From: Bacilli bacterium
Lineage (GTDB): Bacteria > Bacillota_I > Bacilli_A > RFN20 > CAG-826
DNA: 64,000 bases
Assembly: GCA_045631885.1 (NCBI GenBank)
Contig: JAZQVN010000013.1
Location: 21,242-85,241, forward strand
Direction of reading: 5' to 3'
Shown one piece after another: positions 1-64,000 of the stretch. The position numbers and the translations under genes are program-made. How positions within the stretch are numbered: position 1 is the stretch's first letter; the number at the start of each line of letters is the position of its first letter. The notes beneath the pieces are model-generated. The model made no database searches. It was given only the letters and a program-made list of their open reading frames with translations, and was not told the origin of the DNA.

Positions 1-628
1 CACGGCAGATCCAAACTTTGACACCTAAGCGACCATATTGTGTCGCGGCTTCGGTTTTCGCATAGTCGATATCGCTTCTTAAGGTATGAAGAGGAATGAT
101 ACCTTCTTTATAGCCTTCACTTCTAGCGATATCCGCGCCACCTAAACGGCCAGAAACTAATGTTCTGATACCTTTCGCGCCAGCTTTACGGACTCTTTGG
201 ATAGCTTTCTTTTGGACGCTTCTGAAACTTGCTCTTTCTTCTAATTGTTTGGCGATAGATTCGGCAACAATTGTCGCGTCTAAGTCAGGATTTTTCACTT
301 CTTGGACGTCGACTCTGACATCAGAGCCTTTCAAAATCTTATTTAAATCTTCTTTAATTTTATTAATGGTTTTGCCATCTTGACCGATGACAACGCCTGG
401 TCTGGCAACGTGGATGGAAACCACGACTTTTTGACCGGCTTCTGCTTTGCTTCTTTCGATGACGACATGAGAGAGCATAGCTTCTTTGAGGTTCTTTTCG
501 AGATATTTACGAACTTTGATATCTTCGTTGAGGAAGACATGGAATTCTTTGTCATCAGCAAACCAACGAGAATTCCAATCCTTGTTGATGCCAATACGCA
601 TTCCAACTGGACTTACTTTTTGACCCAT
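1..628 (-). CDS. rpsC: 30S ribosomal protein S3, partial (3' end lies beyond the window start)
   Basis: The reverse-strand translation from the ATG at 628 reads MGQKVSPVGMRIGINKDWNSRWFADDKEFHVFLNEDIKVRKYL...GRLGGADIARSEGYKEGIIPLHTLRSDIDYA, the canonical S3 N-terminus and KH domain. A GGAGG RBS lies 10 nt upstream. The gene is missing from the ORF track only because it has no stop inside the window. Confidence 0.9.
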   Translation of the reverse strand, partial: MGQKVSPVGMRIGINKDWNSRWFADDKEFHVFLNEDIKVRKYLEKNLKEAMLSHVVIERSKAEAGQKVVVSIHVARPGVVIGQDGKTINKIKEDLNKILKGSDVRVDVQEVKNPDLDATIVAESIAKQLEERASFRSVQKKAIQRVRKAGAKGIRTLVSGRLGGADIARSEGYKEGIIPLHTLRSDIDYAKTEAATQYGRLGVKVWICR

Positions 629-643
629 TTAATGTTTTCCTCC

Positions 644-1138
644 TTATCTCATTTTCACGACCACTGTTAAGTGGCATGATCTCTTCACTAAACCAGAAGC
701 TGAACCTTTCGCTCTTGGTAAGTATCTTTTCATTCTTAAGCCATCATTTGCGTAAATGGTTGCGACATATAATTTGTCTTCATCCATTCCGAAGTTGTTG
801 GTGGCGTTTGCCGCTGCGGATTTGATTAGTTTTGCAACTGGGACGCTGGCGGCTTTGTTGACGTTGGCTAAGATGCCTAATGCTTCTTTAACGTCTTTGC
901 CTCTCACTAAGTCAATGACAAGTCTCGCTTTGCGAGGAGTGACTCTGACGTTCTTAGCAATTGCTCTTGCTTCGGTTGGCATTGGTTTCTTTGGTGCTTC
1001 AACTTTAGCTGCTTTAGCGGCTTTTGCTGTTTTCTTTTCCGCTTTTGGTGCGGCGGCTTCTGTAACAGGAGCTTCTTCAGTGACTGGAGCAGCAGCTTTA
1101 GCTCTTGGCTTGCGTGCGACTTTCTTTTCTTCTGCCAT
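644..1138 (-). CDS. rplV: 50S ribosomal protein L22 with a Lys/Ala/Glu-rich N-terminal extension
   Basis: The C-terminal core ...KNVRVTPRKARLVIDLVRGKDVKEALGIL...CHLTVVV is typical L22. It sits in S10-operon order between rpsS and rpsC. A GGAGG RBS precedes it. Confidence 0.9.
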   Translation of the reverse strand: MAEEKKVARKPRAKAAAPVTEEAPVTEAAAPKAEKKTAKAAKAAKVEAPKKPMPTEARAIAKNVRVTPRKARLVIDLVRGKDVKEALGILANVNKAASVPVAKLIKSAAANATNNFGMDEDKLYVATIYANDGLRMKRYLPRAKGSASGLVKRSCHLTVVVKMR

Positions 1139-1152
1139 GATAATTCCTCCTA

Positions 1153-1446
1153 TTACTTACCGGCGTTCGCTGCTTTATCTTCAGCAGTGTGGCCTGTGTG
1201 TCCAGTGAATTTTCTTGTTGGGGAGAATTCACCTAACTTATGTCCGACCATATCTTCTGTGACATACACAGAGATGTGTTCTTTACCATTGTAGACCGCG
1301 AAGGTGTGGCCAACGAATGATGGATAAATGGTTGAACGACGGGACCATGTTTTGATGATCTCTTTTTTGTTACTAGCGTTTAATGCTTCGACTTTCTTCA
1401 TTAATGAAGCATCGACGAATGCGCCTTTTTTCAAACTTCTAGACAT
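1153..1446 (-). CDS. rpsS: 30S ribosomal protein S19
   Basis: [12 protein letters not shown]...[28 protein letters not shown] is an S19 signature. The ATG at 1446 has a GGAGG RBS with an 8-nt spacer. The ATG at 1452 is too close to the RBS. Confidence 0.9.
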
Positions 1447-1467
1447 ATTCATTTCCTCCTTCTGCGA

Positions 1468-2301
1468 TTATTTGCCGTTGCGTCTACGGACGATTAATTT
1501 ATTTGACGCTTTCTTTTGGTTACGGGTTTTGACGCCTAACGCACGTTTACCCCAAGGTGTACGTGGAGCATCTCTACCAACAGGACATTTACCTTCACCA
1601 CCACCATGTGGGTGATCAACTGGGTTCATAACGGAACCACGGACTGTTGGTCTAGTACCTAACCATCTTGTTTTACCGGCCTTACCATTATTGATAAGGT
1701 TCCAGTCTTCGTTACCGACAAAGCCGATTGTGGCACGGCAGTTGCCGAGAATCTTTCTCACTTCACCAGAAGCGAGTCTGACCATGACGTATTTTCCTTC
1801 GGAACCGAGGACTTGAGCTGCTGTACCAGCGGCACGGCAGAGTTGTCCACCCTTACCAGGTTCTAATTCAACGTTGTGAATGAAGGTACCTTCAGGAATG
1901 CTCTTTAAGCACATAGCGTTACCAGGAATAACATCGCAGGCAACACCGGAAATAACTTTGTATCCGACTTTGATATCTTTTGGTGCGAGAATGTATCTCT
2001 TTTCACCATCGGCGTAACAAACTAAGCAAATGTTAGCGTTACGGTTTGGATCATACTCGATAGTTTTCACGACCGCTGGGATATCATCTTTATTACGTTT
2101 GAAGTCAATAACACGATATTTGCGTTTATGACCTCCACCAATGTGGCGGCAGGTGATTTTACCTTGATTATTTCTTCCGCCTGTTTTGGATAAACTGACT
2201 AATAAGCTTTTCTCAGGAGTATTGGTAGTGATTTCACTGAATGTCGAGTTGGTCATGTTTCTACGGCTTGGTGTCGTAGGTTTGTAAGTTCTAATAGACA
2301 T
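1468..2301 (-). CDS. rplB: 50S ribosomal protein L2
   Basis: ...[15 protein letters not shown]...[17 protein letters not shown]... are classic L2 motifs. A GGAGG RBS has an 8-nt spacer. Confidence 0.95.
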
Positions 2302-2341
2302 TACTTTTTCCTCCTATAATTTGAATAGTTTGAACTTTTAA

Positions 2342-2683
2342 CTATTCTTTGAATAAGTCAATCGCTTCGCCTTCTGCGATGGTAACGACTGCTTTCTTAT
2401 AACCGGAGATCTTACCTTGGTAACGGGTGCCTCTGGTTGTTAATTTGGTCTTAACATTGGAGATTGTGACATCCAAGACTTTGACTTGGAAGATTCTCTC
2501 AAACGCTAATTTGACTTCTGTCTTATTCGCGTCTGGTAAGACTTTTAATGTTACTTTGTTTTCGTTTTGCATTAACGCCATTGATTTCTCAGTGATGATT
2601 GGCTTAACGATAACTTCGTAATCTCTTTGGGTAGCTTTTGGGAAGCTTGGTTTAGCTTCAACAACTTTCTTTGTTCTGGCCAT
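2342..2683 (-). CDS. rplW: 50S ribosomal protein L23
   Basis: Called from size, position between rplD and rplB, and the L23-like sequence (..VIVKPIITEKS...). Confidence 0.9.
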   Translation of the reverse strand: MARTKKVVEAKPSFPKATQRDYEVIVKPIITEKSMALMQNENKVTLKVLPDANKTEVKLAFERIFQVKVLDVTISNVKTKLTTRGTRYQGKISGYKKAVVTIAEGEAIDLFKE

Positions 2684-2684
2684 A

Positions 2685-3320
2685 TTACTTTAATGCCTCC
2701 TCAACTGCTTTAACCGCTTCAAGGCTGATGACTAAGTTGTCAGCATTTAATAAGTCGAGAACGCTTAAGTTATCTTTTGTAACAACTCTGGCGTAGCCAA
2801 CATTTCTGCAGCTTCCAACTAAGTTTTCATCTAATTCAGAGACGACGACTAAGGATTTCTTATTCGCTTGTAATGCATCGAGCATTGCGACGAAGTTCTT
2901 TGTCTTCTTTTCGGTGAATTTGATTTCATCAACAACGATTAATCCTTCTTTGGCTTTTAAGCTGAGAGCGGATTTAACCGCGAGAGCGTGTTCTTTCTTG
3001 TTTTGGGAAATCTTGTAGTTTTGATTTCCAACTGGTCCGAAGACCGTTCCACCACCAACCCAAACAGGTGAGCGGGTTGTACCAGCACGAGCGCGGCCAG
3101 TACCTTTTTGACGGAATGGCTTTTTGCCACCGCCACTCACTTCGTGACGAACTTTTGTTTTAGCTGTCGCTTGGCGAGAATTGCTTTGTTCAACTTGAAC
3201 AGCGTCGAACATAGCTTGGTTATGAGGTTCAATTCCGAAGACAGAAGCGCTTAAGCCTAATTTTGAGACTTCTTCGCCCTTCATGTTAAGGACTTTGACA
3301 TTGATTTTCTTTTCTGCCAT
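2685..3320 (-). CDS. rplD: 50S ribosomal protein L4
   Basis: GGGKKPFRQKGTGRARAGTTRSPVWVGGG is the L4 signature. Confidence 0.9.
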   Translation of the reverse strand: MAEKKINVKVLNMKGEEVSKLGLSASVFGIEPHNQAMFDAVQVEQSNSRQATAKTKVRHEVSGGGKKPFRQKGTGRARAGTTRSPVWVGGGTVFGPVGNQNYKISQNKKEHALAVKSALSLKAKEGLIVVDEIKFTEKKTKNFVAMLDALQANKKSLVVVSELDENLVGSCRNVGYARVVTKDNLSVLDLLNADNLVISLEAVKAVEEALK

Positions 3321-3341
3321 AACTTTGTTCTCCTTTCTGTT

Positions 3342-4076
3342 CTATTCTTTTGGTTCTTCAGCGGCTGGAGCAGCTTCAACTGGAGCTTCTTCAACGACTG
3401 GCGCTGGAGTGCGATCGATTAAGGTCTTTGCTTGTTCTGGATGTTTGACTTCCTTAACAGCGCTTCTAATTGTCACGATGGACTTCTTAGGACCTGGGAT
3501 ACCACCTTTAATTAAGATGTAGCCTTTTTCCGCGTTGACATCGACAACTAAGAGGTTGAGGATTGTCACGGATTCATTTCCCCAGTGACCAGACATGTGT
3601 TTGCCTGGCATAACGCCGTGGTTGTAACGACCATTGTTAGCGAAGGTACCTTGACCTCTGTGGTAACCTGAACCATGGCCTTTTGGACCGATGTGTTGGT
3701 TCCATCTCTTAATAACGCCACTATAGCCATGACCTTTTCCTGTACCGATGACATCGACGATATCACCTTTCTTGAAGAGGTCAGCGGTGATTAAGTCACC
3801 TAATTTGTAGTTGGCCATTTCGTCACCACGTAATTCTTTACTAACTTCATGTGGAACTGTGCCGGCTTTCTTAGCAATACCTAATTCTGGTTTGTTAGCG
3901 CGGCTTTCTTTCTTTTCTTCGTAGCCAACTTGAACTGCCACATAACCGTCTTTTTCGACTGTCTTAACTTGTGTGACAACGTTTGGTAAGACTTCAACGA
4001 CGGTAACTGGATACATGGTGCCATCTTCAGCGAAGACTTCTGTCATGCCCATTTTACGACCTAAAATTGCTTTCAT
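3342..4076 (-). CDS. rplC: 50S ribosomal protein L3 with an Ala/Pro/Glu-rich C-terminal tail
   Basis: MKAILGRKMGMTEVF...GKGHGYSGVIKRWNQH is the L3 signature. The tail APVVEEAPVEAAPAAEEPKE is a lineage-typical extension. Confidence 0.9.
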   Translation of the reverse strand: MKAILGRKMGMTEVFAEDGTMYPVTVVEVLPNVVTQVKTVEKDGYVAVQVGYEEKKESRANKPELGIAKKAGTVPHEVSKELRGDEMANYKLGDLITADLFKKGDIVDVIGTGKGHGYSGVIKRWNQHIGPKGHGSGYHRGQGTFANNGRYNHGVMPGKHMSGHWGNESVTILNLLVVDVNAEKGYILIKGGIPGPKKSIVTIRSAVKEVKHPEQAKTLIDRTPAPVVEEAPVEAAPAAEEPKE

Positions 4077-4090
4077 TTCGTCTTACCTCC

Positions 4091-4402
4091 TTATAATTTG
4101 AATTCGATATCAACTCCTGCTGCGAGATCGAGATTCTTGAGAGCATCAATTGTCTCTTTCTTTGGATTTAAGATATCGATGATACGTTTGTGTGTTCTGA
4201 TTTCGAATTGTTCACGGGAATCCTTATATTTGTGAACAGCTCTTAAAATCGTATAAACTTGTTTTTCCGTGGGTAGCGGAATAGGACCCACAACGGTAGC
4301 CCCAGTCTTTTTCGCTGCTGCGACGATCTTTTCAGCGGCAACATCTAAGTTGACGTGATCGTAAGCTTGTAAGCGAACCCTGATTTTGGTAGCTTTTGCC
4401 AT
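4091..4402 (-). CDS. rpsJ: 30S ribosomal protein S10
   Basis: [16 protein letters not shown]...[35 protein letters not shown] is the S10 signature. Confidence 0.95.
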
Positions 4403-4530
4403 GAATTGAATTTCCTCCTATCACTTTCAGGCTTTGACTTGTCTCTCTACTTGCGAATTACCTGATGACACCTTCATGACAACGCTTGTGGGTGTATCAG
4501 CAACCTCGCACATCAACGCGAGCAGTCAAC
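4403..4530 (-). promoter_or_regulatory. 5' untranslated leader of the S10 operon with predicted stem-loops
   Basis: The leader runs from the predicted TSS to the rpsJ RBS. It contains the hairpin CUCGC-GUUGAUGU-GCGAG and a direct TGTCAT repeat. It is a plausible site for autogenous r-protein control. Confidence 0.4.
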
Positions 4531-4536
4531 GTTCAA

Positions 4537-4565
4537 ATCATACCCCCTTCGCGTATATGTGTCAA
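4537..4565 (-). promoter_or_regulatory. Sigma-A type promoter of the S10 operon (-35 TTGACA, 17-nt spacer, -10 TATGAT)
   Basis: Reading the minus strand gives TTGACA-catatacgcgaaggggg-TATGAT. The hexamers map to plus coordinates 4565..4560 and 4542..4537. The promoter lies about 130 nt upstream of the rpsJ ATG. Confidence 0.6.
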
Positions 4566-4869
4566 TAATATTTTTAAATAAATTAAAAGAAAAGAAATTG
4601 GGCACGTAAAATAACTATCGATAATTCGGTAATTTTTGCCTAAAAATATGGAGAGGAAACAACTTTTTACTAACAAAAAACCGATTTTTTTCGCTCATTT
4701 TTTGATATTTTTGACCTAAAAATCAGCAAGAAAAAGGCGATTAAAAAATGGTGATTTCCTATATATACTTAATTATCTTCTAAAACGTATGTTTATCAGG
4801 AAAATACCATATTTAATGCTTTGCATTATTTTGTGGATTTATTTTGTGTTTTGTTTTACAATAATTTTG

Positions 4870-5217
4870 TTCAACAAGCATAGCCTTTTAAACGCGCCAG
4901 CAGCCCAAGAATGAAATACTTCTAGAGTAGGCTCCGACTGACTAAAACGTGAGAAAGTGACTAATTTATGAACTGGTAAGATGGATGTGTTAGGTCTTAC
5001 CAATGTGGAAAGTATCGCCCAGCGTGATATGCGGGCATAAGTAGAAGGGGTCGCATGGTAGACGCTCTTATGTTCAAGATGATCACCGCGCTCCACACAG
5101 TTTTATCTGAGCATGTGGCCATCACGAGGATGATGAAACACCAGTAGCTATAGTTGATAGGGATATCTTCTGTTAGTTACACTAGGTGTTTTCATTATGG
5201 TGATGGCTTTTATTATC
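4870..5217 (+). ncRNA. Candidate structured non-coding RNA of about 350 nt with unknown family. It is GC-enriched and ends in a long terminator hairpin.
   Basis: Region 4890-5110 is about 48% GC against about 25% in the flanking intergenic DNA. It contains several stems, for example GGTAAGA-13nt-TCTTACC. A long imperfect hairpin spans 5117-5210, with outer stem GCCATCAC/GTGATGGC and inner arms GATGAAACACC/GGTGTTTTCATT, and is followed by TTTTATT. A possible -10 TACAAT sits at 4857-4862. No convincing ORF is present. Confidence 0.3.
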
Positions 5218-5408
5218 TCCTTTTGAGAACACTATGTTGTTCGAGTTTAAGAAAGGAGATTTTTTAATGGAAAGAGTGACCATAAATAACAGTGGTTAAT
5301 TAATGCCGAAGCAGGATTAATTTGGCAGTTTTATACAATGTATAAATTTTAAAAATGGATTAGCAACAACTTGTTGCAGAATCAACCGATAAATAAGGAG
5401 GATAGCTA

Positions 5409-7016
5409 TTGAGAGAAGCATTACGAAAACTAGGGTTAAACAACCGCTACAGATTTGAAGCCGTATTTTCCCGATTTGCCACTACACAAGAACATATTGA
5501 AGGGAAAGAGGCAATTCTTCTATTGGATGTAAAAAGAGGAAACAAATTAGTAGCCAACCATCTTTGGTTATGTAGAATCCAAGAATTCAAAAAACTGAAT
5601 TTGAAAGAGGGAGATATAGTCTCATTCACAGCCCGAATCAATATGTATAGAAGATTCAAAAATCAAAGAAAACTAATCGATTTTGGATTATCAAATCCAA
5701 TGCATGTTTATAAAGTCAACAAGGAGGAAATTACAATGACTGAAAACACAAACTTAGTCACAAAAGTATACGTGACAAACAAATTTAAGCTAGAGGTAAA
5801 TTTAGATCTACAAGAGAGAGAATTTTGGCTTTCCCAAGAAGAACTAAGCTTAATTTTTGATACGCCATCAAAGACAATTTACAGAATTCTTTTGGAAATA
5901 GAAAAAAGCGTAAAATCTACCCTACAGACCCCAAAAATGAGAATTATGAAAAATGGAAGGAAGGTTAATGCTTATAGTTCATATTTCTTCAAAGAACTAA
6001 ACAAGAGATTTGCAAATGAAATAAGCAGAGATTTTGAAAACTGGGTAAAATTGATATTTCAAACTGAAGAATTAAATTCATACGAAATAGTTACATTTAA
6101 TCAAGATAATTTATCGCTTGATATTCGCATTTCTCCAGATCATGAAACGGTTTGGATGAACCAAGATGAAATTGCTGAATTGTTCGGAACAGTAAGAACA
6201 AATATAACCACTCACATTAACAATATTTTTGAACAAAGTGAGTTAGAAAAAGTTTCAGTTCGTCAATTTTTCTTACAAACTGGAAACGACGGAAAACAAT
6301 ATGAGGTCGAATACTACAATTTGGATATGATTTTGTCCATTGGCTATCGTGTTAATTCAAAACGCGGTATCGCATTTAGAAAATGGGCAAATCAAATCTT
6401 GAAAGACTATTTAATTAAAGGTTACGCGCTCAATGAAAAGAGATTGACTTCACTTGGCAAAACAGTTGAAATCCAAAACAAAATGCTAGCCAGTTCTCTT
6501 GGTGTTGATTATCAAGAGCTTTCAAATGTAATTGGCGAATACACTCGAGCTTTAAATCTTTTGGATGACTATGATCATCAAGAACTAGTTAAGCCAAGTG
6601 GGAACAAAACAACTTATCAATTAACTTATGAAGATGCTAGAAACATTATCAATAAAATGGAATTCAACAAAACATCCGATTTATTTGGTAGAGAAAAGGA
6701 AGAAGGGAAACTAGAAGGCATTTTAGCAGTCGTCCATCAATTTGTATTTGGACAAGAAGTTTATCCATCATTGGAAGAAAAAGCAGCCCATCTACTTTAC
6801 TTCCTAGTCAAAGACCATCCATTCTATGATGGTTGTAAAAGAATAGCGGCGACACTATTCCTTGAATTTTTAAATAGAAACGGCGCACTAGTCAAAAATG
6901 GACAATTAACCATTTCTAACGATGCATTAGTAGCAATCACATTATTGACTGCAGAAAGTAATCCTGATGAAATGGAAATTATCGTATCAGTAATTATGAA
7001 TCTCTTGGTTCATTAG
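5409..7016 (+). CDS. RhuM-family virulence-associated protein fused to a Fic/Doc domain, with a unique about 109-aa N-terminal extension (or an alternative start at 5736)
   Basis: ...IGYRVNSKRGIAFRKWANQILKDYLIKGY is the RhuM signature. The C-terminal ...HPFYDGCKR... is a Fic/Doc motif variant. A TTG start at 5409 has an AGGAGG RBS. An in-frame ATG at 5736 is preceded by a second strong AGGAGG with an 8-nt spacer. Confidence 0.8.
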   Translation: MREALRKLGLNNRYRFEAVFSRFATTQEHIEGKEAILLLDVKRGNKLVANHLWLCRIQEFKKLNLKEGDIVSFTARINMYRRFKNQRKLIDFGLSNPMHVYKVNKEEITMTENTNLVTKVYVTNKFKLEVNLDLQEREFWLSQEELSLIFDTPSKTIYRILLEIEKSVKSTLQTPKMRIMKNGRKVNAYSSYFFKELNKRFANEISRDFENWVKLIFQTEELNSYEIVTFNQDNLSLDIRISPDHETVWMNQDEIAELFGTVRTNITTHINNIFEQSELEKVSVRQFFLQTGNDGKQYEVEYYNLDMILSIGYRVNSKRGIAFRKWANQILKDYLIKGYALNEKRLTSLGKTVEIQNKMLASSLGVDYQELSNVIGEYTRALNLLDDYDHQELVKPSGNKTTYQLTYEDARNIINKMEFNKTSDLFGREKEEGKLEGILAVVHQFVFGQEVYPSLEEKAAHLLYFLVKDHPFYDGCKRIAATLFLEFLNRNGALVKNGQLTISNDALVAITLLTAESNPDEMEIIVSVIMNLLVH

Positions 7017-7028
7017 AAAAAGGGTGGC

Positions 7029-7664
7029 TTACTTGCCGCTCTTCTTTCTTAAATGGTCCTCATATGAATACCGACATCCACAATATTCTTGAAAATACAT
7101 TTCGTGTTCTCTAACTATCTTTAATGACTCTTCGTATCCGTTATTCTTTTTGAAATCCGCAGGGAGCCATTTTGTGTGTTTATGTTGCTCTTGTAATTCG
7201 TAGCCAATCTTGTTTAGCATCTGAGAATTCTTATATCTTGAAATACTCATCACAGTGCCAAAATAATCAAAACCATGTTCCTCTGCATAATCATATCCAA
7301 AGGTCAATCTTTTACGGTAACAAGCAAAGCATCTTTCGCCACCTTCTGGTATATCTTTAAGCGGTTCTAAATCTTTCATGTAGTTTAGATGATCGTATGG
7401 GAACTCAATGACTTTGATATCATCTCCAACTTCGGAAATGAATCTTTTGAGCTCTTCCTTCCTTCTGATATATTCCTCTTCAGGATAGATATTTGAGTTA
7501 TTGTAAATGATAGTTATATCAAAATAATCTTTAAGCTCTAAATGGGGAATGGTAAAACAAGGACCACAGCACGCGTGAATCAAAAGAGTGGGCTTTTTTC
7601 CACTATTTTTAATATTTTCAAGTAACTTTTGCAGTTCTTTTTGATAATTTATCTTATTTTCCAT
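7029..7664 (-). CDS. queH: Epoxyqueuosine reductase QueH (DUF208 family)
   Basis: [36 protein letters not shown] matches the QueH N-terminus, and the downstream CxxC and CGC cysteines are present. The longer ORF extends to 7685. Confidence 0.8.
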
Positions 7665-8684
7665 AAATAAACATTGAATCTCCAAAAGAGAAGAATCGGT
7701 ATTTTTCTTCCACCGCGTGCTTATAAACTTCTAAGGTGAATTCGCGATCCATAAAGGCAGACACAAGCATAATTAAAGTTGACTTTGGTAAATGGAAGTT
7801 TGTAATCAACGCATCTACCACTTTAAAAGTATATCCTGGTTCAATAAAGATGTTTGTGCTTTCTTTTGTAGGTTTAAAACAACCATATTTAGAATAGTTA
7901 GCTTCCAGGGTTCTAACACTCGTTGTTCCAATTGCAATTATTCTCTTGCCACCGGCTTTAGCGGCGTTCAATTTCTCAGCTGATTCTTCACTAATCTCAT
8001 ACACTTCAGAATGCATGACATGATCTTTTGTATCTTGAACTTTAACAGGTCTAAATGTTCCTAAACCAATATGCAAAGTGACATCAATTACCTCCACTCC
8101 CATGGCTTTGATTTTCTCAAATAATTCCGGAGTGAAATGGAAACCCGCTGTTGGTGCGGCTGCGCTTCCCTCATATTTCGCATAGACAGTTTGATATCTA
8201 TCGTTTGAACACAATTGTTTAGCAATATAAGGTGGCAGAGGCATCTTACCTAATTGATCTAACACCTCGAGGAAAATACCTTGATAATGCATTTTAACAA
8301 TTCGAATGCCTTCTTCTTTCTCTTCAATGACTTCGGCGATAAGTTTTCCTTCACCAAAATCCACTCTAGCGCCCACTTTTAATGATTTAGCGGGTCTAGT
8401 TAGACACTCCCAGTTATCACCATCTAATTGTTTCAATAACAATAGTTCGCAGTGTGCTCCAGTTTTCTCTTTAACACCCAGTAATCTAGCAGGGATAACT
8501 TTTGTGTTATTTCTCACTAAAACATCGCCAGGTTTTAAATACTCTAAAATATTAAAAAAGTTCCTATCTTCATAGGTCTTGTTTCCATAATTAATTGCTA
8601 ATAAGCGAGAGTGATCTCTTTTCTCACAAGGTTTTTGGGCAATTAATTCTTCCGGAAGATAAAAGTCAAATAGATTAATATCCA

Positions 8685-8685
<1 letters not shown>
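7654..8685 (-). CDS. queA: S-adenosylmethionine:tRNA ribosyltransferase-isomerase
   Basis: [26 protein letters not shown] is the QueA N-terminal signature. It is 343 aa long and lies upstream of queH. Confidence 0.9.
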
Positions 8686-10716
<2,031 letters not shown>

Positions 10717-10718
10717 AA

Positions 10719-11330
10719 TTAAACGTAATATTTTATCACTGTTAAAGCCATCTGTTTATTGACCGCGGCTTCGTTTTCAGGAACCCTATTTTTATCAACA
10801 GGTAATCCTAGTCTAACAAGGTATCTAGCAAAGTCTTTTGTGTAGAACCAAAGTCTTAATGAATCTTTCTCAAAAAAGTGCTTATTTTCATCAAATTCTC
10901 CGCAAATTGGACCTAAATAATATAATTTTCCATTTTGAAGCTTCCAATTTTCTGGTCCATAATTGATGGCTAATTTGCCCTTTTTCACAAACCAGTTTGC
11001 TTTAAAAACTAGTTCGTAATATTGCTCGGATAAATCGCCTTTTGTGAGGTCTTCAAGAACAGTTGTTCCTTCAATATATTCACTAGCGACAACACGGATG
11101 TTTTTGTCATAAGCATAAATCTTTGGATGAGGGATTCCAGTGCCGTTGAGTTTCCATTCTGTCTCAACATAGATGTCGAATCCTTTTTTATCGTTTTCAA
11201 AGTCTTTGAGAAAATAAGTTTTACCGTTTCTTGTCACGCGGTAAGACCTTTCCCCAAGCTTTTCTTCGACTTCAAAGATTTTTCTTTTGATTTCAAAAAC
11301 TTCCATAACTCTAAACATTATAACGAACAA
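10719..11330 (-). CDS. Hypothetical protein with a degenerate protein-kinase-like fold (possible pseudokinase of Kdo/RIO-like type)
   Basis: It has a glycine-loop-like KLGERSYRV, a lysine-motif-like TYFLKDF and a hinge ASEYIEG. The HxD catalytic motif is replaced by INYGPENWKL. It is the first gene of the prs-tgt-queA-queH operon. Confidence 0.35.
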   Translation of the reverse strand: MFVIMFRVMEVFEIKRKIFEVEEKLGERSYRVTRNGKTYFLKDFENDKKGFDIYVETEWKLNGTGIPHPKIYAYDKNIRVVASEYIEGTTVLEDLTKGDLSEQYYELVFKANWFVKKGKLAINYGPENWKLQNGKLYYLGPICGEFDENKHFFEKDSLRLWFYTKDFARYLVRLGLPVDKNRVPENEAAVNKQMALTVIKYYV

Positions 11331-11382
11331 TTTCTTGTAAAGAAATATTTAAAAATATGAAATTAGCATTTACAATATAAGC

Positions 11383-12165
11383 ATGTTTCTAAATTACAAT
11401 TATCACACCCATACATATAGATGTGGCCACGCAAATGGACAAGATGTTGATTACATCACTAACGCAATCGCTAACGGCTATAAAGTTTTAGGCTTTTCTG
11501 ACCACATTATGTTAAAAGGTTATTCTCAACCAGGTATCCGTGGAGAATATGCTCAATTAAAGGGTTATATTTCTTCTTTAAGGCAATTAAAAGAAGATTA
11601 CGAAGATCAAATTGAGATCCATATCGGTTTAGAAGCTGAATATCTTCCATCTATGGTGGATTATTATAAAGAGCTATTGGATTCAGGTAAGATTGAATAT
11701 TTAATCTTAGGACAACATTGTTTCATTAATGAATACAATGAGTTCCAATGGTATTTAGGACAAGATAACAAAATTGCAAGAATTGAACGTTATGTTCACG
11801 ATTTAATCGAAGGTATGGCCTCTGGTTTATTTACTTATGTCGCTCATCCAGACTTATTTATTAGATTATTCAAAGAATATGATCCTATAATCGAAAAGTT
11901 TGCCCGTCAAATCTGTGAAGCAGCGATTAAATATGATATTCCATTAGAAATGAATCTCGGTGGTATCCGCGCTTGGTATTTAAAAGAAGAGAACTTCCAC
12001 TATCCAAATGTTTTCTTTTGGGAAGTTGCTGGAGAATTAGGTGTTAAAACCGTTATTGGTGTGGACGCTCACGATCCAGGAGACTTCGCGATTTCAAACT
12101 ATAAATACGTTTTCAAAATGATTGATAAATATCATATCAATTTTATTGAGGATTTTCGTATATGA
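11383..12165 (+). CDS. PHP-family phosphoesterase (histidinol-phosphatase HisJ/HisK-like)
   Basis: The N-terminal YHTHTYRCGHANG is the PHP metal-binding motif. Length is 260 aa. Confidence 0.7.
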   Translation: MFLNYNYHTHTYRCGHANGQDVDYITNAIANGYKVLGFSDHIMLKGYSQPGIRGEYAQLKGYISSLRQLKEDYEDQIEIHIGLEAEYLPSMVDYYKELLDSGKIEYLILGQHCFINEYNEFQWYLGQDNKIARIERYVHDLIEGMASGLFTYVAHPDLFIRLFKEYDPIIEKFARQICEAAIKYDIPLEMNLGGIRAWYLKEENFHYPNVFFWEVAGELGVKTVIGVDAHDPGDFAISNYKYVFKMIDKYHINFIEDFRI

Positions 12166-12728
12166 AAGTAAAACGTAGACAAGATAAATACATCACCTTT
12201 GCAACATTTATGATTGGTGCGACAGGCTTAGTCCTTTTAAGCGCCTTTTTACCATCAGATTTCTATTTGGTGGCGTTGGTGTGTTTACTAGTCGCGATGA
12301 TGACTCTTATTTCCGCTTACTTAGACAAAGACATTAGAGATAGCACAAGACTTTCGTTCTTCATTTTGGGTTTACTTTATTTCATTCTTTCAATGGTTGG
12401 ATTCTTAATCAATGAAATCAATCTACCAGTACCTGTCTATTGTGTGCTCCTCGGTTCATTTGACATTGTGAAAGGCTTAGGAGAAATCATTGAGGTTGTC
12501 AATAAATTTAAAGCGAAAAACTATATGGCGGTTGCCTTCTTAATCGACGCTTTAATAGACGTTGTTTTAGGTATCTTAATGTGCATCGAAAGAGAAGAAA
12601 CCTTACGTCTACACGTTAACCTCATTGCCGCGGATTGCTACTACGAAGGTGTCATTAGATTAACCGACGAAATCATCGCTCAAAAACGAGGATATATTAA
12701 TGGTCAAAGACTAGATTCTAATTTATAA
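12162..12728 (+). CDS. Hypothetical polytopic membrane protein
   Basis: It has four or five hydrophobic segments. Its start overlaps the upstream stop (ATGA). Confidence 0.5.
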   Translation: MKVKRRQDKYITFATFMIGATGLVLLSAFLPSDFYLVALVCLLVAMMTLISAYLDKDIRDSTRLSFFILGLLYFILSMVGFLINEINLPVPVYCVLLGSFDIVKGLGEIIEVVNKFKAKNYMAVAFLIDALIDVVLGILMCIEREETLRLHVNLIAADCYYEGVIRLTDEIIAQKRGYINGQRLDSNL

Positions 12729-12918
12729 AAGTGTAAAGTATAATGAATAATATTCTTGCAAAAGCCGAGTGAAAAAGCGGTTTTTTCATTTAATCATTGA
12801 ATTAATCACTCCCACTTAATGGTTTCTTCATTATTCAAAACTAGTCATAACAACAAAAGAAAGCAACCTGTTAAGTTGCCAATAAACTAATTAACCTTTA
12901 TATGTTATCAAAACTAAA

Positions 12919-13350
12919 CTAGTGATCTTTATCAACGAGCATCAAAATTCCCGCAACTAAACTAACAAAAATTAAGGTGCAAACTTTAAAGCCGGTCGAT
13001 ATAATTTCTCCGCTTCGTATTTTTCTTCTATATTTAATTGTCATTGGTAAACACCAAATTAAAGGAATTAAATATATACCTGCTAATAAGACAGTTGAGA
13101 TTATTAAAAATACCGATGCTGTTTTAGATAAAGCAGTATCACCATTAACTGGTTGTTTTGAAACTGGCGTATATTCAACGCGGTTGACTGGTGGATTATA
13201 AGAAACCTCTTCATATGTTGATGATTTAACGCCTAAATCACCATAACTGCCTTTAGGTGAATTATCTATAACATCAGCGGGATAACCGCATTGGGAACAA
13301 TATAATGCATTGTTATTTAGTTTCGCCCCACAATGAGAACATTTTTTCAT
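12919..13350 (-). CDS. Zinc-ribbon domain membrane protein
   Basis: MKKCSHCGAKLNNNALYCSQCG is a C4 zinc ribbon. It has two C-terminal TM helices. Confidence 0.5.
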   Translation of the reverse strand: MKKCSHCGAKLNNNALYCSQCGYPADVIDNSPKGSYGDLGVKSSTYEEVSYNPPVNRVEYTPVSKQPVNGDTALSKTASVFLIISTVLLAGIYLIPLIWCLPMTIKYRRKIRSGEIISTGFKVCTLIFVSLVAGILMLVDKDH

Positions 13351-13376
13351 AATAAACTTTGTTAGAATAATAGCAT

Positions 13377-13405
13377 AAAAAAAGACCGATGTATCGGTCT
13401 TTTTT
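13377..13405. terminator. Bidirectional rho-independent terminator
   Basis: aaaaaa-AGACCGAT-gt-ATCGGTCT-ttttt is a perfect 8-bp stem flanked by A and T runs. Confidence 0.7.
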
Positions 13406-13416
13406 GTTGTTTCAAC

Positions 13417-13644
13417 TTATGCCCAGTATGTGAGGTCTTCTTTTGTGATGACTGTGATGATGTCAAGGACCCAGAAGACTAATGTGATTGGTGGGATGAG
13501 TTGAAGAATGCCAGAGACAATGTGGCCTCTCATGATACGTGTAATCGCACCTAAGAGCCAGCTTGTGAATGGGATAATCGCTAAGATGATGTCAACGATG
13601 TGTCCTAATCCAGCATTTAAATAACCTTTTCCTGCTTTTGCCAT
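13417..13644 (-). CDS. Small two-TM membrane protein
   Basis: It is 75 aa, hydrophobic, and followed by a terminator. Confidence 0.5.
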   Translation of the reverse strand: MAKAGKGYLNAGLGHIVDIILAIIPFTSWLLGAITRIMRGHIVSGILQLIPPITLVFWVLDIITVITKEDLTYWA

Positions 13645-13810
13645 GAAATAAAGTCCTCCATATTATTATTTCTATTAGCAACCTTAATATAACATTTTAT
13701 ATATAAACAGTCAAAGATTTTATGGAAAAAAGCCCTGCAAAACCCCAATAAAAAGGCGATATCGCTCATTTTCGAGAGATACCGCCAATAAATATAGAAT
13801 TGCTAGATTA

Positions 13811-16800
13811 CTAGTCTTCTTTTCTCCTACGAGCAACAATTAAGCCTAATGCGGCAAAACTCATAACGGAGATTAAGAGTGATGAAGCAAGGATGGAACC
13901 ACCACAGCCGCCACCTTTTGATGGCTCTGGTTCTGGTTCTGGATCAAACGGATCTCTTGTGCCATTTGGATCAACGACGACATCTGGTGTGTCTTCTAAT
14001 ATGATTGTGCCTTCATCTTTATCGATAAGGACATAATCGATCTTAATGTCGCAAGATTTTCCACCAAAGGAGACCTTAACAGTGTATCTGCCTTCTTTAT
14101 CTTTGTTGATGTTAGAGGCGTCAACTGTGAATCCAGAAGTGATTTCTTGTGAGAATCCACCTTCATAGTTACCAAAGACAGTAATTGAGTCTTCTGAGAA
14201 TGATTGTCCAACTTCTAATTGTCTAGTGCAGCTATAAGCGCTGAGGGACAATAACCCATAGGTCGCATCATTATCTGGAGAAGCGCTGAGACGGAATCTA
14301 GTAACGGTTGTTGAGTTAATTGTGAAGGAGATAAAGTCTCCATTGATACTCACTTTAACTCTATTGGATTTAGTAGAAGTTAAGCCATAGACCATCAATT
14401 TGGATGAATCCCAGCCTTCTGGTAATTTCATAGAAATACCAACACTACCTTTAACAACCGCTCCAGAAGAGCCTTTTTTGAATGATAAGTCGAATGTCTT
14501 ATCAAATTCAGCGTTATCGGTTTCTGTATAGGTGAATGTATGTGTTAAGGATAAGCTAGAGTTAGAGACTGTCATTAAATATGGATCATCTAATTTAGCA
14601 ATGGATAAGGTTGTTGCGCCAGCGAAGTCTCTGCTCTTAATAAAGGCATAACCTTTTGCGTAATCAGAGACTTTGAAGTCGTAATAGAAGCCTTGTTCAT
14701 CTTCTAAAACATCGACATTCTTACCAGCGACTGCGAAACCAGCCATTTGTTCTTCGCTAAATCTAACACGATAATATTCTTCACCATCTTTTTCATATTT
14801 TTCAGAACTTGAAATGTATGGAGCATCACTATCAATGTGTAAGACATAGCTCTTTTCTAACTTACCACCACTAGCGAGGTCATATGAGAATGTCATATCA
14901 TATTCGCCATCTGGGAAGTTAGCAAGTTTATTACCATCAGCATCCATTGAATATAATGGAATGATTGTATAAGCTCTACTAGCAACATATCCGGCTGACC
15001 AATAATCAACATTAACATGTGATTTTAATAATGGCCATTGATAGGCGTGTTCGTTTTCATCTTCGGTTGCGCCATAGAATTCATCAAACATATGGTCGAT
15101 TAAGACGACTTTGCCTGTTGCTTTATTTGTAATAGTAATAACGTTATCAGAAATACTTCTCATGACAAATTGTTGAATGATCATAGTATTGGTGAATCCA
15201 TTGTTACCAACATAAATATCTTTTGGACTTGGTTTTCCAGTTCTTGGATTGATACCAACAGAAGAATAACCCGCCATCTTATCAATACTAGTTGTATTAT
15301 TGATAATCTTTTCCATGGAAACATCTTTCATGGTTTCAGCATAACCAGCGACCCACATAGAGGCGTAGTTAGCGTCATTAAGACCTTTCCATTTGTGAAT
15401 GACACTATTTAAAACATCAGAGCCATAAACTTTAGAAGGATCTCTTTCAAATGTAAATGGTTCAATAGCATCACTATCATTAATGTCACCATAATAACCT
15501 AAGAATGGGATATTAAGTGTTTCTTGTCCTTCAGCAGTCAAAACGACAAAACCTTCGATATAACAACCATTATCAAAGTTATTTTCAATTGTGGTTTTTT
15601 CACTTGCTGGAATGGAATAATTATTTAAATTAATGAGATTTGAGCCAGGATTTACCGTGATATTTTGTTCAACCTTCTCAATGAGGTGGTTATAAGTGGC
15701 TTGTAATTTTTTGTCTTTAAAATCTGGATATTGTTCAGCATCTAAAGTCACTAATTCTGGACGATAAATATATGATGTGGCTTTATAAGTAACAGCAGCA
15801 TCACCTTCATTAATCGCGGTGAATGATAGTTTAACATTACCCGCTTTGATGTCATCGTTATTGCCTAATTCGATTTTGGCTCTCTTTGTTAATGATGAAG
15901 TGGTTGTGCCGTCTAAGTAGACTTTACTATTTAAAGCACCACCAACATCGATTAAACCAGCGCCTTGTTTTCTGACTGAATCAAAGTTAGTACCAAAGGT
16001 ATCTTTCATTGGGTCAGCAGTTGACATCATTCTATCGTTTAAAGTATCACGATATTCTTTTGTATTGTTTTCACTGAGTAATAAAGCGGTGACACCAGCG
16101 GTATTTGGTGTAGCCATAGATGTACCGTTCAAATATTCATATGCATCTTTATCAGTGATAACCGCGCCTAAAATGGATTGTCCAGGAGCGGAGATTTCTG
16201 GTTTGATTCTTAAATCAAATGTTGGGCCATCACTAGAGAAAGATGTCATTGTTCTGGCGGTTGGGTTATTAGCCTCAACATTAGCTAATAATGTGGCTGT
16301 ATGGTCTGTAACGCTATCAATGTATTCTTTATCTCTAAACAAGAAGGAGACAACTGGAATATCTGGTGTCCAGCCACTTAAATCCATACGGAATGTGAAA
16401 TCAGTATTGGTTGGGTCGTTATCAATGATACCAATAGCGATAGCTTTTGCTTCTGTCGCAGCGGAGATTTTGCTAACGAATGTGGTTTCACCTCTATCAA
16501 CGATAGCGATTTTGCCTTCGACTTCTAAATCTTCGTAGTCTTTTGGTTCACCCCAACCACCGATTCTCACCCAATCGAATTTACCATCTGGGTGGTCTTT
16601 TAATAAATCGGTTAAATATCTTTCTGGTTCATAAACAACATCGCCATCAGCGGATTTGTAGTTGACGACTTGATCTCTGAAAGCAATTGTCTTGCTTCCG
16701 AGGATGAAAGCGGTCTCATAGTATTCTTTATCAGCTTGAGCAGCAGCGACGATTAAACCATCGGAATTGCTATATGTTGATAAAATACCTGTTTCCACCA

Positions 16801-17944
16801 TATCTGTTGACCAGAATTCATATGCGGAGTTAGCGAATGTATTTTTACCTTCGTTACCTGCGGCGATATCAAGGAATGTTCCTCTATTTTGTAATTGGGT
16901 AATTGCTTGACCGACTAATGAATCTTCATTGAAGTCAATTAAAGCTGAACCTAATGACATATTGATGACATCAACACCTAAGACTGCGCAGTCTTCTAAG
17001 GCTTTTAAAACGCATGTGTCATACGCGCCTGTAGAGGCTGTCGCACCAGCGATAGCGTCTTCTTCGGTTGGAATATAGTCAGTAAAGACTTTCATTAACG
17101 CTAATTGGGCTTTTGGAGCGATACCTTTATAGAATGGGTCATTGCCTGCAGCAATAGAAGCAACGTGGGTACCGTGTTCACTAACAGTGGTAAAGACATC
17201 ATGGTCTTCTTCACCTGCTTCGCCTCTTACACTAGTTTCTCCACCATAGTCATAATAGAATGGAACTTTACTGTTGAAATAAACAGGGTGTTCAGCATCA
17301 GGTTTACCATGGAAGTTCTTCGCTTTAGAAATCTTTTCATTAATTGATTCGTAATTATCATGTAATGCAACAGATTTATCTAATTTAGTAAAAGCATTGT
17401 GTGTGACATCGTTTTCTTTAACGGTGCCATCATCATTAAATGTTTTTCCTTTGAGTAAGAAACCTGTATCTAAAATAGCGATTAAAACTCCTTCACCTTC
17501 TTTGGTGCCGGTTGGGATGTTCATTGTTTGAGCGGAAACGTTCTCTTTGGCTTCTTTGACATTGAGTTCGTTATTAATTGAGATAATGCCATCCCCTTCA
17601 GTTTGAACCGCGTGTTGGGTGTTGTAGTTCACTGTCTTAACGTTCATTAAATCTCTAATCGCACTGACATGAGATGCGTTGACTTTGAGATTGAAAGCGT
17701 TAACAAGATTGGTGTATCTATCACCCACTTCGAAATCCGGAGTAATATAGTTTTTAATTTGGCTGATGACATTGTTTTGCTGACGAATAACAACATCTTC
17801 ACTTAGACTATTCACATCACCTTTTAAACCAACGATGATATCTGCGTCTAATACTTCTTTTTCTCTTGCGACACTATTGACCGCTGTGCCAGTACCGAGA
17901 ATTAAAGATGTAACAGCTACTCCGAGAAGAAATATCTTTTTCAT
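13811..17944 (-). CDS. Cell-envelope subtilisin-like serine protease (S8 family, PrtP/ScpA-like) with PA and Fn3-like inserts and a C-terminal membrane anchor
   Basis: It has a signal peptide and the catalytic triad motifs DTGF..., HGTHVASIAAGN and GTSMATPNTAG. A PA-domain-like insert (IAIVDRGETTFVSKI...) is present. The C-terminus is PEPEPEPSKGGGCGGS + TM + RRRKED. Confidence 0.9.
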   Translation of the reverse strand: MKKIFLLGVAVTSLILGTGTAVNSVAREKEVLDADIIVGLKGDVNSLSEDVVIRQQNNVISQIKNYITPDFEVGDRYTNLVNAFNLKVNASHVSAIRDLMNVKTVNYNTQHAVQTEGDGIISINNELNVKEAKENVSAQTMNIPTGTKEGEGVLIAILDTGFLLKGKTFNDDGTVKENDVTHNAFTKLDKSVALHDNYESINEKISKAKNFHGKPDAEHPVYFNSKVPFYYDYGGETSVRGEAGEEDHDVFTTVSEHGTHVASIAAGNDPFYKGIAPKAQLALMKVFTDYIPTEEDAIAGATASTGAYDTCVLKALEDCAVLGVDVINMSLGSALIDFNEDSLVGQAITQLQNRGTFLDIAAGNEGKNTFANSAYEFWSTDMVETGILSTYSNSDGLIVAAAQADKEYYETAFILGSKTIAFRDQVVNYKSADGDVVYEPERYLTDLLKDHPDGKFDWVRIGGWGEPKDYEDLEVEGKIAIVDRGETTFVSKISAATEAKAIAIGIIDNDPTNTDFTFRMDLSGWTPDIPVVSFLFRDKEYIDSVTDHTATLLANVEANNPTARTMTSFSSDGPTFDLRIKPEISAPGQSILGAVITDKDAYEYLNGTSMATPNTAGVTALLLSENNTKEYRDTLNDRMMSTADPMKDTFGTNFDSVRKQGAGLIDVGGALNSKVYLDGTTTSSLTKRAKIELGNNDDIKAGNVKLSFTAINEGDAAVTYKATSYIYRPELVTLDAEQYPDFKDKKLQATYNHLIEKVEQNITVNPGSNLINLNNYSIPASEKTTIENNFDNGCYIEGFVVLTAEGQETLNIPFLGYYGDINDSDAIEPFTFERDPSKVYGSDVLNSVIHKWKGLNDANYASMWVAGYAETMKDVSMEKIINNTTSIDKMAGYSSVGINPRTGKPSPKDIYVGNNGFTNTMIIQQFVMRSISDNVITITNKATGKVVLIDHMFDEFYGATEDENEHAYQWPLLKSHVNVDYWSAGYVASRAYTIIPLYSMDADGNKLANFPDGEYDMTFSYDLASGGKLEKSYVLHIDSDAPYISSSEKYEKDGEEYYRVRFSEEQMAGFAVAGKNVDVLEDEQGFYYDFKVSDYAKGYAFIKSRDFAGATTLSIAKLDDPYLMTVSNSSLSLTHTFTYTETDNAEFDKTFDLSFKKGSSGAVVKGSVGISMKLPEGWDSSKLMVYGLTSTKSNRVKVSINGDFISFTINSTTVTRFRLSASPDNDATYGLLSLSAYSCTRQLEVGQSFSEDSITVFGNYEGGFSQEITSGFTVDASNINKDKEGRYTVKVSFGGKSCDIKIDYVLIDKDEGTIILEDTPDVVVDPNGTRDPFDPEPEPEPSKGGGCGGSILASSLLISVMSFAALGLIVARRRKED

Positions 17945-18134
17945 ATTTTTCTTTCCTTTCTATAAATTTGAGTTTTAATGGATTTCTCATAACCTTCATA
18001 AATTAACTAAATAAAGTTAATTTTCTATATAGAGTGTATTTTACTCTTTTTCTTTTTAAGATAAAGAAAAAAATAATTTCCATCTCCTTAAAAAAACAAA
18101 AATATCGAAAAATATGCCGTTTTTGCAGTGTTTT

Positions 18135-18165
18135 ACCGCAAAAATAAAGGAGAACCGAGGTTCTC
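18135..18165 (-). terminator. Rho-independent terminator of the opp operon
   Basis: The minus strand reads GGAGAACC-UC-GGUUCUCC followed by UUUAUUUUU, immediately after the oppF stop. Confidence 0.6.
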
Positions 18166-18178
18166 CAATATTTGTTAA

Positions 18179-19789
18179 TTAGTTTTTGTTTTGAGCGTCT
18201 AATTCTTTAATCTTTTCTAAGTAAGATTGGAACTCCGCTTCATTACAATACACTTGGTGACCTGGGCAAACTTCTCTGAGAGCAGGTTTGTCAGTCTCAT
18301 AATTATGAACTTCCCAAGGTTTGTAAATAATTCTCGTTCTATTTCTTTCGCTTAATGGATTTGGCTTAGGAATCGCAGAAAGTAAGGAAACAGTATATGG
18401 ATGAAGTGGATGTTTGAATAATTCATCAGAGCTCGCTAATTCGACGACTTTACCGTAATACATAACCGCGATTCTATCGCAGAAGTATTTAACGACGGAT
18501 AAGTCGTGAGCGATGAAGATAAGTGTTAATCCCATCTCTTCTTTTAAATCATTAAGCAAGTTAATAATTTGAGCACGGATGGAAACGTCTAACGCGGAGA
18601 TTGGTTCGTCACAGATCAACAATTTTGGATTCATGACTAAGGCTCTAGCGATACCAACACGTTGTCTTTGACCACCTGAGAATTCGTGTGGATAACGAGA
18701 AGCGTGTTCTTCGACTAAGCCGACTTTCTCTAACATCTCAACGACTTTCTTGTGATTTTCTTTCTTGTTATGGAAACCTTGAATCCATAAACCTTCTTGA
18801 ATGATATCTTCGATGGTCATACGAGGATCCAAAGAGTCAACTGGATCTTGGAAAATCATTTGAATTTCATTCATCAATTTCTTAGGAGTGTGATTCTCAT
18901 CGTATTTGATTTGACGAATCTTTCTCTTTTGAGTTTGATAAATGGATTTGAAATAAGCTTTTTCGTTAGCGATCTTTTCACCATATTCGCCTTGAATTCT
19001 CGCTTTTTCTTCGTTGAAGGATGGAGATTCTTTATCTAATTTAGAAATCTCTTCATTCATCGCGTTTTTGAATTCTTTAATATGTTGATTCTTACGAATT
19101 CTGCTCCACTTGATTTCCTTTTGATTCCATCTACAACCGGCACCAACACGGTAACCACGGTAATAGATTGAACCAGAGGTTGGATGATAGAGCTTGATAA
19201 TCGTTCTTCCAGTCGTGGTTTTACCACAGCCAGATTCACCAACGATACCGAAGCATTCACCCTTTAAAACATCAAAGGAGACGTTACTAACCGCTTTTAA
19301 TTTTTGATGGAAAATCTTATTTCCAAAGAAGAAGAATTGTTTTAAGTTTCTCACGCTTAACAAGACATCAGTGTTATCGCCTAATAATTCAGGTCTTCTC
19401 TTAAGTCTTGGTTTTATCTTATAAGATAATTCATCGTGATATTTGTGTTTTAACTCTTCGTTTTGGCGATCGAATTCTTCTTTTAATTCCTTTTCTAAAA
19501 CATCATATTTTTCATTGATGGCTTTATATTGAGGATTACTAGCTAATTCACCGCTGCCAGGATTAATCGTTGATAATTCTGTCGCGCGGTTATTTTTTAA
19601 AGCTTCTAATTTTGCATCATAAGCTTTTTTCGCCGTTTTGAATTCCTTTTTATAGGAAGTGAAGCCTGTAGCTTTAAAGTCGCTTTCTTCTACAGCAGCG
19701 TGTAAGCTATCTTCGTGTTCGTCCGCTAATGGTTTGCCTTGACCTTCATTAATATCGTCAATCGCGTTTTTAATTTCATCAGTTTTCAT
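18179..19789 (-). CDS. oppF: Oligopeptide ABC transporter ATP-binding protein OppF with a large Mollicutes-type insertion
   Basis: Walker A GESGCGKTT, ABC signature LSGGQRQR and Walker B LLICDE are present. The C-terminal oligopeptide-transporter extension is present. The about 200-aa charged N-terminal region and inserts are typical of Mollicutes OppF. Confidence 0.85.
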   Translation of the reverse strand: MKTDEIKNAIDDINEGQGKPLADEHEDSLHAAVEESDFKATGFTSYKKEFKTAKKAYDAKLEALKNNRATELSTINPGSGELASNPQYKAINEKYDVLEKELKEEFDRQNEELKHKYHDELSYKIKPRLKRRPELLGDNTDVLLSVRNLKQFFFFGNKIFHQKLKAVSNVSFDVLKGECFGIVGESGCGKTTTGRTIIKLYHPTSGSIYYRGYRVGAGCRWNQKEIKWSRIRKNQHIKEFKNAMNEEISKLDKESPSFNEEKARIQGEYGEKIANEKAYFKSIYQTQKRKIRQIKYDENHTPKKLMNEIQMIFQDPVDSLDPRMTIEDIIQEGLWIQGFHNKKENHKKVVEMLEKVGLVEEHASRYPHEFSGGQRQRVGIARALVMNPKLLICDEPISALDVSIRAQIINLLNDLKEEMGLTLIFIAHDLSVVKYFCDRIAVMYYGKVVELASSDELFKHPLHPYTVSLLSAIPKPNPLSERNRTRIIYKPWEVHNYETDKPALREVCPGHQVYCNEAEFQSYLEKIKELDAQNKN

Positions 19790-19792
19790 AGA

Positions 19793-21421
19793 CTACTTGG
19801 CCTCCTTTCCCTTGTGTTTTAAGGAGTTCTTAATTCTTTCAGAAACAATCTTTGGCATTTCAACCTTTGGTGCGGATGGATGTAATAACCATGTCGCAGC
19901 ATAGTGAGTGTCTGAAAGTTTGAAGAAAGGTGGTTCTTCTTCGAAGTCGATTTTCATCGCATATTTACTACGGGCAGCGAATGCATCACCTTTAGGTGGG
20001 TAAATCATATTCGGTGGCGTACCTGGAATCGCGTCTAATCTCTCTTTACTATCAACATCTGGGATAGAAGATAATAACGCCCAAGTATATGGATGTTTTG
20101 GTTCAAAGAAGATTTCTTCACTTGTACCATATTCAACAATCTTACCAGCGTACATAACAGCAACGCGGTCCGCCATATTGGCAACAACGCCTAAGTCATG
20201 GGTGATGAAGATGATTGATAAGTTTCTATCTTTTTGAATCTTCTTAATTAATTCAAGAATTTGACCTTGAATTGTCACGTCTAACGCGGTGGTTGGTTCG
20301 TCACAAATTAAGATTTCTGGGGTTTCAGTTAAAGCAATCGCGATAACGATTCTTTGTCTCATACCACCAGAGAATTCAAATGGATATTGTCTGAAACGTT
20401 TTTCTGGTTCTGGGATACCAACTTCTCTCATAATCTCTAAAGCTCTGCGTTTGGCTTCAGCTTTGGTGATTTTGAGTTTGTTGATTTTATCTAATTTCGC
20501 TTCTGCGAGAGCTTTTTGTTTATCTTCCGCGTCGAAATTGGAGTTATTAATTTCTTCTAAGCGAGCAGCGTAATCTTTGAGAACTTGTTCTTTATATTCC
20601 GCAACTTTGACTTTCGCCACTTTCTTAGTTTCATTAAGTTTAACTTTTAATGGAGCGGCCAATTCTTTAGTTTCAGCGTTAATTTTCTTCGCTTCTGCTT
20701 TAGCGGCTTTCTTCTTTTCAGCGAGTTCTTTCTTCTTTTCCGCTTTGGCTAAACGGTTATCAGCGATAATCTTATCGAGTCTTTCTTTCATTGATGAAAT
20801 TTCCGCGCGAATTTCTTCCGCTTTCTTTTCATCTTCGCAAGCTTTTAACTCGTTATTCTTCGCTTTAATTTGCTCTTTTAATTCAGAGACTTCTTTTGGA
20901 GAAACGTATTTCTTTGTGAAGTCGATTTTTTCTTGGATATAAGCGTTCATCACTTTTTGTGATTTGCTTTTACCACGCGCTAAGCAGTTTTTATAAGCGA
21001 TTAAATCTTCAGAAATTAAATCTTCATATAAAAGTTTGAGTTTGTTTGAGTTAATTAATGTCGCTTCAGTAATTTGTTTACCGATACGAACAATTGGGTT
21101 TAAGGAAGAAAGAGGATCTTGGAAGATCATGCCGATTTTATGGCCTCTGATCTTGTGGAATTCTTCTTCCGCAACTTCTAATAAGTCTTCACCGCGGTAA
21201 TAGATGTGACCGCCTTCAACGATCGCATTCGCCGCGAGAATACCCATAATGGCTTTTGAGGTAACGGATTTACCGGAACCTGATTCACCAACGATACATA
21301 AAGTTTCACCTTTATATAAATCGAAGGAGATGCTTCTGACCGCTCTTAAAATGCCGTGGTCAGTTTTGAAGGAGATAATAAGATCTTCGACTTGAATAAT
21401 TGCTTCTTTATTTTCCGCCAT
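19793..21421 (-). CDS. oppD: Oligopeptide ABC transporter ATP-binding protein OppD with a long Lys/Glu/Ala coiled-coil insertion
   Basis: Walker A GESGSGKS, FSGGMRQR and ILICDE are present. An about 200-aa KAEK-rich insert lies between the Q-loop and the signature. Confidence 0.85.
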   Translation of the reverse strand: MAENKEAIIQVEDLIISFKTDHGILRAVRSISFDLYKGETLCIVGESGSGKSVTSKAIMGILAANAIVEGGHIYYRGEDLLEVAEEEFHKIRGHKIGMIFQDPLSSLNPIVRIGKQITEATLINSNKLKLLYEDLISEDLIAYKNCLARGKSKSQKVMNAYIQEKIDFTKKYVSPKEVSELKEQIKAKNNELKACEDEKKAEEIRAEISSMKERLDKIIADNRLAKAEKKKELAEKKKAAKAEAKKINAETKELAAPLKVKLNETKKVAKVKVAEYKEQVLKDYAARLEEINNSNFDAEDKQKALAEAKLDKINKLKITKAEAKRRALEIMREVGIPEPEKRFRQYPFEFSGGMRQRIVIAIALTETPEILICDEPTTALDVTIQGQILELIKKIQKDRNLSIIFITHDLGVVANMADRVAVMYAGKIVEYGTSEEIFFEPKHPYTWALLSSIPDVDSKERLDAIPGTPPNMIYPPKGDAFAARSKYAMKIDFEEEPPFFKLSDTHYAATWLLHPSAPKVEMPKIVSERIKNSLKHKGKEAK

Positions 21422-21422
21422 A

Positions 21423-23384
21423 TTATTCTCCTCCTTTCAATGTTGGGTTAAGTGCGTCTCTTAGACCATTACCAAACAAGTTGAAGGAAATCATCAATAA
21501 GGAGATGATGATCGCTGGAACGATGATTAATAATGGTTTTGTGGATAAGTAGACTTGGTTTTCTGAAAGAAGAACACCAAAGCTATTAACGCCTTGTAAA
21601 CCTAAACCTAAATAGGAAATACTTGCTTCAGAGAAGATACAGCCTGGAATCATTAAGACTGAGCCAGTAACGATTGTTCCTAAACCATTTGGAAGAATGT
21701 GTCTAAAGATCAATCTAGCATCGGAAGCGCCTAAAGTTCTTGAGGCCAAGATATATTCACGGCCTTTAAACCTGTAGAACTGCATTCTCGTTCTCGTCGC
21801 TGTACTAATCCATCCCGTCATAATTAAAGCAATCGCGAATGTAACAACGTTATTACCTAATAACAAGATGATTAATGTCATCATAACAATCCATGGGACG
21901 CCACCTAAGATATCGGTAATACGTTCCATGATGATATCGACGTTACCACCAAAGTAACCGGAGATAGAACCCCAAACTAAGCCGATGGCTAAACATGCTG
22001 CAGATGAGATAATCGCCACTAAGAGGGATGTCTTCAAAGAAGATAATGCCACAGTTAATAAGTCGTGACCCATCGCGTCAGTACCAAAGACGTATTTTGG
22101 CATTTCGCTATAGCCTTTATATTGGTAATAGCAGACTAAACCAGTAAATTGGTCAACTCCACCAGCAGAAGAATGAGAATAGACTTCTTTGAGTGGGCAT
22201 TTGTCATCTAATACCTTAAAGGTGGTAATGTCTTCAAAATTTGGGAATTCACACCAGCCGTTAGCGATATATTTCTTAATATCACTACCACCGATAACAA
22301 CATTAGTAACGTTGCCATAGACGGCTTTATAACGATCGTATCTGAATGATGCGGTCTTATATTTGGCGTGCCAGACATTTCTTTCGCCAGTAGATTGCCA
22401 ATAACCAACCGGGAATTGTCTCAAGCTATCTGGACCTAATCCAGCTGTGTAGTTCGCATCAGTAATATTGATTTGATTTAATAAAGCTTGAGTTTCTTCG
22501 TTACTTGAAGTCATTGTTAATGTCTTCATTAAATAGTAACATTTCTTTTCACTAACCTTTGGTTTGCCATAAATTTCAAAGTAGCATTTTTCACTAGCGG
22601 CAATACCTTGAGCGGTCATGATTTCAGAGACATTGATATCAATAGTGCTGAATTCGTTATACCAAGATTCATCATCACCAACGGTTGGGAAGATGGTTAA
22701 ACGTTTTTCTTTATTGTTATCTTCAGCATCGATATATCTTAAAGCAACACGCACACCATCACATAAGATGTTATCGAGAATGTTATCTTCGTTATCCATT
22801 TCGATATTGAGTGTGAATTCATCAGCTGGATTAACTGGAATTGGCGTGTAGTTATAAGTTAATGTTGTGTATTTTGTTAATGTAATTTTCTTACTCGCAT
22901 CTGAATATGCAGCATCGCTTGTGATTCGGTAATATCCACCTTTAGCAAATGAATAATATTTTTCGGATAATTTTTCACCGCTGACGGTGAGGTTATATGT
23001 GCAATCAGCTCTATAACCAAAAGCTACTCCGTTAATATCGTCATATGGAGCGTCATTAATGGATTCACATCCATCCCACCAACCAGTGCCACCTTCAAAC
23101 ACTTTACCAGGAAGCAAACGTTCGTCTGTGTGAGCGGTTTGAATATCGTGTGGTGAGAAGATCGATAAGAAACTACCTAATAATAAGATACCGATGATTG
23201 TTGCACCGACAACACTACTCTTATTTTTCGCAAAACGCTTTAAAGCGTCTTTAGCAAATGTCGTAGCTTTAGTATCGAATTTTTCATCGTGGATTTTTGC
23301 ACCCACATTAGTGTGCACTAATTCAAATCTTGATGGGTCGATTTCTGGAATATTTGCTTGATTGTTTTTGTCAATTTTACTCAT
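21423..23384 (-). CDS. oppC: Oligopeptide ABC transporter permease OppC with a large extracytoplasmic insertion
   Basis: The C-terminal ABC-permease TM bundle carries the EAA-like loop. An about 400-aa extracellular insert follows TM1. The start at 23384 abuts the oppB stop. The longer ORF extends to 23450. Confidence 0.8.
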   Translation of the reverse strand: MSKIDKNNQANIPEIDPSRFELVHTNVGAKIHDEKFDTKATTFAKDALKRFAKNKSSVVGATIIGILLLGSFLSIFSPHDIQTAHTDERLLPGKVFEGGTGWWDGCESINDAPYDDINGVAFGYRADCTYNLTVSGEKLSEKYYSFAKGGYYRITSDAAYSDASKKITLTKYTTLTYNYTPIPVNPADEFTLNIEMDNEDNILDNILCDGVRVALRYIDAEDNNKEKRLTIFPTVGDDESWYNEFSTIDINVSEIMTAQGIAASEKCYFEIYGKPKVSEKKCYYLMKTLTMTSSNEETQALLNQINITDANYTAGLGPDSLRQFPVGYWQSTGERNVWHAKYKTASFRYDRYKAVYGNVTNVVIGGSDIKKYIANGWCEFPNFEDITTFKVLDDKCPLKEVYSHSSAGGVDQFTGLVCYYQYKGYSEMPKYVFGTDAMGHDLLTVALSSLKTSLLVAIISSAACLAIGLVWGSISGYFGGNVDIIMERITDILGGVPWIVMMTLIILLLGNNVVTFAIALIMTGWISTATRTRMQFYRFKGREYILASRTLGASDARLIFRHILPNGLGTIVTGSVLMIPGCIFSEASISYLGLGLQGVNSFGVLLSENQVYLSTKPLLIIVPAIIISLLMISFNLFGNGLRDALNPTLKGGE

Positions 23385-23385
23385 A

Positions 23386-24426
23386 TTATTTCTTCGCCCC
23401 CATTCTAATTCTTGGATCGATAAATCCATATGATAAATCAAGGAAGACACCAGCGGTTAAGCTGATTAATGTGAATAACGCCATATCAACGAATAAGACG
23501 TTATAGTCTTGATTTTGTAAGGCAGTGGTAAATAATTTACCAATACCAGGAATACCATATAAGTTTTCAAGAATCATGGAACCACCTAAGATTCCGATGA
23601 ATTCCGCTAAGATGGATGGAACGATTGGAACCATCGCATTCTTTAAAGCGTGTCTAATAATTGCTTGTTTTCTGGTTAAGCCTTTAGTTCTCGCTAAGAG
23701 TAAGTATTCGCTTTCCATAACTTCACAAAGTTCGGCACGAACAGAACGGCAGTAGCCGCATATTGAACCAAACGATAAGACAAAGACTGGGATAACATAA
23801 CCTAAGACTTGGTCGCTCGTTGGATCGGTTGGATTTGGCCACTGTGTTGGTAGCCAATGCATTTGGTAAGAGAAGAAATAAATAGAAAGAGTAATTAAAA
23901 CAAAGCCAGGAACAGAAATGAAAATCATGACTGTTGTAGAAATGATGTTATCTGTCATTTTGTTTTTCTTTAAAGCCGCCCAGATGCCTAAAGCGATACC
24001 AATTGGCACGGAGAAGACGACTGATAAAATGTTAATTTTAATTGAGAATGGAAGTTTTTGCATAATGATGTTAATAACTTCCACGTTTGGATCGATAAAT
24101 GTGGATCTACCCCAGTTCCATTCAGTGAAAATGTTTTTCACCCAGGAAAAGTATTGAACCATAATTGGTGTTTGATAGAAATAATATGTAGTCTTTCCAC
24201 CATCAGGAGCGTATGACCAGAGGCAATCTCCATAACCCGGCATTTCCGACTCAAATCTCAAGACGAAACCATCATGCACTTGGCTCATATAGTAACCATA
24301 CATGCTCTGATTGGTACCGATTGGTCTTTGGAAAGGAAGCAACTTCATCAAGATGAACGTTAACGACAAGATGATGAATGCGGTGAAAAAGGCCAATATT
24401 AATCTTTTAATCGTGTATTTAATCAT
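23386..24426 (-). CDS. oppB: Oligopeptide ABC transporter permease OppB
   Basis: It has six TMs and the EAA motif region ...LLARTKGLTRKQAIIRHALKNA.... Confidence 0.85.
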   Translation of the reverse strand: MIKYTIKRLILAFFTAFIILSLTFILMKLLPFQRPIGTNQSMYGYYMSQVHDGFVLRFESEMPGYGDCLWSYAPDGGKTTYYFYQTPIMVQYFSWVKNIFTEWNWGRSTFIDPNVEVINIIMQKLPFSIKINILSVVFSVPIGIALGIWAALKKNKMTDNIISTTVMIFISVPGFVLITLSIYFFSYQMHWLPTQWPNPTDPTSDQVLGYVIPVFVLSFGSICGYCRSVRAELCEVMESEYLLLARTKGLTRKQAIIRHALKNAMVPIVPSILAEFIGILGGSMILENLYGIPGIGKLFTTALQNQDYNVLFVDMALFTLISLTAGVFLDLSYGFIDPRIRMGAKK

Positions 24427-24481
24427 AATAATTACTTTTTCTACTTTTCGTTAAATTTGCTATGTCTATAAGACTGTTAAA

Positions 24482-24519
24482 GGATTAGCGGCGCCACATA
24501 GCGAGGCGCTCGCTAATCC
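24482..24519 (-). promoter_or_regulatory. GC-rich intercistronic stem-loop between oppA and oppB (partial terminator or mRNA stabiliser)
   Basis: GGATTAGCGGCGCC-acatagcga-GGCGCtCGCTAATCC is a stem of about 14 bp in otherwise AT-rich DNA, 38 nt after the oppA stop. Confidence 0.5.
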
Positions 24520-24556
24520 TATTTTCAAATACTTTGAATGTATCTACTAAAATCGA

Positions 24557-27500
24557 TTAGTCGTTACCTGGATAGAGGTCGTCTAAGGATTCTAAGTATT
24601 CAGAAGCATCAATACCTGTTTGATATGTTGGATCGCTATCGACACCGAACATTGTGGTGACGAAGTATAAGTCGAATCCGACATAACCATAACTGAAGGC
24701 AACTGCGTTAACAGCTGTGTTGAATGGAGCTAATGTGGAAGCGTTGAATGTAACAACGTATCTGACATAACCATCAGCAACACCAGATTGATCTTCAGCT
24801 TTAACACAGGAATCACATTCTGCTTCGAGGTATCCAGCGTTGGAAATCGCTTCTGGATAACCGAAGAAGACTAAGCCTGCAAATTGTGTCTTGATGTCTC
24901 CACCGGAGATGCTAACTTCTAAAACGTCAAGTGTAACGGTGACTTTATCTTCACTAATACCGAATTCGACAGAGTCTTCATCGTATTCGTATGGGATAGC
25001 TTCGTTACGGCCGTTAACGATGTAAGCACCTTGGTCAGCAGCTTGCCATAAAGCATCGAATGAATAGAATTCATCTTTGAAGCTTAATGTTGGGTCAACT
25101 GCGTTGGTGTCTAAGCCCCAGTTAAGGGTGAAACCAGAGGAGTTATCACTTCTTAAAACTTCTAAGAAGTTGAGTGGGTTGAGTGTATTACCAGAGATGG
25201 AACCGAAGCCAATGTCGAATTGACCGAGCATCATCTTGTTGTAGTAAACATCAGACCATTCAGCACCGACCCATGGGACAACTTTCAATTTGAGTGGGTT
25301 GTCATCTGTGTTGAAAGCATCTTCGAAATATTTCTTTAATGTCGCGTGAGTTCTATCAATTTGAGATTGAGTTTGCCATGCGATTTCGATTTCGATTTCA
25401 TCGCCTTCTTCATAGAAGCCATCTTCGATTAATTCTTCAGCAGCAGTTTTGAAGGCTTCTTTAGCTTTCGCTAAGGAATAACCGTATTCATCTGTACCAG
25501 CAGCTTCACCGATAATGGAAGCAACAGCATCCTTATGGGTTTGTGTGGAATTGTAAGCAATACCATTTTCTGGGTCAGACATATAAGCGGAACCGAAGTA
25601 GTTAGCTGTTGGAGTTCTACCTTCAGATTCAGCTAATTCAGCTCTGTTAATAGCGAAGGATAAACCAGAAACGAAGTTCTTATTGTTCATCGCTGGTTCA
25701 ACTTCCCAGTAATCAGATTTTGGAGTTTGTGTAACAGAACCGTTAACACCGAATAATTGTTCCCAAGTATCAGCATCACATGTGTTGAGGTTCAACTTAT
25801 AAGTTGAGCTATCAGCTGTTTGTGTTCTGTAAGGAGCATTGGCTGGATCATCTAATTTTGTGGATGGGATACCAGCGGCGTGTAACTTCTTAGCAAAGAA
25901 TTCTTTGTAAGCAGCTTCTTGGTCTGTCTTTTGGGCAGCTAAGATGTTGATATGGACACCTTGGATTGCATAGTGTTCATCTTCATCTTCCCAGTTTTCG
26001 TTTCTCGCGAAGACGATTTGTTGATCTTTGTCCCAAGCTTCAACGGTGTATGGACCTGTGGAGAGCCAGTGATCTAGTGGTGTTAAGGAACCATCAGCAT
26101 TGGATCTACCCCAAGTAGCAACACCTTCTGCAAAGTCACCACCACCGATTGTGGTAATGAATTCGGCTGGAACTGGTGCGAACATACTGCTGGATAAGTA
26201 GTACATTGCATAGAATTGTGTACAAGCCATATTGAATTCGAATTGGATCCAATCTTGACCATCGTGTGTGGCGGTCTTGATACCAATCTTATCCCAAGCA
26301 GCTTGTGTGAAGCCTTTTGCGGAAGCTTCGTAGAAGGCTTTGGCACCTTTGATGGAGCCGGAACCTGTTAAGTTTTCAGCAGATCTAGCTAAACCGTAGG
26401 ATTGGGTGTAGTAGATTTGATATGGAGTGACGTAGTCTTCTAATTTAACTTCTCTGTTATTGAAGGCTGCGTATGTTGTTGAACGAGTTCTGTATTTGAG
26501 AGCAGAACCAGTCTTGACTGGGATTTCCCACTTGGTCGCCATTTGTGTGGATTCATTTAAGTTCATCGCGACTGGACGATCGTTTGTGGCTAAATCTCCG
26601 ACCCATTTGTAACCATCTTTGGTATCGTTCATGTATGTGGTGTAGTAGCCACCAGCAACATAACCGATTAAATTACCAACGACAGAACCCTTATCATCCA
26701 TGTAGTTAAGGTTCTTTGGATCGTCTGTTTCATAGGTGTGGTAGTATCTCTTCCATTCTTGTTTGCTTTCACCTTCGAGGTCAGCATTGATGGAACCGGA
26801 AGATAAGACACCGAATCCGAAACCTGGAATATAGGTTTCTGTACCTTTAACAACGCTATCTTGGTACATGACGAAGCCGCCATCACCATAGAGTGTTAAA
26901 CCTGTTAATTTGTTTTCAACAGCGTATTTTTCTAACGCGCCTAAGATTTGTTCTCTTTCAGTAGCATTAGAGTAGACGAATGATCTGGCACCGTTAGCTG
27001 GGGTATGGGAACCGGCTGCTAAGACTGTGACGTTACATTCAGCGGATTTTTCACCAGCTGTGAAGATGATGGTCGCTTGACCAGCACCAACTGCGGTGAG
27101 TGTTGCACCAACAACTGTTTCGCCGTCTTCGCCAAGTTTTGGAGCGACGGTAACAACATCTGTATCGCTGGATTTGAATTCGAGTTCGTAATCAGAACCA
27201 CCGAAATCCTTAACTGTAGCAAGGATGTCAGCTGTGTGGAAGTTTTCACTTTCGAGAACTAAGACAGCACCTGTTTGGTTAAGGGATAAACCTCTGACGT
27301 ATGGTGCGACGACTTCGACTTCGAGTTCAGCTTTCTTTGTTGCATCAAATGTTGATGTAGCAATGATTTTGGCTTTGCCTGCAGCAAGACCGGCCGCAAA
27401 GTAGTTGCCAGCGCTTTCGAGAATAGCGAGAACGCTATCATCGGAAGATGTAACTTTATAACCTTTTAAACCGTCGGCTTTGCCAACTGTCTTGACGCTA

Positions 27501-27934
27501 ACTGAGATATAAGCGGCGTTTGCATACTTTTCATCGAGAAGAGCAACTTCATCGTTTAAGTCTTGGATAGCGACAGAAATTCCTGTAACTTCTGGAACAA
27601 CAGCAACTGTGACTTCACATTTTGCTTCGAAGCTACCTGCTTTTGCAGTGATTGTTGCGGAGCCAGCGGCGATAGCTGTGACTTCACCATTAGCAACTGT
27701 TGCGATCTTTTCATCACTGGATGTCCATGTGACTGTTTTATCAGTAGCATTGTCTGGTAAAACTGTGGCGTTTAATGTGCCTTTACCACCAACTAATAAA
27801 GACAATTCGCTTTTATCTAAGCTGATAGATGTAACGGCAACTTCACCTTGTTGACCACAGGCGGCTAATGACACTGTTCCACCAATAAGGAATAATGAGG
27901 AAGCAAGGGCCAATAATAATTTTTTGCCTTTCAT
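24557..27934 (-). CDS. oppA: Oligopeptide-binding lipoprotein (family-5 SBP, OppA-like) with N-terminal tandem Big_2 (bacterial Ig-like) domains
   Basis: The lipobox is LAAC. Several about 80-aa Big_2-like repeats (..VTSISLDKSELSLLVGGKGTLNATVLPDNATDKTVTWTSSDEKIATV..) are followed by a large SBP_bac_5-like domain. It is the first gene of oppBCDF. Confidence 0.8.
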   Translation of the reverse strand: MKGKKLLLALASSLFLIGGTVSLAACGQQGEVAVTSISLDKSELSLLVGGKGTLNATVLPDNATDKTVTWTSSDEKIATVANGEVTAIAAGSATITAKAGSFEAKCEVTVAVVPEVTGISVAIQDLNDEVALLDEKYANAAYISVSVKTVGKADGLKGYKVTSSDDSVLAILESAGNYFAAGLAAGKAKIIATSTFDATKKAELEVEVVAPYVRGLSLNQTGAVLVLESENFHTADILATVKDFGGSDYELEFKSSDTDVVTVAPKLGEDGETVVGATLTAVGAGQATIIFTAGEKSAECNVTVLAAGSHTPANGARSFVYSNATEREQILGALEKYAVENKLTGLTLYGDGGFVMYQDSVVKGTETYIPGFGFGVLSSGSINADLEGESKQEWKRYYHTYETDDPKNLNYMDDKGSVVGNLIGYVAGGYYTTYMNDTKDGYKWVGDLATNDRPVAMNLNESTQMATKWEIPVKTGSALKYRTRSTTYAAFNNREVKLEDYVTPYQIYYTQSYGLARSAENLTGSGSIKGAKAFYEASAKGFTQAAWDKIGIKTATHDGQDWIQFEFNMACTQFYAMYYLSSSMFAPVPAEFITTIGGGDFAEGVATWGRSNADGSLTPLDHWLSTGPYTVEAWDKDQQIVFARNENWEDEDEHYAIQGVHINILAAQKTDQEAAYKEFFAKKLHAAGIPSTKLDDPANAPYRTQTADSSTYKLNLNTCDADTWEQLFGVNGSVTQTPKSDYWEVEPAMNNKNFVSGLSFAINRAELAESEGRTPTANYFGSAYMSDPENGIAYNSTQTHKDAVASIIGEAAGTDEYGYSLAKAKEAFKTAAEELIEDGFYEEGDEIEIEIAWQTQSQIDRTHATLKKYFEDAFNTDDNPLKLKVVPWVGAEWSDVYYNKMMLGQFDIGFGSISGNTLNPLNFLEVLRSDNSSGFTLNWGLDTNAVDPTLSFKDEFYSFDALWQAADQGAYIVNGRNEAIPYEYDEDSVEFGISEDKVTVTLDVLEVSISGGDIKTQFAGLVFFGYPEAISNAGYLEAECDSCVKAEDQSGVADGYVRYVVTFNASTLAPFNTAVNAVAFSYGYVGFDLYFVTTMFGVDSDPTYQTGIDASEYLESLDDLYPGND

Positions 27935-28217
27935 ATTTTTCTCCTTTCTTTGTTGTGTCTAGTGACACGGTTTTCAAATAATGAAATGCATTATTTATTA
28001 AATTCCGAATCAATACGATTTCGAGAATTTGCTTTCTATTATATATGTATGGACATGAGTGTCAAGTAAAAAATCGATTTTTCCCAATATGTTAATTCGG
28101 TATTTTTTGGTCAAAAATATGCAGTTAAAAAAATCTCTAAAAAAAATAACCTTTAGGTTATAAGATTTCATTGAATAATATTGATAAAAGAGAAAAATAA
28201 GACAATAATTTTAATCT

Positions 28218-28625
28218 TTATTTCAAAATAATATACGTGACGACCGCGAATGTAGCGTACACAAGTGCAATTAATATATATGATAAAAAGTGAAGTTTGA
28301 GATGCCCTCTCGCTAAATTTTTTCTCTCCACATATTCAGAATAATTCTCTTTTTTCCCATCATCTTTAACCTTTCTCCCAGGCAAAAAAGAAAAGATATC
28401 AAAGACACCAAAATGAGAGACGATTGAGAGTAAACCAACAAAGAGAAGCGCCATTGCAGCGATAAAAGATCCGTCGCGATAATATTCTAATTTCCCCCAC
28501 GAATTAGCACCTGTTGATTGATAAGAAAAGTTATAAATCGCCATTAAAGTAAGGCCAATCAAAAAGGAGATGAGCATTCTCAACCAGTTTTCTTGGAAAA
28601 AACGACCCACTTTCGCCATTACCAC
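28218..28625 (-). CDS. Small membrane protein (DUF3899-like)
   Basis: It has three TM segments and overlaps the upstream kinase gene by 7 nt. Confidence 0.45.
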   Translation of the reverse strand: MVMAKVGRFFQENWLRMLISFLIGLTLMAIYNFSYQSTGANSWGKLEYYRDGSFIAAMALLFVGLLSIVSHFGVFDIFSFLPGRKVKDDGKKENYSEYVERKNLARGHLKLHFLSYILIALVYATFAVVTYIILK

Positions 28626-29089
28626 TTAACCTCAATCAATTCATCAACATAACTTAAAACTTCTTCGCTTGGTTGTTCAAACTTTTCAAACATCTCCACG
28701 ACTACGTGATCAGGGACTCGACAGCTCTCTGGTCTGAGGTTATTGAAGTATCTACTTCTCTCTAATGTTGATGGAAACATTACCAAAACTTTTTTATCGT
28801 ACTCAGGAGAATTTTTTAAATATTTTAATCTCACTGAATTAACATCGTTAAGCGCATCTAAAATAACAGTTACGTTTTCCGCTTTTTGAGCGTATTCATG
28901 GATGCGTTTTTCAAATAAAATCCAGACTTGGTCTTGTTTAGAACGATCGTGATAATTACCACCGGTAAGTTCTAACCTAATTTCATCGCTGGAAATGATA
29001 AAAACATTCTCGTGCTCTTTTTGATATTTTAATGCCCAAGTTGTTTTACCTGATGCTGGATAGGCGCTTAAGATAATTAATGTTTTCAT
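28619..29089 (-). CDS. P-loop NTPase/kinase (AAA_33, polynucleotide-kinase-like or zeta-toxin-like fold)
   Basis: The Walker A motif is LSAYPASGKTT. It is 156 aa and has no obvious SD sequence. Confidence 0.6.
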   Translation of the reverse strand: MKTLIILSAYPASGKTTWALKYQKEHENVFIISSDEIRLELTGGNYHDRSKQDQVWILFEKRIHEYAQKAENVTVILDALNDVNSVRLKYLKNSPEYDKKVLVMFPSTLERSRYFNNLRPESCRVPDHVVVEMFEKFEQPSEEVLSYVDELIEVKW

Positions 29090-29251
29090 ATTTGGGATAT
29101 GTATATTGTATAGACAAAAATGAAGAATGAAAACAATTATTGTTTTATCTTTGAGTAGAGGGGGAGCCCCACCCTATTGAAATGCGCTCCTATTATTGGT
29201 TATAATAATATTGTTGTTGGGGCGCATGTAACCATCATGTGCCACAGTTTG

Positions 29252-29278
29252 GCTCGTCAGTGACGAGCTTTTTGTTTT
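29252..29278 (+). terminator. Plus-strand rho-independent terminator ending a candidate antisense sRNA
   Basis: GCTCGTC-agt-GACGAGC followed by TTTTTGTTTT. No plus-strand CDS lies upstream. It is preceded by GC-rich stems, for example GGGGAGCCCC. Confidence 0.55.
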
Positions 29279-29288
29279 CATCTTCAAA

Positions 29289-29363
29289 CTAGCGAGCTAG
29301 TGTCAGAATCACCATCACAACGATCAAGATTATTTTCATAATCAAGACCAGGATATCTTTCAT
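29289..29363 (-). CDS. 24-aa hydrophobic peptide MKDILVLIMKIILIVVMVILTLAR (candidate Fst/Ldr-like type I toxin)
   Basis: It is a single TM helix beginning MKD like Fst. It is preceded by an 18-aa upstream ORF (29360..29416, overlapping ATGA) with a GGAGG RBS. Its 3' end converges on the plus-strand terminated sRNA candidate. Confidence 0.35.
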   Translation of the reverse strand: MKDILVLIMKIILIVVMVILTLAR

Positions 29364-29495
29364 GGCCCACCCTTCGTCAAGGATGGGTAGGAGAGTCTCC
29401 CTATGGCGTAAACCATATTTTACCTCCTATAAATAAATAGGAAAAAATCGGCATTTTGTTGCAAAAAATCGTATTTTTTTGAAAAAAGTTTTTAA

Positions 29496-29522
29496 GCAAA
29501 AGAAAAATGCCCTTAAGGGCAT
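29496..29522 (-). terminator. Rho-independent terminator after the glycosyltransferase gene
   Basis: The minus strand reads AUGCCC-UUAA-GGGCAU followed by UUUUCUUUUGC. Confidence 0.55.
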
Positions 29523-29543
29523 CTTCCAAAATATTTTTTTAAA

Positions 29544-30482
29544 TTACCAAGGACATTTGAAATTTTTGTTATTTCTATTTTCGTAAATCTTCTCCACGAC
29601 TTCTGGTTCGGTGGCTAGATCAAATTTACGAGCGTATAGGCATGGATATTTAGGATTATAAATCTTCTTATAATCTTTCATTGTTAATAAGCGAGGGGCT
29701 TTAATCGTGTACCAGTCACAATAGAGTAACGCAGCGCCTCTAATACCTTTCACAAATAATTTGTCAAAATAAGGTGATTTCCAAATCACTTCTGCGAAAA
29801 TATGCTCATCAGCGATTAATGTATTACGATATGCATCAATGAGGTTTTCTTTTTCAATCGTCTCCACCATATATTTGGTGCATTCTTTTGTGGTTGACCA
29901 CCAGAGTAATGTGGTTGGAACTTTATGTGATTTGAAACGTTTATTTTTACCAATTGCCCAACCGAATAATGTATCTCTAATAACATCCCAGAAGGCTAAT
30001 AAGTTACGATGTTTTCTTTGCCAAGCAGTATATGGTTTAGAATGGTCTAGATATAATCTAGATCTCTTGGTCCAGTCAAATCTCACATCGATAAATTCTG
30101 TGCCTTTATGTTCTTCTAAAAATCTTTTAATTTCTTCATCTGGATATAAAGGTAAACAGCTTTCTGACACCATTGTGAAATAATCATAATCAAATTCTAA
30201 AGTGTTTTTCATTAATGAAACCGCGGCTTCACTCGTGGTGATTCCACCCCAATAAACATCAAATCTATCTTTGATGAAATGGATGTGTGGATCTTTGGAG
30301 AATTCTTCGTAGAGTTTTTGATACAACTCTTCTGACTTTTTATCAACGAGCAAGACTAGTTCATTACCATTCACATTCAATGTGTTAATTAATCGACGAA
30401 CTTGTTCGTGTTTGCTTGATAACATCATTCCATAACAAATTTTCATAATTACTTCACCTCTACATAATCGCAAGAATGACAA
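29544..30482 (-). CDS. Glycosyltransferase, Core-2/I-branching (GT14, Branch domain)-like
   Basis: It shows the architecture and motifs of the bacterial Branch family (..DVYWGGITTSEA..ESCLPL..). The assignment is by resemblance only. An alternative start at 30446 abuts the upstream stop. Confidence 0.45.
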   Translation of the reverse strand: MSFLRLCRGEVIMKICYGMMLSSKHEQVRRLINTLNVNGNELVLLVDKKSEELYQKLYEEFSKDPHIHFIKDRFDVYWGGITTSEAAVSLMKNTLEFDYDYFTMVSESCLPLYPDEEIKRFLEEHKGTEFIDVRFDWTKRSRLYLDHSKPYTAWQRKHRNLLAFWDVIRDTLFGWAIGKNKRFKSHKVPTTLLWWSTTKECTKYMVETIEKENLIDAYRNTLIADEHIFAEVIWKSPYFDKLFVKGIRGAALLYCDWYTIKAPRLLTMKDYKKIYNPKYPCLYARKFDLATEPEVVEKIYENRNNKNFKCPW

Positions 30483-30685
30483 GCGAAAAATTTATTTTTT
30501 CTTCCTCTTTTCAAAACGAGAAAATCACCGCATTTCGGGCATCTTTTATTATTCTTTAACGCTAGAGCGTTATGAATTTGATAATCGCATTTATCACAGT
30601 GATAATAGACACGGTCAAATTCATCTTTTTCTTTTATCAAGATCCCATTATGACATTTTGGACAAGAAATCTTTTCTTCATTCAT
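30449..30685 (-). CDS. Small protein with two topoisomerase-type C4 zinc ribbons
   Basis: CPKCHNG...CDKC and CPKCGDFLVLKRGRKNKFFACHSCDY match the zf-C4_Topoisom pattern. Confidence 0.55.
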   Translation of the reverse strand: MNEEKISCPKCHNGILIKEKDEFDRVYYHCDKCDYQIHNALALKNNKRCPKCGDFLVLKRGRKNKFFACHSCDYVEVK

Positions 30686-30738
30686 ATCGCTAACATTAAA
30701 ATTATATCTTTTTTTCTTAAAATAGGATAGGTATTCAA

Positions 30739-32595
30739 TTATTGAATATAATTACCGACAAATAAACTATTCTCTTTGAATGATGAAGATATGTCGTAAG
30801 TATATCCATCCATAAAGGATGACGATAATAAATCGACACTCTTATTGTTATTACCATCAGAGAATAAGATACAGTCATAGTCACTCACATTAAGTGAATA
30901 AGTGAAATAACCATTTGATTTGCTCATTGCCTGTCCTGGCCAGCTCTTTAATTCTTTTTCTAAGGATAAATTGCTATTCCAGGCATAAACATAAACATTA
31001 GACCAATTAGATTTTACTTTTAAAGTAACTGAATAGTTATTATCAATATTTAGTAATCTTTTAACATCCACTCTGCCATATCCTAATTGACTACTCGTAG
31101 CAATCGAGGAAGTTGTTATTTTATAACAAGAATTATATAAATCAGTTTCAAATTCGCTCACTCCTTTAGATGGATATTTTTCAAAATATAACGCAGCTAA
31201 TCCAGCGACAATTGGAGAGGCAAAAGATGTGCCATTCCATCCTCCATCATATAAAACTTGTTTGCCGTTCCTTTGGAAGTTACAAATATTAAACATATTT
31301 TCCGCTGGGGCGAAAACATCAGCGAATTGATAGGAAGACGATGAATTATATGAACTGCCTGTCCAGATTTCTCCATTACTGTTATTAGCTAATCCACCAC
31401 AACCAATCACTCCTTTTGAAGCTCCTGGGAAAGTGTATTCCGTTGGAATACCAGCTTCTCCACCATTACCAGCGGCGGAGCAAACCGCCACTCCTTTATT
31501 TCGACAATAGGCAATAGGTTCATCAAATACTGTTGATAAATCGCTACCATCATTAACTAAATCACCATCGTAGTTATAATATGAACCAATGGAAATGGTG
31601 ATAACTTTAGCCCCATTATCTGCCGCGTATTTAAAACCTTTAACGATACTTTGAGGTTTTCCATCTGTTTTAATTAACATTAAATTCGCCTCGGGAGCGA
31701 CACCAATAACACCCTTGTTATTGATTGCTGCCGCGGCTACACCCGCGCAAAATGTTCCGTGAGAATCTGATAAATCATGGACGTAATTGATTCCTACATT
31801 TGTAGTGACACTACTTCCGTTATATGTAAAAGATGCGCTCTTTGTAGATATCTTGCTATTACCATTTATATCTTTAAAATCTTCATGATAGGCATCAAAA
31901 GCTTTATCAATAACTGCGATTGTGACATTTCTTCCGCGATAATCTTTCCACGCACTATAAATGTCGCCAATATGGTTGAGATAATATTGTCTACCAATAT
32001 ATGGTTCATTAAACACTGTTTGAGCGGTTATAGCTTTATTGATTGTCACTATATAAGTAGTGTTTTTTGTCACATTACCTTCGGTATATGACACAATTAC
32101 TGTTCCACCATCTTCAGTTAATAAAGAAGGATCGACAGTGAAATTAGTCACTTGTTTATGGCTTTCATCAGTGTAATAAGCGGTAACTATTAATCCGTTA
32201 TAGTTAAACTCATCAACACTAGCGAAAGTGGTCTGATAATCACCAGAAAGAACGATATAACTTAGCTTTGCTAGTTGTTCACTGATAGAAATGCTATATT
32301 GCGCTTGAGCGCTTTTACTATTCTCTTTATATGTGACAGTCACTTCTTGAGTGCCAACATATGACATATCTGGTTGGCTAACGATATAATCGTCCACTAC
32401 TTTATTGCTCTTATCTGAATATGAAGCGGTGACAATTAAACCATCGTAATTAAACGCATCGCCTTTACTAAATGAAGTTTGATAATTTCCTGATAAAGAA
32501 ATCGACGTTAAATAAACTGATGGAGTTGAGGAACCACCACTACAACCGGTGATAAAAAAGAATAAGCAAGTAAAAATAGTTAATATTTTTTTCAT
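30739..32595 (-). CDS. Subtilisin-like serine protease lipoprotein (S8) with two N-terminal about 85-aa repeat domains
   Basis: The lipobox is ITGC. The triad motifs are VIDKAFD, HGTFCAGVAAAA and GTSFASPIVAGLAALY. The tandem repeat is L(T/S)SI(S/V)LSGxYQTxFxxxDxFNYxGLIVTAxYxD. Confidence 0.85.
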   Translation of the reverse strand: MKKILTIFTCLFFFITGCSGGSSTPSVYLTSISLSGNYQTSFSKGDAFNYDGLIVTASYSDKSNKVVDDYIVSQPDMSYVGTQEVTVTYKENSKSAQAQYSISISEQLAKLSYIVLSGDYQTTFASVDEFNYNGLIVTAYYTDESHKQVTNFTVDPSLLTEDGGTVIVSYTEGNVTKNTTYIVTINKAITAQTVFNEPYIGRQYYLNHIGDIYSAWKDYRGRNVTIAVIDKAFDAYHEDFKDINGNSKISTKSASFTYNGSSVTTNVGINYVHDLSDSHGTFCAGVAAAAINNKGVIGVAPEANLMLIKTDGKPQSIVKGFKYAADNGAKVITISIGSYYNYDGDLVNDGSDLSTVFDEPIAYCRNKGVAVCSAAGNGGEAGIPTEYTFPGASKGVIGCGGLANNSNGEIWTGSSYNSSSSYQFADVFAPAENMFNICNFQRNGKQVLYDGGWNGTSFASPIVAGLAALYFEKYPSKGVSEFETDLYNSCYKITTSSIATSSQLGYGRVDVKRLLNIDNNYSVTLKVKSNWSNVYVYAWNSNLSLEKELKSWPGQAMSKSNGYFTYSLNVSDYDCILFSDGNNNKSVDLLSSSFMDGYTYDISSSFKENSLFVGNYIQ

Positions 32596-32627
32596 AAAAA
32601 TGTCCTATTAGATTAATTATAACAAAT

Positions 32628-35600
32628 CTATTTCACGCTTATGTGGTAAATATGCGCGTCAGCATTAATGCCCACTTCTTTTAAGGCATTAATATAGTCA
32701 TTTAATTGGCTTTCGTATTCTTTTTCTAAAATAGAAACATCATCTTCTCTATTGGTCTTATAGTCGATAATGTGATAGCCATTTTTGTCTTTATAAATTA
32801 AGTCGACGATACCGTTAATAACATTATTTCCTTTACGGTATGAGAAAGGCATTTCACAGAACGCTTCTTCTGCATTTAGTGTGAGTTTTAAAATGTCATT
32901 ATCGGCGGTTCCGTTCTTTTGGGTGTAACCACCATTAAAGATTGTTTTAGCGACTTCCATTAATAAGTTCTTATATTCATAAGAATGGTATTCTTCAATT
33001 ATCTCATTAATCAAATCTTGATTTTCTAAATTTGATTTCTTACTAGAAACAACACACTCCATAAATCTATGGACAATCGTACCGATTAAAGTGGAATCGC
33101 TATTATCGATATCTTCATTAATGTCATCGTTATTATTGTCAAAAGATGTCACTTTATAATCTTTGACCATCCTTGATGGAGATAAGTAATTGATTGATTG
33201 TGTATTACACTTATCATTCGCGATAGAGTCATTTAATGGAATAGATACCGATTCGCTTCCAACTGGTTCAACTTCTGGAACAGGAATAACTTGAGAATCA
33301 TCGATATTATCAGTGATATCACTCCATGGATCTTCGCAATCAGAGTTTAACTTGGTGTTTTTCGCGACAATTAAAACTGATTCCGCGCGTGTCGCTCCAA
33401 CATATTCAATTCTTTCTTTTTCCGCTTGAGAGTATTCATTCCATAAATTGATTTCGTTTTCATCAATATCATGTCGACTAGTTAAAACATTATTAAATCC
33501 TTCTCCTTCTAAAGAAGAGAACATCACACATGGTGTTTCTTTTTGATAATAAACATTTCTTGTTTCTTCTCTCTTTTTCTTATTTGGGCCTACAAGCAAA
33601 ACAATCGGAGCTTGTAAACCTTTTACTTTATGTAAATTAGCGAGAATCACTCGGTCTAAATCTTTTCTAAATCTTAATGTTCTATTATCATCTGTGTCCG
33701 CGTTTAAGAACGAATCGACATATTCTTTAAATTGAGATAGCCCAGCGATTAAACCGCTTTCTTCTCTTTCTTTAATCTTCTCTAATAAGAAGAATGTGTA
33801 TTCGAGATATGTTGAATCAATCTTGCTATATAAATCTAACTTCTTGTTATTTAAAACATATAACATTGTGGAGGAGTAAGACATATTTAAAGTTTCTAAA
33901 TATAAATCATGTAAATCATTTATGATTTGCCCCACTTTTTCATCGGCGAAATTTACTAATTCACCTTTCTTGTTATTTAAATTTGAAATATCTAAAGAGA
34001 AGCCGTTTTTCTTCATTTGGATGATATCAAAATCATCTAATTTATATAAATCGCTATATAAAACATTCAACAAATTAGAAATGTTTGATGGGTCTTTTAA
34101 TAGATAGACAATATCTCTTAAAGCAATGATAGTTTGTGATTGATTAAACGGGATATCCGCTTCGATGACCATTGGGATATTGTATTTAGTAAATGCAGCG
34201 ATGTAATCAGAGACATCAGCTTTACGAGGAACCACTCTGATATCGCCATAACTAATCATATCTTTAATGGTTTTGCCTGTCTTTTTATCCTTTTTAAGGA
34301 TAATCTTATTTGGATTATTCACCATTTCAGTGATGAATTTCGCTACCGCTTCTGGGTCATCTTTGTTTTCGATGTAATATTTATAAACACCTTGATATAA
34401 GGTGACTTTTTCTCCGTTATATAAGAACGGTTCTGCTTCTTTGGCTTTCACTTCTTCATTAATTGGAATATCTGGATGAGAAATCGCCTCGACGCCATGA
34501 TCGAGGATATTGTTCATCGATTCATTTAACCATTCTTTAATGATTTCTCTACTTCTAAAGTTTTTGGTTAAGATTAAAACTCTATCTTTCTCCGCGAATA
34601 TCGCTTTAGTTTTATTAAACGCGGATACATCTGCATTTCTAAATCTATAAATAGATTGTTTTGGATCACCAACGATAAATAATGAGCCCTCTCTTGGTTC
34701 CATCTTTGTCCAATCACTATCTTTCACCGTTCCAGTGAGATAGAAGAACATCTCTGTTTGTAATGGGTCGGTATCTTGGCTTTCATCAAGTAAGAAATGA
34801 GAATGTCTTTCTAAGATATGGTCCACTAAAATGCGATCAGTTAAGGCGCTTTCTTTAAATGCTTTGGTCAAATAATATAAGAAGTCAAAGAAGCCCATCT
34901 TTCCTTGTTCTTTTAATTCATCAAATAGGTCTTTTAAAATTGAAGAAGCAAAGTCAAATAAGACAGAGAACATGTAGTTATCAATCTTGTTTTTAATGTT
35001 ATTAAAACATTCTTTCGCTTCACTAGAGAATTCGAGACTTCTCTTTCTACTTCCTTCAGGAAGAGGTTCCACTAAATGGTATTTAAAATCAACATCTGTA
35101 TCCAAGACATTTTTTGATATCTTCCCATCGATATCTTTGATTTGTCTTAAGATGAAATTGATTAAGTTAATGTCTCTATTTGTCCAATGATCTTTATTGA
35201 TGTGCCAGTAATTATTTATAATCGCTGAAGTCTTTTTATAAAGGTCAGACCTTCCACCATTTTGTTTTGGATTAAAAGCCATATCTTTAGAGCATAAACC
35301 TTTAACATAAGTTAAGAATTCATCTTTTTCTTTTTTGGAGAAATAGATATCTAAATCAACATTAGCCAAATCTTTATCAAAGATAATCTCTAAATGTCTT
35401 AAGTTAGACAAAGAATCCATTACCTTAACATAAGCGTCTCTTGGTTTATAAAATAACTCATTAACCGCGAGCGCTTTTAAGTGATATGGGTGAGTTCTAT
35501 CTTTTAAGATTTCTTCGTATTTTTCTTTGATTAGCTTCTTTTGTTCGTCTTTACTAATGACTTCCGCGTCACTCGGTAAATCTAATTGATTTGGTAATTC

Positions 35601-36002
35601 ATGAGCGATCATGTTACCAAAAGAGTCAATCGTTCCTAAAAAGCATAAATCAATGTTTTCTAAAGCAACACGACATCTATTCATCGTCTCTTCATTCTTT
35701 GCTTTAAAGAATTTATCGATATTATGAGAAGCGTTAACACTTCTAATAGATAACATATTTTGGAATCTAGAGAAGAATTCATTCGCCGCGGCTTTAGTGA
35801 ATGTAATCGTACAAATCTTATTAACAGGGATACCGCTTTCAATCATCGCGACCATTCTTAAAACGAGGGAGAAGGTTTTACCACTTCCCGCGGAGGCCTC
35901 TACAAAATAGTTCTTGTCGATATTTTCGACGATGTATTTTCTCGAGGTTTCATCATCAATGATTAATTTTTTCTCATTCATCATTTCTTCCTCTTCATAC
36001 AT
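32628..36002 (-). CDS. addA: ATP-dependent helicase/nuclease subunit A (AddA/RexA)
   Basis: It has the UvrD-type Walker A EASAGSGKTF, helicase motifs, and a C-terminal PD-(D/E)xK nuclease ..GIVDLIYKDKNGYHIIDYKTN. Confidence 0.85.
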   Translation of the reverse strand: MYEEEEMMNEKKLIIDDETSRKYIVENIDKNYFVEASAGSGKTFSLVLRMVAMIESGIPVNKICTITFTKAAANEFFSRFQNMLSIRSVNASHNIDKFFKAKNEETMNRCRVALENIDLCFLGTIDSFGNMIAHELPNQLDLPSDAEVISKDEQKKLIKEKYEEILKDRTHPYHLKALAVNELFYKPRDAYVKVMDSLSNLRHLEIIFDKDLANVDLDIYFSKKEKDEFLTYVKGLCSKDMAFNPKQNGGRSDLYKKTSAIINNYWHINKDHWTNRDINLINFILRQIKDIDGKISKNVLDTDVDFKYHLVEPLPEGSRKRSLEFSSEAKECFNNIKNKIDNYMFSVLFDFASSILKDLFDELKEQGKMGFFDFLYYLTKAFKESALTDRILVDHILERHSHFLLDESQDTDPLQTEMFFYLTGTVKDSDWTKMEPREGSLFIVGDPKQSIYRFRNADVSAFNKTKAIFAEKDRVLILTKNFRSREIIKEWLNESMNNILDHGVEAISHPDIPINEEVKAKEAEPFLYNGEKVTLYQGVYKYYIENKDDPEAVAKFITEMVNNPNKIILKKDKKTGKTIKDMISYGDIRVVPRKADVSDYIAAFTKYNIPMVIEADIPFNQSQTIIALRDIVYLLKDPSNISNLLNVLYSDLYKLDDFDIIQMKKNGFSLDISNLNNKKGELVNFADEKVGQIINDLHDLYLETLNMSYSSTMLYVLNNKKLDLYSKIDSTYLEYTFFLLEKIKEREESGLIAGLSQFKEYVDSFLNADTDDNRTLRFRKDLDRVILANLHKVKGLQAPIVLLVGPNKKKREETRNVYYQKETPCVMFSSLEGEGFNNVLTSRHDIDENEINLWNEYSQAEKERIEYVGATRAESVLIVAKNTKLNSDCEDPWSDITDNIDDSQVIPVPEVEPVGSESVSIPLNDSIANDKCNTQSINYLSPSRMVKDYKVTSFDNNNDDINEDIDNSDSTLIGTIVHRFMECVVSSKKSNLENQDLINEIIEEYHSYEYKNLLMEVAKTIFNGGYTQKNGTADNDILKLTLNAEEAFCEMPFSYRKGNNVINGIVDLIYKDKNGYHIIDYKTNREDDVSILEKEYESQLNDYINALKEVGINADAHIYHISVK

Positions 36003-38581
36003 ACATCTTTAAAATAACAATCTTCGCAGTGCTTATGGTTAGGGGTGAACACACCCGTCTTTAACGATTGATATAACTTCTTTAAGGTCTCATTTAAATT
36101 TTGATAATGTTCAGTCATCGTTTTGTCATTATCGCTACTAAAAACAGAACGACCATGTCTAATATAACGATATTCAAAAGAACTGACACGCATGTCTTTG
36201 ACATGTTCAATAATATAAGAATATAAAGTGCATTGAATCATCGAAGGGATATCTTCGCTATCGTGAGAGATGCTTCTTCCTGTTTTATAATCGATAACTC
36301 TCACCGTATCATCCGCTTCTCTAATCACTTTATCAGGGAAGCCGTGTATTTTAATTCCGGAAGGGTGTTCATAAACGACATCTTCTTCTTTGAAGATGGT
36401 CTTTTCATTTCCTTCCATTTCATAAGCTATCTTCATCATATTGATGAATTCTTCTTTTTCTTTCTCCGCGGCGACCATATTATATGGTTTATGCATTAAT
36501 AAATATTCATCAAATCTCTGGCCAGCGATTAAAGCAAATTCTTCTTTATTCTTCACCACTTCTTTATCTAATGTTTCAAGTAGATAATGGGCCATTGTCC
36601 CATATTCATTCGCAGGTATTATTTCATAAATATCAGTTTCTTCGCTTTGTTTGATGTTTAAAACTTGAGTTAAATAGAATAGATATTCGCATTTCGCGTA
36701 GTTAGTAATCGTTGACGCAGAAAAGCCTCTTTTCTTATTTAATAACCAGTTAAGTTTAATTGTTCTTTCTTCTGAGCTAGGTTCAACTTCAGTAAATGAG
36801 ATTTTCTGGTTATCGCTGATGGCTCTACCGATTGACGAAATTGGTAAGATATCTTTATCAAAGAATTCGATTTCTTGATACTTATCTTTATTGTCAATAA
36901 AGGCTTTTTCAAAATCTTCGATAGTTTTATCGTTTCCGTTTTCTAATTTAAAAGCTTCAAAGACTACGGATGAGGCGTTTTGATCTTTTAAAGATTCAGA
37001 GTTGTAATATGAATAAGATAGATGAATTTCGACATTATATTTATTCGCTTCATTTAATAAAATATTAAATATCTTCTTGTTATTGTCGATTGTTCTATTT
37101 GAAGCGTTATTAGCTCCAAAAGGTAAATAATCTCTATCTAATAAATTAGAGTCTTCTTTACTTCCGCCTGGGAAGTTATTTGAACTTAAACCAGTGATAA
37201 ATAAATAAGGTCTAATGACTGATAAAGCGTTATTAATTGAGGTGAAATATAAATTACCTTCTTTAACGCTTTCTCTTCCCACACGAGAGGCGAATATCAT
37301 TTTCTTGATATCCACATAACTAACATTATGTTCAAAATGATAATTTAAATACTTATTTATCTTTGATAAAGCGTTTTCATCTTTGATGTCTCTAATTAAA
37401 GAATAGGTAGAAATGAAATAGATAATTCCCTCACTCAATTCATTAACCAAAGCTTTCACAAATGGTAATTCTTTAATTCTTCTTAAAGTGTTCTCTTTAT
37501 CATATCCCTCAAGAGTGTGTTTATTTAATAAAGCGATATATTCCTCAAGTGTTTTCTCATTATATTCTTTTTCAAAAGAGATTCTTAAATCCCCCACTGT
37601 GGTGATAATTGAATCTAAAGAGATTGTTTCTGGGAATTCTAAATCATCATTTAAAGCTTTAAAGTCATCTTCTGGAATCTCCATTTTTAAAGATAATTTA
37701 GCTAAATCAAAACATTCATCTTTGATGATTCTAAGTAAATAATCGACATAATAATGGCTATCAATCCAATCATTGATAATCGAGAATAACTTACCAGGAT
37801 TAGTTTCAATGATGATTAAACCAGTTCCAATCGTTAACGGGAATTTTAATAAATCTTTGTAGTTATTTAATAAATTTGGATAATCAGTTGTTTCCGCAGA
37901 AGCGATTAAGCATTGATCAAAAGGAATATTGTTTTGATAGATATAGGCTAAGATATTTTCAATTTCATTAGTCTGACCAAATGCTTTTGTGTAAGATTTA
38001 ATTTTCAATTTCTTATCACTAGATAAATCTACTCTATTAACTTCTTTACCCGCGGCTTTAGTGATTAACGCTAAATCTAAAGGTAGTTGTTCTTCATATA
38101 TTTCAAAAACAATGTTGTTAAATGATTTTGTGTTTTCTAAAGCAAATCTAATGATTCCAATTTCATCGATATAGTCATTCTTATTTAAGAAATCCATCAT
38201 TAAATCATAGACTTCGATAATTGCTTCATTCTTGTCTACGAAGATATCTTTCGGTAATAAATTATGGATATTTTCATTTTCATCTTTAACGATGTAATGT
38301 CTTAAATCATTAATACTTCTCACTAAGTGAGAGATATCGTTAAATGATGACTTTTTAAAATAATCAATCGCTTTGATATCTTCATATAAATAAGCACACA
38401 AATCATCTGTGGAAATGAACTTCTTATCTAGAGATAAACCTGATAATTGTAATAGATATCTCGCTAAATCGAGTGAACGAAAATAATGAGTGTTAAAAGT
38501 CTTTTCGCCTAATAAAGCAAGTGACTTTAATTTCTCATTTTCATTAATCAAATTAGAGAGAATTATCTTTTGCTGCAACAT
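35981..38581 (-). CDS. addB: ATP-dependent helicase/nuclease subunit B (AddB/RexB)
   Basis: It is the upstream partner of addA. It has a C-terminal RecB-like nuclease (..VIDYKTGR..) and Cys cluster (CEYL...HCEDCYFKDVC) for an Fe-S domain. Confidence 0.75.
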   Translation of the reverse strand: MLQQKIILSNLINENEKLKSLALLGEKTFNTHYFRSLDLARYLLQLSGLSLDKKFISTDDLCAYLYEDIKAIDYFKKSSFNDISHLVRSINDLRHYIVKDENENIHNLLPKDIFVDKNEAIIEVYDLMMDFLNKNDYIDEIGIIRFALENTKSFNNIVFEIYEEQLPLDLALITKAAGKEVNRVDLSSDKKLKIKSYTKAFGQTNEIENILAYIYQNNIPFDQCLIASAETTDYPNLLNNYKDLLKFPLTIGTGLIIIETNPGKLFSIINDWIDSHYYVDYLLRIIKDECFDLAKLSLKMEIPEDDFKALNDDLEFPETISLDSIITTVGDLRISFEKEYNEKTLEEYIALLNKHTLEGYDKENTLRRIKELPFVKALVNELSEGIIYFISTYSLIRDIKDENALSKINKYLNYHFEHNVSYVDIKKMIFASRVGRESVKEGNLYFTSINNALSVIRPYLFITGLSSNNFPGGSKEDSNLLDRDYLPFGANNASNRTIDNNKKIFNILLNEANKYNVEIHLSYSYYNSESLKDQNASSVVFEAFKLENGNDKTIEDFEKAFIDNKDKYQEIEFFDKDILPISSIGRAISDNQKISFTEVEPSSEERTIKLNWLLNKKRGFSASTITNYAKCEYLFYLTQVLNIKQSEETDIYEIIPANEYGTMAHYLLETLDKEVVKNKEEFALIAGQRFDEYLLMHKPYNMVAAEKEKEEFINMMKIAYEMEGNEKTIFKEEDVVYEHPSGIKIHGFPDKVIREADDTVRVIDYKTGRSISHDSEDIPSMIQCTLYSYIIEHVKDMRVSSFEYRYIRHGRSVFSSDNDKTMTEHYQNLNETLKKLYQSLKTGVFTPNHKHCEDCYFKDVCMKRKK

Positions 38582-38592
38582 ACAACAATTAT

Positions 38593-38624
38593 ATATAAAA
38601 ACCCAACTTTAATCTAGTTGGGTT
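38593..38624 (-). terminator. Putative terminator after the UDG-like gene
   Basis: The minus strand reads AACCCAAC-uagauuaaa-GUUGGGUU followed by UUUAUAUAU. Confidence 0.45.
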
Positions 38625-38636
38625 AACATATTATTT

Positions 38637-39143
38637 TTAAATGAATAGTTCTTTATATTTGTTGTTTAATTCATCTTGAGATATTCTCGCGTTAGCTGGA
38701 GATGTAGAAGGGAGATAAATCACTTTCACATTACCGATTTTATCTAATAGATACTTATCAAATACTTGTTTAGCTTTGCCCCCATTAACTCCAATAACTT
38801 TGATGTTTGGATATTGCTTTACGATACTCTCAATATCAATTGGTTTGATGTTAATAATTGAGGCATCGCTACTCGCGTGGATATCACATTCATAAATGAC
38901 ATCGTATAAAGCGATATTGTGTCTATTTAAGAATTCTTTTCTATCTTTGATAGAAGTTGGCTCTTTCTCATTAAAGATACTAGCTAAAGTGAGAAAGAAT
39001 CTATTCCTTTTATGCGCATAATAAAACTCTTCTTCTCGAGATTTAACACTTGGCAGAGATCCAAGAATCATACAATGGGAATTTTCATTTATGAAAATAG
39101 GAATGCAGTCATGAGAGACATGATTATAACTTGTAGCTTTCAT
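38637..39143 (-). CDS. Uracil-DNA glycosylase superfamily protein (deoxyinosine/mismatch glycosylase-like)
   Basis: ..MILGSLPSVKS..EFYYAHKRNRFF.. resembles UDG family 4/6 motifs. The assignment is tentative. Confidence 0.45.
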   Translation of the reverse strand: MKATSYNHVSHDCIPIFINENSHCMILGSLPSVKSREEEFYYAHKRNRFFLTLASIFNEKEPTSIKDRKEFLNRHNIALYDVIYECDIHASSDASIINIKPIDIESIVKQYPNIKVIGVNGGKAKQVFDKYLLDKIGNVKVIYLPSTSPANARISQDELNNKYKELFI

Positions 39144-40092
39144 CTATCTTCACTTCTTTTTCTTCCAAACATTTATCAAAAAATGCGAGAGCAATTTTGA
39201 TATATCTATCTTCATCTAAGATGTAACTCATCCCATGTGATGCATTATCGAATTCAAATAGTTCAATACTAGGATTAGCTTCTTTTAATTGATGGCTCAT
39301 TTCTAACGGAACAAACTTATCTTCTTTGCCATGGATGATTAAGATTGGACATTTCGCGTTTTTCACACTTTGAAGCGCGCTATATTTGGCTAAATTGAAA
39401 TGACCGTAGAGGAAAGCTGCGCTCCATAAAACTGGTTTACAAAGGAACTTTGGAAGTCCTAATTCATGAGCAACTTTTGCGTTTATCTCCAAAGGAGATG
39501 AATAAGGACAATCTGCAAGTATACCCATTAAATTTGGGATACCAACATCCGCGGACATAAGTACTGTCGCTCCACCCATTGATATACCTTCAAGGAATAT
39601 CTTTTTATCTTTACCAAATCTATTGATGACATAGTTAGCCCAGCAAAGAACGTCTTCTCTTTCTTTGATACCAAAAGTAATTGTTCTTCCTTCGGATTTG
39701 CCATGCGCTCGATGATCCACGAGTAAAACATTTTGATTGCACATCAAAGCGATTTGTAATCCACCAGAGAAATCTCTTAATGCATGTCCATAATAACCGT
39801 GACATTGGATATGGACAGGTTGACTTTCATCTTTGATGTAAAGTCTTCCATATAATGTTAATCCATCTTTTGATTTAATTCTTACTTCTTCGAAAGGGAT
39901 ATCGACCGCTCTTTTAATGAGATTAATCATCTGTTCATTATATGGGTCATATCCTGGTCCAGTTAATACTTCATAAGTCATATCTTTTTTATCTTTATGA
40001 TAAAAAGCAATGCGATACGCGACAAAAAGAGTGACTAACCAAGCCAGTAAGAGAAAACCAAATATTGATAATGTAAGAATTAATGGGAACAT
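39124..40092 (-). CDS. Membrane-anchored alpha/beta hydrolase
   Basis: It has an N-terminal TM helix, a GISMGG nucleophile elbow, and downstream Asp/His. Confidence 0.7.
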   Translation of the reverse strand: MFPLILTLSIFGFLLLAWLVTLFVAYRIAFYHKDKKDMTYEVLTGPGYDPYNEQMINLIKRAVDIPFEEVRIKSKDGLTLYGRLYIKDESQPVHIQCHGYYGHALRDFSGGLQIALMCNQNVLLVDHRAHGKSEGRTITFGIKEREDVLCWANYVINRFGKDKKIFLEGISMGGATVLMSADVGIPNLMGILADCPYSSPLEINAKVAHELGLPKFLCKPVLWSAAFLYGHFNLAKYSALQSVKNAKCPILIIHGKEDKFVPLEMSHQLKEANPSIELFEFDNASHGMSYILDEDRYIKIALAFFDKCLEEKEVKIDESYKL

Positions 40093-40122
40093 ATTAATAC
40101 TTTATATGAAAAAGATGAGGAT

Positions 40123-40644
40123 TTATATCTTCATCTTGTTTTTATTGATATATGTGGTGAATCTGATATCGATATCGCCGTCTTTAATTATTGGCCCTTC
40201 TTCCACCATTTCAAAGTCATCATTTTCATCTAAGTTAGGGAAGAAGACTTCCGCTCCACCATCTTTTAAGACTTTTGTTAATAAGACTTTATCAACATAT
40301 GGGAGAGTTTGACGATAAATAGAAGCGCCACCGATGATGTAAACATCATCATTTTGAGAATGTTCTTTAATCACCTTTAAGAAATCATCAAATGTATGAA
40401 CATTGATCACTCCTTCATAATTATGAGTAACATCCTGGCTTAAAACGATATTAGTTCTATTCTTTAAAGGTTGACTGCCTGGGAAAGATAACAAAGTATT
40501 TTCACCCATACAAACTGCATGACCTTTGGTCGTTTCTCTAAAGAATTTCATATCTAAAGGTAAATGGAAAAGTAAACCGTTTCTTTTTCCAATACCCCAT
40601 TTTTCATCACAGTTTAAAATTGAAATAATCATATTAGATAGCAA
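40123..40644 (-). CDS. folA: Dihydrofolate reductase
   Basis: ..ISILNCDEKWGIGKRNGLLFHLPLDMKFFRETT.. is the DHFR signature. It is coupled to thyA. Confidence 0.85.
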   Translation of the reverse strand: MLSNMIISILNCDEKWGIGKRNGLLFHLPLDMKFFRETTKGHAVCMGENTLLSFPGSQPLKNRTNIVLSQDVTHNYEGVINVHTFDDFLKVIKEHSQNDDVYIIGGASIYRQTLPYVDKVLLTKVLKDGGAEVFFPNLDENDDFEMVEEGPIIKDGDIDIRFTTYINKNKMKI

Positions 40645-41485
40645 CAGGAATCTTTTCTTCTAACTTTTCGTATTCATAGTCCACTAGTTTGAAAGAATCA
40701 ACAGTGAAATCATAGAAGTTAGTAATGGATTTATCCATTATTAATTTTGGAGCTTTGTGTTGAGGTTTAGCGATGACTTTTTTCACCAAATCAACATGTC
40801 TATCATAGATATGCGCATCAGCGATAACATGGACTAATTCACCCGCTTTTAAGCCGGAGACTTGAGCGAACATCATTAACAATAATGAGTATTGTAAGAC
40901 GTTCCAGTTATTCGCGGTTAACATATCGTTACTTCTTTGATTTAAGATGCCGTTAAGTGTGTCACCAGTGACATTAAATGTCATGGAGTAAGCGCATGGA
41001 TATAAATTCATCTCGTGTAAATCTTGGAAGTTATAAATATTAGTCATAATTCTTCTAGATTGAGGATTATGTTTTAAATCATAAAGAACTCTATCGACTT
41101 GATCGAATTCGCCTTCTGGGTATTGGTGTTTGACACCAAGTTGGTAACCATAAGCTTTACCAATCGAGCCATTTTCATCCGCCCAAGAATCCCAAATATG
41201 CGAATTTAGATCATGGATGTTGTTGGACTTCTTTTGCCAAATCCAAAGTAATTCATCTAAGCATGATTTAAACGCGGTTCTTCTAATGGTAAGAATTGGT
41301 AATTCTTCTTGTAAATTATATCTATTAACAATGCAGAACTTTTTTACTGTATGGGCAGGAGTGCCGTCTTCCCAATGTGGTCTCACTGGTAAATCAGTAT
41401 CCCAAAATCCATTTTCTAAAATATCTTTCATATTCTGCACAAAAATTTCATCAGCTTTTGACATATTTATTTCCTCCGACTTCAA
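40634..41485 (-). CDS. thyA: Thymidylate synthase
   Basis: It has the active-site ..NLYPCAYSMTFNV.. and ..DMLTANNW.. motifs. It is 283 aa and lies adjacent to folA. Confidence 0.9.
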   Translation of the reverse strand: MKSEEINMSKADEIFVQNMKDILENGFWDTDLPVRPHWEDGTPAHTVKKFCIVNRYNLQEELPILTIRRTAFKSCLDELLWIWQKKSNNIHDLNSHIWDSWADENGSIGKAYGYQLGVKHQYPEGEFDQVDRVLYDLKHNPQSRRIMTNIYNFQDLHEMNLYPCAYSMTFNVTGDTLNGILNQRSNDMLTANNWNVLQYSLLLMMFAQVSGLKAGELVHVIADAHIYDRHVDLVKKVIAKPQHKAPKLIMDKSITNFYDFTVDSFKLVDYEYEKLEEKIPVAI

Positions 41486-41512
41486 TATATATTACATATA
41501 TTTATGACTAAT

Positions 41513-42634
41513 TTAAATAGAAGATAATAATTTTTCTATTTGAGCGAGATAATCTTTTCTCGCATTGTCTTTCACTTCCTCAAATGGAAGGTGATTTTCA
41601 TTAGTTTCTAATAACATCTCAACACACGGATATTTCTTTTGAATATCCTTTAAAGATAGCTCAGAATTACCGACGATTAACGCTAATGGTTTGCCTAGTG
41701 CTTGGCACCTTTTCGCGATGCCATCAATGACCTTTCCATCTAGTGTTTGTTTATCAAGTTTTCCTTCTCCAGATATAATTATATCTGCATTTTCAACTTG
41801 ATTTTCAAACTTGATTAAATCTAAGATCGTATTTATACCTGATTTTATCTCCGCATTACAGAAGGCGAGTAAGCCTCCACCAAGGCCTCCAGCAGCGCCC
41901 GCGCCTGGAACTTTAGCGACATCGATATCTAAATCTTTTTTAATGATTTTTGCTAAATGTTTTAAGCCATCATCTAACTCTTTAATCTCATCTTCATCCG
42001 CGCCTTTTTGTCTAGCGAATTTATAAGCCGCTCCTTCTTTACCATAAAAAGGAGATTGAACATCACATAAAGCAGTTATTTTGACACCCTTTAATATTTG
42101 TTTAGGTTTAGAAAGATCAATACGGGCAATATCTTTTAATGTTAATCCAACAGGGATGAATTGTTCTCTACTTCTATTTAAGAATTTAGCACCCATTCCA
42201 AAGGCTAATCCAACACCCCCATCATTAGAGGCGCTACCACCGAGGAAAACATAAATGTTTTTGCATCCTAAAGATATCGCTTTAACGATTTGTTCTCCTA
42301 AGCCGAATGTTGTAACAATACCTGGATCACTTTCTTCTTTCGCTAAAGCTAGTCCAGCGCATGACGCTGTTTCGATATAAGCATTGTTATTTTTATCGAT
42401 GAAAAAACGAGTCTTAACTTTGTTAAGGTATAAGCCATATACCTCAATATTTACGAATCTGCCTTCTAATATCTTTGAGATGGCTTCTAAAGAGCCTTCT
42501 CCCCCATCAGCGATTGGTAAATAAGTCGCTGAAATATCTTCTCTATTCTCTAATTCTTTTTTAAATAAACGGCAGATATCTAAAGAGGAAAGAGTGCCTT
42601 TAAATGAATCACTAGCAATAACGATGTTTTTCAT
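41513..42634 (-). CDS. glxK: Glycerate kinase
   Basis: MKNIVIASDSFKGTLSSL is the glycerate-kinase N-terminus. Length is 373 aa. Confidence 0.85.
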   Translation of the reverse strand: MKNIVIASDSFKGTLSSLDICRLFKKELENREDISATYLPIADGGEGSLEAISKILEGRFVNIEVYGLYLNKVKTRFFIDKNNNAYIETASCAGLALAKEESDPGIVTTFGLGEQIVKAISLGCKNIYVFLGGSASNDGGVGLAFGMGAKFLNRSREQFIPVGLTLKDIARIDLSKPKQILKGVKITALCDVQSPFYGKEGAAYKFARQKGADEDEIKELDDGLKHLAKIIKKDLDIDVAKVPGAGAAGGLGGGLLAFCNAEIKSGINTILDLIKFENQVENADIIISGEGKLDKQTLDGKVIDGIAKRCQALGKPLALIVGNSELSLKDIQKKYPCVEMLLETNENHLPFEEVKDNARKDYLAQIEKLLSSI

Positions 42635-42735
42635 AATTATCTATTAAACAATTTTATCACAATTAATTCCTTAAATTGTCGTAAACCGTAAATAAATATA
42701 AAATAAAAATATAAAGATTGATAGGAGATAATTTT

Positions 42736-44877
42736 ATGAAAAAACTCTTAGATTTTCTTAAGAGTGTCAAGATTGCCTTAATTGTACTAGGCTCTCTTTT
42801 GGTCACTACTTTTACTTGTATGGGGTTAGCCCATGGTATTCAACAAGACTGGGGTAACGTAAACGTTACAAGCGGTCAAATCACTGCGACCACAGTGGAT
42901 AATGAAGAATATTCCATGGGTTATAAGTTATATATCCCAAAAGGTGTTGACGCAAATAACCCTGCACCAGCAGTTTTGTGTTTACATGGTTATCAAAACG
43001 ACCATGAAACAAGTGCTGGTTATGCAATAGAATTTGCCAGACACGGCTATGTTGCTTTAGCAATTGATGAATTTGGTCATGGTTCCACGAACATCGGTAT
43101 GATGTATAGAGGATACACAAACCACAAAGTCGCTAAAGTGTGCTATGGATGGGATAGTCCAGATGATGGAACATACTCATTCTCCAGTGGACCAGACAGA
43201 TATAAATTATTGATGAACTTCTCTTGTTTAGATTTCTTCATCGATAAATATTCTCATTCTGTTGATAAATCAACAGGAGAAATCTTACCAGAAAGTGTTA
43301 AAGACGCTTCAATGGGTGGCACATTTGCATACTTATGGTTAGCAAGTCAAAACTATGTTAAGGCCAATCAAATAGCGGTCACAGGTCACTCAATGGGTAC
43401 TTGGGCATCTTGGTCAGTATCCGCGGCAATGTGCGAAGCTTTATTAACAAAAGGCGGCGTTGAATATAACATCACTCCAAGAGCCACAATATTACAAGCT
43501 GGTGAAATCTTTAAAACCACGACTGATGTTCTTGGCCGTATGGCGTATGACTCTGATGAAGATGGAATCCCAGAAATCTATTGGAATAACCCGTTATTAT
43601 TAAGCGCTAAATACGATGAATTTAACTACTTCAGAGACTACGCGAAAACTCCAATTAACGATTCCGTTAAACACGGTGACGCAAACGCTAACTTCTTAAA
43701 TGTTCCTAATGATCAAGCTGATTTCAATAAAACATTCCATGAAAACTTCCTCGCAGGAACTTCAAGAAGACGTAATTTATATGTCACTAACCATAGATTA
43801 TTAACTCACCACGATGGTGCTATCACTGATACATTAAACTGGGTCAGCGCTTCTACAGGTGTTACATTAACCATTGATGCCGCTAACCACACATTTATGG
43901 CGAAAGAATGGTTAGTCTTCTTTGCAATGCTTGCCGCTATCGCTTCTGCTGTTGCGATGGTTATGGTATTTAAGGGCTTCAAATGGTTTGAACCAGTATT
44001 CGCTGGTGTACCAAATAGACCAGAAAAAGAAAAGAAAGGTTGGAAATGGTGGAAAGCTGCTCTTATCACTATCGCTATTTCAGCCGCCACATATCCATTC
44101 TTAACTCAATTAGGCCAAGGTTTATTCCCACTACCAGAAGGCTTATTTGCTTTAACAATTGGTAATGGTTTCTTAATTTGGTATCTCTTCTTAATCATTG
44201 TTATGCTCTGCTTCACACTCATTCCATGGTTTAGAAAAAAGAAGAGAGGTGGACTTGATACAGACTTTGTCGATATGGGTATGGCTAGAGATGACATCGA
44301 CCATAGACATAAATTTGACTGGGGTCTATTAGGTAAATCCGCGATTGTCGTTTGTGCGGGTATTCTTTGGATGTATCTCCAAGTTATCTTATGCCAAGCC
44401 ATCTTCCAATTAGACTTAAGATTCATTTGGCCGTTCTTCAAAGGATTCAGCTTCCATAGATTCTTAATGTTCTTAGTCTACTTACCAATGTTTGCTATCT
44501 TCTTTGTTCTTAATAACTCTAAAATCTTTGCTTCAAACAGAGTTCCAGGAACAGGAGAAAAAGGATTCAAAGCCTTCTTCAAAGTTTGGTGGAAATACGC
44601 TCTTTGTATGGTGGGTGGAATCTTATTAATTATCTTAATTGAATACGTCCCATTCTTCATGCAATTAGGGCCAGGTGCAGACTTAATGTTCTCCACGACT
44701 TTCGGTGGTCCGTTCATGTCGTTATTAATCGTTTTCGCTCCTCAAGTTATCGTCTTCTCATTCATTTGTACATATTGTTATAGGAAGACAGGAAATGTCT
44801 TTGTCGGAGCGTTGCTCGTTGCCATCTTAGCATGTTGGATTGTAACAGGCGGATCTGCAATTTTATACACATTTTAG
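42736..44877 (+). CDS. Secreted alpha/beta hydrolase domain fused to a C-terminal polytopic (8-10 TM) membrane domain
   Basis: It has a signal/anchor. The hydrolase core runs HGYQNDHETSAGY...IDEFGHG...VTGHSMGTW. The C-terminal half is strongly hydrophobic. The ATG at 42736 has an AGGAG RBS. The ORF could begin at the TTG at 42718. Confidence 0.6.
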   Translation: MKKLLDFLKSVKIALIVLGSLLVTTFTCMGLAHGIQQDWGNVNVTSGQITATTVDNEEYSMGYKLYIPKGVDANNPAPAVLCLHGYQNDHETSAGYAIEFARHGYVALAIDEFGHGSTNIGMMYRGYTNHKVAKVCYGWDSPDDGTYSFSSGPDRYKLLMNFSCLDFFIDKYSHSVDKSTGEILPESVKDASMGGTFAYLWLASQNYVKANQIAVTGHSMGTWASWSVSAAMCEALLTKGGVEYNITPRATILQAGEIFKTTTDVLGRMAYDSDEDGIPEIYWNNPLLLSAKYDEFNYFRDYAKTPINDSVKHGDANANFLNVPNDQADFNKTFHENFLAGTSRRRNLYVTNHRLLTHHDGAITDTLNWVSASTGVTLTIDAANHTFMAKEWLVFFAMLAAIASAVAMVMVFKGFKWFEPVFAGVPNRPEKEKKGWKWWKAALITIAISAATYPFLTQLGQGLFPLPEGLFALTIGNGFLIWYLFLIIVMLCFTLIPWFRKKKRGGLDTDFVDMGMARDDIDHRHKFDWGLLGKSAIVVCAGILWMYLQVILCQAIFQLDLRFIWPFFKGFSFHRFLMFLVYLPMFAIFFVLNNSKIFASNRVPGTGEKGFKAFFKVWWKYALCMVGGILLIILIEYVPFFMQLGPGADLMFSTTFGGPFMSLLIVFAPQVIVFSFICTYCYRKTGNVFVGALLVAILACWIVTGGSAILYTF

Positions 44878-44924
44878 TTAAAAATCACTGCAAAACACAC
44901 GTTTTTTCCTAAAATTTCAAATAC

Positions 44925-44961
44925 TTACAAAAATAGATAGTGGTCGTCCCGCTATCTATTT
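44925..44961. terminator. Rho-independent terminator between convergent genes
   Basis: AAATAGATAG-tggtcgtcccg-CTATCTATTT has a T-run on the minus side. It overlaps the MATE stop codon. Confidence 0.6.
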
Positions 44962-46349
44962 TCTTCTACTTTTTGACTTGCTCTTTTAAACACTTCATAC
45001 CCATATTTTTTACGGTTCGTGAAAATAAGAACAAGGGTCATTACCATCGATAAAAACTCCGCGACAATGATTGATGCCCAGATGCCATCCACTCCAAAAA
45101 TAAGAGGCAAAACAAACACCGCGGATAACTGGAAAACCAGTGTCCGACAGATAGAAATAATCGCAGAAAGAACACCGTTATTTAACGCGGTAAAGAAGGC
45201 TGAACCAAACATTGAAAATCCAGTAATTAAATAACAGATAGAGAAGATCATCATCGCGTGAGTGGATAACTGATGTAGGCTCTCTGAACTATTTGTGAAT
45301 ATGTAAGAAATTGGACTAGCTAGAGACACCGCGAACGCAGTCATGATTACTCCAGCGATACCAATGATAATCAAACTCTTATTCAAAACATTAGTGAGTT
45401 CATCTTTATTCTTCGCGCCAAAGTTATATCCGATAACTGGGGCGATACCCATTGAGTAACCAATAAATACTGAGAAGAAGATAAAGCACACATAACCGAT
45501 GACTCCATACGCGGAGACACCATCTTCACCGATATATTTTAATAATTGGATATTATAAACAATTGTCACAATCGAGCTAGCGACGTTAGAGACGAATTCA
45601 CTGCTACCATTTAATGCACTCTTGGCAATGTCTTTGAAATTAAAAGTGGTTTTTCCTAATTTGATAAGGTTATCTTTTGAAAATCTAAAATATAAGAATG
45701 GGCCAAGTGCCCCAACAAGCATACCTGATAATGAAGCGGATGCCGCACCCGCTACTCCTAAATCAAGTAAACCAATTAAAACATAATCTAATATCATGTT
45801 TGTGATGCCTGCGATAACGGTGAAGAAGAAACCGAGCATACTCTTTTCATTCACCGCGAAGAATGAATGGAAATAGCCTTGCATCACATAGATTGATACT
45901 CCACCAATCATAATTCTTCCATATAATGTCGCTGAATCAATCATCTCTTCAGTGGTTTCAATTGAATTAATCGAGGCGAACGCTTCAGCAATTGGTCTCA
46001 CTAAAAAGAAAACGATAATAGACGTGATGATACCCACAACAAAAGTTGTGTAAGTGATTAATGAAAATGTCTTATTCGCTCCTTCATTATCTTTTTCGCC
46101 TAGTTTCTTAGAAACTAATGCCGCTCCACCAGCGCCAAACATAAATCCTAAACAAGCCACTATCATGACAATAGGGAAAATAAGATTCACACCCGCGAAA
46201 GCACTAGTGCCAATGTAATTAGAAATAAAGAAACCATCCACTATCCAATATATGGATGTGAACATCATCATCAATATTGGAGCTAATGTGAATTTTAAGA
46301 TCTTTTTAAATGTAAAATGGTCTGATAAATGGATTTCGTTACTCGCCAT
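44952..46349 (-). CDS. MATE-family efflux transporter
   Basis: It has 12 TMs, and the MATE-like repeats resemble NorM/DinF. Confidence 0.8.
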   Translation of the reverse strand: MASNEIHLSDHFTFKKILKFTLAPILMMMFTSIYWIVDGFFISNYIGTSAFAGVNLIFPIVMIVACLGFMFGAGGAALVSKKLGEKDNEGANKTFSLITYTTFVVGIITSIIVFFLVRPIAEAFASINSIETTEEMIDSATLYGRIMIGGVSIYVMQGYFHSFFAVNEKSMLGFFFTVIAGITNMILDYVLIGLLDLGVAGAASASLSGMLVGALGPFLYFRFSKDNLIKLGKTTFNFKDIAKSALNGSSEFVSNVASSIVTIVYNIQLLKYIGEDGVSAYGVIGYVCFIFFSVFIGYSMGIAPVIGYNFGAKNKDELTNVLNKSLIIIGIAGVIMTAFAVSLASPISYIFTNSSESLHQLSTHAMMIFSICYLITGFSMFGSAFFTALNNGVLSAIISICRTLVFQLSAVFVLPLIFGVDGIWASIIVAEFLSMVMTLVLIFTNRKKYGYEVFKRASQKVEENR

Positions 46350-46463
46350 AAGGAATACTTTATCACAATAAAATGAAATAATGTGTCTTATTTTATACTT
46401 TGTATAATTTTGATAGTCATTTTTTGACCATTATATATATAATAATGATAAAGAGGTATTGAT

Positions 46464-47870
46464 ATGCCATACACCAAAGAGATGATTCACGACATAGTGA
46501 ATAGACAAAGAGATTTTTTCTTGTCCAATAAAACTTTAGATATCAAATTCCGTAAAGAACAATTAAAGAAATTAAGACAAGCTTTGCTTGATAATGAAGA
46601 AAAGTTAACTAAAGCCTTATATGAAGATTTAGGAAGAAGTCCTGCTGAAGCATTTTTCTGTGACATTGGTGATGTTGTCATGGAAATTAATGAATATATT
46701 AAAGGCTTAAAGAAATGGTCTAAACCAGAAACGCATTTTTCTGGCTTTGCTTGCTTCCCATCTATATTCACTAAAGTGTATAAGATGCCTTATGGTGTTT
46801 CTTTAATCATCTCTCCATTTAATTTCCCGATTCTCTTATCGATTGGTGTACTCGCGGCCTCCATCGCTGGAGGTAATACCGCTTTAATTAAAGCGAGTAG
46901 TAAATCAAAAGCCTGTACACAAGCAATTAAAGAGATAATTGCTGAAAATTTTGATGAAGAATATATCACCGTTATTGATGGAGGTCATGATGTCGCTGAC
47001 TTCTGTTTAGAAGAAAGAGTGGACAAAATCTTCTATACCGGTTCTCCTAATGTGGCAAAACATGTCATGGAAATGGCGAGCAAGAATCTTGTTCCTGTCA
47101 CATTAGAATTAGGTGGAGAAACTGGTAACTGGTGTGTGATTAGAAAAGATGCAGATTTAAAAGACGCAGCGAGAAAGATAGCCTTCTTTAAGATTTGTAA
47201 TTCAGGACAAGTTTGCATCAACATCAATCAAGTCGCAGTCGCAGAAGAAGTCGCTGATCAATTTGTTGAAGAATTAAAAGCCGCGATCACTAAACAAATT
47301 GGTGAAAAAGCATATTTAAATGAAGAGTATCCAAAGCTCATTACTAAATCTGCCTATCAAAAGATTAGTGATGAAGCGGAATTATATAGAGATAGAATCG
47401 TCTTTGGAGGAGAGGGCGATATTGAAAAACAAAAATACTCCCCCACTATCATTTATCCAGTCACCGCGGATGAGGCAATTTGTAATCATGAAATCTTTGG
47501 TCCACTGCTCCCAGTTGTGAAATTTAAAGATGATGAAGTCGATAAGCTATTTGAATTAATCGCCAGAAGAGAACATGGCTTAGCTTTATATATCTTCACC
47601 AAAGATAAGAAGTGGGCAAAGAAAGTTATGTCATCTCAACAATATGGTGGAGGCTGTGTTAATGAAGTCTGTCTCCATCTCATGGTAAAAGGCGTCCCAT
47701 TTAATGGTACTGGTCATTCAGGTATGGGCGCATATCATGGCGTTTGGGGATTTAGAGAATTCACTCATCCATCCACAGTCTTATTTGGTAAGACACACTT
47801 TAATTTGAGCTTAAGAGAACATCCATATACAGAAAAGAAAAAGAAACTGTTTTCCAAGTTTTTAAAGTGA
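46464..47870 (+). CDS. Aldehyde dehydrogenase (class-3-like, NAD(P)+)
   Basis: ..TLELGGETGNWCVI.. and the catalytic region FKICNSGQVC are present. Length is 468 aa. Confidence 0.85.
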   Translation: MPYTKEMIHDIVNRQRDFFLSNKTLDIKFRKEQLKKLRQALLDNEEKLTKALYEDLGRSPAEAFFCDIGDVVMEINEYIKGLKKWSKPETHFSGFACFPSIFTKVYKMPYGVSLIISPFNFPILLSIGVLAASIAGGNTALIKASSKSKACTQAIKEIIAENFDEEYITVIDGGHDVADFCLEERVDKIFYTGSPNVAKHVMEMASKNLVPVTLELGGETGNWCVIRKDADLKDAARKIAFFKICNSGQVCININQVAVAEEVADQFVEELKAAITKQIGEKAYLNEEYPKLITKSAYQKISDEAELYRDRIVFGGEGDIEKQKYSPTIIYPVTADEAICNHEIFGPLLPVVKFKDDEVDKLFELIARREHGLALYIFTKDKKWAKKVMSSQQYGGGCVNEVCLHLMVKGVPFNGTGHSGMGAYHGVWGFREFTHPSTVLFGKTHFNLSLREHPYTEKKKKLFSKFLK

Positions 47871-47880
47871 GGACTATAAC

Positions 47881-48585
47881 ATGGTAGTTTGTATTATTCT
47901 ATTATCTTTAGGCTTTGTTTCAATGTCATTATTCATCTTTGAAAAGGTGAAAAGATATTCCTTCAAAGCAACGATGATCAAGACCGTTACATCGTTATTA
48001 TTTATCGCTCTTGGATTATATGGCGTTTTATCAAAAACGTTATCTTTAATGGGGTTTTGCTTTGTTTTTGCGTTAGTTTTCGGTTTATTAGGCGATGTTT
48101 TCTTAGATTTGAAATACGACTTTCTTGAAAGTGAAAACTACTTTACTAATGCTGGATTTATCGTCTTTGCTTTAGGTCATATCTTCTACATGATTGGTAT
48201 GTATTCTGAATACTACATCCAAGGTAATCCTTTATACATTATCATCCCAATCGCATTAGGAATTATTGTTGGTTTAGGCAATACATTATTAGGCAAATTC
48301 ATGAAGCTAGATTATAAGAATAAGAAGATATTAGTCTTCGTTTATGGCTCCATCTTATTCTCAATGGTCTTCTCCGCGGGAAGCTTATGGATCTTAAACG
48401 GCTTCACCACCAAAACACTTCTTATGGTCCTCATTGGAGGAGTCTTATTCGCTTTATCAGACTTAATCTTAAGTGGTACTTATTTCGGTATCGGTAAAGA
48501 AAGACCAGTTGATATCATTCTTAATTCAATCACATATTATGCAGCGCAGTTCCTTATCGCGTTCTCGTTATTCTTTGTGGCGTAA
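47881..48585 (+). CDS. YhhN-family membrane protein (lysoplasmalogenase-like)
   Basis: It has seven or eight TMs and ..FGLLGDVFLDL.. resembling the YhhN motif. Confidence 0.45.
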   Translation: MVVCIILLSLGFVSMSLFIFEKVKRYSFKATMIKTVTSLLFIALGLYGVLSKTLSLMGFCFVFALVFGLLGDVFLDLKYDFLESENYFTNAGFIVFALGHIFYMIGMYSEYYIQGNPLYIIIPIALGIIVGLGNTLLGKFMKLDYKNKKILVFVYGSILFSMVFSAGSLWILNGFTTKTLLMVLIGGVLFALSDLILSGTYFGIGKERPVDIILNSITYYAAQFLIAFSLFFVA

Positions 48586-48603
48586 AATATAGAGGTATAG
48601 GGT

Positions 48604-49626
48604 ATGAACAAATTATTAACTGAAGGATCATTATTAGATAATAAAGGTAATCTCGTTGAACCAGGTTACGCGACTTCTTTAATTAAAGAATATGACCGTA
48701 AACAAATCCATGGTTTGAAATGGAGAATTAAAGAATGGGATTACTATTATATTGGCAATCAAGAATATGGTTTATGTTTAACTATATCCGATGTTTCTTT
48801 CCTCGCTTTAATAAGCGTAACAGTTTTAGATTTCAGAACCAAAGCTCAACCAGCGAAAACAATCATTAAGCCATTTACCTTTGGTAAAATTGGTTTACCA
48901 TCTTCCTCTAAAAAAGGCGATGTCTCTTTCTCTAATAAGAACTGCCAAATCAGTTTTGTTCATGAAAAGAATAATAGACGCTTAAAAGCTCATCTAGTTA
49001 ATTTTACTGACGGTAAAGACTTAGATGCAGATATCTTATTAGAAGACAATACAAAGAACACGATTGTCGTTGCCACGCCTTTTAAAAAGAAAAGACACTT
49101 CTACTACAACCAAAAGATTAATTTAATGAAAGCCAAAGGCATATTAAAGATTGGAGAAGATATCTACGACTTTAATAAAGATAGCTTCGGCTTATTAGAC
49201 TGGGGTAGAGGTGTTTGGACATACAAGAACACTTGGTATTGGTCATCATTAAATGGAATCTATGATGGTCATAGAATCGGATTCAATTTAGGATATGGTT
49301 TTGGAGATACCTCCACCCATTCAGAAAACATTTTCTATTACGATGACAAATCTTACAAACTTGAGGATGTTGAATTCATCATCCCACAAGATGAAAAAGG
49401 CAGAGATGACTATTTATCCGAATGGAAATTCGTCTCTAGTTCAGGAGATATTAATCTAACGTTTACTCCTATCTTAAATAGACATGATGACACGAATGTC
49501 TTAATCATCAGATCAAAGCAAAACCAAGTCTTTGGTAAGTTCTCTGGATACTTTATCGTTGATGGTAAGAAGATAGAATTCGCTAACTTAACAGGCTTTG
49601 CGGAAAAAGTTTATAACCGTTGGTAA
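48604..49626 (+). CDS. Hypothetical protein (DUF2804-like)
   Basis: It is 340 aa and soluble, with a WxW-rich segment ..DWGRGVWTYKNTWYWSS... The family assignment is from memory only. Confidence 0.4.
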   Translation: MNKLLTEGSLLDNKGNLVEPGYATSLIKEYDRKQIHGLKWRIKEWDYYYIGNQEYGLCLTISDVSFLALISVTVLDFRTKAQPAKTIIKPFTFGKIGLPSSSKKGDVSFSNKNCQISFVHEKNNRRLKAHLVNFTDGKDLDADILLEDNTKNTIVVATPFKKKRHFYYNQKINLMKAKGILKIGEDIYDFNKDSFGLLDWGRGVWTYKNTWYWSSLNGIYDGHRIGFNLGYGFGDTSTHSENIFYYDDKSYKLEDVEFIIPQDEKGRDDYLSEWKFVSSSGDINLTFTPILNRHDDTNVLIIRSKQNQVFGKFSGYFIVDGKKIEFANLTGFAEKVYNRW

Positions 49627-49635
49627 TATAGAAAA

Positions 49636-49688
49636 ATATCGCATTTTTGATAATTTTAGTCGAGATTTGCGATATTTTTTTATTTTTT
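49636..49688. terminator. Putative terminator
   Basis: ATATCGCA...TGCGATAT followed by a T12 run. Confidence 0.45.
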
Positions 49689-49700
49689 CACATTCGAATA

Positions 49701-50276
49701 TTACTGATTAGAATTAATGATATATTTACTAGCACCGTTGGCAAAACTCCACACCGGTGATGATGATAAACTATTACTTTCACAGACGCTTGGATTAGAG
49801 TCGTTGTCGTCTTTGTGCCATTGTTCAATACAATAATAATTTACATTGTTGGCACTATCATACGCGATATTGTATGTCTGATTCCAAATCTTATCGTTGA
49901 TATTCTCTTTTGTTAAACCTTCTGGATTTACTCTAGCGAATAAGAGTTTATTGTAGTTCACGGCATCATATCTAAATACATATAATTTGAAATTAACATC
50001 ATTAATGGTTGGATTTATTTGCTTATTTGGCGCAATCCAAACACCCGCACCATTATCTTTCCAAACATGCATGTAAAACTCTGCGCCAGTTGTATCCCAA
50101 ATGTTGGCATTAAGATAAATGCTAACCGGCAATTGTCCCTGATATCCTGCGTGTTGATCCAATCGATCACCAGCAGCAAAACCGGCATACGAAATATTCA
50201 CTAAGCTGGCGATACTTATTGTTATTTGAGATATTAATAAAGCAATCAGTGATTTCCTTTTAACTTTTGGTTCCAT
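49701..50276 (-). CDS. Small secreted protein, last gene of the SipW/TasA-like operon
   Basis: It has a signal peptide, is Asn/Trp-rich, and matches no recognised family. Confidence 0.5.
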   Translation of the reverse strand: MEPKVKRKSLIALLISQITISIASLVNISYAGFAAGDRLDQHAGYQGQLPVSIYLNANIWDTTGAEFYMHVWKDNGAGVWIAPNKQINPTINDVNFKLYVFRYDAVNYNKLLFARVNPEGLTKENINDKIWNQTYNIAYDSANNVNYYCIEQWHKDDNDSNPSVCESNSLSSSPVWSFANGASKYIINSNQ

Positions 50277-50277
50277 A

Positions 50278-53200
50278 TTAATTCACCGCCTGTAACAAGA
50301 AACTGATGTTATTGCTTAAATATCCAGCACTAACAAAATTGGTATATGATCCATTATACGGAGACGCTGTTGGCAAATAGTCAATTAAAATATATGCATA
50401 GTAAACATTGTTGTATGTTGAAATTGTTTCTAAAGCGCTGTGGTTAGTTATTATTTCATTATTACTCAACGCCAAATAAGTTGCGCTTGGAGAAGCCACG
50501 TCGTTTTGAACTTGATCGCGAACAATGTTGTAACAACTTATGCCTAATTCAGTATCGCTAACGTATAAAGAAGCACCCATAAATTCAGATAAGTTTCCAA
50601 AGGTTGCTTTTAACTGCACGCTCGCTGGATAGTTGCTTCTAAATGTAAATGGAACTTCAATAATTAAGGAAGTTTTTTGTGCCCAAATATTATTGATAGT
50701 ATCAGCTCTAGAAGTGTTGAGAGGATTCAATTTGAAATCAATACTTGTGTCGTATTCTTGAATGTCAATGGTTCCGCTTGTAACGGTAATTGAGAAATAT
50801 CCAGTGGTCTTAAATCTAATAACCGCACTCTCGCTGCCCGCGCCGAATTCAGCATAACTATTTGATCTCGCGGTCAAGGTTGTATAAAGTGTATCAACTG
50901 CGTCTAAATAAGAACGGATGAATATTTTACTGCCTTCTGCGGCATAGTAACCATCATATGCGGCATAAACTTTTGATCCTGAATTCATTTTCTTTCCATC
51001 TAAGAAATTGTTTACTCCCCTGCTGGAATTATACGGCATAATATAGTAACCATTTCCTAATTGTGGAACCATTGCAACAGATATTTCATCAGAAGTCGTT
51101 AAGTAGAAATTAAATCTTGCATCACAAGTCACTTTTAAAGTACCACCGTCATTTTCTAAATAAGTTGTTGGAATATCACCTGCATATTGTCCTGCGCTAT
51201 ATGTTTCATCGATGTCTCCGTCATTGTCTGTATCTACCTTAATAGCAACAGATTGTCCAGCTGTTAATTCTACGCCGTGTTCATAAACAAATTTATTGTA
51301 TGTATCGATGTCTCCATAATGCATTTCAATTCTAGTACCAGCGTTGTTGTTGATATAAATATATGCGGTTCCTACACTGGTTGTCGCCTTGGGGCTATCC
51401 CAATCCCAATCAACTTTTCCATCGGTATTTGTGCTCTTTAAAAGCAGCAATCCACCATCGTTGATGGTTGTGATATCAGTTGTTTGTGTTTGTGAATATC
51501 CGTAAGTACCATTATCGACAATTAAACCGGTTGCGGAATACGGAATAGACACTTTATATAAATTATTGCTGACTTTACTAGCGGTTATTTCACCATGAGA
51601 ACCGCTTCCACTTGAAAATCCATCTCCCCATCCGTGAATGTAAATATTTGAATTCCAAGAACGAGCTTGGGTATCGATATGGAATGTTTTTTGTCCAACA
51701 GAAATATATTTCACATACAAAGTTCTAGTGGCTGGAGCAGAAGCAGAATAAGGTGTTGTACAAGCTTCATTTGTATAATAAGTACCATCACATGTGAAAT
51801 GCGTCCATGTACCAGCATCAATCCATTCATAAGATGAACTTGGCGATGCTCCACCCGGTGTATAAGTTGCATCAGTGGCATAGGCCGTATCCCAGTTGTT
51901 TATAACATCATCTGATTTTGATGAAGCAGAACCATCATAATTGAAATATTTTTTGACCAATTTGACAGCATATTCCGTTGGTTTATATCTAGCATAAATC
52001 GTTCTTGCGGTGCTATATGTTTGCGGCCAAGAATTAATAAGACTTCCACCGGTTTCAGCAGTATACCATCCCATAAATGTATAATTTGTTACTGTTCCCG
52101 GATCGGTTGGAGTGAACGAAAAACTGTTAGTCGGATAAGATTGTTCGGTTCTTAAAGTTGAAGATGTATTCTTGGTGGTTCCACCTTTATTCATTAAAAC
52201 TCTAACTTCAGTGATATCAACCCCGGTTTCCGTATATTTTGCATATAATGTTAAATCTGCAGATACTGTTGTTGAAGATCCTGGGGAAGTACCATATGGG
52301 GTGGTACATTCTGGATTTGTGAACCAACCAGTAACTGAATAACCAGATTCAGATGGTAAAGCTTTAATTGTAAACGATTCATTGTAATAAGGATTTTGTG
52401 TTAAAGAAGGCAATGATGTCGGACTACTAACTGTATCCGTTCCATCGCCATTGAAATAAACTTTCTTGTAAGAAACAGTATATTGTTTCGGACCATAAAC
52501 AGCATAAATGGTTCTATCTGACGATGAAATGAAGTTTGCAGAAATAGATGTTAATGAGTCACTAAAAGTATTTGAACCAGTAAGAGTGGTATAATAGGCG
52601 GTAAAATTGTAATTTGCTGTACTTGGTGACAGCGCATTTCTCCATGCATTTAAAGCTGCGGTGGTAGCGGTAGTTCTCGTACTTGCTTTATAGTTCTGAT
52701 TGTTACCAAAACTTTGTTTAACGCCGCTAGAATTAGCATACGCAATTTTAATATTTATATTGTATTCTTTTTCCGCAACCGTTACATAAAGCGTCGTTGC
52801 GGCTATAATGTGTGTTCCGTTTGTGTAATTTGAACCAGTAAAACTGGTTGTTTTCCATGTTAAACCTGTATATGTATTGCCTTCAACAGTAATTGAACTT
52901 GGCGCAGTATACTCTGAATTGTATGATACTTTAACATCATCATAATTAGTTCCGGAAGTATAGTTTGTAGTTGGGCTTGTTCCTGTATAGGTTTTATATG
53001 AAAATCTATACATCAATGTGACGGTAACCGCCACATAGACATATATTTTTCCAGAAGAGTTCACGTACACATCTAAAACACAAGTTTTTAGAACTTTAAC
53101 ATTTTGTCCTTGTCCATCACCCGTTGCGGAATCGGAGTCATTAGTTCCTCCATAGCCATAATATCCATATTCATCGCTTTGTGTGTGACCAGTATCTATT

Positions 53201-54489
53201 TCACCATATGCGTTATAATACACGATTTTAAATTCTATTGGGGTGTTGTTGTTCGTGAGCGTGAAAGTAATGCCAACCTTTTTGGCTAAATCTCCCCCAC
53301 TAGGTGTGCCATCGACCTTTAAAGCGCCTGAAACAGACCAATCTAAAGTAGTTTCGTTTGCCGTTCCTCCAGATCCAATGATGTAATATCCTGGATCAGC
53401 GTGGAGTTTAACTGTCGGCGCAGCAGCACTAGAAGATGAAGGAAAAACCCATTTACCTTTAATATCATTAACCGTTAAATCTGCCGTTTTGAATGTCCAG
53501 TCATAATTTCCGTCATTTCCGTTGCTATCGCCAACAATGATAAGATTTGGATAGGTTGTTCTGACTGTTATCTCGAAGTCGTTATTAAAATTGCCGCTGT
53601 TATCCCAGCCATCCCAGCCATTATAACTCACCCATTCAGAATAAGTTCCGTTTCCAAACCAATATAACCAAAGTCTATTTAAACCTTTGCCGTTCCAATT
53701 GCTAGCGTTGACGTATATTTTTGATTCATCACCATTAAGAGCAGTTCTTTTTGAATTGTTTAAATGGATGCTGGATGAATTATTTGTATCACGAACTCTT
53801 GATCTATGATCAACTGTGCTTGTTGGCGTTTCAAAAGTCAAACTGCTCTCTGACAAATCAAACCACACACGATAAGTACCAGCATTAGCTACAATAACAT
53901 CACCTGTATATATACTTGCAGCGCTTTCTTCTCTTGTAGCTCCACTACTATTGGCAATAACACTATTAATAGGAACTTGCTCATTAACAGTATGAACACC
54001 TCCAGTATTATCGAAGGTGTATTTCATTACTCTGACTTTTTGGTCACTAGTAAAACTAACATCTGCATAATATGACTTATCAGAGGTGTTATATTCAATT
54101 AATTTAAAGCTGTTGTCATCATCATATTTAAAACCATTATCATGGAATTTAACGAGATAATATCCAATTCCATCTTCAGGAACGTTGAAGTCTCTATCAA
54201 CAGCATCTAAATCGTTATTTGTGCCAACAATATTTTCCGCAGCAAATTTACTTACTGTAGAGGAATTGTAATCAACTTGTCCATCTGAACCCAAAGTTTG
54301 TTTAATTTTGTATCCATACACATTATTCTGATTAATTTCAATCCCTGGATTATCAGCGGTAATGGATGTTTTTAACGGTTGAGAATCAATTTGGAACCAC
54401 GCAAAAGTTGAAACGCTCGCACACAAAACACCCAACAGTGATGTTGCCAATGTTAGATATAACGTTGTCTTCTTTTTTAGTGCTCTCAT
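50278..54489 (-). CDS. Giant (1403 aa) secreted protein with a TasA/camelysin-like N-terminal module with a SipW-cognate signal, Thr/Ser/Tyr/Asn-rich repeats and Listeria-Bacteroides (Flg_new) repeats
   Basis: The N-terminus is ..SVSTFAWFQIDSQ.. (compare TasA GGTWAAFND and CalY GGGTFAFFSD). Flg_new-type repeats ..SGYSVTGWFTNPECTTPYG...LTLYAKY are present. Confidence 0.6.
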   Translation of the reverse strand: MRALKKKTTLYLTLATSLLGVLCASVSTFAWFQIDSQPLKTSITADNPGIEINQNNVYGYKIKQTLGSDGQVDYNSSTVSKFAAENIVGTNNDLDAVDRDFNVPEDGIGYYLVKFHDNGFKYDDDNSFKLIEYNTSDKSYYADVSFTSDQKVRVMKYTFDNTGGVHTVNEQVPINSVIANSSGATREESAASIYTGDVIVANAGTYRVWFDLSESSLTFETPTSTVDHRSRVRDTNNSSSIHLNNSKRTALNGDESKIYVNASNWNGKGLNRLWLYWFGNGTYSEWVSYNGWDGWDNSGNFNNDFEITVRTTYPNLIIVGDSNGNDGNYDWTFKTADLTVNDIKGKWVFPSSSSAAAPTVKLHADPGYYIIGSGGTANETTLDWSVSGALKVDGTPSGGDLAKKVGITFTLTNNNTPIEFKIVYYNAYGEIDTGHTQSDEYGYYGYGGTNDSDSATGDGQGQNVKVLKTCVLDVYVNSSGKIYVYVAVTVTLMYRFSYKTYTGTSPTTNYTSGTNYDDVKVSYNSEYTAPSSITVEGNTYTGLTWKTTSFTGSNYTNGTHIIAATTLYVTVAEKEYNINIKIAYANSSGVKQSFGNNQNYKASTRTTATTAALNAWRNALSPSTANYNFTAYYTTLTGSNTFSDSLTSISANFISSSDRTIYAVYGPKQYTVSYKKVYFNGDGTDTVSSPTSLPSLTQNPYYNESFTIKALPSESGYSVTGWFTNPECTTPYGTSPGSSTTVSADLTLYAKYTETGVDITEVRVLMNKGGTTKNTSSTLRTEQSYPTNSFSFTPTDPGTVTNYTFMGWYTAETGGSLINSWPQTYSTARTIYARYKPTEYAVKLVKKYFNYDGSASSKSDDVINNWDTAYATDATYTPGGASPSSSYEWIDAGTWTHFTCDGTYYTNEACTTPYSASAPATRTLYVKYISVGQKTFHIDTQARSWNSNIYIHGWGDGFSSGSGSHGEITASKVSNNLYKVSIPYSATGLIVDNGTYGYSQTQTTDITTINDGGLLLLKSTNTDGKVDWDWDSPKATTSVGTAYIYINNNAGTRIEMHYGDIDTYNKFVYEHGVELTAGQSVAIKVDTDNDGDIDETYSAGQYAGDIPTTYLENDGGTLKVTCDARFNFYLTTSDEISVAMVPQLGNGYYIMPYNSSRGVNNFLDGKKMNSGSKVYAAYDGYYAAEGSKIFIRSYLDAVDTLYTTLTARSNSYAEFGAGSESAVIRFKTTGYFSITVTSGTIDIQEYDTSIDFKLNPLNTSRADTINNIWAQKTSLIIEVPFTFRSNYPASVQLKATFGNLSEFMGASLYVSDTELGISCYNIVRDQVQNDVASPSATYLALSNNEIITNHSALETISTYNNVYYAYILIDYLPTASPYNGSYTNFVSAGYLSNNISFLLQAVN

Positions 54490-54494
54490 ATTAA

Positions 54495-55379
54495 TTAAAA
54501 TTCCAAAGTTAATTCATTTAATTGAAATTGCAACCCAGCATAACAATTTGAGTTATATAATTTGTCGTTGTTGTCTCCGCTTGAATAATGATGAAAATAT
54601 CGTCCAGCCGCAGTATCTGCTTGTGGTGAATAATAATCCTCTGTTCCTCCAGAATTCGTTTCTTTAAACCAAGTGGAAGAGGCATTTGTGAAATAAACCG
54701 CATAAAACAACGTGGAAGAGGCATTTGGTGCAGCTCCAGTAAAAATTGTTTTTTGAGTGGAAAGAGTGATGATGTTCCCATCTGGCGTTCCTGGCAAGAA
54801 TGAAGATTTTAGAGTTCCAACAGTGAAGTTAAATTGATCTTGGGCAGAAAGAGATGCAGGATTGTTCACCATTGCGTTGTACGCACCGTTTTCGCTTGAT
54901 GTTGCCACTGCACTTGTATAAATATCCATGGCCCATCCAATGTTGATATCTCTATTGGAATAATCAACCGCTCTTCTGACTTGACCAGAAACTTGATCGC
55001 TATGAGTATTTGATGTAATTCTTTTAATTTTCAAATCTATGTTGCTGTCACATCCGGTCATTTTTACAGCGAAAACCATAACCTTACCAGGATACATTGC
55101 TGATAAGTTTGTTTTATCAGCTAACAATTCAGAGGTTGTGATAGCGTCAAAATCAGAACTAAATGTGCCTGTGTATGTGTGACTGGCTTTATTGCCTTTA
55201 TAGGCATAAAACATATAGTCATCTGGTTTTGTAACCGTAATTGTCGTAGATGTAGGTGCTGCAGTTATGGTGACATTTGCGTTAGCCTGGAACCAAGCGT
55301 ATGTCGAAACACCCGCTGTTGTAATAGCGAGTAAACCGATCATGACACTGGTGATTAATCCGGCTCTACCTTTTCCCAT
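54495..55379 (-). CDS. TasA/camelysin (Peptidase_M73)-like secreted protein with a SipW-cognate signal peptide
   Basis: The N-terminus is ..LAITTAGVSTYAWFQANANVTIT... It is 294 aa, similar in size to TasA/CalY. Confidence 0.55.
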   Translation of the reverse strand: MGKGRAGLITSVMIGLLAITTAGVSTYAWFQANANVTITAAPTSTTITVTKPDDYMFYAYKGNKASHTYTGTFSSDFDAITTSELLADKTNLSAMYPGKVMVFAVKMTGCDSNIDLKIKRITSNTHSDQVSGQVRRAVDYSNRDINIGWAMDIYTSAVATSSENGAYNAMVNNPASLSAQDQFNFTVGTLKSSFLPGTPDGNIITLSTQKTIFTGAAPNASSTLFYAVYFTNASSTWFKETNSGGTEDYYSPQADTAAGRYFHHYSSGDNNDKLYNSNCYAGLQFQLNELTLEF

Positions 55380-55391
55380 ACGGCCCCTTTC

Positions 55392-57854
55392 CTAGAATAC
55401 AAATCTTGCTCCTGTAATTAGGTCTTGATATTTTTCTTCAATTAAGATTGGCTTATCATCATGGATGATAGAGTTAATCTTATTTTGATAACTCTTATCA
55501 CTGGCCAATCTTCTTCCATCAATTCTGATATAGACGAATCTAGAGGTATCAAAGTTATATGTACCACTATCATTCGCGTCTAAAGCGATATTAAAGCCTA
55601 AATCTAAGGCGTAATTGACCGCTTCTAAGTGATTGATGATGTCTCTTTCTTTCGCTTCAAATATCACTCGATTGAGAGGGATATGCTTGCTTTCAAAGAA
55701 ACCAATCAATGTATCGAATAATTGTTTGTCTAATCCTTCTTTACCAATTGATGTAACATATATCGTTTCATTTTCATAATTGAAGGATCTGACGAATTTA
55801 TCCATGAAGGTGATATATTTCTTATCAATCTTCACATACAAACTGATTTGATCATCTGGGATGTGATTATGGTTTTCATCTAAGAAACGATAACCGACGA
55901 ACGCCATTTTGTATTTATTCTCTAAGTCTTTAATACGGAAATATGAAACTGGGATTTCATTATTCTTGAAGGCTTCTTCAACGATATCCATATAATGGAG
56001 ATGGTCATCAATCGGGGTTGGTGCTTCATCAACACGGTATAACATGCCTTTCTTCGTCACTCTCATGAATAAGGTTCTACTTAATGAATCTAATGAGAAT
56101 AATGTATTAACTTCTAATGGGTAACTTAATAAGATAACCTTTGGTAAGAAGTGGAAGGCTGTATCGTTTAATTCAAATGTTTCTAAGAAGGCTCTTGAAA
56201 CTGCTTTGGCGATTCTAATTGCTTCCGCCATTGAGGCGTATTTTAAGATATAGACGAATTCATCGACATCTTTACGATATAAGCTATCAGTTAAGCCATA
56301 GACTTCTAAGCCTTCAACAATCTTATTAACGATTCCTTCGTTATCTAATTTGTATTTGCTCGCTAATTGAGTCAATGAGTCAATCTTGAAGATGACTAAA
56401 TAACCCTTCGCATTCGCGTTAGATAATAAGCCTAATAATCTTTCGTTTAATGCTTTTCTATCATTAATAAATGGTTTCTTTTCATTTAATAAGTAGATTG
56501 TGTTCTTGTTATTATCCGCTTCCACGACTCTCTTATATAAGTTAGAAGACAACATATATGTTTTGGTGTTTTCTTGTTTTAATGGACAATCTTTACATGG
56601 AGATTCTCTATCATATAAAGTTTCATAACAATATGAACCCACTAGTTTGTTGGAGTATCTTTCATTTAACTTTCTAGAAGCGTGAGTGACGATATAATCT
56701 TCATCAACTTCATAAGATAACGAATCATGTAATTCTTCTAATCTATTAAATCTAGATTCCGCTTCTTCGACTTTCATCTTATCGATTTCAATTAAGACTA
56801 AGTTATTTAACATCGCGATCACTTTATTGAGTTTATAAAGTAAGCGAGGTGTGACTGGCACTTCTTCGTGTTCATTGGCGAATACGACATGAGCTTGTTT
56901 GCCCATATATTTAATTCCGGATAGTTTTAACCATGTCTTAAATTCTCTATCTTCGATTTCAGAAATTAATAATGCACCTTTATAGTTAACAATACGTAAA
57001 TATTCTTCATCGACGAGGACCGCCATATGGGTGAATGGGAGATATGGGAAGATATCGATTAAGTAATCTTCTATTAAGTTATCTTTAGATAAATCAATGT
57101 CTTTATATTTGTTGATGACATTGATAAAGACTTCTTTTTCACTATTTCTATCGTAGATCAAAAGTCTTTCTTCATCTTGATTTTGTTCTTGATTAATTAA
57201 TTCAAGAATTTCATCTAATGAATATTCGTCATAATAGAATAATTTAATAGAGCATTCTTTTCTTTCTTCCACGAATTTACGGAGATAATCTTCTAATTCG
57301 CTCTTATCAAAAGTATCGAGCACTAAATCAAAGCTCTTTTCATTTTGTCCAATGAAGCAATTTGGATATTTATCAACGATTCGTTCTAATGTTCTTTCTT
57401 TGACACCATTGATACGGAGGATCGCGCATTTCTCTAATCCGGATTTAATAATATATTTTCTTAATAACACGAAGAATTCATTTCCATCGTATAAAGTGGA
57501 ATATTCTAATGTGGTGTCATTAATGACAATATCATTAACCACACTAGCGATTTCTTTTAATCCTTCATCACCAGAATTAGTGTTGGCGATTAATAATTGG
57601 TTATGTTGATATTTCTTTAAAGATTTAACGATATTCTCTTTATCAATTTCTAAAGCTTTCTCTTTATCTTTTCTAGAAACATTCATCGCGATATAGAAAC
57701 CGCACATACCGAGTAGGAAAATCACGCTTAAAGCGATGAATAAGATTAATAAATCTTTCATCACAATAGCCATCACTAAAGAAGCAATGGATAAGGCTAA
57801 AAAGATAACCATCCACACGAAGTAAACATTATTTTGTTTATTTTTCTTCTTCAT
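55392..57854 (-). CDS. Membrane-anchored protein with a degenerate GGDEF domain followed by a degenerate EAL domain (c-di-GMP receptor/regulator-like)
   Basis: It has two N-terminal TMs. The GGDEF-like region ..YLVIFKIDSLTQLASKYKLDNEGIVN...YRKDVDEFVYIL..SMAEAIRIAKAV has KDVDEF in place of GGDEF. The EAL-like C-terminus has ..NIALDANDSGTYNFDTSRFVYIRIDGRR.. in place of IALDDFGTGYSSL..LKID. Confidence 0.55.
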   Translation of the reverse strand: MKKKNKQNNVYFVWMVIFLALSIASLVMAIVMKDLLILFIALSVIFLLGMCGFYIAMNVSRKDKEKALEIDKENIVKSLKKYQHNQLLIANTNSGDEGLKEIASVVNDIVINDTTLEYSTLYDGNEFFVLLRKYIIKSGLEKCAILRINGVKERTLERIVDKYPNCFIGQNEKSFDLVLDTFDKSELEDYLRKFVEERKECSIKLFYYDEYSLDEILELINQEQNQDEERLLIYDRNSEKEVFINVINKYKDIDLSKDNLIEDYLIDIFPYLPFTHMAVLVDEEYLRIVNYKGALLISEIEDREFKTWLKLSGIKYMGKQAHVVFANEHEEVPVTPRLLYKLNKVIAMLNNLVLIEIDKMKVEEAESRFNRLEELHDSLSYEVDEDYIVTHASRKLNERYSNKLVGSYCYETLYDRESPCKDCPLKQENTKTYMLSSNLYKRVVEADNNKNTIYLLNEKKPFINDRKALNERLLGLLSNANAKGYLVIFKIDSLTQLASKYKLDNEGIVNKIVEGLEVYGLTDSLYRKDVDEFVYILKYASMAEAIRIAKAVSRAFLETFELNDTAFHFLPKVILLSYPLEVNTLFSLDSLSRTLFMRVTKKGMLYRVDEAPTPIDDHLHYMDIVEEAFKNNEIPVSYFRIKDLENKYKMAFVGYRFLDENHNHIPDDQISLYVKIDKKYITFMDKFVRSFNYENETIYVTSIGKEGLDKQLFDTLIGFFESKHIPLNRVIFEAKERDIINHLEAVNYALDLGFNIALDANDSGTYNFDTSRFVYIRIDGRRLASDKSYQNKINSIIHDDKPILIEEKYQDLITGARFVF

Positions 57855-58080
57855 TTGTTTTTCCTTTCGTATTTATAAAGAGATGAAACTTATTGATAAG
57901 AAATATCGTAATAATTGCTAATAAGGTGAACACTGCGAGGAATAGATAAGATAGAATAGCGAGTAAATTATCTGAGCGGTTGAGGAATAAGATGAATGAT
58001 GTGATTGATGTTCCGAGTAATATTCCTAATAAGAGGAATAAGGGGAACAATATCATCTTGCTTTTGTTCTTATTTTCCAT
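57838..58080 (-). CDS. Small two-TM membrane protein
   Basis: It is an 80-aa hydrophobic ORF overlapping both neighbours. It may be translationally coupled. Confidence 0.4.
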   Translation of the reverse strand: MENKNKSKMILFPLFLLLGILLGTSITSFILFLNRSDNLLAILSYLFLAVFTLLAIITIFLINKFHLFINTKGKTNEEEK

Positions 58081-58912
58081 CTTTTTCCTTTTCGATTTGT
58101 TTACGGATTCTCGCTTTTATCTTTTCTTTTTCTTCTTGATACTCGATTCTTAATTCTTCTTTCATTCTGAATAGCTCAACCGCTTCTTCATCATTTAAGT
58201 CAATACCAGAATTCTTTAACGCTTCATCAATCCTCGCATTCAAAGCTTTTTCTTCTTTGTAATATTTGATGAATGCATCAGCGATGTAATATATCGCAAG
58301 TATCACAATTGGGGAGACGATGGCCACCGGGAAGAACCATGCTTTCTTTCCCGCGGAGGCTGCGCTATCGGGGCTAGCGATAGTTAAGAAGGTACCAAAT
58401 CCGATTGAGTGGTAGATAACTTTTCCAATTAAGAGATCTTGGTTCCACACTTTATCTGGTTTTAAATTACCTCTAGTGTGTAAGTCTGGATTATCTCCTA
58501 ATGTTTGGAAATAATATTTACCTTCTTCTTGGTTATACTCACGAGCGATTAAGCGGTGAGTATCTGGAACATAAGTTGATCCTACTTGAAGAGCGAATGT
58601 GACGATATCGCCGTCTTTTTCATAATCAACTATGTTGCCTTCTTCGTCATAAATCGGTGTGGATAGTTTTAATGACTCATAATTAGTCACTTTTTCAATG
58701 ATGATGCCTGTCCCCGCTTTTAAGGAATCGGGATTATCTGGATCATTCATACTTTCTGTCGCGACATATAAGAATGATTTTCCAAATACGACTGGCACTC
58801 CATAATTGCCACCTTTTGAAACATTCATGGAGATTTGTACATAGAGAAGTAAGAAGATAATGCCCACTAAGAAGATATCAATTATATAAGATATAATCTT
58901 TTTCGCTTTCAT
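58070..58912 (-). CDS. sipW: Signal peptidase I, archaeal/eukaryotic type (S26B; SipW-like) with a C-terminal TM and a charged coiled-coil tail
   Basis: It has an N-terminal TM. The Ser box is ..ATESMNDP.. (compare SGSMEP), the His box is ..VPDTHRLIA.., and ..QTLGDNPD.. matches SipW TKGDNN. A second TM is followed by a KE-rich tail. Confidence 0.8.
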   Translation of the reverse strand: MKAKKIISYIIDIFLVGIIFLLLYVQISMNVSKGGNYGVPVVFGKSFLYVATESMNDPDNPDSLKAGTGIIIEKVTNYESLKLSTPIYDEEGNIVDYEKDGDIVTFALQVGSTYVPDTHRLIAREYNQEEGKYYFQTLGDNPDLHTRGNLKPDKVWNQDLLIGKVIYHSIGFGTFLTIASPDSAASAGKKAWFFPVAIVSPIVILAIYYIADAFIKYYKEEKALNARIDEALKNSGIDLNDEEAVELFRMKEELRIEYQEEKEKIKARIRKQIEKEKDGK

Positions 58913-58914
58913 AA

Positions 58915-60297
58915 TCAGTTCTTCTTAGTATTCTTTGGTTTCTTTTCTTTTTTCTCTTTGAGTTTTTCTAATTGGCTTTCTAAATCATCATTAGCCATTC
59001 TTAGTCTTTTAATTTCATTAATTAAAGTATCGATATCTTTCTTGACGCTTTCGATCATTCTCTTACGATGTTCCGCATCGCGATATGCGACTTCATCTTT
59101 ATCCTTAACAATCGCTTTGTGCACATTAACACGCGCGTCTTTTTGATTCTTTAACTTCTGATGTAATTTATCGTCTTTTAGACGAACTTGTTCGCTAGAT
59201 AATGGTAAGTGAATCTTATCTGTCTTTAAGGCTTCTGGATAAGCATCGAATAAGAATCTTGAATCCATATATGTTTCATCTTCTAATGTGAAGATCACTT
59301 GAGGAGTATATTTCTTTTCGATCTTTTCAGGGATTAATTCATCATTTACTTTATTCGTGTGAAGCGCGGATACACTCATCGCGATATAAGAATTGATTTC
59401 ATCTAAATATTCTTTGGAGAATTTTTGATTCACTTCAGTGATATCGTAACTAATACCTAATTCTTCATAATCTTCTAAGAAGCACCAGAATTCATAGGCT
59501 CGATGATAATCAGGGTTTTTCACTAACATATTCGTCATGTGAATTGGAGAAGTGACTTCTCTAGCCCCTTTCATCTGAGTCATAAACGGAGAAGCGAAAT
59601 ATCCAGAACATCTATTCTTTAATTCATTGAGTTTATTTAATAAGTAGTCGTTATGGTCTTTTTCACCATCATCATTAGATGGGATAGACACTTTGATTCT
59701 AGAATCAACTTCATAAGTGACATTACCAATAACAGTTTTGTTATGAATTAATAACAAATCGCTATCACGAGTTTCACCATGTTCAAGAACATAGTTATAT
59801 CTCTTTTGAATGAAAGATAAACATCTCTTAATGAGAGTCATAACAAATCTATTTTCATAAATCGCTGTATCTGTTTCCGCGTAGATTGTTAAGACTTTTT
59901 CTGGAATAACTTCGCCATTATCATCGATATCTTGAACAAATTGGCTATGAGTGGCGAAATGTCTAATTGATAAAGAGGAAACTCTTTTGGCTAATCCAAC
60001 TTGAACCAGTTCAGCTTGCTCTTTAATAAATGTTCTCGGGTTAGCGATAATCTTTTCAATCGCTTGTAAACCACCTTCTAATTGTTCAATAATCGAAGCA
60101 TCAAATTTCTTAGATTCGGTTCTTTGAGTTTGTCTGATGTAATTTTCTCCACCAGAAAGGACACCTTTTAATTTATCGAATTCCGCGTTCTTATTAACAT
60201 TTATGTTAACTTCGCGATAAGCCTTGCTGGCTTTTTCCATGTTTAAAGAGGTGGGGTTTAATCTAGATGAAACTGATGTCTTTTTACTTTTGGCCAT
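58915..60297 (-). CDS. Hypothetical partner protein of the McrB-like GTPase (possible McrC-like fold with no evident PD-(D/E)xK motif) and a C-terminal coiled coil
   Basis: It is 460 aa, starts 3 nt after the McrB-like gene and ends 3 nt before sipW. The segment ..AIYENRFVMTLIKRCLSFIQ.. faintly resembles the McrC N-terminal motif. Confidence 0.35.
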   Translation of the reverse strand: MAKSKKTSVSSRLNPTSLNMEKASKAYREVNINVNKNAEFDKLKGVLSGGENYIRQTQRTESKKFDASIIEQLEGGLQAIEKIIANPRTFIKEQAELVQVGLAKRVSSLSIRHFATHSQFVQDIDDNGEVIPEKVLTIYAETDTAIYENRFVMTLIKRCLSFIQKRYNYVLEHGETRDSDLLLIHNKTVIGNVTYEVDSRIKVSIPSNDDGEKDHNDYLLNKLNELKNRCSGYFASPFMTQMKGAREVTSPIHMTNMLVKNPDYHRAYEFWCFLEDYEELGISYDITEVNQKFSKEYLDEINSYIAMSVSALHTNKVNDELIPEKIEKKYTPQVIFTLEDETYMDSRFLFDAYPEALKTDKIHLPLSSEQVRLKDDKLHQKLKNQKDARVNVHKAIVKDKDEVAYRDAEHRKRMIESVKKDIDTLINEIKRLRMANDDLESQLEKLKEKKEKKPKNTKKN

Positions 60298-60299
60298 AA

Positions 60300-61844
60300 T
60301 TATCTAGCATTTTTCATTAATGTTTTAATCTTGTCTCTACTGAGTAAGAATTCGTTTAAGCCATAGAGTCTAGTTAATTCTTCATCTAAAGCGACGAGTT
60401 CTTCTTTTAATAGACCGACGCTTAACACTTCAAATTTCTTTAATACTTTTGTCTTAAAGATGAAGTCATAAGCCTCTAATTCAGTTCCTCCACAGGCGAT
60501 ATAAGCAGGAACAAAGGAGTAGAGTTGTTTCATGATACGGTTACCAAAGGCAAGCTTGAAATGTTCAATGACAAAGTTATCGAGTTCAGCGAATTTCGCG
60601 ATGCTTTCTTCACTGACCGGATGTTCTTCTCTCGCCTTCGCGTATAATCCTAATAAATATTCCGCGGGCACAGGTAAGGCTTCTGTGTATGGAGCGTCGA
60701 ATGGTTGTGCTTTATTATCGAAGAATAAGGACACCGCTCTATCGTAGACCTTATCGGTGATAGTGAATGTGCTATCATCGTTATTCGCAGTACCAACAAA
60801 CCAAATATTTTGTGGGATTAATAATTTGCCACCTTCTAAGTGTTTTGGATCATCTTCTTTACCTGCAGCGATAACATCAACAATCCATTCTTTTGGATCA
60901 GGCATTTCCATGATGGATAAGAATTCAGCAAAATAGTATTCAATACGAGCTAAGTTCATTTCATCGAGAACGACGACGGAAATATCATTACGATATGTCG
61001 CTTCATAACAGGCTCTTAAGAATTCTGTTTCAGTGAATTTCTTGGTGAAGTCATTATAGTAACCTAATAATTCACTTCTATCTCTCCAAGATGGTTGAAC
61101 TGGACAAATAGATGCACTATGACGGAGGAATCGACCCATACAATATGGTAAAGATGTTTTACCTGTACCAGAGATACCTTCTAAGATAATCAAATGTCCT
61201 GTTCCCATTGCGGCGAAGAATTGTCTGACCACTTCTGGGGCATAGTATAACTTCATTTGAGAACAAGCGAAGTTTCTAAATCTTTCACAAATTTCCTTTA
61301 AGGAAATAGATGTAGAATCCGCTGGGAGTTCCGCAACGTAGTTACCTTCTTTATATTTATCATCGACTGTATAGAGCTTAGCAAATCTGCCTCCCACGAC
61401 GGAATCATCAGCAGCACCTTTTCCACGACCTCCGCCACCACCGGCTTCAATCACTGGAGAATAAGTACCATCAGCGTTACGTGATAAGGCTAAGATGCGA
61501 TCTTTTTCTCTTGTCACATCGTATAATTCGAGGTTTAATCTTTCGATTTCCTCTTTCATCTTCTCTTCATTTGACCCTTTAGCGCCTTTTTTGAAAATCT
61601 TTCTAATCGCCCAGATGAGTAATAACACGATTGAGGCGATGAAAAGCACACCAATAACAACGAAGATGACGAACATAATTGTTCCCACCACTCCAAATTG
61701 AGGTTGGTTTTCCGCGAAGACTAAAATGTAATCATCAGGGGAAAAGCGATAAGTTCCTTTGAAGATATTACCGATGTGAGTAAATAAGGTAGTAAAGACT
61801 CCGTTTACATAAAGTAGAAAACTTTGAAATCCATTCATAAACAA
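60300..61844 (-). CDS. Membrane-anchored McrB-family AAA+ (AAA_5) GTPase-domain protein
   Basis: It has N-terminal TM helices and a Gly-rich linker. Walker A is EGISGTGKT. ..VVLDEMNLARIEYYFAEFLSIME.. matches McrB FIIDEINRANLSKVFGE..LME, and ..NIWFVGTANNDDST...DRAVSLFF.. matches McrB IIGTMNTADRS...RRRF. Confidence 0.75.
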   Translation of the reverse strand: MFMNGFQSFLLYVNGVFTTLFTHIGNIFKGTYRFSPDDYILVFAENQPQFGVVGTIMFVIFVVIGVLFIASIVLLLIWAIRKIFKKGAKGSNEEKMKEEIERLNLELYDVTREKDRILALSRNADGTYSPVIEAGGGGGRGKGAADDSVVGGRFAKLYTVDDKYKEGNYVAELPADSTSISLKEICERFRNFACSQMKLYYAPEVVRQFFAAMGTGHLIILEGISGTGKTSLPYCMGRFLRHSASICPVQPSWRDRSELLGYYNDFTKKFTETEFLRACYEATYRNDISVVVLDEMNLARIEYYFAEFLSIMEMPDPKEWIVDVIAAGKEDDPKHLEGGKLLIPQNIWFVGTANNDDSTFTITDKVYDRAVSLFFDNKAQPFDAPYTEALPVPAEYLLGLYAKAREEHPVSEESIAKFAELDNFVIEHFKLAFGNRIMKQLYSFVPAYIACGGTELEAYDFIFKTKVLKKFEVLSVGLLKEELVALDEELTRLYGLNEFLLSRDKIKTLMKNAR

Positions 61845-61852
61845 AGCTCCTT

Positions 61853-62980
61853 TTAATCAATGATGCCAGTAAATGAGATATCAACATCAAAACTGGCGGA
61901 TGCTATTTCATCAGTCATATCAATATCCCAACCTTCGACATAGATACTAATAACGATTCTTTTCGTTTCTCCTTCTTTAATATGACAGATAGGAGTAAGT
62001 TTTCCTGCCAAATAGTTGACTTGATTGAATGCAAATGATTTTAGCGGATATGACTCTTCTTTTTTAATTTCGACTTGGTGGTTATTTGTGTCTAAGAAAG
62101 CACTACGATTATCGTTAACAAACGCCACTTGTTTAATGCCTTTCGCATGATTAGCAATAAAGGTGTTTTTGTTATCTTTTAATGGTTCAAGTTCGTTAAC
62201 TTCTCCATCCACGTAATTTGGCGTAGATTCATATTCACCATAAAGGATTTCTTTATTATCCTCATCGTAATCATAGTAGCCATCTTTATCTAAATCTAAG
62301 ATGCCACCGAAGTATGTTTGTTCACTGTTACCTAATGTATCAGCGGGCTTACAAACAACATATTGTTCATTCGTTAAGAATGAGTATCTGACAGCGTTTA
62401 CGACATTATCGAGTTTATCAGCGTGTAATTCACCATCACTCTTGGCTTCCGCTTCCACGTTTTTATCGTGATTAGGAGCTATGCCAGTGTTTTCCGATAA
62501 ATAGATATCCATTTCTCGTCCAGCGGTAAATACAAATGTATTTTGGACATAGAAATTGTCTTCGTCATCTTGAGTGGCCAAACTTGGTTTCTCATTAATC
62601 TTCGGTCTATAGTTTCTTCTAAATTGTGGTAATAATGTCTCATCAGTTTTCGTAGTTTCGTTATACCAATCATCTTGATACATACCACTGACTTGGCCTA
62701 AGTATTTGCCTTCGATACCTAACTGCTCTTTTGTGTAGCCATCTCCTTCTTCGTCCTCAACTGGATTTCCATCTTTATCTAATAGTTCGAGTTTTAACCA
62801 TGCGTTTTCTTCCAAATCGACACGCATATTCAAACTACCGATAATCGCTATATCGAGCATGTTATACCATGCCGCAGTAGCGACTGAGGAGGTGGCCACA
62901 CCAAAAGCAAAAAGTACTGCACATACAGCCATAAACTTAATCTTCTTATTTTTCAAAGGTGTAGATCTTTTAAAAGGCAT
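61853..62980 (-). CDS. TasA/camelysin-like secreted protein with a SipW-cognate signal peptide
   Basis: The N-terminus ..ATSSVATAAWYNMLDIAIIGSLNMRVDL.. aligns with TasA ..GGTWAAFNDIKSKDATFASGTLDL... Length is 375 aa. Confidence 0.6.
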   Translation of the reverse strand: MPFKRSTPLKNKKIKFMAVCAVLFAFGVATSSVATAAWYNMLDIAIIGSLNMRVDLEENAWLKLELLDKDGNPVEDEEGDGYTKEQLGIEGKYLGQVSGMYQDDWYNETTKTDETLLPQFRRNYRPKINEKPSLATQDDEDNFYVQNTFVFTAGREMDIYLSENTGIAPNHDKNVEAEAKSDGELHADKLDNVVNAVRYSFLTNEQYVVCKPADTLGNSEQTYFGGILDLDKDGYYDYDEDNKEILYGEYESTPNYVDGEVNELEPLKDNKNTFIANHAKGIKQVAFVNDNRSAFLDTNNHQVEIKKEESYPLKSFAFNQVNYLAGKLTPICHIKEGETKRIVISIYVEGWDIDMTDEIASASFDVDISFTGIID

Positions 62981-62982
62981 TA

Positions 62983-63882
62983 TTATATACCGAAGTGTAA
63001 TGACATAAGCATATAACCTGTGAATGGGAATGGATCTGGGTCTCTCTTTTCAAAGTAACAAACAAATGTAAATCTGAGTGAATCTTTGATTTCGACTGCA
63101 TTATCAACAATTCTCTTCTCGTTTGAGAAGTTGAATTTTTCACAATATCCATCAACACCATACTTTGTGGCAGGTTTGATACTATTATTTTCTTCATCAA
63201 TGACATAATCCGAGACGATTTCTCTGTGATTACTGTCGCCGTTATCGTACGCTTGTGTGAAAGGATTCGCCTGATTCCTTTCCTTGCCATAATAGTAATT
63301 ATGGATAACACCATCTTGGTCCTCGGTTTGAACGAGAACTCTAGCGCTTTCTAATAGTTGGGTATTTTCATATCCTTCTAAGTCAACTGCGTAGTTAACT
63401 CTTGTGGTCATTTCATTTGTCTCATTGGTGAGATAAACAGTGAACACTAAAGCGAGGTCACTAGGATCTTCAACCGCTTTTTTAGCTCTTCCTATATCCA
63501 CTAAATGGTTTTCATTCATGTTCGTGGAGCCGGTTAACTTCTTGTTAACGTTTAGATAATTAAGATATTCTTCAACATTTGACGCGGTGGTTTGTTCCAC
63601 TGTTCTAAGTGGTTCGCCTTGCGCATATGTCACAGGACTATCTTGCCCTTCTTCTTCACCTTCTCCGGATTCTCCTGAACCGAAACCAGTAAGGTGCATT
63701 TTGAAGTTAGAATTATCATCGCTTAATGGGTTATCAATACGAATTGTAAACGCTGAATTACCTTGAGGGAGTAAAGAAAGGACGAGAAAAAGGACTGCTA
63801 CACCAGATGATACAGCTAGACCAATTAAGCCCAGTCTCTTTAATAATCTATATCTCGCAATCTTTTTCGCTTCGCCTGTCAT
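62983..63882 (-). CDS. TapA-like (TasA anchoring/assembly) candidate, first gene of the operon
   Basis: It has a signal-anchor followed by ..GNSAFTIRIDN.. (compare TapA ..SAAFHDIE..). It is an acidic secreted protein with an AGAGGAGAGG RBS. Confidence 0.4.
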   Translation of the reverse strand: MTGEAKKIARYRLLKRLGLIGLAVSSGVAVLFLVLSLLPQGNSAFTIRIDNPLSDDNSNFKMHLTGFGSGESGEGEEEGQDSPVTYAQGEPLRTVEQTTASNVEEYLNYLNVNKKLTGSTNMNENHLVDIGRAKKAVEDPSDLALVFTVYLTNETNEMTTRVNYAVDLEGYENTQLLESARVLVQTEDQDGVIHNYYYGKERNQANPFTQAYDNGDSNHREIVSDYVIDEENNSIKPATKYGVDGYCEKFNFSNEKRIVDNAVEIKDSLRFTFVCYFEKRDPDPFPFTGYMLMSLHFGI

Positions 63883-64000
63883 AATAAAACCTCTCCTCTA
63901 GGTATGAAGAAATCGCTATTACCAATCTAATTACTTCTTTTGTTGCCGCAAAAGGATAATCAAATAAGCATTAGCTAACTGCCCTATTGGAGAAGACGGT

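Follow-up and report, generated by a model that had tools for sequence, protein, structure and literature searches.

The GC-enriched island at positions 4870 to 5217 of the window, by which we mean the whole stretch of 64,000 nucleotides analyzed, is a genuine structured RNA; it belongs to the Rfam family COG3943 RNA (RF02941) and does not represent a new class. The family was already known; the full architecture of the RNA and its likely regulatory role are new. From the comparison of homologous sequences, we consider it probable that the full-length COG3943 RNA is a cis-acting, riboswitch-like attenuator leader of ~340 nt that would be OFF by default. The original prediction had left two options, an independent small RNA (sRNA) or a long attenuating leader, and of these the comparative data favor the second.

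The island lies within a 1006-nt gap that separates rpsJ (positions 4091 to 4402, minus strand; PF00338) from an open reading frame (ORF) of 535 amino acids with RhuM and Fic domains on the plus strand. The presence of a GC-enriched island in the AT-rich intergenic DNA was borne out by the base composition, with a GC content of 43% for positions 4870 to 5217; the flanks have 25% and 31%, and the window as a whole has 36%. The value of 48% claimed initially was too high, and 49 to 52% GC was reached only in 100-nt windows around positions 5000 to 5150. The TACAAT hexamer was found exactly at the positions claimed for it. The interrupted hairpin with a subsequent U-run was also present, followed by TTTTATTAT at positions 5208 to 5216, and only the coordinates of its motifs were off by 1 to 3 nt: the 5' arm of the outer stem, GCCATCAC, is located at 5118 to 5125 instead of 5117 to 5124, and the 3' arm, GTGATGGC, at 5200 to 5207 instead of 5203 to 5210. 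The inner arms of this long hairpin correspond to positions 5132 to 5142 and 5185 to 5196. A standard terminator consensus scan did not report a terminator for the long interrupted hairpin, because the loop limit of the scan is 3 to 8 nt and the loop of this hairpin is far larger. The folding energy of positions 4865 to 5225 was not unusual (z = -0.96), and 16 of 100 shuffled sequences folded as well.

The family assignment was obtained by cmscan with Rfam 15, which returned a plus-strand match to RF02941 with a score of 89.8 bits (gathering score, 71.8; E = 4.5e-15). This was the sole match above threshold across the 64-kb window, and it was complete, with model positions 1 to 108 aligned without truncation. 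The first hairpin and the apical stem contain a few non-canonical pairs in this match. The match is located upstream of a RhuM-family (COG3943) gene on the same strand, 220 nt from the gene start; the 10-codon ORF and the Shine-Dalgarno (SD) sequence of the gene itself are found in between. The original prediction had considered the family to be unknown and had proposed a comparison with Rfam as a check of its novelty; this comparison assigned a known family and overturned the claim. In a permissive search of positions 4400 to 5500 with E values up to 10, no family was found for positions 4870 to 5086. An assignment to the T-box or another riboswitch family was rejected, since the same search returned no such match.

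The Rfam model covers ~100 of the ~345 nt, that is, only the 3' third of the RNA. It consists of three hairpins only, and its first 11 positions are drawn unpaired, whereas in the RNA described here these first positions pair with a conserved 5' domain, ~220 nt long and absent from the model, to form a helix that covaries. Furthermore, the model ends before the 3' strand of the terminator, the U-tract and the SD-masking hairpin, all of which are present here. The family is named for COG3943, whereas the genes associated with it in our analysis go beyond COG3943. The motif stems from a comparative survey (Weinberg et al. 2017; PMC5737381), the main text of which does not mention the COG3943 RNA. 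A literature search retrieved no discussion of this RNA. To our knowledge, it is one of many orphan motifs.

Homologues were collected with a sequence pattern built on the motif core. For genomes, at least 7 real loci were among the 120 matches listed, the rest being mostly chance matches in GC-rich genomes. The titles of the seven genome records identify Bacilli, Bacillales or Erysipelotrichaceae metagenome-assembled genomes (MAGs). The host range described for the RF02941 family is the Firmicutes. In metagenomes, 50 contigs contained the motif core, many of them with rumen-type sample names. Nine matches to the core pattern were obtained in IMG/VR viral contigs, of which only one (L128) was a real COG3943 RNA. 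The pattern of the 5' domain produced no matches in viral contigs, and blastn searches of GenBank phages and PLSDB plasmids gave no match to the RNA. With a single real locus on a viral contig, the element is not typically phage-borne. All 15 loci that were rechecked by cmscan scored above the Rfam threshold, and the Rfam core was accompanied by the 5' domain at 53 of 55 loci. The alignment set comprised 45 distinct full-length sequences from rumen/gut Bacilli and Erysipelotrichaceae, and the sequence of the window shared 46 to 64% identity with the other members. An anchor-delimited block alignment was used alongside a MAFFT alignment (A1); helix P1 and the SD hairpin are out of register in A1 and were judged by the block alignment and by folds of the individual sequences instead.

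The covariation analysis on homologous regions that had been proposed to check the candidate RNA supports its helices. For the whole structure, 87.6% of the cells were paired in the 45 homologues, as compared to 38 to 50% in slid controls, and none of 500 shuffles equaled the observed value. Changes on both sides of a pair were observed in 306 cells, as opposed to 113 ± 11 in the shuffles, and the named helices of the leader (P1, P4, H5, P2, P3 and the terminator-like stem) all covary. About 60 junction and loop positions are invariant despite the sequence divergence. G-U pairs are frequent (e.g., UG:34 and GU:15 in P4), so that only the plus strand fits. The 85-amino-acid ORF on the minus strand, regarded from the outset as not protein-like, is not conserved among the homologues, in which stop-free stretches are as short as 37 to 45 codons in every frame. 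A protein-coding explanation was rejected, since neither strand has a conserved ORF. The comparative data agree with the predicted plus-strand structured noncoding RNA of ~340 to 350 nt that would begin just past TACAAT and end in a stem and a U-tract.

Table 1. Positions of the RNA elements and downstream reading frames in the window
Feature	Position	Strand	Details
-10 box TACAAT	4857..4862	+	Predicted start at G4869
5' subdomain closed by helix P1	4869..4973	+	Strands 4869-4872/4970-4973 and 4876-4880/4963-4967
Hairpin P4	4974..5002	+	Stem 4974-4982/4994-5002; loop GUGUUAGG at 4987-4994
Helix H5, 5' strand UGUGGA	5004..5009	+	Partner UCCACA at 5092-5097
Junction strand AAGUAUCGCCCA	5010..5021	+	Near-invariant in 45 homologues
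Variable hairpin P6	5024..5086	+	Stems 5024-5028/5082-5086, 5035-5041/5067-5073 and 5050-5052/5061-5063
RF02941 match	5087..5189	+	H5 3' strand 5092-5097, hairpin 5098-5109, UGAGCAUGUGGCC, P2 and P3
Invariant strand UGAGCAUGUGGCC	5108-5120	+	Within the Rfam part
Terminator-like element	5118..5216	+	GCCAUCAC at 5118-5125 with GUGAUGGC at 5200-5207; encloses P3
P2	5120-5124/5131-5135	+	Rfam hairpin
P3	5137-5142/5185-5190; 5144-5150/5174-5180	+	Rfam hairpin
U-tract UUUUAUUAU	5208-5216	+	Directly 3' of the terminator-like stem
SD-sequestering hairpin	5215..5260	+	Anti-SD AUCUCCUUU at 5215-5223 with SD AAAGGAGAU at 5252-5260
Inner stem of the SD hairpin	5227-5230/5239-5242	+	Predicted fold
GAGAACACU	5225..5233	+	Possible alternative partner of GGUGUUUUC (5185-5193)
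10-codon ORF MERVTINNSG*	5267..5299	+	Site at which homologues start the cargo gene
RhuM-Fic fusion ORF	5409..7016	+	TTG start; own SD AAGGAGG at 5395-5401

A TATAAT-like hexamer is located exactly 6 nt ahead of the conserved G that opens P1 in 46 of 48 aligned homologues, the exceptions to this fixed spacing being L155 and L159. The position of this promoter element suggests a transcription start at approximately position 4869. The pairs of P1 form in 32 to 43 of the 45 sequences, with several pair types at each position; in the window, its two innermost positions are unpaired (C4879/A4964 and A4880/A4963). The interior of the subdomain closed by P1 (4881 to 4962) is variable; at least four different architectures of it were distinguished, and the window has the variant with a AGAAUGAAAUACUUCU hairpin at positions 4908 to 4923. 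RNAalifold resolved only two short helices in this variable subdomain for the variant type of the window. In P4, 97% of the cells are paired and all nine pairs show changes on both sides, and the GUGUUAGG loop (bases G119 to G125 in A1) is invariant. No pairing partner was established for the junction strand AAGUAUCGCCCA. The stems of P6 covary inside a subgroup of 16 members with a common GGUCGY apex; P6 is a peripheral element, because it is cut to a 4-bp hairpin in L142.

The 5' domain is joined by the long-range helix H5 to the stretch covered by Rfam, and the catalogued motif thus represents only the 3' portion of a more extensive fold. H5 pairs in all of the 45 aligned sequences and covaries, one position showing UA:29/CG:15/GC:1 and another GC:44/AU:1, and its six pairs are all complementary in 53 of 53 loci. 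In L128, it has the form UAGGGA paired with UCCCUA. The 3' strand of H5 coincides with a stretch that is unpaired in the Rfam structure line. A conserved, covarying fold upstream of a gene, one of the hallmarks by which we compared the element to riboswitch attenuators, is therefore present.

Another hallmark, a pair of mutually exclusive helices of which one is terminator-like, was found by sequence and covariation in the 3' part of the RNA. P2 was 100% paired, with compensatory pairs (AU:29/GC:16 and AU:24/CG:21), and the upper stem of P3 showed changes on both sides in 6 of 7 pairs. The terminator-like stem was 96.7% paired (AU:29/GC:13/GU:3), and in 45 of 45 homologues it was present and followed by 8 nt of which at least 5 were U. 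This hairpin is not compact, as its 8-bp base encloses ~75 nt. P2 and the terminator stem use a common 5' strand and are thus mutually exclusive, and selection has maintained the one as well as the other. In the window, the energy of the terminator fold was -42.3 kcal/mol, as compared to -27.9 kcal/mol with P2 forced, so that the terminator fold is ahead of the P2 fold by 14 kcal/mol.

These features suggest the following mechanism. The leader would be transcribed from its own promoter, starting at ~4869, and its sensing part would consist of P1, P4 with the GUGUUAGG loop, H5, the Rfam hairpins P2 and P3, and the invariant junctions. The strand GCCAUC(AC) could pair either with its local partner, giving P2, or with its distal partner, giving the terminator-like stem at the U-tract. 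As the terminator fold is far more stable, premature termination near positions 5211 to 5216 would be the default, and the stabilization of the P2 fold by a small molecule, a protein or an RNA would lead to read-through. In the read-through RNA, the U-tract and the anti-SD would pair with the SD and the spacer of the first frame, resulting in a second OFF layer. Points against this mechanism are the non-compact terminator-like hairpin, which the consensus scan missed, the unremarkable folding energy of the single sequence, and a gene context that suggests no ligand for the putative switch.

The strong energetic preference for the default OFF state would also be expected of a passive insulator or damper without a sensor, which would hold the expression of a toxic cargo low and constitutive and provide a stable 5' end to the mRNA, its conservation being due to a recent spread of one mobile module. 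Such a reading is compatible with the fact that no ligand can be proposed and that the homologues are from rumen and gut Bacilli, which represent a narrow range of habitats and lineages. However, the members have diverged to the identities given above, and yet the invariant junction and loop positions have been kept and the helices have been maintained by compensatory changes. A damper would moreover have no need for a 220-nt 5' domain tied by a long-range helix or for two covarying rival helices, and we regard this explanation as quite improbable.

Conservation of the leader runs beyond the terminator and includes the anti-SD, an inner hairpin, the SD and the AUG, a region missed by the original prediction. 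The SD AAAGGAGAU is located 6 nt ahead of the AUG at position 5267, and in 42 of the 45 homologues the minimum-energy fold leaves no base of the SD core unpaired (mean z = -3.2; -15.2 kcal/mol in the window), so that SD masking is a conserved property of these leaders. The U-tract often also pairs with the A-rich spacer in the minimum-energy folds of homologues. Even in a read-through transcript with P2 and P3 formed, the SD is predicted to stay masked, which counts against the attenuator reading.

The conservation downstream of the U-tract bears on the proposal that the element is a free-standing, trans-acting sRNA of ~340 nt with its own terminator, the adjacency of which to RhuM would result from co-mobility or a shared island. 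The anti-SD, the inner hairpin, the SD, the spacing to the AUG and the pairing are retained in the same 42 of 45 homologues whatever the gene, and the competition between P2 and the terminator stem, both of which covary, corresponds to the design of an attenuator; both observations argue against this proposal. In its favor are the conserved promoter of the RNA, the stem and U-tract found in all 45 homologues and the type entry of RF02941 in Rfam, which is "Gene; sRNA." The layout of L128, where neither an SD nor a gene is found behind the RNA and a second terminator is present, fits a free-standing RNA, and there is no real gene on the leader AUG in the window or in loci with an inserted brnTA module. 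On balance, we consider a purely free-standing sRNA unlikely, and the roles of an sRNA and an attenuator can coexist.

In at least 40 homologues, a full gene starts at the AUG equivalent to that of the leader. These cargo genes encode RhuM-Fic proteins (~21 loci), DUF1016_N proteins with a YhcG_C PDDEXK domain (8 loci), DUF4314 mini-proteins (~7 loci), and two families of ~110 to 135 amino acids without a Pfam match. Some loci contain an inserted brnT-brnA module with its own operator-like palindromes and have no gene at the leader AUG. PADLOC classified RhuM-Fic as PDC-S23/S05 and DUF1016 as PDC-S02; we take the PDC names to stand for "phage defence candidates," which is a naming only and not an experimental proof. 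Leaders that are 93 to 97% identical precede unlike cargo, namely, RhuM versus DUF1016, RhuM versus a 108-amino-acid protein, and DUF4314 versus RhuM. One chromosomal slot is composed of a 114-amino-acid gene, the RNA, the cargo, a terminator, and a tRNA cluster; its cargo is RhuM in L022 and L143 but DUF1016 in L088 and L103. The variant type of the RNA is independent of the cargo type. The RNA loci are found in ordinary chromosomal neighborhoods, often beside tRNA genes, and no integrase was seen in these neighborhoods. The leader is cargo-agnostic and heads an exchangeable slot for candidate defense/toxin genes.

Type III toxin-antitoxin RNAs, e.g., ToxI, offer another way to read this arrangement. 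The terminated RNA, being abundant, would bind the toxic protein encoded downstream and neutralize it, and a leaky terminator would set the RNA:toxin ratio. A precedent is the abiF-motif RNA RCd22 of Clostridioides difficile, an antitoxin RNA upstream of an Abi gene that acts in cis and in trans and was described in a study that cites the 2017 motif survey (bioRxiv 10.1101/2025.04.15.648962). The COG3943 RNA shares with RCd22 and ToxI that a structured noncoding RNA is located directly upstream of a candidate toxic defense gene, with a terminator in between, and its layout of promoter, RNA, terminator-like stem and potentially toxic gene (Fic/Doc-like or PDDEXK nuclease) is the one expected for an RNA antitoxin. 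It differs from them in that repeats are absent (0 tandem repeats were detected with Tandem Repeats Finder at positions 4700 to 5450, minimum score 30), in that one RNA serves many unrelated proteins, and in that direct SD masking is predicted. Since a protein-specific inhibitor is not expected to be cargo-agnostic, the near-identical leaders in front of unrelated families speak against this role, as does the lack of correspondence between RNA variant types and cargo types. An RNA antitoxin is thus highly improbable in our estimation.

The RhuM-Fic ORF of the window matched Pfam families PF13310 (Virulence_RhuM; 2.2e-23) and PF02661 (Fic; 4.3e-11) as well as PADLOC PDC-S23 (9.4e-124), and it starts 142 nt downstream of the leader AUG. 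L162 is syntenic with the window and contains the S10 operon, the RNA, RhuM, a 128-amino-acid ORF, and queH-queA-tgt. A comparison with the L162 proteins revealed that the RhuM-Fic ORF of the window is a fusion of three parts, in which RhuM-Fic and an extra winged helix-turn-helix (wHTH) domain are joined to a homologue of the small partner. The leader of the window is intact, but the frame that begins at its AUG is only 10 codons long. Any effect on RhuM-Fic would therefore have to come through transcriptional read-through, and the leader and the downstream gene are presumably on the same transcript. The predicted direct SD masking applies in the window to the vestigial 10-codon ORF.

As a probable transcription-attenuating leader, the COG3943 RNA would belong to the general class exemplified by riboswitches and T-box leaders. 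It resembles them in its own promoter, the large conserved fold, a terminator-like stem that competes with an internal helix for one strand, the extra SD-masking helix and a size in the T-box range. In contrast to them, it had no match to their families at E values up to 10, its terminator is a long interrupted hairpin, and the genes are not metabolic but interchangeable genes of the defense/toxin type. The mRNAs of type I toxins such as hok and tisB have a long structured 5' untranslated region (UTR) in which the SD is sequestered, keeping them translationally silent. Similarly, a long structured leader with a predicted SD sequestration precedes a potentially toxic gene here. In contrast to hok and tisB, the COG3943 RNA is a much larger leader in which the junctions are conserved, no antisense partner was seen for it, and the cargo does not consist of small membrane peptides.

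About two thirds of the conserved RNA are unmodelled in Rfam, and the 108-nt model would thus provide a truncated RNA for structural or ligand-screening work. The present analysis extends the COG3943 RNA roughly threefold and makes it experimentally tractable, offering a testable platform, in which P2 is set against the terminator stem and the SD is masked as well, and a leader that is cargo-agnostic. More tentatively, we see a possibility, which we rate well below an even chance, that this is a T-box-sized sensor RNA that gates a swappable slot of anti-phage/toxin genes in gut Bacilli; as a generic switch, it would bind a ligand or macromolecular partner and make immune genes respond to some signal of infection or stress. 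The slot effectors in such a reading would be RhuM-Fic (PDC-S05/S23), DUF1016 (PDC-S02), DUF4314, and others. A leader that responds to a signal would be one of the rare cases in which immune effectors are gated at the level of RNA; without such a response, it would still provide a compact and portable cassette that keeps toxic genes OFF by default.

An alternative helix may also form. A conserved element that follows the anti-SD, GAGGACACC, which has the form GAGAACACU in the window, may instead pair with GGUGUUUUC. The sequences are compatible with this alternative helix, as 95.3% of the cells were pair-compatible versus 48 to 62% in slid controls; it is not provable by covariation, because its 5' strand is invariant. 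Together with duplicated GUGUU and ACACC elements, this alternative helix hints at further rearrangements of the leader.

Exchange of the gene behind the COG3943 RNA (Rfam RF02941) is seen in four homologous loci that share one chromosomal slot, which holds RhuM in L022 and L143, and DUF1016/YhcG in L088 and L103. Comparison of the L022 leader with those of L088 and L103 gave identities of 94 to 97% for these two pairs. In L022, L143, and L088, the loci whose 3' flank was read, the swapped segment begins at the AUG of the leader and reaches as far as a common terminator hairpin, AAAACCCCTCA...TGAGGGGTT, which precedes a tRNA cluster; the L103 sequence ends within the cargo gene. The positions of these RNAs and of features in the window are listed in the table.

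Positions of COG3943 RNAs in the shared slot and of features in the window
Feature	Sequence	Position	Strand	Remark
COG3943 RNA	L022	~3548-3935		RhuM cargo
COG3943 RNA	L143	~1698-2083		RhuM cargo
COG3943 RNA	L088	~3297-3682		DUF1016/YhcG cargo
COG3943 RNA	L103	~6797-7176		DUF1016/YhcG cargo
Probable S10 operon 5' UTR	Window	4434-4565	-	Sub-threshold leader match and promoter
Promoter TTGACA-17-TATGAT	Window	4565-4537	-	Near-consensus
GUGUU, first copy	Window	4987-4991		P4 hairpin loop
ACAC(C), first copy	Window	5138-5142		P3 hairpin, 5' strand
GUGUU, second copy	Window	5186-5190		P3 hairpin, 3' strand
ACAC(C), second copy	Window	5229-5233		Downstream of anti-SD
RhuM-Fic ORF	Window	5409-7016	+	Fusion
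Queuosine gene run	Window	7029-9845	-	Directly downstream of RhuM-Fic

Proximity to tRNA genes recurs beyond this slot: many independent loci have them within a few hundred nucleotides of the RNA-cargo module. Such neighbors were identified by cmscan in L022, L088, L134, L171, L153, L148, and L147, and the tRNA flank of L143 was assigned through sequence identical to that of L022 and L088. The ORF lists contained no integrase.

In several loci (L154, L158, L163/L169, and L175), a brnT-brnA toxin-antitoxin module lies directly 3' of the leader's SD and occupies the expected cargo start; in L161, it is placed after RhuM. Upstream, these modules carry GTAATTAC palindromes and a -10-like box of their own, and BrnT matches PF04365 (5e-30).

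The RhuM-Fic ORF of the window is a fusion. Its residues 1 to 105 resemble a separate ORF of 113 to 128 amino acids (29% identity, E = 6e-9) that sits after RhuM in L162, L131, L150, L152, and L179, residues 121 to 241 duplicate the N-terminal domain of RhuM, and residues 223 to 534 correspond to RhuM and Fic, with 59% identity to the L162 RhuM. Because an in-frame ATG at position 5737 is preceded by a good SD, two products from this ORF are possible. The first ORF of the adjacent queuosine run is queH (PF02677, 3.4e-56), and by sequence the second and third are read as putative queA and tgt; the same genes flank the L162 module. On the S10 operon side of the intergenic region, the minus-strand segment that looks like the operon's 5' UTR includes a match to the S10-Clostridia ribosomal-protein leader at 4434 to 4524 (18.4 bits, below the gathering score of 35.1).

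Within the window leader, GUGUU and ACAC(C) each occur twice, a duplication that would permit the RNA to refold in a concerted way. Each of the four copies is essentially invariant, which leaves covariation uninformative about such a fold.

The sole copy on a predicted viral contig (L128, positions 9798 to 10150, IMG/VR) has a full 5' domain and a long-range helix H5 of UAGGGA/UCCCUA. The anti-SD, SD, and gene are all absent after this RNA, and a second compact terminator, CCCTAGAAATAGGGCTTTTT, takes their place. L155 and L160 are decayed copies: the former has a degenerate 5' domain, lacks a -10 box, and has a DUF4314 gene reduced to a 27-codon remnant, and the latter has a truncated RhuM of 80 amino acids. 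A c-di-GMP-I riboswitch, which has no relation to the COG3943 RNA finding, is present in L103 at 5828 to 5903 on the minus strand (50.1 bits), on the upstream side of the COG3943 RNA locus and about 900 nt away from it.

What the first reader, a model, noticed from the sequence alone, without database searches (positions are those of the whole stretch)
5409..7016. RhuM-Fic/Doc fusion with a non-canonical active-site motif (HPFYDGCKR) and a duplicated N-terminal RhuM module, placed divergently from the S10 promoter
Seen directly: two consecutive RhuM-N-like segments are present (..KVYVTNKFKLEVNLDLQEREFWLSQEEL.. and ..EIVTFNQDNLSLDIRISPDHETVWMNQDEIAELFG..), then the RhuM core (KWANQILKDYLIKGY), then a Fic/Doc core. 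In the Fic/Doc core the Doc motif H-x-F-x-D-G-N-K-R has Cys in place of Asn.

Established knowledge: Doc phosphorylates EF-Tu, and Fic proteins AMPylate targets.

Inference: the Asn to Cys change may alter or abolish nucleotide transfer. A strong internal AGGAGG-ATG at 5722-5738 suggests two isoforms, or that the first 109 aa are a distinct regulatory domain. Its location next to the translation-apparatus operons is notable for a putative translation-targeting toxin, and no adjacent antitoxin gene is visible.
Basis: partly seen in the sequence, partly recalled or inferred. Interest (0 to 1): 0.5.

Follow-up and report, generated by a model that had tools for sequence, protein, structure and literature searches.

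The report
Expanded RhuM–Doc toxin-like gene with RNA leader

Summary
The ORF 5409-7016 (+) exists and has the described features. It is an expanded member of the annotated RhuM/Fic/DOC family (PADLOC candidate PDC-S23).

- **Architecture:** OB-fold domain (aa 1-104), two diverged copies of the RhuM N-terminal winged-helix module (hhalign probability 99.1%), a helical stalk, and a Doc-type Fic domain.
- **Motif:** HPFYDGCKR aligns exactly with Doc's HxFxD(A/G)NKR. Cys476 is invariant in the 120 closest homologues and marks a monophyletic clade. More distant family members keep Asn. It is therefore neither a sequencing variant nor unique.
- **Selection:** the Doc domain is the most constrained part (dN/dS about 0.02).
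- **Internal start:** the AGGAGG-ATG is conserved, and 427-aa relatives start at that Met.
- **Antitoxin:** no antitoxin ORF is present. Two things were missed:
  - A structured leader RNA (Rfam RF02941, COG3943 RNA, 5087-5189; really about 4972-5266) ends in a hairpin that sequesters a Shine-Dalgarno sequence and looks like a terminator.
  - In three related loci the OB domain is a separate gene 2 nt downstream of a short RhuM-Doc gene.
- **Location:** the position beside the S10 operon is conserved in this lineage, but relatives lie elsewhere.

Verdict: a new variant of a known kind, of moderate interest.

The parts
5409..7016 (+). Complete ORF, 535 aa, TTG start: OB domain, wHTH, wHTH, helical stalk, Doc-type Fic domain.
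   Evidence: Whole-gene dN/dS is 0.10 against an 82%-identical relative.
5395..5401 (+). Shine-Dalgarno AAGGAGG for the TTG start at 5409 (7-nt spacer).
   Evidence: Read directly from the sequence. The closest relative L098 also has AGGAGG plus a TTG start.
5409..5720 (+). N-terminal OB-fold domain (aa 1-104; strand order b1-b2-b3-helix-b4-b5).
5722..5738 (+). Internal AGGAGG (5722-5727) plus in-frame ATG (5736-5738, Met110), lying in the disordered linker (aa 105-112).
   Evidence: Met is conserved in 15 of 16 long forms, with Val in the other. An SD-like sequence plus ATG is present in 5 of 5 long-form DNAs. The 427/428-aa relatives start at this Met. The linker has pLDDT below 50.
5736..6077 (+). 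Module 2 (aa 110-223): extra, diverged copy of the RhuM N-terminal winged-helix module.
   Evidence: hhalign against module 3 gives probability 99.1%, E 1.6e-18. The AF2 secondary structure mirrors module 3. dN/dS 0.32.
6078..6359 (+). Module 3 (aa 224-317): canonical RhuM N-terminal module. The full-length PDC-S23 match starts here.
   Evidence: Pfam PF13310 covers aa 286-350. PADLOC PDC-S23 covers aa 224-534, E 9e-124.
6360..6575 (+). Long helical stalk (aa 318-389), including the invariant EYTxALxLLDDYDHQ segment.
   Evidence: AF2 helices at 318-364 and 368-389. Invariant columns in 120 sequences.
6606..7013 (+). Doc-type Fic domain (aa 400-535).
   Evidence: Pfam Fic. Foldseek to Doc 3k33_A, TM 0.76. 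TIGR01550 scores 30.5 bits, below its cut-off of 38.65. dN/dS 0.02.
6816..6842 (+). Active-site motif HPFYDGCKR (aa 470-478). The Cys476 codon is at 6834-6836.
   Evidence: Aligned to Doc HIFNDANKR. C476 is invariant in 120 of 120 sequences and is the only conserved Cys in the protein. The Cys clade is monophyletic.
4972..5266 (+). Structured leader RNA. The Rfam COG3943 core is at 5087-5189. A 5' extension adds hairpin 4974-5002 and a long-range helix 5004-5013/5088-5097. The terminal hairpin is 5216-5224/5251-5259, followed by a U-run at 5260-5265.
   Evidence: Rfam RF02941 scores 89.8 bits, cut-off 71.8. On a nine-sequence alignment, 61 pairs are 95.9% paired against 40-53% when slid, and 25 pairs show compensatory changes. 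MFE z-score -4.66. The terminal hairpin folds at -14.7 kcal/mol.
5267..5299 (+). Mini-ORF MERVTINNSG*. It starts at the SD and ATG that serve as the real gene start in short-form relatives.
   Evidence: Alignments A3 and A8. The peptide is not conserved: relatives have 3-10 aa, or a 67-aa YhcG fragment in L001.
4403..4565 (-). S10-operon leader and promoter (TTGACA at 4565-4560, TATGAT at 4542-4537), divergent from the gene. Listed as context, not part of the system.
   Evidence: about 100% conserved across three loci. Weak S10-Clostridia leader hit.

Best explanation
Shown by the evidence:
- The ORF is an intact gene under purifying selection in the RhuM/Fic/DOC family (PADLOC candidate PDC-S23).
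- It is an expanded form. An SSB-like OB-fold domain and a second, diverged copy of the RhuM N-terminal winged-helix module have been added in front of the standard 310-320-aa core (winged helix, helical stalk, Doc-type Fic domain).
- Cys476 replaces the central Asn of the Doc motif throughout one monophyletic clade of the family.
- The gene lies behind a structured leader RNA (COG3943 motif) whose last hairpin pairs an anti-SD with an SD. In this locus the hairpin is followed by a U-run.
- In some relatives the OB domain is a separate gene 2 nt downstream of a short RhuM-Doc gene.

Inferred:
- The Doc domain is an active phosphotransferase of the Doc type. The Lys at motif position 8, which in P1 Doc forces inverted ATP binding and kinase chemistry, is retained. 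The domain would act as a growth-arresting toxin or defence effector.
- Cys is a tolerated, roughly isosteric substitute for the loop-stabilising and phosphate-contacting Asn.
- The enzyme is restrained by its own nucleic-acid-binding N-terminal modules rather than by a Phd-type antitoxin. These modules include the fused OB partner and would act as sensor or auto-inhibitor.
- The leader RNA also restrains the gene. It gates translation where the gene starts inside the hairpin, and gates transcription read-through here.
- The position beside the S10 operon is a lineage-specific insertion site, not a functional link.
For: - Family membership. The RhuM-DOC fusion was noted in PMC3710099.
- Doc-type fold and motif register.
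- Catalytic residues H, F, D, G, K, R and C476 invariant in 120 of 120 sequences.
- Strongest constraint on the Doc domain (dN/dS 0.02, against 0.17-0.32 for the added modules).
- Monophyletic Cys clade (56 sequences), with 35 DGNKR relatives of the same architecture.
- Lys at position 8 means kinase chemistry: PMC4177925.
- Asn-to-Ser tolerated repeatedly in EcFicT-like proteins; roles of the Asn: PMC5033356.
- OB fold.
- Module duplication.
- OB as a separate, coupled downstream gene in L103, L118 and L120.
- Leader RNA with covariation and an SD-sequestering hairpin.
- The gene's own SD and ATG lie inside that hairpin in short and mid forms.
- A U-run follows the hairpin only where the cargo start is displaced (5 of 5 loci against 0 of 4).
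- The same leader precedes another defence-candidate family, YhcG = PDC-S02.
- No conserved antitoxin ORF in eight syntenic loci.
- No hydrophobic segment or signal peptide.
Against: - No biochemical data exist for any Cys-clade member that I could identify.
- PDC-S23 is an untested 'guilt-by-embedding' candidate (bioRxiv 2024.01.29.577857). This gene is not embedded in a restriction or defence locus.
- Stable vertical inheritance at a fixed housekeeping locus is unusual for a defence toxin.
- The central Asn contacts ATP in canonical Fic enzymes, so Cys could change substrate or chemistry.
- The OB partner gene was seen in only 3 loci, and in 0 of 80 loci from the genome scan.
- The main ORF in the window has its own strong SD, 142 nt beyond the leader's U-run, so control by the leader here rests on an inferred terminator.
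- The inter-domain arrangement of the model is unreliable (pTM 0.42).
Confidence: 0.5

Rival explanations
1. The Doc domain is a catalytically dead pseudo-enzyme, because Asn-to-Cys removes nucleotide binding. The protein is then essentially a multi-domain DNA- or RNA-binding regulator that uses the Doc fold for protein binding.
For: The central Asn contacts ATP in canonical Fic enzymes (PMC5033356). Three nucleic-acid-binding modules precede the domain. The gene is stably inherited at a housekeeping locus. TIGR01550 scores below its cut-off.
Against: His, Asp, Lys and Arg of the motif are invariant, and so is the Cys itself. The Doc domain has the lowest dN/dS, 0.02. Ser, nearly isosteric with Cys, replaces this Asn repeatedly in EcFicT-like proteins (PMC5033356). 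BifA, which has the same domain architecture, needs its motif His for activity (PMC6529018).
Confidence: 0.12
2. The gene is a self-contained two-isoform system. Initiation at 5409 gives the OB-containing long form, and initiation at the internal SD-ATG (5736) gives a 426-aa form. The OB-bearing isoform, or the OB domain in cis, neutralises the shorter active isoform in the manner of an antitoxin.
For: An internal SD-like sequence plus ATG is conserved in 5 of 5 long-form DNAs, and Met in 15 of 16 proteins. Relatives of 427/428 aa start at this Met. The linker is disordered. OB occurs as a separate coupled gene in L103, L118 and L120.
Against: The linker is rich in Lys, Glu and Arg, so purine-rich SD-like strings arise from the coding sequence alone. 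The conserved Met may be only a relic of the fusion event. There is no expression data. An OB fold is not a known antitoxin fold.
Confidence: 0.12
3. The COG3943 RNA acts in trans as a stand-alone small RNA, or as an RNA antitoxin of the type III kind that binds the protein, rather than as a cis leader.
For: Rfam classes it as an sRNA. In the window it is followed by a hairpin plus U-run and lies 220 nt from the gene, which has its own SD. Four metagenome loci have the RNA followed only by a 4-codon ORF and a T-run. The protein carries OB and winged-helix modules that could bind RNA.
Against: In short and mid forms the gene's SD and start codon lie in the 3' arm of the RNA's last hairpin. The RNA always has the same orientation and distance to its varied cargo genes. 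It lacks the tandem repeats typical of type III antitoxins.
Confidence: 0.08
4. The protein is a secreted host-targeting virulence factor like BifA of Streptococcus equi subsp. zooepidemicus.
For: BifA has the RhuM-N plus Fic architecture and a catalytic His247 at the position expected for a 313-aa short form. It is reported to enter endothelial cells and trigger moesin phosphorylation (PMC6529018).
Against: There is no signal peptide or hydrophobic segment. The N-terminal modules bind nucleic acids. The family occurs in many free-living and commensal phyla. It has a cytoplasmic-type leader-RNA control. The closest relatives are gut, rumen and faecal metagenome bins.
Confidence: 0.05

Closest known systems
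RhuM/Fic/DOC family: NCBI 'virulence protein RhuM/Fic/DOC family protein'; PADLOC phage-defence candidate PDC-S23; RhuM-DOC fusions noted by Anantharaman et al. 2013 (PMC3710099)
   Same: aa 224-534 match the PDC-S23 models end to end (E 9e-124). The order is the same: RhuM-N module, stalk, Doc domain. Relatives carry that product name on plasmids.
   Different: This gene has about 223 extra N-terminal residues (an OB fold plus a second RhuM-N copy), seen in only about 19 protein clusters. It is not embedded in a restriction or BREX locus. It carries the Cys variant of the motif.
P1 Doc of the Phd-Doc type II toxin-antitoxin system
   Same: Same fold (TM 0.76, 26% identity). The motif register is H-x-F-x-D-(A/G)-x-K-R, with the Lys that specifies kinase chemistry (PMC4177925).
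   Different: The central Asn is Cys. There is no upstream Phd-like gene. The domain is the C-terminus of a 535-aa multi-domain protein. The Doc family model TIGR01550 scores below its cut-off.
BifA (SeseC_01334) of Streptococcus equi subsp. zooepidemicus (PMC6529018)
   Same: N-terminal RhuM domain plus C-terminal Fic domain, with a catalytic His at residue 247, the position expected in a short form of about 313 aa.
   Different: BifA is described as a secreted virulence factor acting on host moesin. I could not obtain its sequence, so its motif (Cys or Asn) is unknown. It lacks the OB and extra winged-helix modules.
COG3943 RNA motif (Rfam RF02941; Weinberg et al. 2017, PMC5737381)
   Same: Full-length match at 89.8 bits, directly upstream of a COG3943 (RhuM) gene.
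   Different: Conservation and covariation extend about 115 nt upstream and about 75 nt downstream of the 108-nt model. The extension includes a partner strand for the model's 'unpaired' 5' end and an SD-sequestering hairpin. Here a mini-ORF and 109 nt separate it from the gene.
EcFicT-like Fic toxins with Asn-to-Ser in the motif (PMC5033356)
   Same: Precedent for replacing the central motif Asn with a small polar residue, repeatedly and without loss of the loop hydrogen bond.
   Different: These are Fic rather than Doc subtype, and are part of two-gene FicTA modules. The replacement is Ser, not Cys.

Membership tests
Fic/Doc (Fido) superfamily, Doc subtype | Alpha-helical Fic/Doc core fold | tested here: met
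   Pfam PF02661 scores 44 bits, cut-off 24. Foldseek to Doc 3k33_A gives TM 0.76, probability 1.00.
Fic/Doc (Fido) superfamily, Doc subtype | Motif positions H1, F3, D5, G/A6, K8 and R9 of HxFx(D/N)(A/G)NKR | tested here: met
   H470, F472, D474, G475, K477 and R478 align to Doc and are invariant in 120 of 120 sequences.
Fic/Doc (Fido) superfamily, Doc subtype | Central Asn at motif position 7 | tested here: not met
   The residue is Cys476 (TGT at 6834-6836). Cys is found in 120 of 120 close homologues, while Asn is kept in 35 more distant family members.
Fic/Doc (Fido) superfamily, Doc subtype | Curated Doc family model TIGR01550 above its cut-off | tested here: not met
   30.5 bits against a cut-off of 38.65.
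Fic/Doc (Fido) superfamily, Doc subtype | Kinase activity on EF-Tu or another target | not testable with these tools
   Needs biochemistry.
Phd-Doc type II toxin-antitoxin module | Small antitoxin gene directly upstream, in an operon with the toxin | tested here: not met
   Only non-conserved mini-ORFs lie upstream, and queH is convergent downstream. The same holds in eight syntenic loci.
Fic proteins with an inhibitory helix (classes I-III) | Conserved (S/T)xxxE(G/N) motif | tested here: not met
   There is one match, SRDFEN at aa 206, in a non-conserved stretch of module 2.
RhuM (Pfam PF13310) | Match to the family model | tested here: met
   83 bits against a cut-off of 33.7, but only profile positions 4-71 of 252 are matched. 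The C-terminal RhuM part is replaced by the Doc domain.
PADLOC PDC-S23 | Full-length match to the candidate's protein model | tested here: met
   E 9.4e-124; aa 224-533 against profile positions 4-323 of 327.
PADLOC PDC-S23 | Embedded in or adjacent to a defence system (restriction type I, BREX, DISARM); anti-phage activity | tested here: not met
   The neighbours are the S10 operon, queH, queA, tgt and prs. The three short-form loci examined are also not in restriction loci. Anti-phage activity is untested in the source paper (bioRxiv 2024.01.29.577857).
COG3943 RNA (Rfam RF02941) | Covariance-model score above the gathering threshold, upstream of a COG3943 gene | tested here: met
   89.8 bits against 71.8, model positions 1-108, + strand, upstream of the gene. 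Also met in 9 related loci.
OB-fold nucleic-acid-binding domains | Five-stranded barrel, b1-b2-b3-helix-b4-b5 | tested here: met

The most novel reading that the evidence does not exclude
The COG3943 RNA is a ligand- or signal-sensing switch that gates a set of otherwise antitoxin-less, single-gene toxin or defence cargos: RhuM-Doc, the YhcG nuclease, and several small proteins. In that reading this gene is a fused 'toxin plus OB partner' version of a two-gene RhuM-Doc/OB system. The clade-defining active-site Cys would give the Doc domain new chemistry or redox control.
Probability: 0.15. Interest if true: 0.75.

Novelty: new variant of a known kind. Interest (0 to 1): 0.45.

Why it matters
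RhuM/Fic/DOC proteins are widespread and carry a 'virulence' label, yet they are essentially uncharacterised. They are listed only as untested anti-phage candidates. This locus offers three concrete handles on them.

1. A natural Asn/Cys split at the catalytic loop of a Doc-type enzyme, with matched relatives of both kinds. This allows direct mutational tests of what the central motif residue does.
2. A candidate partner protein, a small OB-fold protein found either fused at the N-terminus or as a coupled downstream gene. It could explain how a Doc-like toxin is controlled without Phd.
3. An orphan structured RNA (COG3943 motif) that turns out to be a portable leader with an SD-sequestering end. 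It sits in front of several unrelated cargo genes, two of them defence candidates. That makes its regulatory role testable.

If none of this holds, the gene is simply a lineage-specific expanded member of an annotated family.

Tried and rejected
- Separate OB gene in L002: this locus seemed to show the OB domain as a 128-aa gene upstream of a 410-aa gene. I rejected this. The split is a frameshift in an A-run, and reading through it restores the long form.
- Remnants of the OB domain in 427-aa loci: tblastn found none.
- More long-form loci: the search for related loci with the OB alignment failed because no stretch was conserved enough.
- Organism and source contig: the look-up of P0001 found nothing and cluster names were empty. 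The organism is therefore known only as a low-GC member of the Bacilli, judged from the titles of related bins.
- Literature: 'PDC-S23' gave no hits. No supplement is held for Weinberg 2017. The two primary Doc kinase papers are not held, so the role of Doc Asn72 rests on reviews.
- AFDB fold search: the library was unavailable.
I assessed it by folding instead.
- Restriction-locus embedding: not seen in the five contexts I inspected.
- Rfam over the whole window: nothing found other than the COG3943 RNA.
- Inhibitory-helix motif: only one non-conserved match.
Full report
**Observation.** The ORF 5409-7016 (+) is real. It encodes 535 aa from a TTG start, preceded by AAGGAGG at 5395-5401. Pfam finds RhuM (aa 286-350, E 2e-23) and Fic (aa 405-488, E 4e-11), both above their curated cut-offs. 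PADLOC's candidate PDC-S23 matches aa 224-534 end to end (E 9e-124). The motif HPFYDGCKR (aa 470-478; 6816-6842) aligns column for column with P1 Doc HIFNDANKR and with HCFYNANKR of 9vzc. An AlphaFold2 model (pLDDT 82.6) superposes on Doc 3k33_A with TM 0.76. The Cys therefore sits exactly at the central Asn position of the Doc motif.

**The cysteine.**
- All 120 closest homologues carry HPFxDGCKR.
- C476 is one of only two cysteines in the protein and the only conserved one. H470, F472, D474, G475, K477 and R478 are also invariant.
- A scan of one genome per species found at least 584 relatives across many phyla.
- Members at 50% identity or above carry HP(F/Y)xDGCKR. Members at 40-48% identity have the same architecture but the canonical H(S/A)FxDGNKR.
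- In a neighbour-joining tree of 91 cores, the 56 Cys sequences are monophyletic and the 35 Asn sequences are paraphyletic. The rest of the motif context is nearly identical in both.
- Cys is thus a single derived, fixed change. It is neither an error nor unique to this gene.
- Against an 82%-identical relative, dN/dS is 0.02 for the Doc domain, 0.06 for the RhuM module plus stalk, 0.32 for module 2 and 0.17 for the OB domain. dS is near saturation for the Doc domain, so that value is approximate.
- Reviews state that Lys at motif position 8 is what makes Doc a kinase, by forcing inverted ATP binding (PMC4177925). The central Asn contacts ATP and hydrogen-bonds the motif Phe amide, and Asn-to-Ser has arisen repeatedly in EcFicT-like proteins (PMC5033356).
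- I infer that the Doc domain is active and that Cys is a tolerated, possibly functionally tuned, replacement. This is not shown.

**N-terminal modules.** Three length classes exist:
- About 310-320 aa: the standard core.
- About 427 aa: one extra module.
- About 535-555 aa: a further 109 aa at the N-terminus.

An exhaustive profile search finds 2073 cluster representatives of this OB domain. Most are stand-alone proteins of 105-130 aa, and a few are fused to HTH, recombinase or S1 domains. One lies between the terminase and portal genes of a phage.

In three metagenome loci (L103, L118, L120) a stand-alone OB gene of this family starts 2 nt after the stop of a short RhuM-Doc(Cys) gene. The same partner therefore occurs both fused and as a coupled neighbour, which argues for a functional link. 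This arrangement is rare: 0 of 80 loci from the genome scan have it.

**Internal start.** AGGAGG at 5722-5727 and ATG at 5736 lie in the only disordered linker (aa 105-112). Met is conserved in 15 of 16 long forms. An SD-like sequence plus ATG is present in all five long-form DNAs examined. The 427/428-aa relatives start at this Met. Two isoforms are plausible but untested, because the Lys/Glu-rich linker would produce purine-rich strings in any case.

- Rfam RF02941 (COG3943 RNA) matches 5087-5189 (+) at 89.8 bits against a cut-off of 71.8. It is the only Rfam hit in the whole window.
- It is present in every syntenic relative and upstream of some short forms at unrelated loci.
- Conservation extends beyond the 108-nt model. 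There is a 5' hairpin (4974-5002), and a long-range helix (5004-5013 with 5088-5097) that pairs the model's 'unpaired' 5' end. There is a further helix (5117-5123 with 5202-5208) and a terminal hairpin in which TCTCCTTTT (5216-5224) pairs with GAAAGGAGA (5251-5259).
- On nine sequences, 61 pairs are 95.9% paired, against 40-53% when the partners are slid. Twenty-five pairs show compensatory changes, against 3-7 when slid. The structure was derived from the same alignment, which inflates these numbers somewhat.
- The region folds well (z-score -4.66).
- In short forms, and in one 427-aa form, the gene's own SD and start codon lie in the 3' arm of that hairpin.
- In the window the same SD and ATG open a 10-codon mini-ORF (5267-5299), and the real gene starts 109 nt after the mini-ORF's stop codon (5297-5299) with its own SD.
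- A U-run follows the hairpin in the five loci where the cargo start is displaced, and in none of the four where it is not. This suggests a shift from translational control to termination control. It is an inference from small numbers.

**Other cargo behind the same leader.** A metagenome scan for the RNA core found 44 loci, one of them a GC-rich false positive. At a fixed distance downstream lie:
- RhuM-N or RhuM-Doc(Cys) genes (18 loci).
- YhcG/DUF1016 nucleases (3 loci), which are PADLOC candidate PDC-S02.
- Several small-protein families.
- In some loci, only a 4-codon ORF.

The RNA thus behaves as a portable cis leader for diverse cargo.

**Genomic context.** The gene lies between the divergent S10 operon (rpsJ 4091-4402, minus strand; promoter-like site at 4565..4537) and the convergent queH-queA-tgt genes. 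This position is conserved in eight related contigs holding mid or long forms. Short-form relatives sit among unrelated genes, on plasmids and rarely in phage-like contigs. No conserved antitoxin-like ORF flanks the gene in any syntenic locus. The gene's GC content is 32.9% against 36.2% for the window.

**Mechanism and rivals.** My best reading (confidence about 0.5) is a Doc-type phosphotransferase toxin or effector. It would be controlled in cis by its nucleic-acid-binding N-terminal modules, including the fused OB partner, and by the leader RNA. The four rivals, with their confidences, are given under rival explanations: a dead enzyme acting as a regulator, a two-isoform self-neutralising system, a trans-acting or antitoxin RNA, and a BifA-like secreted effector (PMC6529018).

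**Relation to what is known.** RhuM-DOC fusions were described in 2013 as probable toxins in restriction-linked defence loci (PMC3710099). NCBI names them 'virulence protein RhuM/Fic/DOC family protein'. PADLOC lists them as an untested candidate derived from guilt-by-embedding (bioRxiv 2024.01.29.577857). The RNA motif is in Rfam. As far as I could find, these points are new:
- The OB plus double winged-helix expansion.
- The fused-or-adjacent OB partner.
- The clade structure of the Asn/Cys change.
- The extended RNA architecture with its varied cargo.

I rate this a new variant of a known kind, with interest 0.45.

**Limits.** There are no biochemical or expression data. The organism is unidentified. 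BifA's motif is unknown. The inter-domain geometry of the model is unreliable (pTM 0.42). The role of Doc's Asn is taken from reviews and from Fic enzymes.

Noticed in passing
window 4972-5086 and 5190-5266: The COG3943 RNA is conserved and shows covariation well beyond the 108-nt Rfam model. There is a 5' hairpin, and a long-range helix whose 3' strand is the model's 'unpaired' GCUCCACA. There is also an alternative partner (GATGGCT, 5202-5208) for GGCCATC (5117-5123), which could compete with the model's local hairpin.
   Followed up: partly
L100-L143 (metagenome loci holding the RNA core pattern): The same leader RNA, with SD and ATG at a fixed distance, precedes unrelated cargo. This includes YhcG/DUF1016 PD-(D/E)XK nucleases (PADLOC PDC-S02), at least four small-protein families without Pfam hits (108, 117-119 and 135 aa, plus a 'MEQQLKEYF...' family), and sometimes only a 4-codon ORF followed by a T-run.
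   Followed up: partly
window 5260-5265; L001, L002, L083, L086 compared with L008, L044, L059, L085: A U-run follows the SD-sequestering hairpin only in loci where the cargo gene's start has been displaced downstream (5 of 5 loci). It is absent where the gene starts inside the hairpin (0 of 4).
   Followed up: partly
L001 5676-5879: Between the leader RNA and the long-form gene lies a 67-aa ORF with a weak DUF1016_N hit, starting at the leader's SD and ATG. It looks like a remnant of a YhcG cargo gene, which suggests cargo replacement behind the RNA.
   Followed up: no
L103 compared with L128: Two loci have near-identical RhuM-Doc genes but differ downstream. L103 has the coupled OB gene. L128 has a pair of small ORFs that, from memory, resemble a BrnT/BrnA toxin-antitoxin pair.
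   Followed up: no
window 4403-4565 (- strand): The region upstream of rpsJ is almost 100% identical across three loci whose proteins are only about 57-64% identical. It is presumably the S10 leader and promoter. Only a weak hit to Rfam's S10-Clostridia leader was found (18 bits, cut-off 35).
   Followed up: no
window 4857-4880; L098 120-150: A -10-like box (TACAAT or TATAAT) followed by a conserved TTTGTTCAA lies about 100 nt upstream of the conserved RNA block. The segment 4880-4970 is partly conserved among the syntenic loci, so the leader transcript may be about 395 nt long.
   Followed up: no
L086 4811-8247: In one syntenic relative, three polysaccharide-biosynthesis genes (epimerases) are inserted between the RhuM-Doc gene and queH. 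This intergenic site therefore accepts insertions.
   Followed up: no
L095 5001-5384: A stand-alone homologue of the OB domain (127 aa) lies between the terminase and portal genes of a phage-like contig.
   Followed up: no
L097 6025-6825 (Lachnospira eligens megaplasmid NC_012780.1): A 55%-identical family member is annotated as two adjacent ORFs, 'RhuM family protein' and 'Fic family protein'. It is either a disrupted gene or a natural split.
   Followed up: no
L002 5940-6000: The long-form gene of this relative is broken by a frameshift in an A-run, giving apparent 128-aa and 410-aa ORFs. This is either an assembly error or a real pseudogene.
   Followed up: partly

Follow-up and report, generated by a model that had tools for sequence, protein, structure and literature searches.

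A conserved locus of small ORFs and a putative convergent sRNA resembling type I toxin-antitoxin modules upstream of a kinase gene in a Bacilli bacterium

Anatomy of the locus

The locus described here is intergenic and lies in a 64-kb stretch of DNA from a Bacilli bacterium (the window) and comprises, on the minus strand, two small overlapping ORFs and, on the plus strand, a putative sRNA gene that converges on them (Table 1). The neighbouring gene encodes an AAA_33/KTI12 kinase and is paired with a DUF3899 gene. A preliminary description, made from the sequence alone, had listed the minus-strand GGAGG, the 18-aa ORF, the ATGA overlap and the 24-aa ORF, and had assigned the adjoining gene to the AAA_33-type kinases; all of these are present where it had placed them. 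The use of genetic code 4 was ruled out (TGA is the stop codon of 4 of the 37 long ORFs, and table 11 leaves the long genes intact).

Table 1. Features of the small-ORF/sRNA locus, with positions in the window.
Feature	Position	Strand	Remarks
Structured 3' segment of the presumed minus-strand transcript: GGAGC...GCUCC helix and CU-rich anti-SD-like element CUCCCCCUCU	29155..29190	-	
Promoter of the putative sRNA, TTGAAA-18-TATAAT	29177..29206	+	near-consensus, 11/12 matches; identical in L003 and L027
Predicted sRNA, ~66 nt, candidate antitoxin	29213..29279	+	5' tail, hairpin H2, terminator
Hairpin H2, GGCGCAUG-UAACCAU-CAUGUGCC	29221..29243	+	9-bp hairpin, 8-bp core stem
Intrinsic terminator of the putative sRNA	29251..29279	+	8-bp stem 29251-29269, T-run to 29279
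ORF2, 24 codons, candidate toxin, hydrophobic peptide MKDILVLIMKIILIVVMVILTLAR	29289..29363	-	
ORF1, 18-codon leader ORF, MVYAIGRLSYPSLTKGGP	29360..29416	-	ATGA: stop overlaps the ORF2 start
Hairpin CCCAUCCUU-GACG-AAGGGUGGG, enclosing the SD-like sequence of ORF2	29366..29387	-	every pair kept in 5/5 alleles
GGAGG Shine-Dalgarno sequence of ORF1 (SD1)	29424..29428	-	7 nt before the AUG; same in 5/5 alleles
A/T-rich stretch, expected site of the peptide-mRNA promoter	29429..29501	-	~60% identity between lineages, indels present
Intrinsic terminator of the upstream Branch-family glycosyltransferase gene	29502..29527	-	11-bp stem and T-run

The product of ORF2, whose stop codon occupies 29289-29291, comes first in hydrophobicity when all ORFs of the window that begin with ATG and encode 18-40 aa (n = 328) are ranked, with a GRAVY of 2.24 against a mean of 0.14 (sd 0.71). 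It is thus what is commonly sought in type I toxin genes, an ORF of less than 60 aa with a ribosome-binding site that encodes a hydrophobic, membrane-spanning peptide. The peptide lacks a charged tail, and HMM searches gave no match in Pfam and NCBIfam (E up to 10) or in PHROGs. On the side of the glycosyltransferase gene, the terminator of that gene, which has a counterpart at 305-321 in L003, marks, as read from the sequence, the beginning of an independent small-ORF unit; no sigma-70-like promoter matching at least 9/12 positions was found for the peptide mRNA on this strand of the locus, here or in L003 and L027.

Much of the minus strand is predicted to be folded (z = -4.8 for the 301-nt strand). 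In the consensus fold of the 5' region both Shine-Dalgarno sequences and both start codons (SD1, AUG1, SD2, AUG2) lie within helices, SD2 in the hairpin inside ORF1, where the changes across five alleles are C-G to U-G and U-A to U-G. Since these helices are conserved, as are the ATGA overlap and the frame of ORF1 in the five alleles, translation of ORF2 probably needs ribosomes on ORF1. SD1 is predicted to pair with CUCC within ORF1 or with the 3' CU-rich element, and the latter 5'-3' lock appears in all full-length models; compared with shuffles, the pairing gives p ~0.002-0.006 in clade B and p = 0.72 in the window, so that this modelled lock remains a lead. In the helix around the antisense -35 element the GU wobbles favour the minus strand, which would imply that this strand is transcribed through it.

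On the plus strand, a GC-rich structured segment ending in a terminator at 29252-29278 had been reported. The terminator was found, and so were the inverted repeats of the segment (ATGCGCTCC/GGGGCGCAT at 29182-29190 and 29219-29227, and a GGGGAGCCCC hairpin at ~29155-29176), but the segment also contains the promoter, so the sRNA, with its start taken from the promoter and its end from the terminator, would measure ~66 nt and not the 100-130 nt first proposed. The 67-nt plus-strand RNA has an MFE of -26.1 kcal/mol (z = -3.96) and is more stable than its complement by 6 kcal/mol. The strand preference is seen in detail in the core stem of H2, all pairs of which are kept in six of six alleles through GC/GU/AU and CG/UA variation: the GU wobbles and the compensatory CG-to-UA change function on the plus strand alone, and on the minus strand four cells turn into A-C or C-A mismatches. 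The terminator is kept in L003, L027 and L021 with differing stem sequences; its hairpin is followed on the minus strand by CAAACUG or UGCGCGG and no U-run, so it is not bidirectional, and a peptide mRNA should read through it.

The suggestion that an antisense RNA faces the 3' end of the peptide gene holds for the convergent arrangement of the genes, but the predicted sRNA ends 10 nt short of ORF2 and overlap with the coding region is impossible; pairing could involve only the 3' UTR of the presumed peptide mRNA. Complementarity requires that this mRNA runs through 29213-29279, its presumed extent. No canonical terminator occurs on the minus strand from ORF2 to the kinase gene, and therefore the ends of the peptide mRNA, and with them its overlap with the sRNA, are assumed. 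For complementarity between the sRNA and the translation initiation region (TIR), duplex energies were not above those of shuffled controls in the five alleles. Rfam searches of both strands (E up to 10) gave 23.5 bits at best, where the gathering score was 60, with no hit at half the gathering score, and the whole window, searched at gathering thresholds, contains the COG3943 RNA alone, away from the locus. A plus-strand TTG ORF (29177..29263) behind an AGGAGG-like sequence was considered and rejected as not conserved, its length being 28, 17 or >50 codons in three clades because of a frameshift.

Conservation and distribution among relatives

Three lineages carry the locus, namely the window, L027 and the group L003/L019/L020/L023/L025/L026, and in each it stands directly upstream of the same kinase gene; the two further lineages come from ruminant-gut metagenomes, and their kinase genes share 87% and 80% nucleotide identity with that of the window. 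Among five distinct alleles the length and frame of ORF1 and ORF2 and the ATGA overlap are kept, the amino-acid sequence of ORF1 is variable, and every peptide (5/5) has 24 aa and a GRAVY of 2.23-2.43. Identity is 84-93% in ORF1 and ORF2 and 92% in the sRNA promoter region, against 45-60% in the flanks. Furthermore, the 131 nt of ORF1 and ORF2 carry no indel, whereas a script counted 13 events in 261 columns of the flanks (P(0) ~0.0015); a recount of the flanks by hand, minus two events confined to the deletion allele described below, gave ~11 events (P(0) ~0.004). Under random substitution at the observed divergence, an intact ORF with a GRAVY of 2.0 or more survived in only 9-19% of the trials for each lineage. 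The sRNA elements accompany the peptide gene in eight of eight contigs that carry it. Judged by this comparison with relatives, the small-ORF/sRNA locus is not a product of chance. The search in related genomes that had been advised thus recovered the genes of both the peptide and the putative sRNA in two further lineages, a peptide ORF lost from a conserved structure is not the pattern across the relatives, and the view of the locus as a type I toxin-antitoxin-like module gains from the conservation of ORF2, antisense promoter, hairpin and terminator in three lineages.

A natural deletion allele, found in three samples (L021, L022 and L024), has lost all of ORF1 and the greater part of ORF2. 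The promoter of the putative sRNA, as TTGAAA-17-TATTAT, and the terminator are retained, and so is the hairpin, with a compensatory change; the kinase-proximal 90 nt of this allele are 94% identical to the intact alleles. The preservation of the sRNA structure in a toxin-less allele suggests that the RNA may function independently of the peptide.

These three lineages are the only ones known to have the locus, each in a single copy. The majority of relatives with the same kinase-DUF3899 pair have no peptide gene. In particular, the locus is absent from the kinase homologues L004 and L013-L018 (76-78% identity), and a scan of GTDB genomes with the kinase returned two distant relatives only (70% and 56% identity), both without it; the P0123 contigs, with 37 nt upstream of the kinase, are uninformative on this point. 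The conserved 18-mer GGAGCGCATTTCAATAGG gave three matches in a scan of JGI metagenomes, all of them unrelated GC-rich chance matches, and the ORF2 18-mer gave five chance matches in viral contigs, none with the locus. Plasmids and phages, compared by blastn, showed no match to the locus, and a locus profile run with nhmmer over the window and the other loci found no further copy. An exact-protein look-up of the window kinase and of the identical cluster representative P0001 returned no record.

A candidate type I module and the alternatives

In our judgement the chances are evenly balanced that the locus represents a chromosomal type I toxin-antitoxin-like module belonging to a family not described before. 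The analysis shows the anatomy of the sequence, how well it is conserved and the signals of strand-specific structure; both transcripts, the coupling of ORF1 and ORF2, the toxicity of the peptide and the mode of repression are inferred. The minus-strand mRNA would carry a strong Shine-Dalgarno sequence, the ORF1 leader and, overlapping it, ORF2 with its single-helix membrane peptide; ribosomes translating ORF1 would open the hairpin that hides the Shine-Dalgarno sequence of ORF2 and so allow its translation. The near-consensus plus-strand promoter would produce an abundant RNA of ~66 nt, and the peptide mRNA, reading through the sRNA region, would have a 3' UTR perfectly complementary to the whole sRNA. 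The resulting duplex would be degraded by RNase III-type decay, as in txpA/RatA and bsrG/SR4, and its formation might also refold the mRNA and tighten the sequestration of the Shine-Dalgarno sequence.

An alternative that we regard as unlikely is that ORF2 encodes a non-toxic small membrane protein, for example one that modulates the product of the nearby DUF3899 gene, with an antisense RNA that tunes its expression or is unrelated to it. A conserved and hydrophobic ORF2 constantly beside the kinase-DUF3899 pair, a peptide with neither a charged tail nor similarity to known toxins, and an sRNA that remains where the peptide gene is deleted would all agree with such a role; however, most relatives with the pair do without the peptide gene, so the peptide is dispensable for them, and the double sequestration of Shine-Dalgarno sequences and start codons, the leader ORF and the strong convergent antisense promoter are hallmarks of a tightly silenced toxin (PMC4147584).

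It is decidedly unlikely that only the RNAs are functional, either as a structured sense/antisense pair or as a standalone plus-strand sRNA with targets in trans, in which case ORF2 would merely arise, untranslated, from a conserved RNA rich in U. Constraint at the nucleotide level is nevertheless evident: among the identical codons of ORF2, 1 of 19 differs synonymously, compared with 41% in the kinase gene, which indicates that conservation of ORF2 is in part at the RNA and not at the protein level; dN/dS is ~0.5, a rough estimate from five alleles, and strong conserved structure occurs on both strands, with compensatory changes that maintain the sRNA structure even without ORF2. Against this, ORF1 has a perfect GGAGG at ideal spacing, the alleles keep the ATGA overlap and the ORFs are free of indels; the hydrophobicity of ORF2 is 1/328 in rank, its substitutions are conservative and hydrophobic, and Arg24 is encoded by CGC or by AGA, depending on the clade. 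No Rfam family matches either strand. The variable sites of ORF2 fall seven times at codon position 3, five at position 1 and two at position 2, a coding-type signal.

Finally, a reading of the whole minus-strand region as a long leader that contains upstream ORFs and regulates the kinase-DUF3899 operon in cis, with the plus-strand RNA as an antisense brake, would be consistent with the constant position of the locus directly upstream of the kinase gene, the lack of a minus-strand terminator between ORF2 and the kinase ATG and the lack of a Shine-Dalgarno sequence in the kinase genes that have the locus (those of L001 and L004 have AGGAG), but is improbable given that the element is absent from kinase genes at 56-78% identity, that the deletion allele drops the ORFs and keeps the kinase-proximal 90 nt, and that all alleles have a -10-like box (TACAAT or TAGAAT) 6-15 nt before the kinase ATG, which suggests an own, nearly leaderless kinase promoter.

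Significance and comparison with known systems

The type I module reading, if confirmed, would add a new family of toxin and antitoxin RNA in a poorly studied, uncultured and genome-reduced branch of the Bacilli, and would indicate that the leader coupling of enterobacterial hok/mok can coexist with an antitoxin that overlaps at the 3' end, as in Bacillus. Gut metagenomes that contain intact as well as toxin-deleted alleles would offer a natural system for following the decay of such modules. Candidates for type I systems turn up regularly and the locus is an incremental, fairly ordinary candidate pair; its practical value is modest and could lie in better annotation of small ORFs and sRNAs in MAGs, and it might yield a compact regulatory part. 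A more far-reaching version, which we consider doubtful, is that of an undescribed type I family confined to a clade of uncultured ruminant-gut Bacilli and silenced in three stacked layers, i.e., hok/mok-style leader coupling, a 5'-3' anti-SD fold-back and a txpA/RatA-style 3'-UTR antitoxin, a combination not known in any one system; the 24-aa toxin would then be among the shortest of the Gram-positive lineage, and the population would be polymorphic for intact and 'orphan antitoxin' alleles.

The peptides of the Ibs/Sib and ShoB/OhsC systems of E. coli, which are 18-26 aa long and almost purely hydrophobic, resemble the ORF2 peptide in this respect; these systems are proteobacterial, and Sib covers the whole ibs ORF. 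The preliminary description had likened the peptide, including its 'MKD' start, to Fst. The par system (fst/RNA II) of pAD1 does share with the locus, as predicted, the meeting of a convergent toxin mRNA and a similarly small antisense RNA at a terminator hairpin, located downstream of a membrane peptide gene (~30 aa), and a 5' stem-loop that hides the Shine-Dalgarno sequence (PMC7472228). However, every Fst feature tested failed. Members of the Fst/Ldr group are recognized by a PXXXG motif, a Trp and a charged tail (PMC7472228), whereas the ORF2 peptide has no PXXXG, no Trp in the window allele, no charged C-terminus and no HMM match; the only Trp among the alleles is L7W in L020, within the helix, and MKD is not conserved, being MKK in all other alleles. 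The DRa/DRb repeats are also missing, the sole repeats at the locus being short and at chance level, and the terminator is unidirectional instead of being shared and bidirectional.

In hok/mok/Sok, translation of hok depends on mok, an overlapping leader ORF (PMC4147584), and the overlap of ORF1 with the candidate toxin ORF is consistent with a similar, obligatory coupling. A possible 5'-3' fold-back hiding the Shine-Dalgarno sequence (PMC3834814) is a further likeness, predicted for clade B alleles and not above chance in the window. Sok binds the TIR of mok, on the 5' side, whereas the antisense gene of the locus follows ORF2 on its 3' side; moreover, no homology to Hok, known from plasmid R1 and enterobacterial chromosomes, was found, and the host is Gram-positive-derived.

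Close parallels exist with txpA/RatA and bsrG/SR4 of Bacillus subtilis, in which the genes for a small membrane peptide and an sRNA likewise converge in regions of variable gene content. In txpA/RatA the RNAs overlap by ~75 nt at the 3' end and have no TIR complementarity, and here too the complementarity would be limited to the 3' end of the presumed peptide mRNA and exclude the ORF and TIR (PMC4147584). In bsrG/SR4, where SR4 acts dually, the Shine-Dalgarno sequence of the toxin gene is within a helix, as predicted for the locus (PMC3834814). The differences are of size and organization: TxpA has 59 aa (PMC4147584) and the ORF2 peptide, with 24 aa, is far shorter, the sRNA is much shorter (~66 nt) and there is an additional leader ORF. 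Profile searches of Pfam, NCBIfam and Rfam found no homology to TxpA/BsrG or RatA/SR4. As far as the genes themselves can be read, the geometry of the locus is txpA/RatA-like rather than Fst-like.

Organization of the locus

All the elements named in the preliminary description, i.e., the GGAGG sequence, the 18-codon ORF (ORF1), the ATGA, the 24-codon ORF (ORF2) and the plus-strand terminator, are present, and the adjacent kinase gene was identified as an AAA_33/KTI12 P-loop gene, followed by that of a DUF3899 membrane protein. The proposed plus-strand small RNA (sRNA) was borne out in part: a promoter, a hairpin (H2) and a terminator are found, but the ‘GC-rich structured segment’ assigned to it contains the promoter, and the predicted RNA is thus shortened to ~66 nt.

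Coordinates of the small-ORF locus and its neighbouring genes (window positions)
Feature	Position	Strand	Remarks
Core-2/I-branching-type glycosyltransferase gene (Branch-type)	29544..30482	minus	upstream neighbour of locus
Intergenic gap	29090-29543		between glycosyltransferase and kinase genes
Terminator of upstream gene	29527..29502	minus	first feature of gap
A/T-rich stretch		minus	between upstream terminator and GGAGG
GGAGG	29428-29424	minus	
ORF1	29416..29360	minus	18 codons
ATGA overlap		minus	ORF1 stop/ORF2 start
ORF2	29363..29289	minus	24 codons, MKDILVLIMKIILIVVMVILTLAR
Promoter TTGAAA-18-TATAAT	29177-29206	plus	near-consensus, 11/12 matches
Predicted sRNA	~29213 to 29279	plus	~66 nt; short tail, H2, terminator
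H2 of predicted sRNA	29221-29243	plus	
Intrinsic terminator	29251-29269, T-run to 29279	plus	8-bp stem
AAA_33/KTI12 P-loop kinase gene	28619..29089	minus	156 aa; downstream neighbour of locus

The ORF2 peptide (GRAVY 2.24) ranks first in hydrophobicity when all 328 window ORFs that start with ATG and are 18-40 aa long are compared (mean 0.14, sd 0.71). Compared with shuffles, folding z-scores are –4.8 for the 301-nt minus strand and –4.0 for the predicted sRNA (MFE –26.1 kcal/mol). Upstream of ORF1, no sequence could be recognised as a promoter of the peptide mRNA.

A second promoter-like site, ATCACA-17-CATAAT (TATAAT in the related contig L003; 9-10/12 matches), lies antisense within ORF2 (window 29314-29342 (+); L003 528-500; contig L027 168-140), and the Met9/Ile9 polymorphism of ORF2 determines whether its –10 box reads CATAAT or TATAAT; an RNA starting there would span the start regions of ORF2 and ORF1, and no terminator was found for it. 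The 8-nt sequence CCCACCCT (minus strand AGGGUGGG) is repeated exactly, in direct orientation, at 29168-29175 and 29366-29373, one copy being the Shine-Dalgarno-like arm ahead of ORF2 and the other lying within the 3′ GC hairpin. Such a repeat is close to chance expectation for the 456-nt region, but each copy is complementary to one and the same anti-SD arm. Rfam gave no match for the locus, the sole match above threshold in the window being the COG3943 RNA (RF02941) at 5087-5189 (+) (89.8 bits vs gathering 71.8).

Distribution and conservation

Relatives were searched with the kinase protein as handle in GTDB genomes, in a large protein collection and in the contigs of relatives and cluster members. 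The two GTDB relatives (MAGs of uncultured Bacilli from the gut of reindeer and sheep, kinase identity 70% and 56%) are without the locus; the protein collection contains closer kinases, and the module, which the preliminary description had suggested seeking in related genomes, is present in eight further contigs, all ENA gut metagenomes. Kinase nucleotide identity to the window defines three lineages: the window itself, L027 (86.6%) and clade B, made up of L003, L019, L020, L023, L025 and L026 (~80%). L004 and L013-L018 (kinase 76-78% protein identity) show no trace of the locus, and there a 78-aa zinc-ribbon gene directly abuts the kinase gene, so that the locus is an accessory element at a spot of variable gene content.

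The genes found immediately upstream of the kinase differ (window 29544-30685; L004 28-327; L017 1697-2001; L003 1-750): L004 and L017 have the zinc-ribbon gene abutting that of the kinase, the window has the zinc-ribbon gene, the Branch-type glycosyltransferase gene and the small-ORF locus, and in clade B the end of an S8-peptidase-like gene is directly followed by the locus. In locus-bearing genomes the kinase genes have no Shine-Dalgarno sequence (window 29087-29112; L003 730-752) and a –10-like box (TACAAT or TAGAAT) 6-15 nt upstream of the ATG, which suggests a leaderless or near-leaderless mRNA; those of contigs L001 and L004 have AGGAG.

The kinase genes of the window and of clade B share 79.7% identity, and among their amino-acid-identical codons 41% differ, therefore neutral sequence is expected to be heavily diverged; the locus flanks are only 45-60% identical, with indels. 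Between window and L003, identity is 81% in ORF1, 87% in ORF2, 92% in the antisense promoter segment, 74% in the sRNA body and 53% in the terminator stem. The preliminary description had made its reading depend on conservation of the peptide ORF along with the surrounding structure, and this was found: five distinct alleles all have 18 + 24 codons with the ATGA overlap and no indels in 131 nt, vs 13 events in 261 flank columns by script count (P(0) ~0.0015), or ~11 by hand recount without two specific to a deletion allele (P(0) ~0.004).

The five ORF2 peptides (MKDILVLIMKIILIVVMVILTLAR, MKKFLVLIMKIILIIVMVILMLAR, MKKLLVLIIKIILIIVMVILMLAR, MKKLLVLIMKIILIIVMVILMLAR, MKKLLVWIIKIILIIVMVILMLAR) have GRAVY values of 2.23-2.43, with mostly hydrophobic-for-hydrophobic substitutions (exceptions D3K and T21M) and an Arg24 codon that differs between clades (CGC or AGA); when substitutions were introduced at random at the observed divergence, no more than 9-19% of trials left ORF2 intact with a GRAVY ≥2.0. 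ORF2 could also encode a small, non-toxic membrane protein, and we keep this explanation. Furthermore, of the 19 identical ORF2 codons a single one differs between window and clade B, vs 41% in the kinase, so its constraint is in part at the nucleotide or RNA level, a point in favour of an RNA-only element, which is also kept. ORF1 maintains its frame and not its amino-acid sequence, a pattern that fits a leader ORF in which the act of translation, not the product, would matter.

The deletion allele is carried by three contigs, L021, L022 and L024, each from a different sample, whose clade-B kinase genes are 96-98% nucleotide-identical to the others: ~290 nt, comprising ORF1, the upstream region and codons 1-20 of ORF2, are lost, and the plus-strand promoter (TTGAAA-17-TATTAT, 10/12 matches), H2 (with a CG-to-UA compensatory change) and the terminator (with yet another stem sequence) are retained. 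The sRNA segment is ~50% identical to that of intact clade-B alleles vs 94-97% in the adjacent flanks; this is therefore a divergent allele rather than a recently degraded copy. Loss of the peptide with persistence of the sRNA is what a toxin–antitoxin pair would predict (toxin lost, antitoxin kept), and no toxin-only allele occurs among 8 contigs; the deletion allele also allows an independent function of the sRNA. Its antisense promoter region (L021 440-723, L022, L024) contains a 14-nt duplication (ATAATAACCAATAAC-like), and the deletion junction coincides with a short ATTC repeat and gives rise to a promoter-like site, TTGACA-16-GATAGT, oriented towards the kinase.

RNA structure on the two strands

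H2 is kept on the plus strand in 6/6 alleles, with pairs varying as GC/GU/AU, CG/UG, AU/GU and CG/UA, one double compensatory change included; read on the minus strand, four cells give A-C or C-A mismatches, and the plus-strand RNA exceeds its complement in stability by 6 kcal/mol. This pairing pattern and stability difference point to a real plus-strand RNA. A GGAGC...GCUCC helix brackets the antisense –35 box, and its GU wobbles, which pair on the minus strand only, suggest that a minus-strand transcript crosses the sRNA gene. The sRNA terminator has a hairpin and T-run in every lineage, with differing stem sequences; a U-run on the minus-strand side is absent in all lineages, therefore read-through of the peptide mRNA is expected. 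The lack of a minus-strand terminator between ORF2 and the kinase gene would favour the third explanation kept, in which the minus-strand region is a long kinase-operon leader, and which is weakened by the kinase's own proximal –10-like box and by the absence of the element from most kinase loci.

In the consensus fold of the 5′ region, the Shine-Dalgarno sequence (SD1) and start codon of ORF1, the SD-like AAGGGUGG before ORF2 and the ORF2 start codon all lie in helices kept in five alleles; sRNA complementarity to the translation initiation regions (TIR) is not above shuffled controls. When the full-length mRNA is modelled, SD1 is paired in 5/5 alleles with a CU-rich element ~130 nt beyond the stop codon; compared with shuffles this is significant only in clade B (p ~0.002-0.006; L027 p = 0.16; window p = 0.72), therefore a hok-like 5′-3′ fold-back stays a lead. 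A perfect AT palindrome, AAAACAAT(A)ATTGTTTT (window 29130-29146; L003 ~705-720), kept in all lineages between the divergent sRNA and kinase promoters, might serve as an operator or form a weak hairpin.

Possible mechanism and comparison with known systems

Judged from its sequence, the conserved small-ORF and antisense-sRNA module is real; that it works as a type I toxin–antitoxin-like pair, the likeliest reading, drawn from three known lineages, has in our view an even chance. The candidate toxin mRNA would be silenced by its own structure, hiding both Shine-Dalgarno sequences and both AUGs; ORF2 translation would require that of ORF1 to open the hairpin 29366-29387, in a presumed coupling of the mok/hok type, and an abundant ~66-nt antisense RNA would pair with the 3′ UTR of the peptide mRNA, as in txpA/RatA and bsrG/SR4. 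In these systems a 3′ overlap without TIR complementarity drives RNase III decay (PMC4147584; PMC3834814), and SR4 additionally tightens SD sequestration (PMC3834814).

The likeness to Fst seen in the preliminary description was not borne out: the ‘MKD’ start is not conserved (D3K), and membership of the Fst/Ldr family is rejected, every feature tested being absent, i.e., the PXXXG motif, Trp and charged tail of the peptide (PMC7472228) and the DRa/DRb repeats and bidirectional terminator of the locus. No HMM in Pfam or NCBIfam matches the ORF2 peptide, nor was sequence homology to txpA/RatA, bsrG/SR4 or hok/mok found (the peptide being judged by the same HMMs). No earlier description of the module was found in the literature searched. 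Lineage-specific type I families are regularly found, hence novelty is modest, and the module is a plausible new member of the type I kind. Of the convergent 3′-overlap analogy originally drawn, Fst/RNAII is excluded, and the closest regulatory geometry, with transcripts here predicted, is that of txpA/RatA and bsrG/SR4, to which the locus adds a leader ORF as in hok/mok.

Follow-up and report, generated by a model that had tools for sequence, protein, structure and literature searches.

A CoCoPALM-type operon combining leader-bearing secreted proteins, a SipW-type signal peptidase, an McrB-like GTPase pair and a degenerate GGDEF-EAL protein

Why would an operon that encodes a SipW-type signal peptidase and its likely secreted substrates also encode a membrane-anchored McrB-family GTPase with a partner, and a membrane protein whose GGDEF and EAL domains are degenerate? 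Such an operon, g1-g10, occupies positions 49701-63882 of the minus strand in the window, as we call the whole stretch of 64,000 nucleotides that was analysed. A reading of the sequence alone had taken it for an expanded TasA-type fibre operon that is not a described system. The type, however, had already been named in 2024: g1-g10 is a CoCoPALM-type system, as far as that type is defined in the main text of Bell et al. (PMC11090510).

All ten co-directional genes listed in the sequence-only reading were found as ORFs, with verified coordinates. They are closely packed, with intergenic gaps from g1 to g10 of 2, 8, 2, 2, -11, -17, 12, 5 and 1 nt. A ribosome-binding site had been placed near 63.9 kb, and direct reading of the sequence locates GGAGAGG at 63890..63896 (minus strand), 7 nt before the ATG of g1. 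The window leaves just 118 nt 5' of g1; a promoter scan gave no enrichment over shuffles, and the operon promoter probably lies at or past the window edge. At the other end, where a terminator had been claimed at about 49.65 kb, a terminator-like hairpin (49628..49683, minus strand) sits between g10 and a convergent plus-strand DUF2804 gene. The inverted repeat and T-run are present (a perfect 12-bp stem with a 24-nt loop), but the hairpin is weaker than claimed (dG -11.3 kcal/mol, z -2.28) and was missed by a consensus terminator scan. The genome had also been credited with a 'Mollicutes-like' signature, a label that is loose at best: TGA is a stop codon in the window, and the closest named relatives are Bacilli and Erysipelotrichaceae MAGs. 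The host is an uncultured member of the class Bacilli from gut or rumen.

Cytoplasmic and membrane components

The GTPase gene, g3 (60300..61844), encodes 514 aa when read from a TTG at 61844, although an ATG at 61838 (512 aa) is the more likely start. About 55 N-terminal residues precede a single TM segment (59-77), a short coiled coil and an McrB-family AAA+ GTPase domain with Walker A (GISGTGKTS), Walker B (VVVLDEMN) and a signature, GTANNDDS, of the Nx(x)D kind. A search of the PDB returned a McrB match at E 4e-4, and hhalign aligned g3 with E. coli McrB over 226 columns (probability 95.7%, E 9e-9), bearing out the membrane-anchored McrB-type GTPase that had been proposed. Related sequences form at least 8000 clusters. 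Neither homology to FtsB nor an NxD form of the motif could be established for g3. While its GTPase domain is homologous to McrB, g3 differs from McrBC and CoCoNuT systems in being membrane anchored and in having no DNA- or RNA-binding domain.

The proposed partner of this GTPase is g4 (58915..60297; 460 aa), an McrC-like protein with a DUF2357 domain (3.5e-8; 33.4 bits against a Pfam cut-off of 23.3), which is the N-terminal, GTPase-activating domain of McrC. A hairpin, Y-E-V-D-x-R-x-K, is invariant in the alignments, and the C-terminal coiled coil of about 100 aa lies in a region that matches bZIP-type coiled coils only. Unlike in McrBC and CoCoNuT systems, no PD-(D/E)xK nuclease is recognisable in g4: it has no match to a nuclease family and no invariant (D/E)xK.

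Next in the operon, g5 (58070..58912; 280 aa) is a signal peptidase I of the SipW/archaeal (ER) type, with TM segments at both termini and a charged, conserved cytoplasmic tail (IDxNDExAVELFRMKEE...). Its top NCBIfam matches are TIGR02228 (6e-6) and the SipW model (1.7e-5), both under their cut-offs; the same top matches were obtained for eight of eight orthologues, one of them above the cut-off (59.6 against 51.85). Matches to SEC11 are weak. Together with the invariant Ser54-Met55, His119-Arg120 and Gly139-Asp140, these results agree with the assignment that had been made from the Ser, His and GDN boxes.

Two further membrane proteins follow. The small TM protein reported earlier, g6 (57838..58080), has 80 aa and two TM segments; it has orthologues in all close loci, was detected in 2 of 39 wider loci, and is specific to the window's subtype. 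The second, g7 (55392..57854; 820 aa), starts with two TM helices; an alpha/beta region and a long helix come next, then a PAS/GAF-like domain in which C409...C420-x-x-C423-P is invariant, and finally, in the cytoplasm, a GGDEF domain and an EAL domain. Its extracytoplasmic portion is almost absent. The GGDEF domain is degenerate (DVDEF), as is the EAL domain, whose motif has lost its Glu. Although HMM matches to GGDEF and EAL are weak, the identity claimed for this protein is confirmed by structure searches, which returned both folds and placed the EAL domains of FimX and LapD among those nearest in structure to that of g7, and by transitive homology, since its positional homologues in other loci have Pfam-significant EAL and GGDEF matches.

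Secreted proteins and the TasA question

Five proteins, g1, g2, g8, g9 and g10, begin with a membrane segment followed by a conserved motif of the T-x-A|W-F type, with a small residue at -1, S, T or N at -3, and an aromatic residue after the predicted cleavage point. The leader, which had been noticed in four proteins, is real and specific, and g10 carries a related one too. When ORFs across the whole window are counted from stop to stop with a minimum of 60 codons, [ST]-x-A-W-[FY] has three occurrences, all of them within g1-g10. The leaders of g2, g8, g9 and extra flanking ORFs are homologous, with hhalign probabilities of 83-97%.

The first gene, g1 (62983..63882; 299 aa), is a core component with one N-terminal TM segment and a distinct, conserved motif after it, GN[SA]AFT[IV]RIDNP; it has no Pfam family and could be either a substrate or a membrane anchor. 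The second core protein, g2 (61853..62980; 375 aa; leader ...ATAA-W-Y-N), has a leader homologous to that of g8 (94%) and belongs to a family of 288 clusters at 50% identity, with no Pfam match among 81 members. In other loci it often occurs as 2-5 tandem paralogues, making it a candidate pilin-like subunit.

The remaining three genes form a triad. In g8 (54495..55379; 294 aa; leader ...GVSTYA|WFQA), a secreted jelly-roll protein from a family of 44, the 21 residues after the predicted cleavage site are very highly conserved in the alignment; N63, E240 and C279 are invariant and K51 nearly so. The AF2 model (pLDDT 81.5) has a confident jelly-roll core, while packing of the N-terminal extension, a candidate donor strand, is of low confidence (residues 21-47 below 50). 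The giant secreted repeat protein g9 (50278..54489; 1403 aa; leader SVSTFA|WFQ) contains Listeria-Bacteroides (Flg_new) repeats (1.4e-8) and other beta-rich modules and is likely to be an adhesin. Its leader is homologous to that of g8 (97%), in agreement with the HMM, and the length of its orthologues runs from 1287 aa to over 3300 aa, one of them with a CBM26. Finally, g10 (49701..50276; 191 aa; leader NISYA|GF) is a small secreted protein with orthologues and no Pfam family, whose leader is less similar to that of g8 (48%).

The secreted proteins had been described as TasA paralogues with a TasA-like stretch after the leader, and this assignment was not supported. Peptidase_M73/TasA and SipW-cognate signal-peptide HMMs matched none of the window proteins, 37 g8 relatives or 81 g2 relatives; hhalign against a TasA sequence validated against the PDB gave probabilities of 2-5%; and fold searches with g8 returned generic beta-sandwich matches only, so that the membership tests for the TasA/camelysin family yield a generic jelly-roll. 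The one resemblance to TasA that we accept is the leader, in which T-[YF]-A|W-F lines up with T-W-A|A-F of TasA.

Conservation and relation to CoCoPALM

Gene order is kept in about 10 divergent loci. All ten genes follow one another in the same order in L001, L008, L009 and L010, whose flanks differ from locus to locus, and in L007 this order holds up to the contig end, inside g8; L005 and L006 are partial loci. A further 80 metagenome loci encode g1, one or more copies of g2, the GTPase, the McrC-like protein, the peptidase and EAL proteins in an almost invariant order. In these loci g4 adjoins the GTPase gene (64/64), which has a g2-like gene (50/50) and g1 (29/35) on its 5' side, while g5 lies downstream in 40 of 45 and upstream in 2 more; a 2TM-EAL gene is found in 34/38, and EAL or g7 in 31/32. 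A gene of the PNP_UDP_1 nucleosidase family is present in 27 of 29 wider loci. The operon in the window represents a minority variant: genes for PNP and the EAL phosphodiesterase are missing from it, and it has g6, a short g7 and the triad of g8, g9 and g10. Identity is far higher in the cytoplasmic and membrane parts (63-84% for g3 orthologues, 49-75% for g4) than in the secreted ones, where g8 reaches about 35-59% and g1, g2, g9 and g10 are lowest. Across all related loci the McrB-like, McrC-like, peptidase and GGDEF-EAL genes hold fixed positions amid varying flanks, so that g1-g10 is one conserved, self-contained module rather than a fibre operon into which passenger genes were inserted. 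The gene set and its order recur in many genomes that are uncultured and Bacilli/Erysipelotrichaceae-like.

Bell et al. 2024 (PMC11090510) used the name CoCoPALM for FtsB-like-fused McrB GTPases that occur with coiled-coil McrC homologues and signal-peptidase-family proteins, in one paragraph of main text that defers analysis to a later paper; a literature search found no such follow-up. At the level of that paragraph, g1-g10 has the same components: an McrB-like GTPase with an N-terminal TM segment and coiled coil, an McrC homologue (DUF2357) with a coiled coil, an adjoining signal-peptidase-family gene, and membership of a large clade in Bacillota. The comparison covered the main text, which does not mention the near-universal EAL/GGDEF-EAL link, the leader-defined cargo class, the PNP_UDP_1 gene, or the window's variant with g6, short g7 and g8-g10 triad.

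Proposed function and its alternatives

We consider it probable that the operon serves to assemble or present protein fibres or adhesins at the cell surface, coupled to a GTPase and to c-di-GMP-type signalling. A system of this kind had been suggested before and is still the best explanation, without the kinship to TasA. As in tapA-sipW-tasA of B. subtilis and sipW-bsaA-bsaB-bsaC of C. perfringens (PMC9674648, PMC11580942), a dedicated ER-type signal peptidase lies beside its secreted substrates, whose leaders have an aromatic residue after a final T-x-A, and the beta-sandwich core of g8 is preceded by a conserved extension without confident packing, as donor-strand exchange predicts; to TasA itself, similarity was not detectable in sequence, in profile or in specific fold. 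SipW-dependent donor-strand fibres have precedents in TasA (PMC9674648) and BsaA (PMC11580942), and similar polymerisation is known from archaeal bundling pili (PMC9245690). According to this model, substrates would be exported by Sec and kept in the membrane by their leaders until g5 cuts after the T-x-A motif. In g8, cleavage would expose the conserved extension WFQAxAN...TTITV, which may act as the donor strand that polymerises jelly-roll subunits, as in those three systems. The giant g9 and g10 could then have adhesive or tip functions, and g1 and g2 could form a conserved base or shaft.

The TasA and BsaA systems have no GTPase, McrC-like protein or in-operon GGDEF-EAL protein, all of which are present here. 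One may speculate that a g3 ring with g4, linked through coiled coils with both the membrane and the cytoplasmic g5 tail, performs GTP-dependent work in assembly or extrusion or serves as a checkpoint for it. Known SipW/TasA-type fibres need no NTPase, and this role is therefore proposed by analogy alone. The membrane protein g7 is a putative c-di-GMP-type receptor that may gate the g3/g4 step. It resembles FimX and LapD, which relay c-di-GMP levels to the type IV pilus ATPase (through PilZ-PilB) and to the LapG protease that processes an adhesin, in combining degenerate GGDEF and EAL domains at the membrane; it differs from LapD in lacking HAMP and periplasmic domains, and the NTPase is of the McrB rather than the PilB type.

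Members of the McrB family otherwise act as nucleic-acid-directed motors in defence, and PNP_UDP_1 proteins are nucleotide-depleting effectors in some defence systems. One could imagine that the McrB/McrC pair is a sensor or motor directed at invading nucleic acid or infection cues, with PNP_UDP_1 and EAL proteins as nucleotide-degrading effectors in most loci and the secreted proteins as receptors, decoys or a barrier within an anti-phage response. The PNP_UDP_1 gene of most related loci, which the fibre or adhesin model leaves unexplained, speaks for such a role, as do the match of g3 to the PADLOC 'phage defence candidate' profile PDC-M26A (2e-41), the toxin-antitoxin pair, integrase and RhuM beside L009, and the placement of the clade with CoCoNuT-like Type IV restriction relatives in the main text of Bell et al. 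(PMC11090510). We nevertheless regard defence as unlikely. A TM segment and coiled coil occupy the position of a DNA-binding domain in g3, g4 has no nuclease signature, five of the ten genes encode proteins for secretion, with a dedicated peptidase, and the window's variant has neither PNP nor an active-looking EAL gene. Moreover, a pattern scan found no relative among 2.9 million viral contigs, and the flanks of related loci are mainly housekeeping genes and not defence islands.

We judge equally doubtful a switch of the LapD/LapG type that forms no polymer, in which monomeric adhesins would remain on uncleaved signal anchors until g7, sensing c-di-GMP, and g3/g4 allow g5 to free them by cleavage. 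A giant repeat adhesin and a membrane protease do share the operon, and the conserved tail of g5 could take the signal, but g7 offers almost nothing outside the membrane to touch the active domain of the protease, the tandem g2 arrays elsewhere resemble pilin sets, and the extreme conservation of g8 after its cleavage site fits a post-cleavage role as donor strand better. Most improbable is an ordinary tapA-sipW-tasA-type biofilm operon with diverged TasA paralogues and unrelated co-transcribed insertions. The SipW-type peptidase, the leader in register with that of TasA and a local 'NLSxxxPG' in g8 that aligns with NLSNLKPGD of TasA are in its favour, but no test found TasA/Peptidase_M73 membership, and the synteny counts largely refute it: no genes of the module are more conserved or more constant than the supposed insertions.

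Membrane and cytoplasmic components of the cluster

Ten co-directional genes, numbered here g1 to g10 in the order of their transcription, occupy the minus strand at 49701-63882, as the sequence-only reading of this DNA had described. They encode proteins of 299 (g1), 375 (g2), 514 (g3, 60300-61844), 460 (g4), 280 (g5), 80 (g6, a small protein with two TM segments), 820 (g7), 294 (g8, 54495-55379), 1403 (g9) and 191 aa (g10, 49701-50276), and are separated, in this order, by 2, 8, 2, 2, -11, -17, 12, 5 and 1 nt. A GGAGAGG ribosome-binding site precedes g1, and the start of g3 is probably the ATG at 61838. At the downstream end, the interval between g10 and a convergent DUF2804 gene holds a perfect 12-bp inverted repeat with a T-run (dG -11.3, z -2.3), which a consensus terminator scan misses. 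The standard genetic code applies, because the stop codon of g4 is TGA; the Mycoplasma code was dropped for the same reason.

The product of g3 is indeed a McrB-type GTPase, with a homologous domain that carries the Walker A, Walker B and Nx(x)D signature. A search against the PDB returned McrB (E 4e-4), and hhalign comparison with E. coli McrB gave a probability of 95.7% (E 9e-9). The motif GTA-N-N-D-D-S fits 'NxD followed by a second D', NNDD being compatible with both NxD and NxxD, and in the hhalign alignment its spacing to the flanking conserved residues is that of the NxxD of E. coli McrB. The N-terminus of g3 differs from that of McrB: it is a hydrophobic and coiled-coil region, with a TM segment at residues 59-77 and then a coiled-coil-like stretch, NEEKMKEEIERLNLELYDVTREKDRILALSR, ahead of the GTPase domain, and family HMM scans matched no DNA-binding family to it. 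The family is large, with at least 8000 matches, the best 120 of which are all at least 54% identical to g3 and about 500 aa long; among the matches listed, those with a named source are hypothetical proteins only, from Bacilli or Erysipelotrichaceae MAGs.

The partner gene, g4, carries DUF2357 (33.4 bits against a Pfam cut-off of 23.3), a domain found in its orthologues too. DUF2357 is the N-terminal GTPase-activating domain of McrC. Direct hhalign comparison of g4 with E. coli McrC found nothing. Residues ~355-455 form a charged heptad-like region whose PDB matches are bZIP-type coiled coils only, and a sequence-level search for a PD-(D/E)xK site found neither a nuclease family match nor, in a 7-sequence alignment, an invariant (D/E)xK in residues 236-345.

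Directly downstream of g4 lies g5, for which the assignment as a SipW/archaeal-type signal peptidase is upheld by HMM matches, catalytic boxes and TM anchors. Its sole meaningful NCBIfam matches are archaeal-type signal peptidase I (TIGR02228, 6e-6) and SipW (NF046067, 1.7e-5), both below the curated cut-offs; all eight orthologues have the same two top matches, and the one from the related locus L012 passes TIGR02228 (59.6 against 51.85 bits). As the equivalog cut-off for SipW (190 bits) is not reached, we describe g5 as SipW-like rather than as a SipW orthologue. The pairs S54-M55, H119-R120 and G139-D140 do not vary among the 7 sequences aligned, a SEC11 alignment spans the His and GDN boxes, and TM segments at residues 6-24 and 193-211 flank the catalytic domain. 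The second of these is followed by a conserved charged cytoplasmic tail, of a kind that, to our knowledge, B. subtilis SipW does not have. Profile searches of the g5, g4 and g7 families against the PDB gave nothing useful and were no better than single sequences.

The membrane protein g7 does have degenerate GGDEF and EAL domains, as had been claimed, the folds being present and the catalytic motifs lost. Its direct Pfam matches are weak and below the cut-offs, and much stronger evidence comes from its AlphaFold model (pLDDT 72.6), which contains both folds; the domains were settled by this structure together with an intermediate homologue. Over its full length g7 is homologous (probability 98.7%, E 2e-16) to proteins of 1012-1029 aa in related loci, which pass the Pfam cut-offs for EAL and GGDEF. 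It has DVDEF instead of GGDEF and, in the alignment, V-G-Y where the homologue has E-A-Y, so that the Glu of EAL is lost. Such degenerate domains are consistent with a receptor role. By hhalign, nothing was found between g7 and a canonical GGDEF-EAL protein or the two-TM EAL protein of related loci. An invariant C-Y-x8-P-C-x-x-C-P motif, common to the 1000-aa homologues, lies in a PAS/GAF-like region at residues 409-424 (56584-56631) and may be a metal or redox site in a region modelled with low confidence.

The sequence-only reading took the system to be undescribed. This is no longer tenable, as Bell et al. (2024, PMC11090510) had already named it CoCoPALM, and an association of McrBC with a signal peptidase and a pilus is already in print. 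In that paper, the McrB GTPase is described as fused to an FtsB-like TM and coiled-coil domain, coiled coils are reported on the McrB and McrC homologues alike, and the analysis is deferred to a later paper; our literature search found no such follow-up study. The cluster in the window has the TM and coiled-coil GTPase, the McrC coiled coil and the associated signal-peptidase gene in common with this description. Comparison of g3 with E. coli FtsB by hhalign detected no homology, and the resemblance of g3 to the published fusion is therefore one of architecture only. The published description, as far as its text is accessible, is minimal and does not mention c-di-GMP-type genes or a leader-defined class of cargo. 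The class to which the locus in the window belongs had been named without being characterised; the locus adds a new member to it and represents a minority variant.

The leader-bearing proteins and TasA

Five products of the cluster (g1, g2, g8, g9 and g10), which we term cargo, have one N-terminal hydrophobic segment each, followed by a conserved motif: GN[SA]A-F-T-[IV]-R-I-D-N-P in g1, AT[ATS][YA]A-W-Y in g2, GVST[YF]A-W-F-Q-A in g8, S[IV][AS]T[FAT][AST]-W-[FY]-Q in g9 and [SIT]-x-A-x-[FY] in g10. The predicted sites of all five obey the -3/-1 rule of signal-peptidase cleavage. Class III (type IV pilin) signal peptides were considered and dropped, since the conserved motif comes after the hydrophobic stretch and not before it. 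The leaders of g2, g8 and g9 and of extra ORFs flanking other loci are homologous (hhalign probabilities 83-97%), that of g10 is more weakly similar (48%) and that of g1 is distinct. Among the ORFs of the window, [ST]-x-A-W-[FY] was found just three times, each time in this cluster.

Further genes with such leaders (GT[AF]AW[FY]..., about 250-360 aa) flank related clusters, some of them on the opposite strand and some just upstream of g1. They were found at 183-1067 (-) in L008, 2-196 (-) in L010, 17681-18532 (+) and 18807-19571 (-) in L001, 5921-6796 (-) in L012 and 5438-6532 (-) in L014. Since g1 begins 118 nt from the end of the window, a gene of this kind, in divergent orientation, could be located immediately outside it.

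The secreted proteins had been described as TasA paralogues, and this part of the claim failed in HMM, hhalign and fold tests alike; the leader is all that links them to TasA. In Pfam and NCBIfam scans, the profiles for camelysin (Peptidase_M73) and for the SipW-cognate signal (TIGR04088) matched none of g1, g2, g8, g9 and g10. The same held for 37 relatives of g8, even at E up to 10, for 81 relatives of g2 and for the orthologues of g1 and g10, and this HMM check, one that the sequence-only reading had itself proposed, returned no TasA-family match in any of the secreted proteins scanned. With a B. subtilis TasA query validated against PDB 8AUR, hhalign gave probabilities of 4.7% for the g8 family (just a 25-column stretch, 'NLSxxxPG'), 2.3% for the g2 family (the leader only) and 4% or less for the other secreted families, and the mature domain showed no specific fold similarity to TasA (5OF1/8AUR). 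The motif T-[YF]-A|W-F can be placed in register with T-W-A|A-F of TasA in an alignment without statistical support; for TasA, the N-terminus seen in PDB 8AUR confirms where cleavage takes place.

Conservation in g8 is highest in the first 21 residues of the predicted mature protein (WFQAxAN...STTITVxKPD), and these residues are not confidently packed in the g8 model. This N-terminal extension has the appearance expected of a donor strand, and we regard it as a candidate for one. N63, E240 and C279 of g8 never vary, and K51 is kept in 35 of the 37 sequences, making these four residues candidates for an intermolecular isopeptide bond or a disulfide. K51, N63 and E240 recall the N-E-K isopeptide triad of C. 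perfringens BsaA (PMC11580942), a speculative link drawn from sequence.

The giant protein g9 carries Flg_new repeats, and its orthologue in L010 (10004-14083) has a precomputed match to CBM26. Mature g10 (YLNANIWD...FYMHVW) is reminiscent of CBM25/26 starch-binding modules. A kinship of g10 and of the g9 termini with CBM26 was not significant, hhalign of g10 against the CBM26 module found elsewhere in the window giving a probability of 3%.

Related loci and the possible role of the GTPase pair

The g8 family is small (44 clusters), but its members lie in closely similar gene neighbourhoods. L001, L008, L009 and L010 have the same ten-gene order with unrelated flanks, and a Bacilli MAG (L007) has it up to the contig end, which falls within g8; L005 and an Erysipelotrichaceae MAG (L006) show only part of the order. 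The cytoplasmic and membrane components are much better conserved than the secreted ones, a contrast to be expected of a surface structure. A scan of genome contigs with the g8-leader pattern gave two loci only, and the taxonomy of the relatives therefore rests on MAG names. In L009 the cluster has a ParE/YoeB-Phd toxin-antitoxin pair to one side of it and, to the other, a phage-type integrase with RhuM (385-896; 15353-17815), flanks that hint at mobility in at least one lineage. In L003 (3039-16132), two divergently oriented triads of the g8-g9-g10 type lie beside a canonical PAS-GGDEF-EAL protein. No GTPase/peptidase core was found within 10 kb of them, so a cargo triad need not be encoded next to the core.

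A wider survey covered 80 metagenome loci with relatives of g3 at 43-73% identity, from sources that, according to contig names, include human gut and activated sludge. Counted just in loci with enough flank, g4 is present in 64 of 64, one or more g2-like genes lie upstream in 50 of 50, and g5 lies downstream in 40 of 45 (upstream in 2 more); g1 was found in 29 of 35. Between the peptidase and the g7 homologue, most of the related systems have two further genes, one for a two-TM protein whose EAL domain is full-scoring (6e-68) and one of the PNP_UDP_1 nucleosidase family, as in L012 (14608-17000), L014 (14505-16804) and most of L019-L095. This EAL phosphodiesterase occurs in 34 of 38 loci and the PNP_UDP_1 gene in 27 of 29, and 31 of 32 have either EAL or g7, while g6 and g8 occur in 2 of 39 and 2 of 24. 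From these counts, the general core comprises, in this order, g1, one or several g2, the GTPase, the McrC-like protein, the peptidase, the EAL and PNP proteins and a GGDEF-EAL protein of ~1013 aa. The window holds a minority variant that lacks the active-looking EAL and PNP genes and has a shorter g7 together with g6, as well as the g8-g10 triad.

For an operon in which components, membrane topology, co-conservation, a leader class and a receptor-like g7 are all observed, a surface fibre or adhesin system is the best-supported interpretation. In such a system, substrates would be exported via Sec and their leaders cleaved by g5 after T-x-A; g8, and possibly g2, would then polymerise by donor strand, with g9 and g10 as adhesive parts, and g3, g4 and g7 would act in a GTP-dependent and c-di-GMP-gated manner, by analogy with FimX-PilB and LapD-LapG. 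This interpretation retains from the sequence-only reading a surface system with an NTPase and a c-di-GMP-type link, and leaves behind TasA paralogy and undescribed status. A plain TasA operon with passenger genes is highly improbable, being essentially excluded by the synteny counts. That the cluster inherited from McrBC a role in defence or conflict also seems unlikely to us. Over its GTPase core, g3 matches PDC-M26A, a 'phage defence candidate' profile of PADLOC (2e-41; PDC-M26 is itself not mentioned in the literature that we searched), and the PNP gene of most related loci would also suit such a function; against it, a pattern scan of 2.9 million viral contigs returned no relative of g3. 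An adhesin-release switch resembling LapD, in which nothing is polymerised, has an equally low probability in our estimation.

One may tentatively propose, as a possibility somewhat short of even, that a McrB/McrC-type GTPase pair was co-opted from nucleic-acid restriction as the motor or checkpoint of a new, c-di-GMP-gated class of machines for making Gram-positive pili or fibres, one that is widespread among uncultured Bacilli of the gut and rumen. According to this proposal, the SipW-like peptidase would uncover the donor strand of subunits marked by their leader, and the membrane-tethered AAA+ ring would drive or license the polymerisation and extrusion of these subunits.

If true, a restriction-enzyme motor has been recruited to cell-surface assembly, a shift of role that would be unexpected in the McrBC family. 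A large group of Bacilli from gut, rumen and digesters, most of them uncultured, would then have a pathway to fibres or adhesins different from those of sortase pili, type IV pili and plain TasA-type fibres, with a GTPase family of at least 8000 proteins. The near-universal pairing with EAL or GGDEF-EAL proteins offers a connection of c-di-GMP signalling to the surface structures of these organisms that is concrete and can be tested, and the leader motif is a simple way to enumerate cargo in any genome. This cargo includes giant repeat adhesins, at least one of them with a starch-binding module. The class is abundant, its mechanism is puzzling, and both the c-di-GMP connection and the cargo leader open it to experiment.

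The remainder of the window

Outside the cluster, the window looks like an ordinary Bacillota chromosome, with AddAB-like genes, subtilases, a MatE transporter and an aldehyde dehydrogenase. Other large secreted proteins are encoded at 13811-17944 (-), 30739-32595 (-) and 24557-27934 (-); they are two subtilases, one with PA and one with Big_3 and a CBM26 starch-binding module, and a Big_2-SBP protein, and the leader motif of the cluster is absent from all three. G+C content is 0.40-0.44 at 1-4000 and 24000-28000, compared with 0.31-0.38 elsewhere, and the second of these stretches coincides with the Big_2-SBP protein, a surface protein of 1125 aa with Big_2 and SBP_bac_5 domains. The sole Rfam match at gathering score in the window is a COG3943 RNA (RF02941, 89.8 bits) at 5087-5189 (+), upstream of a 535-aa ORF at 5409-7016.
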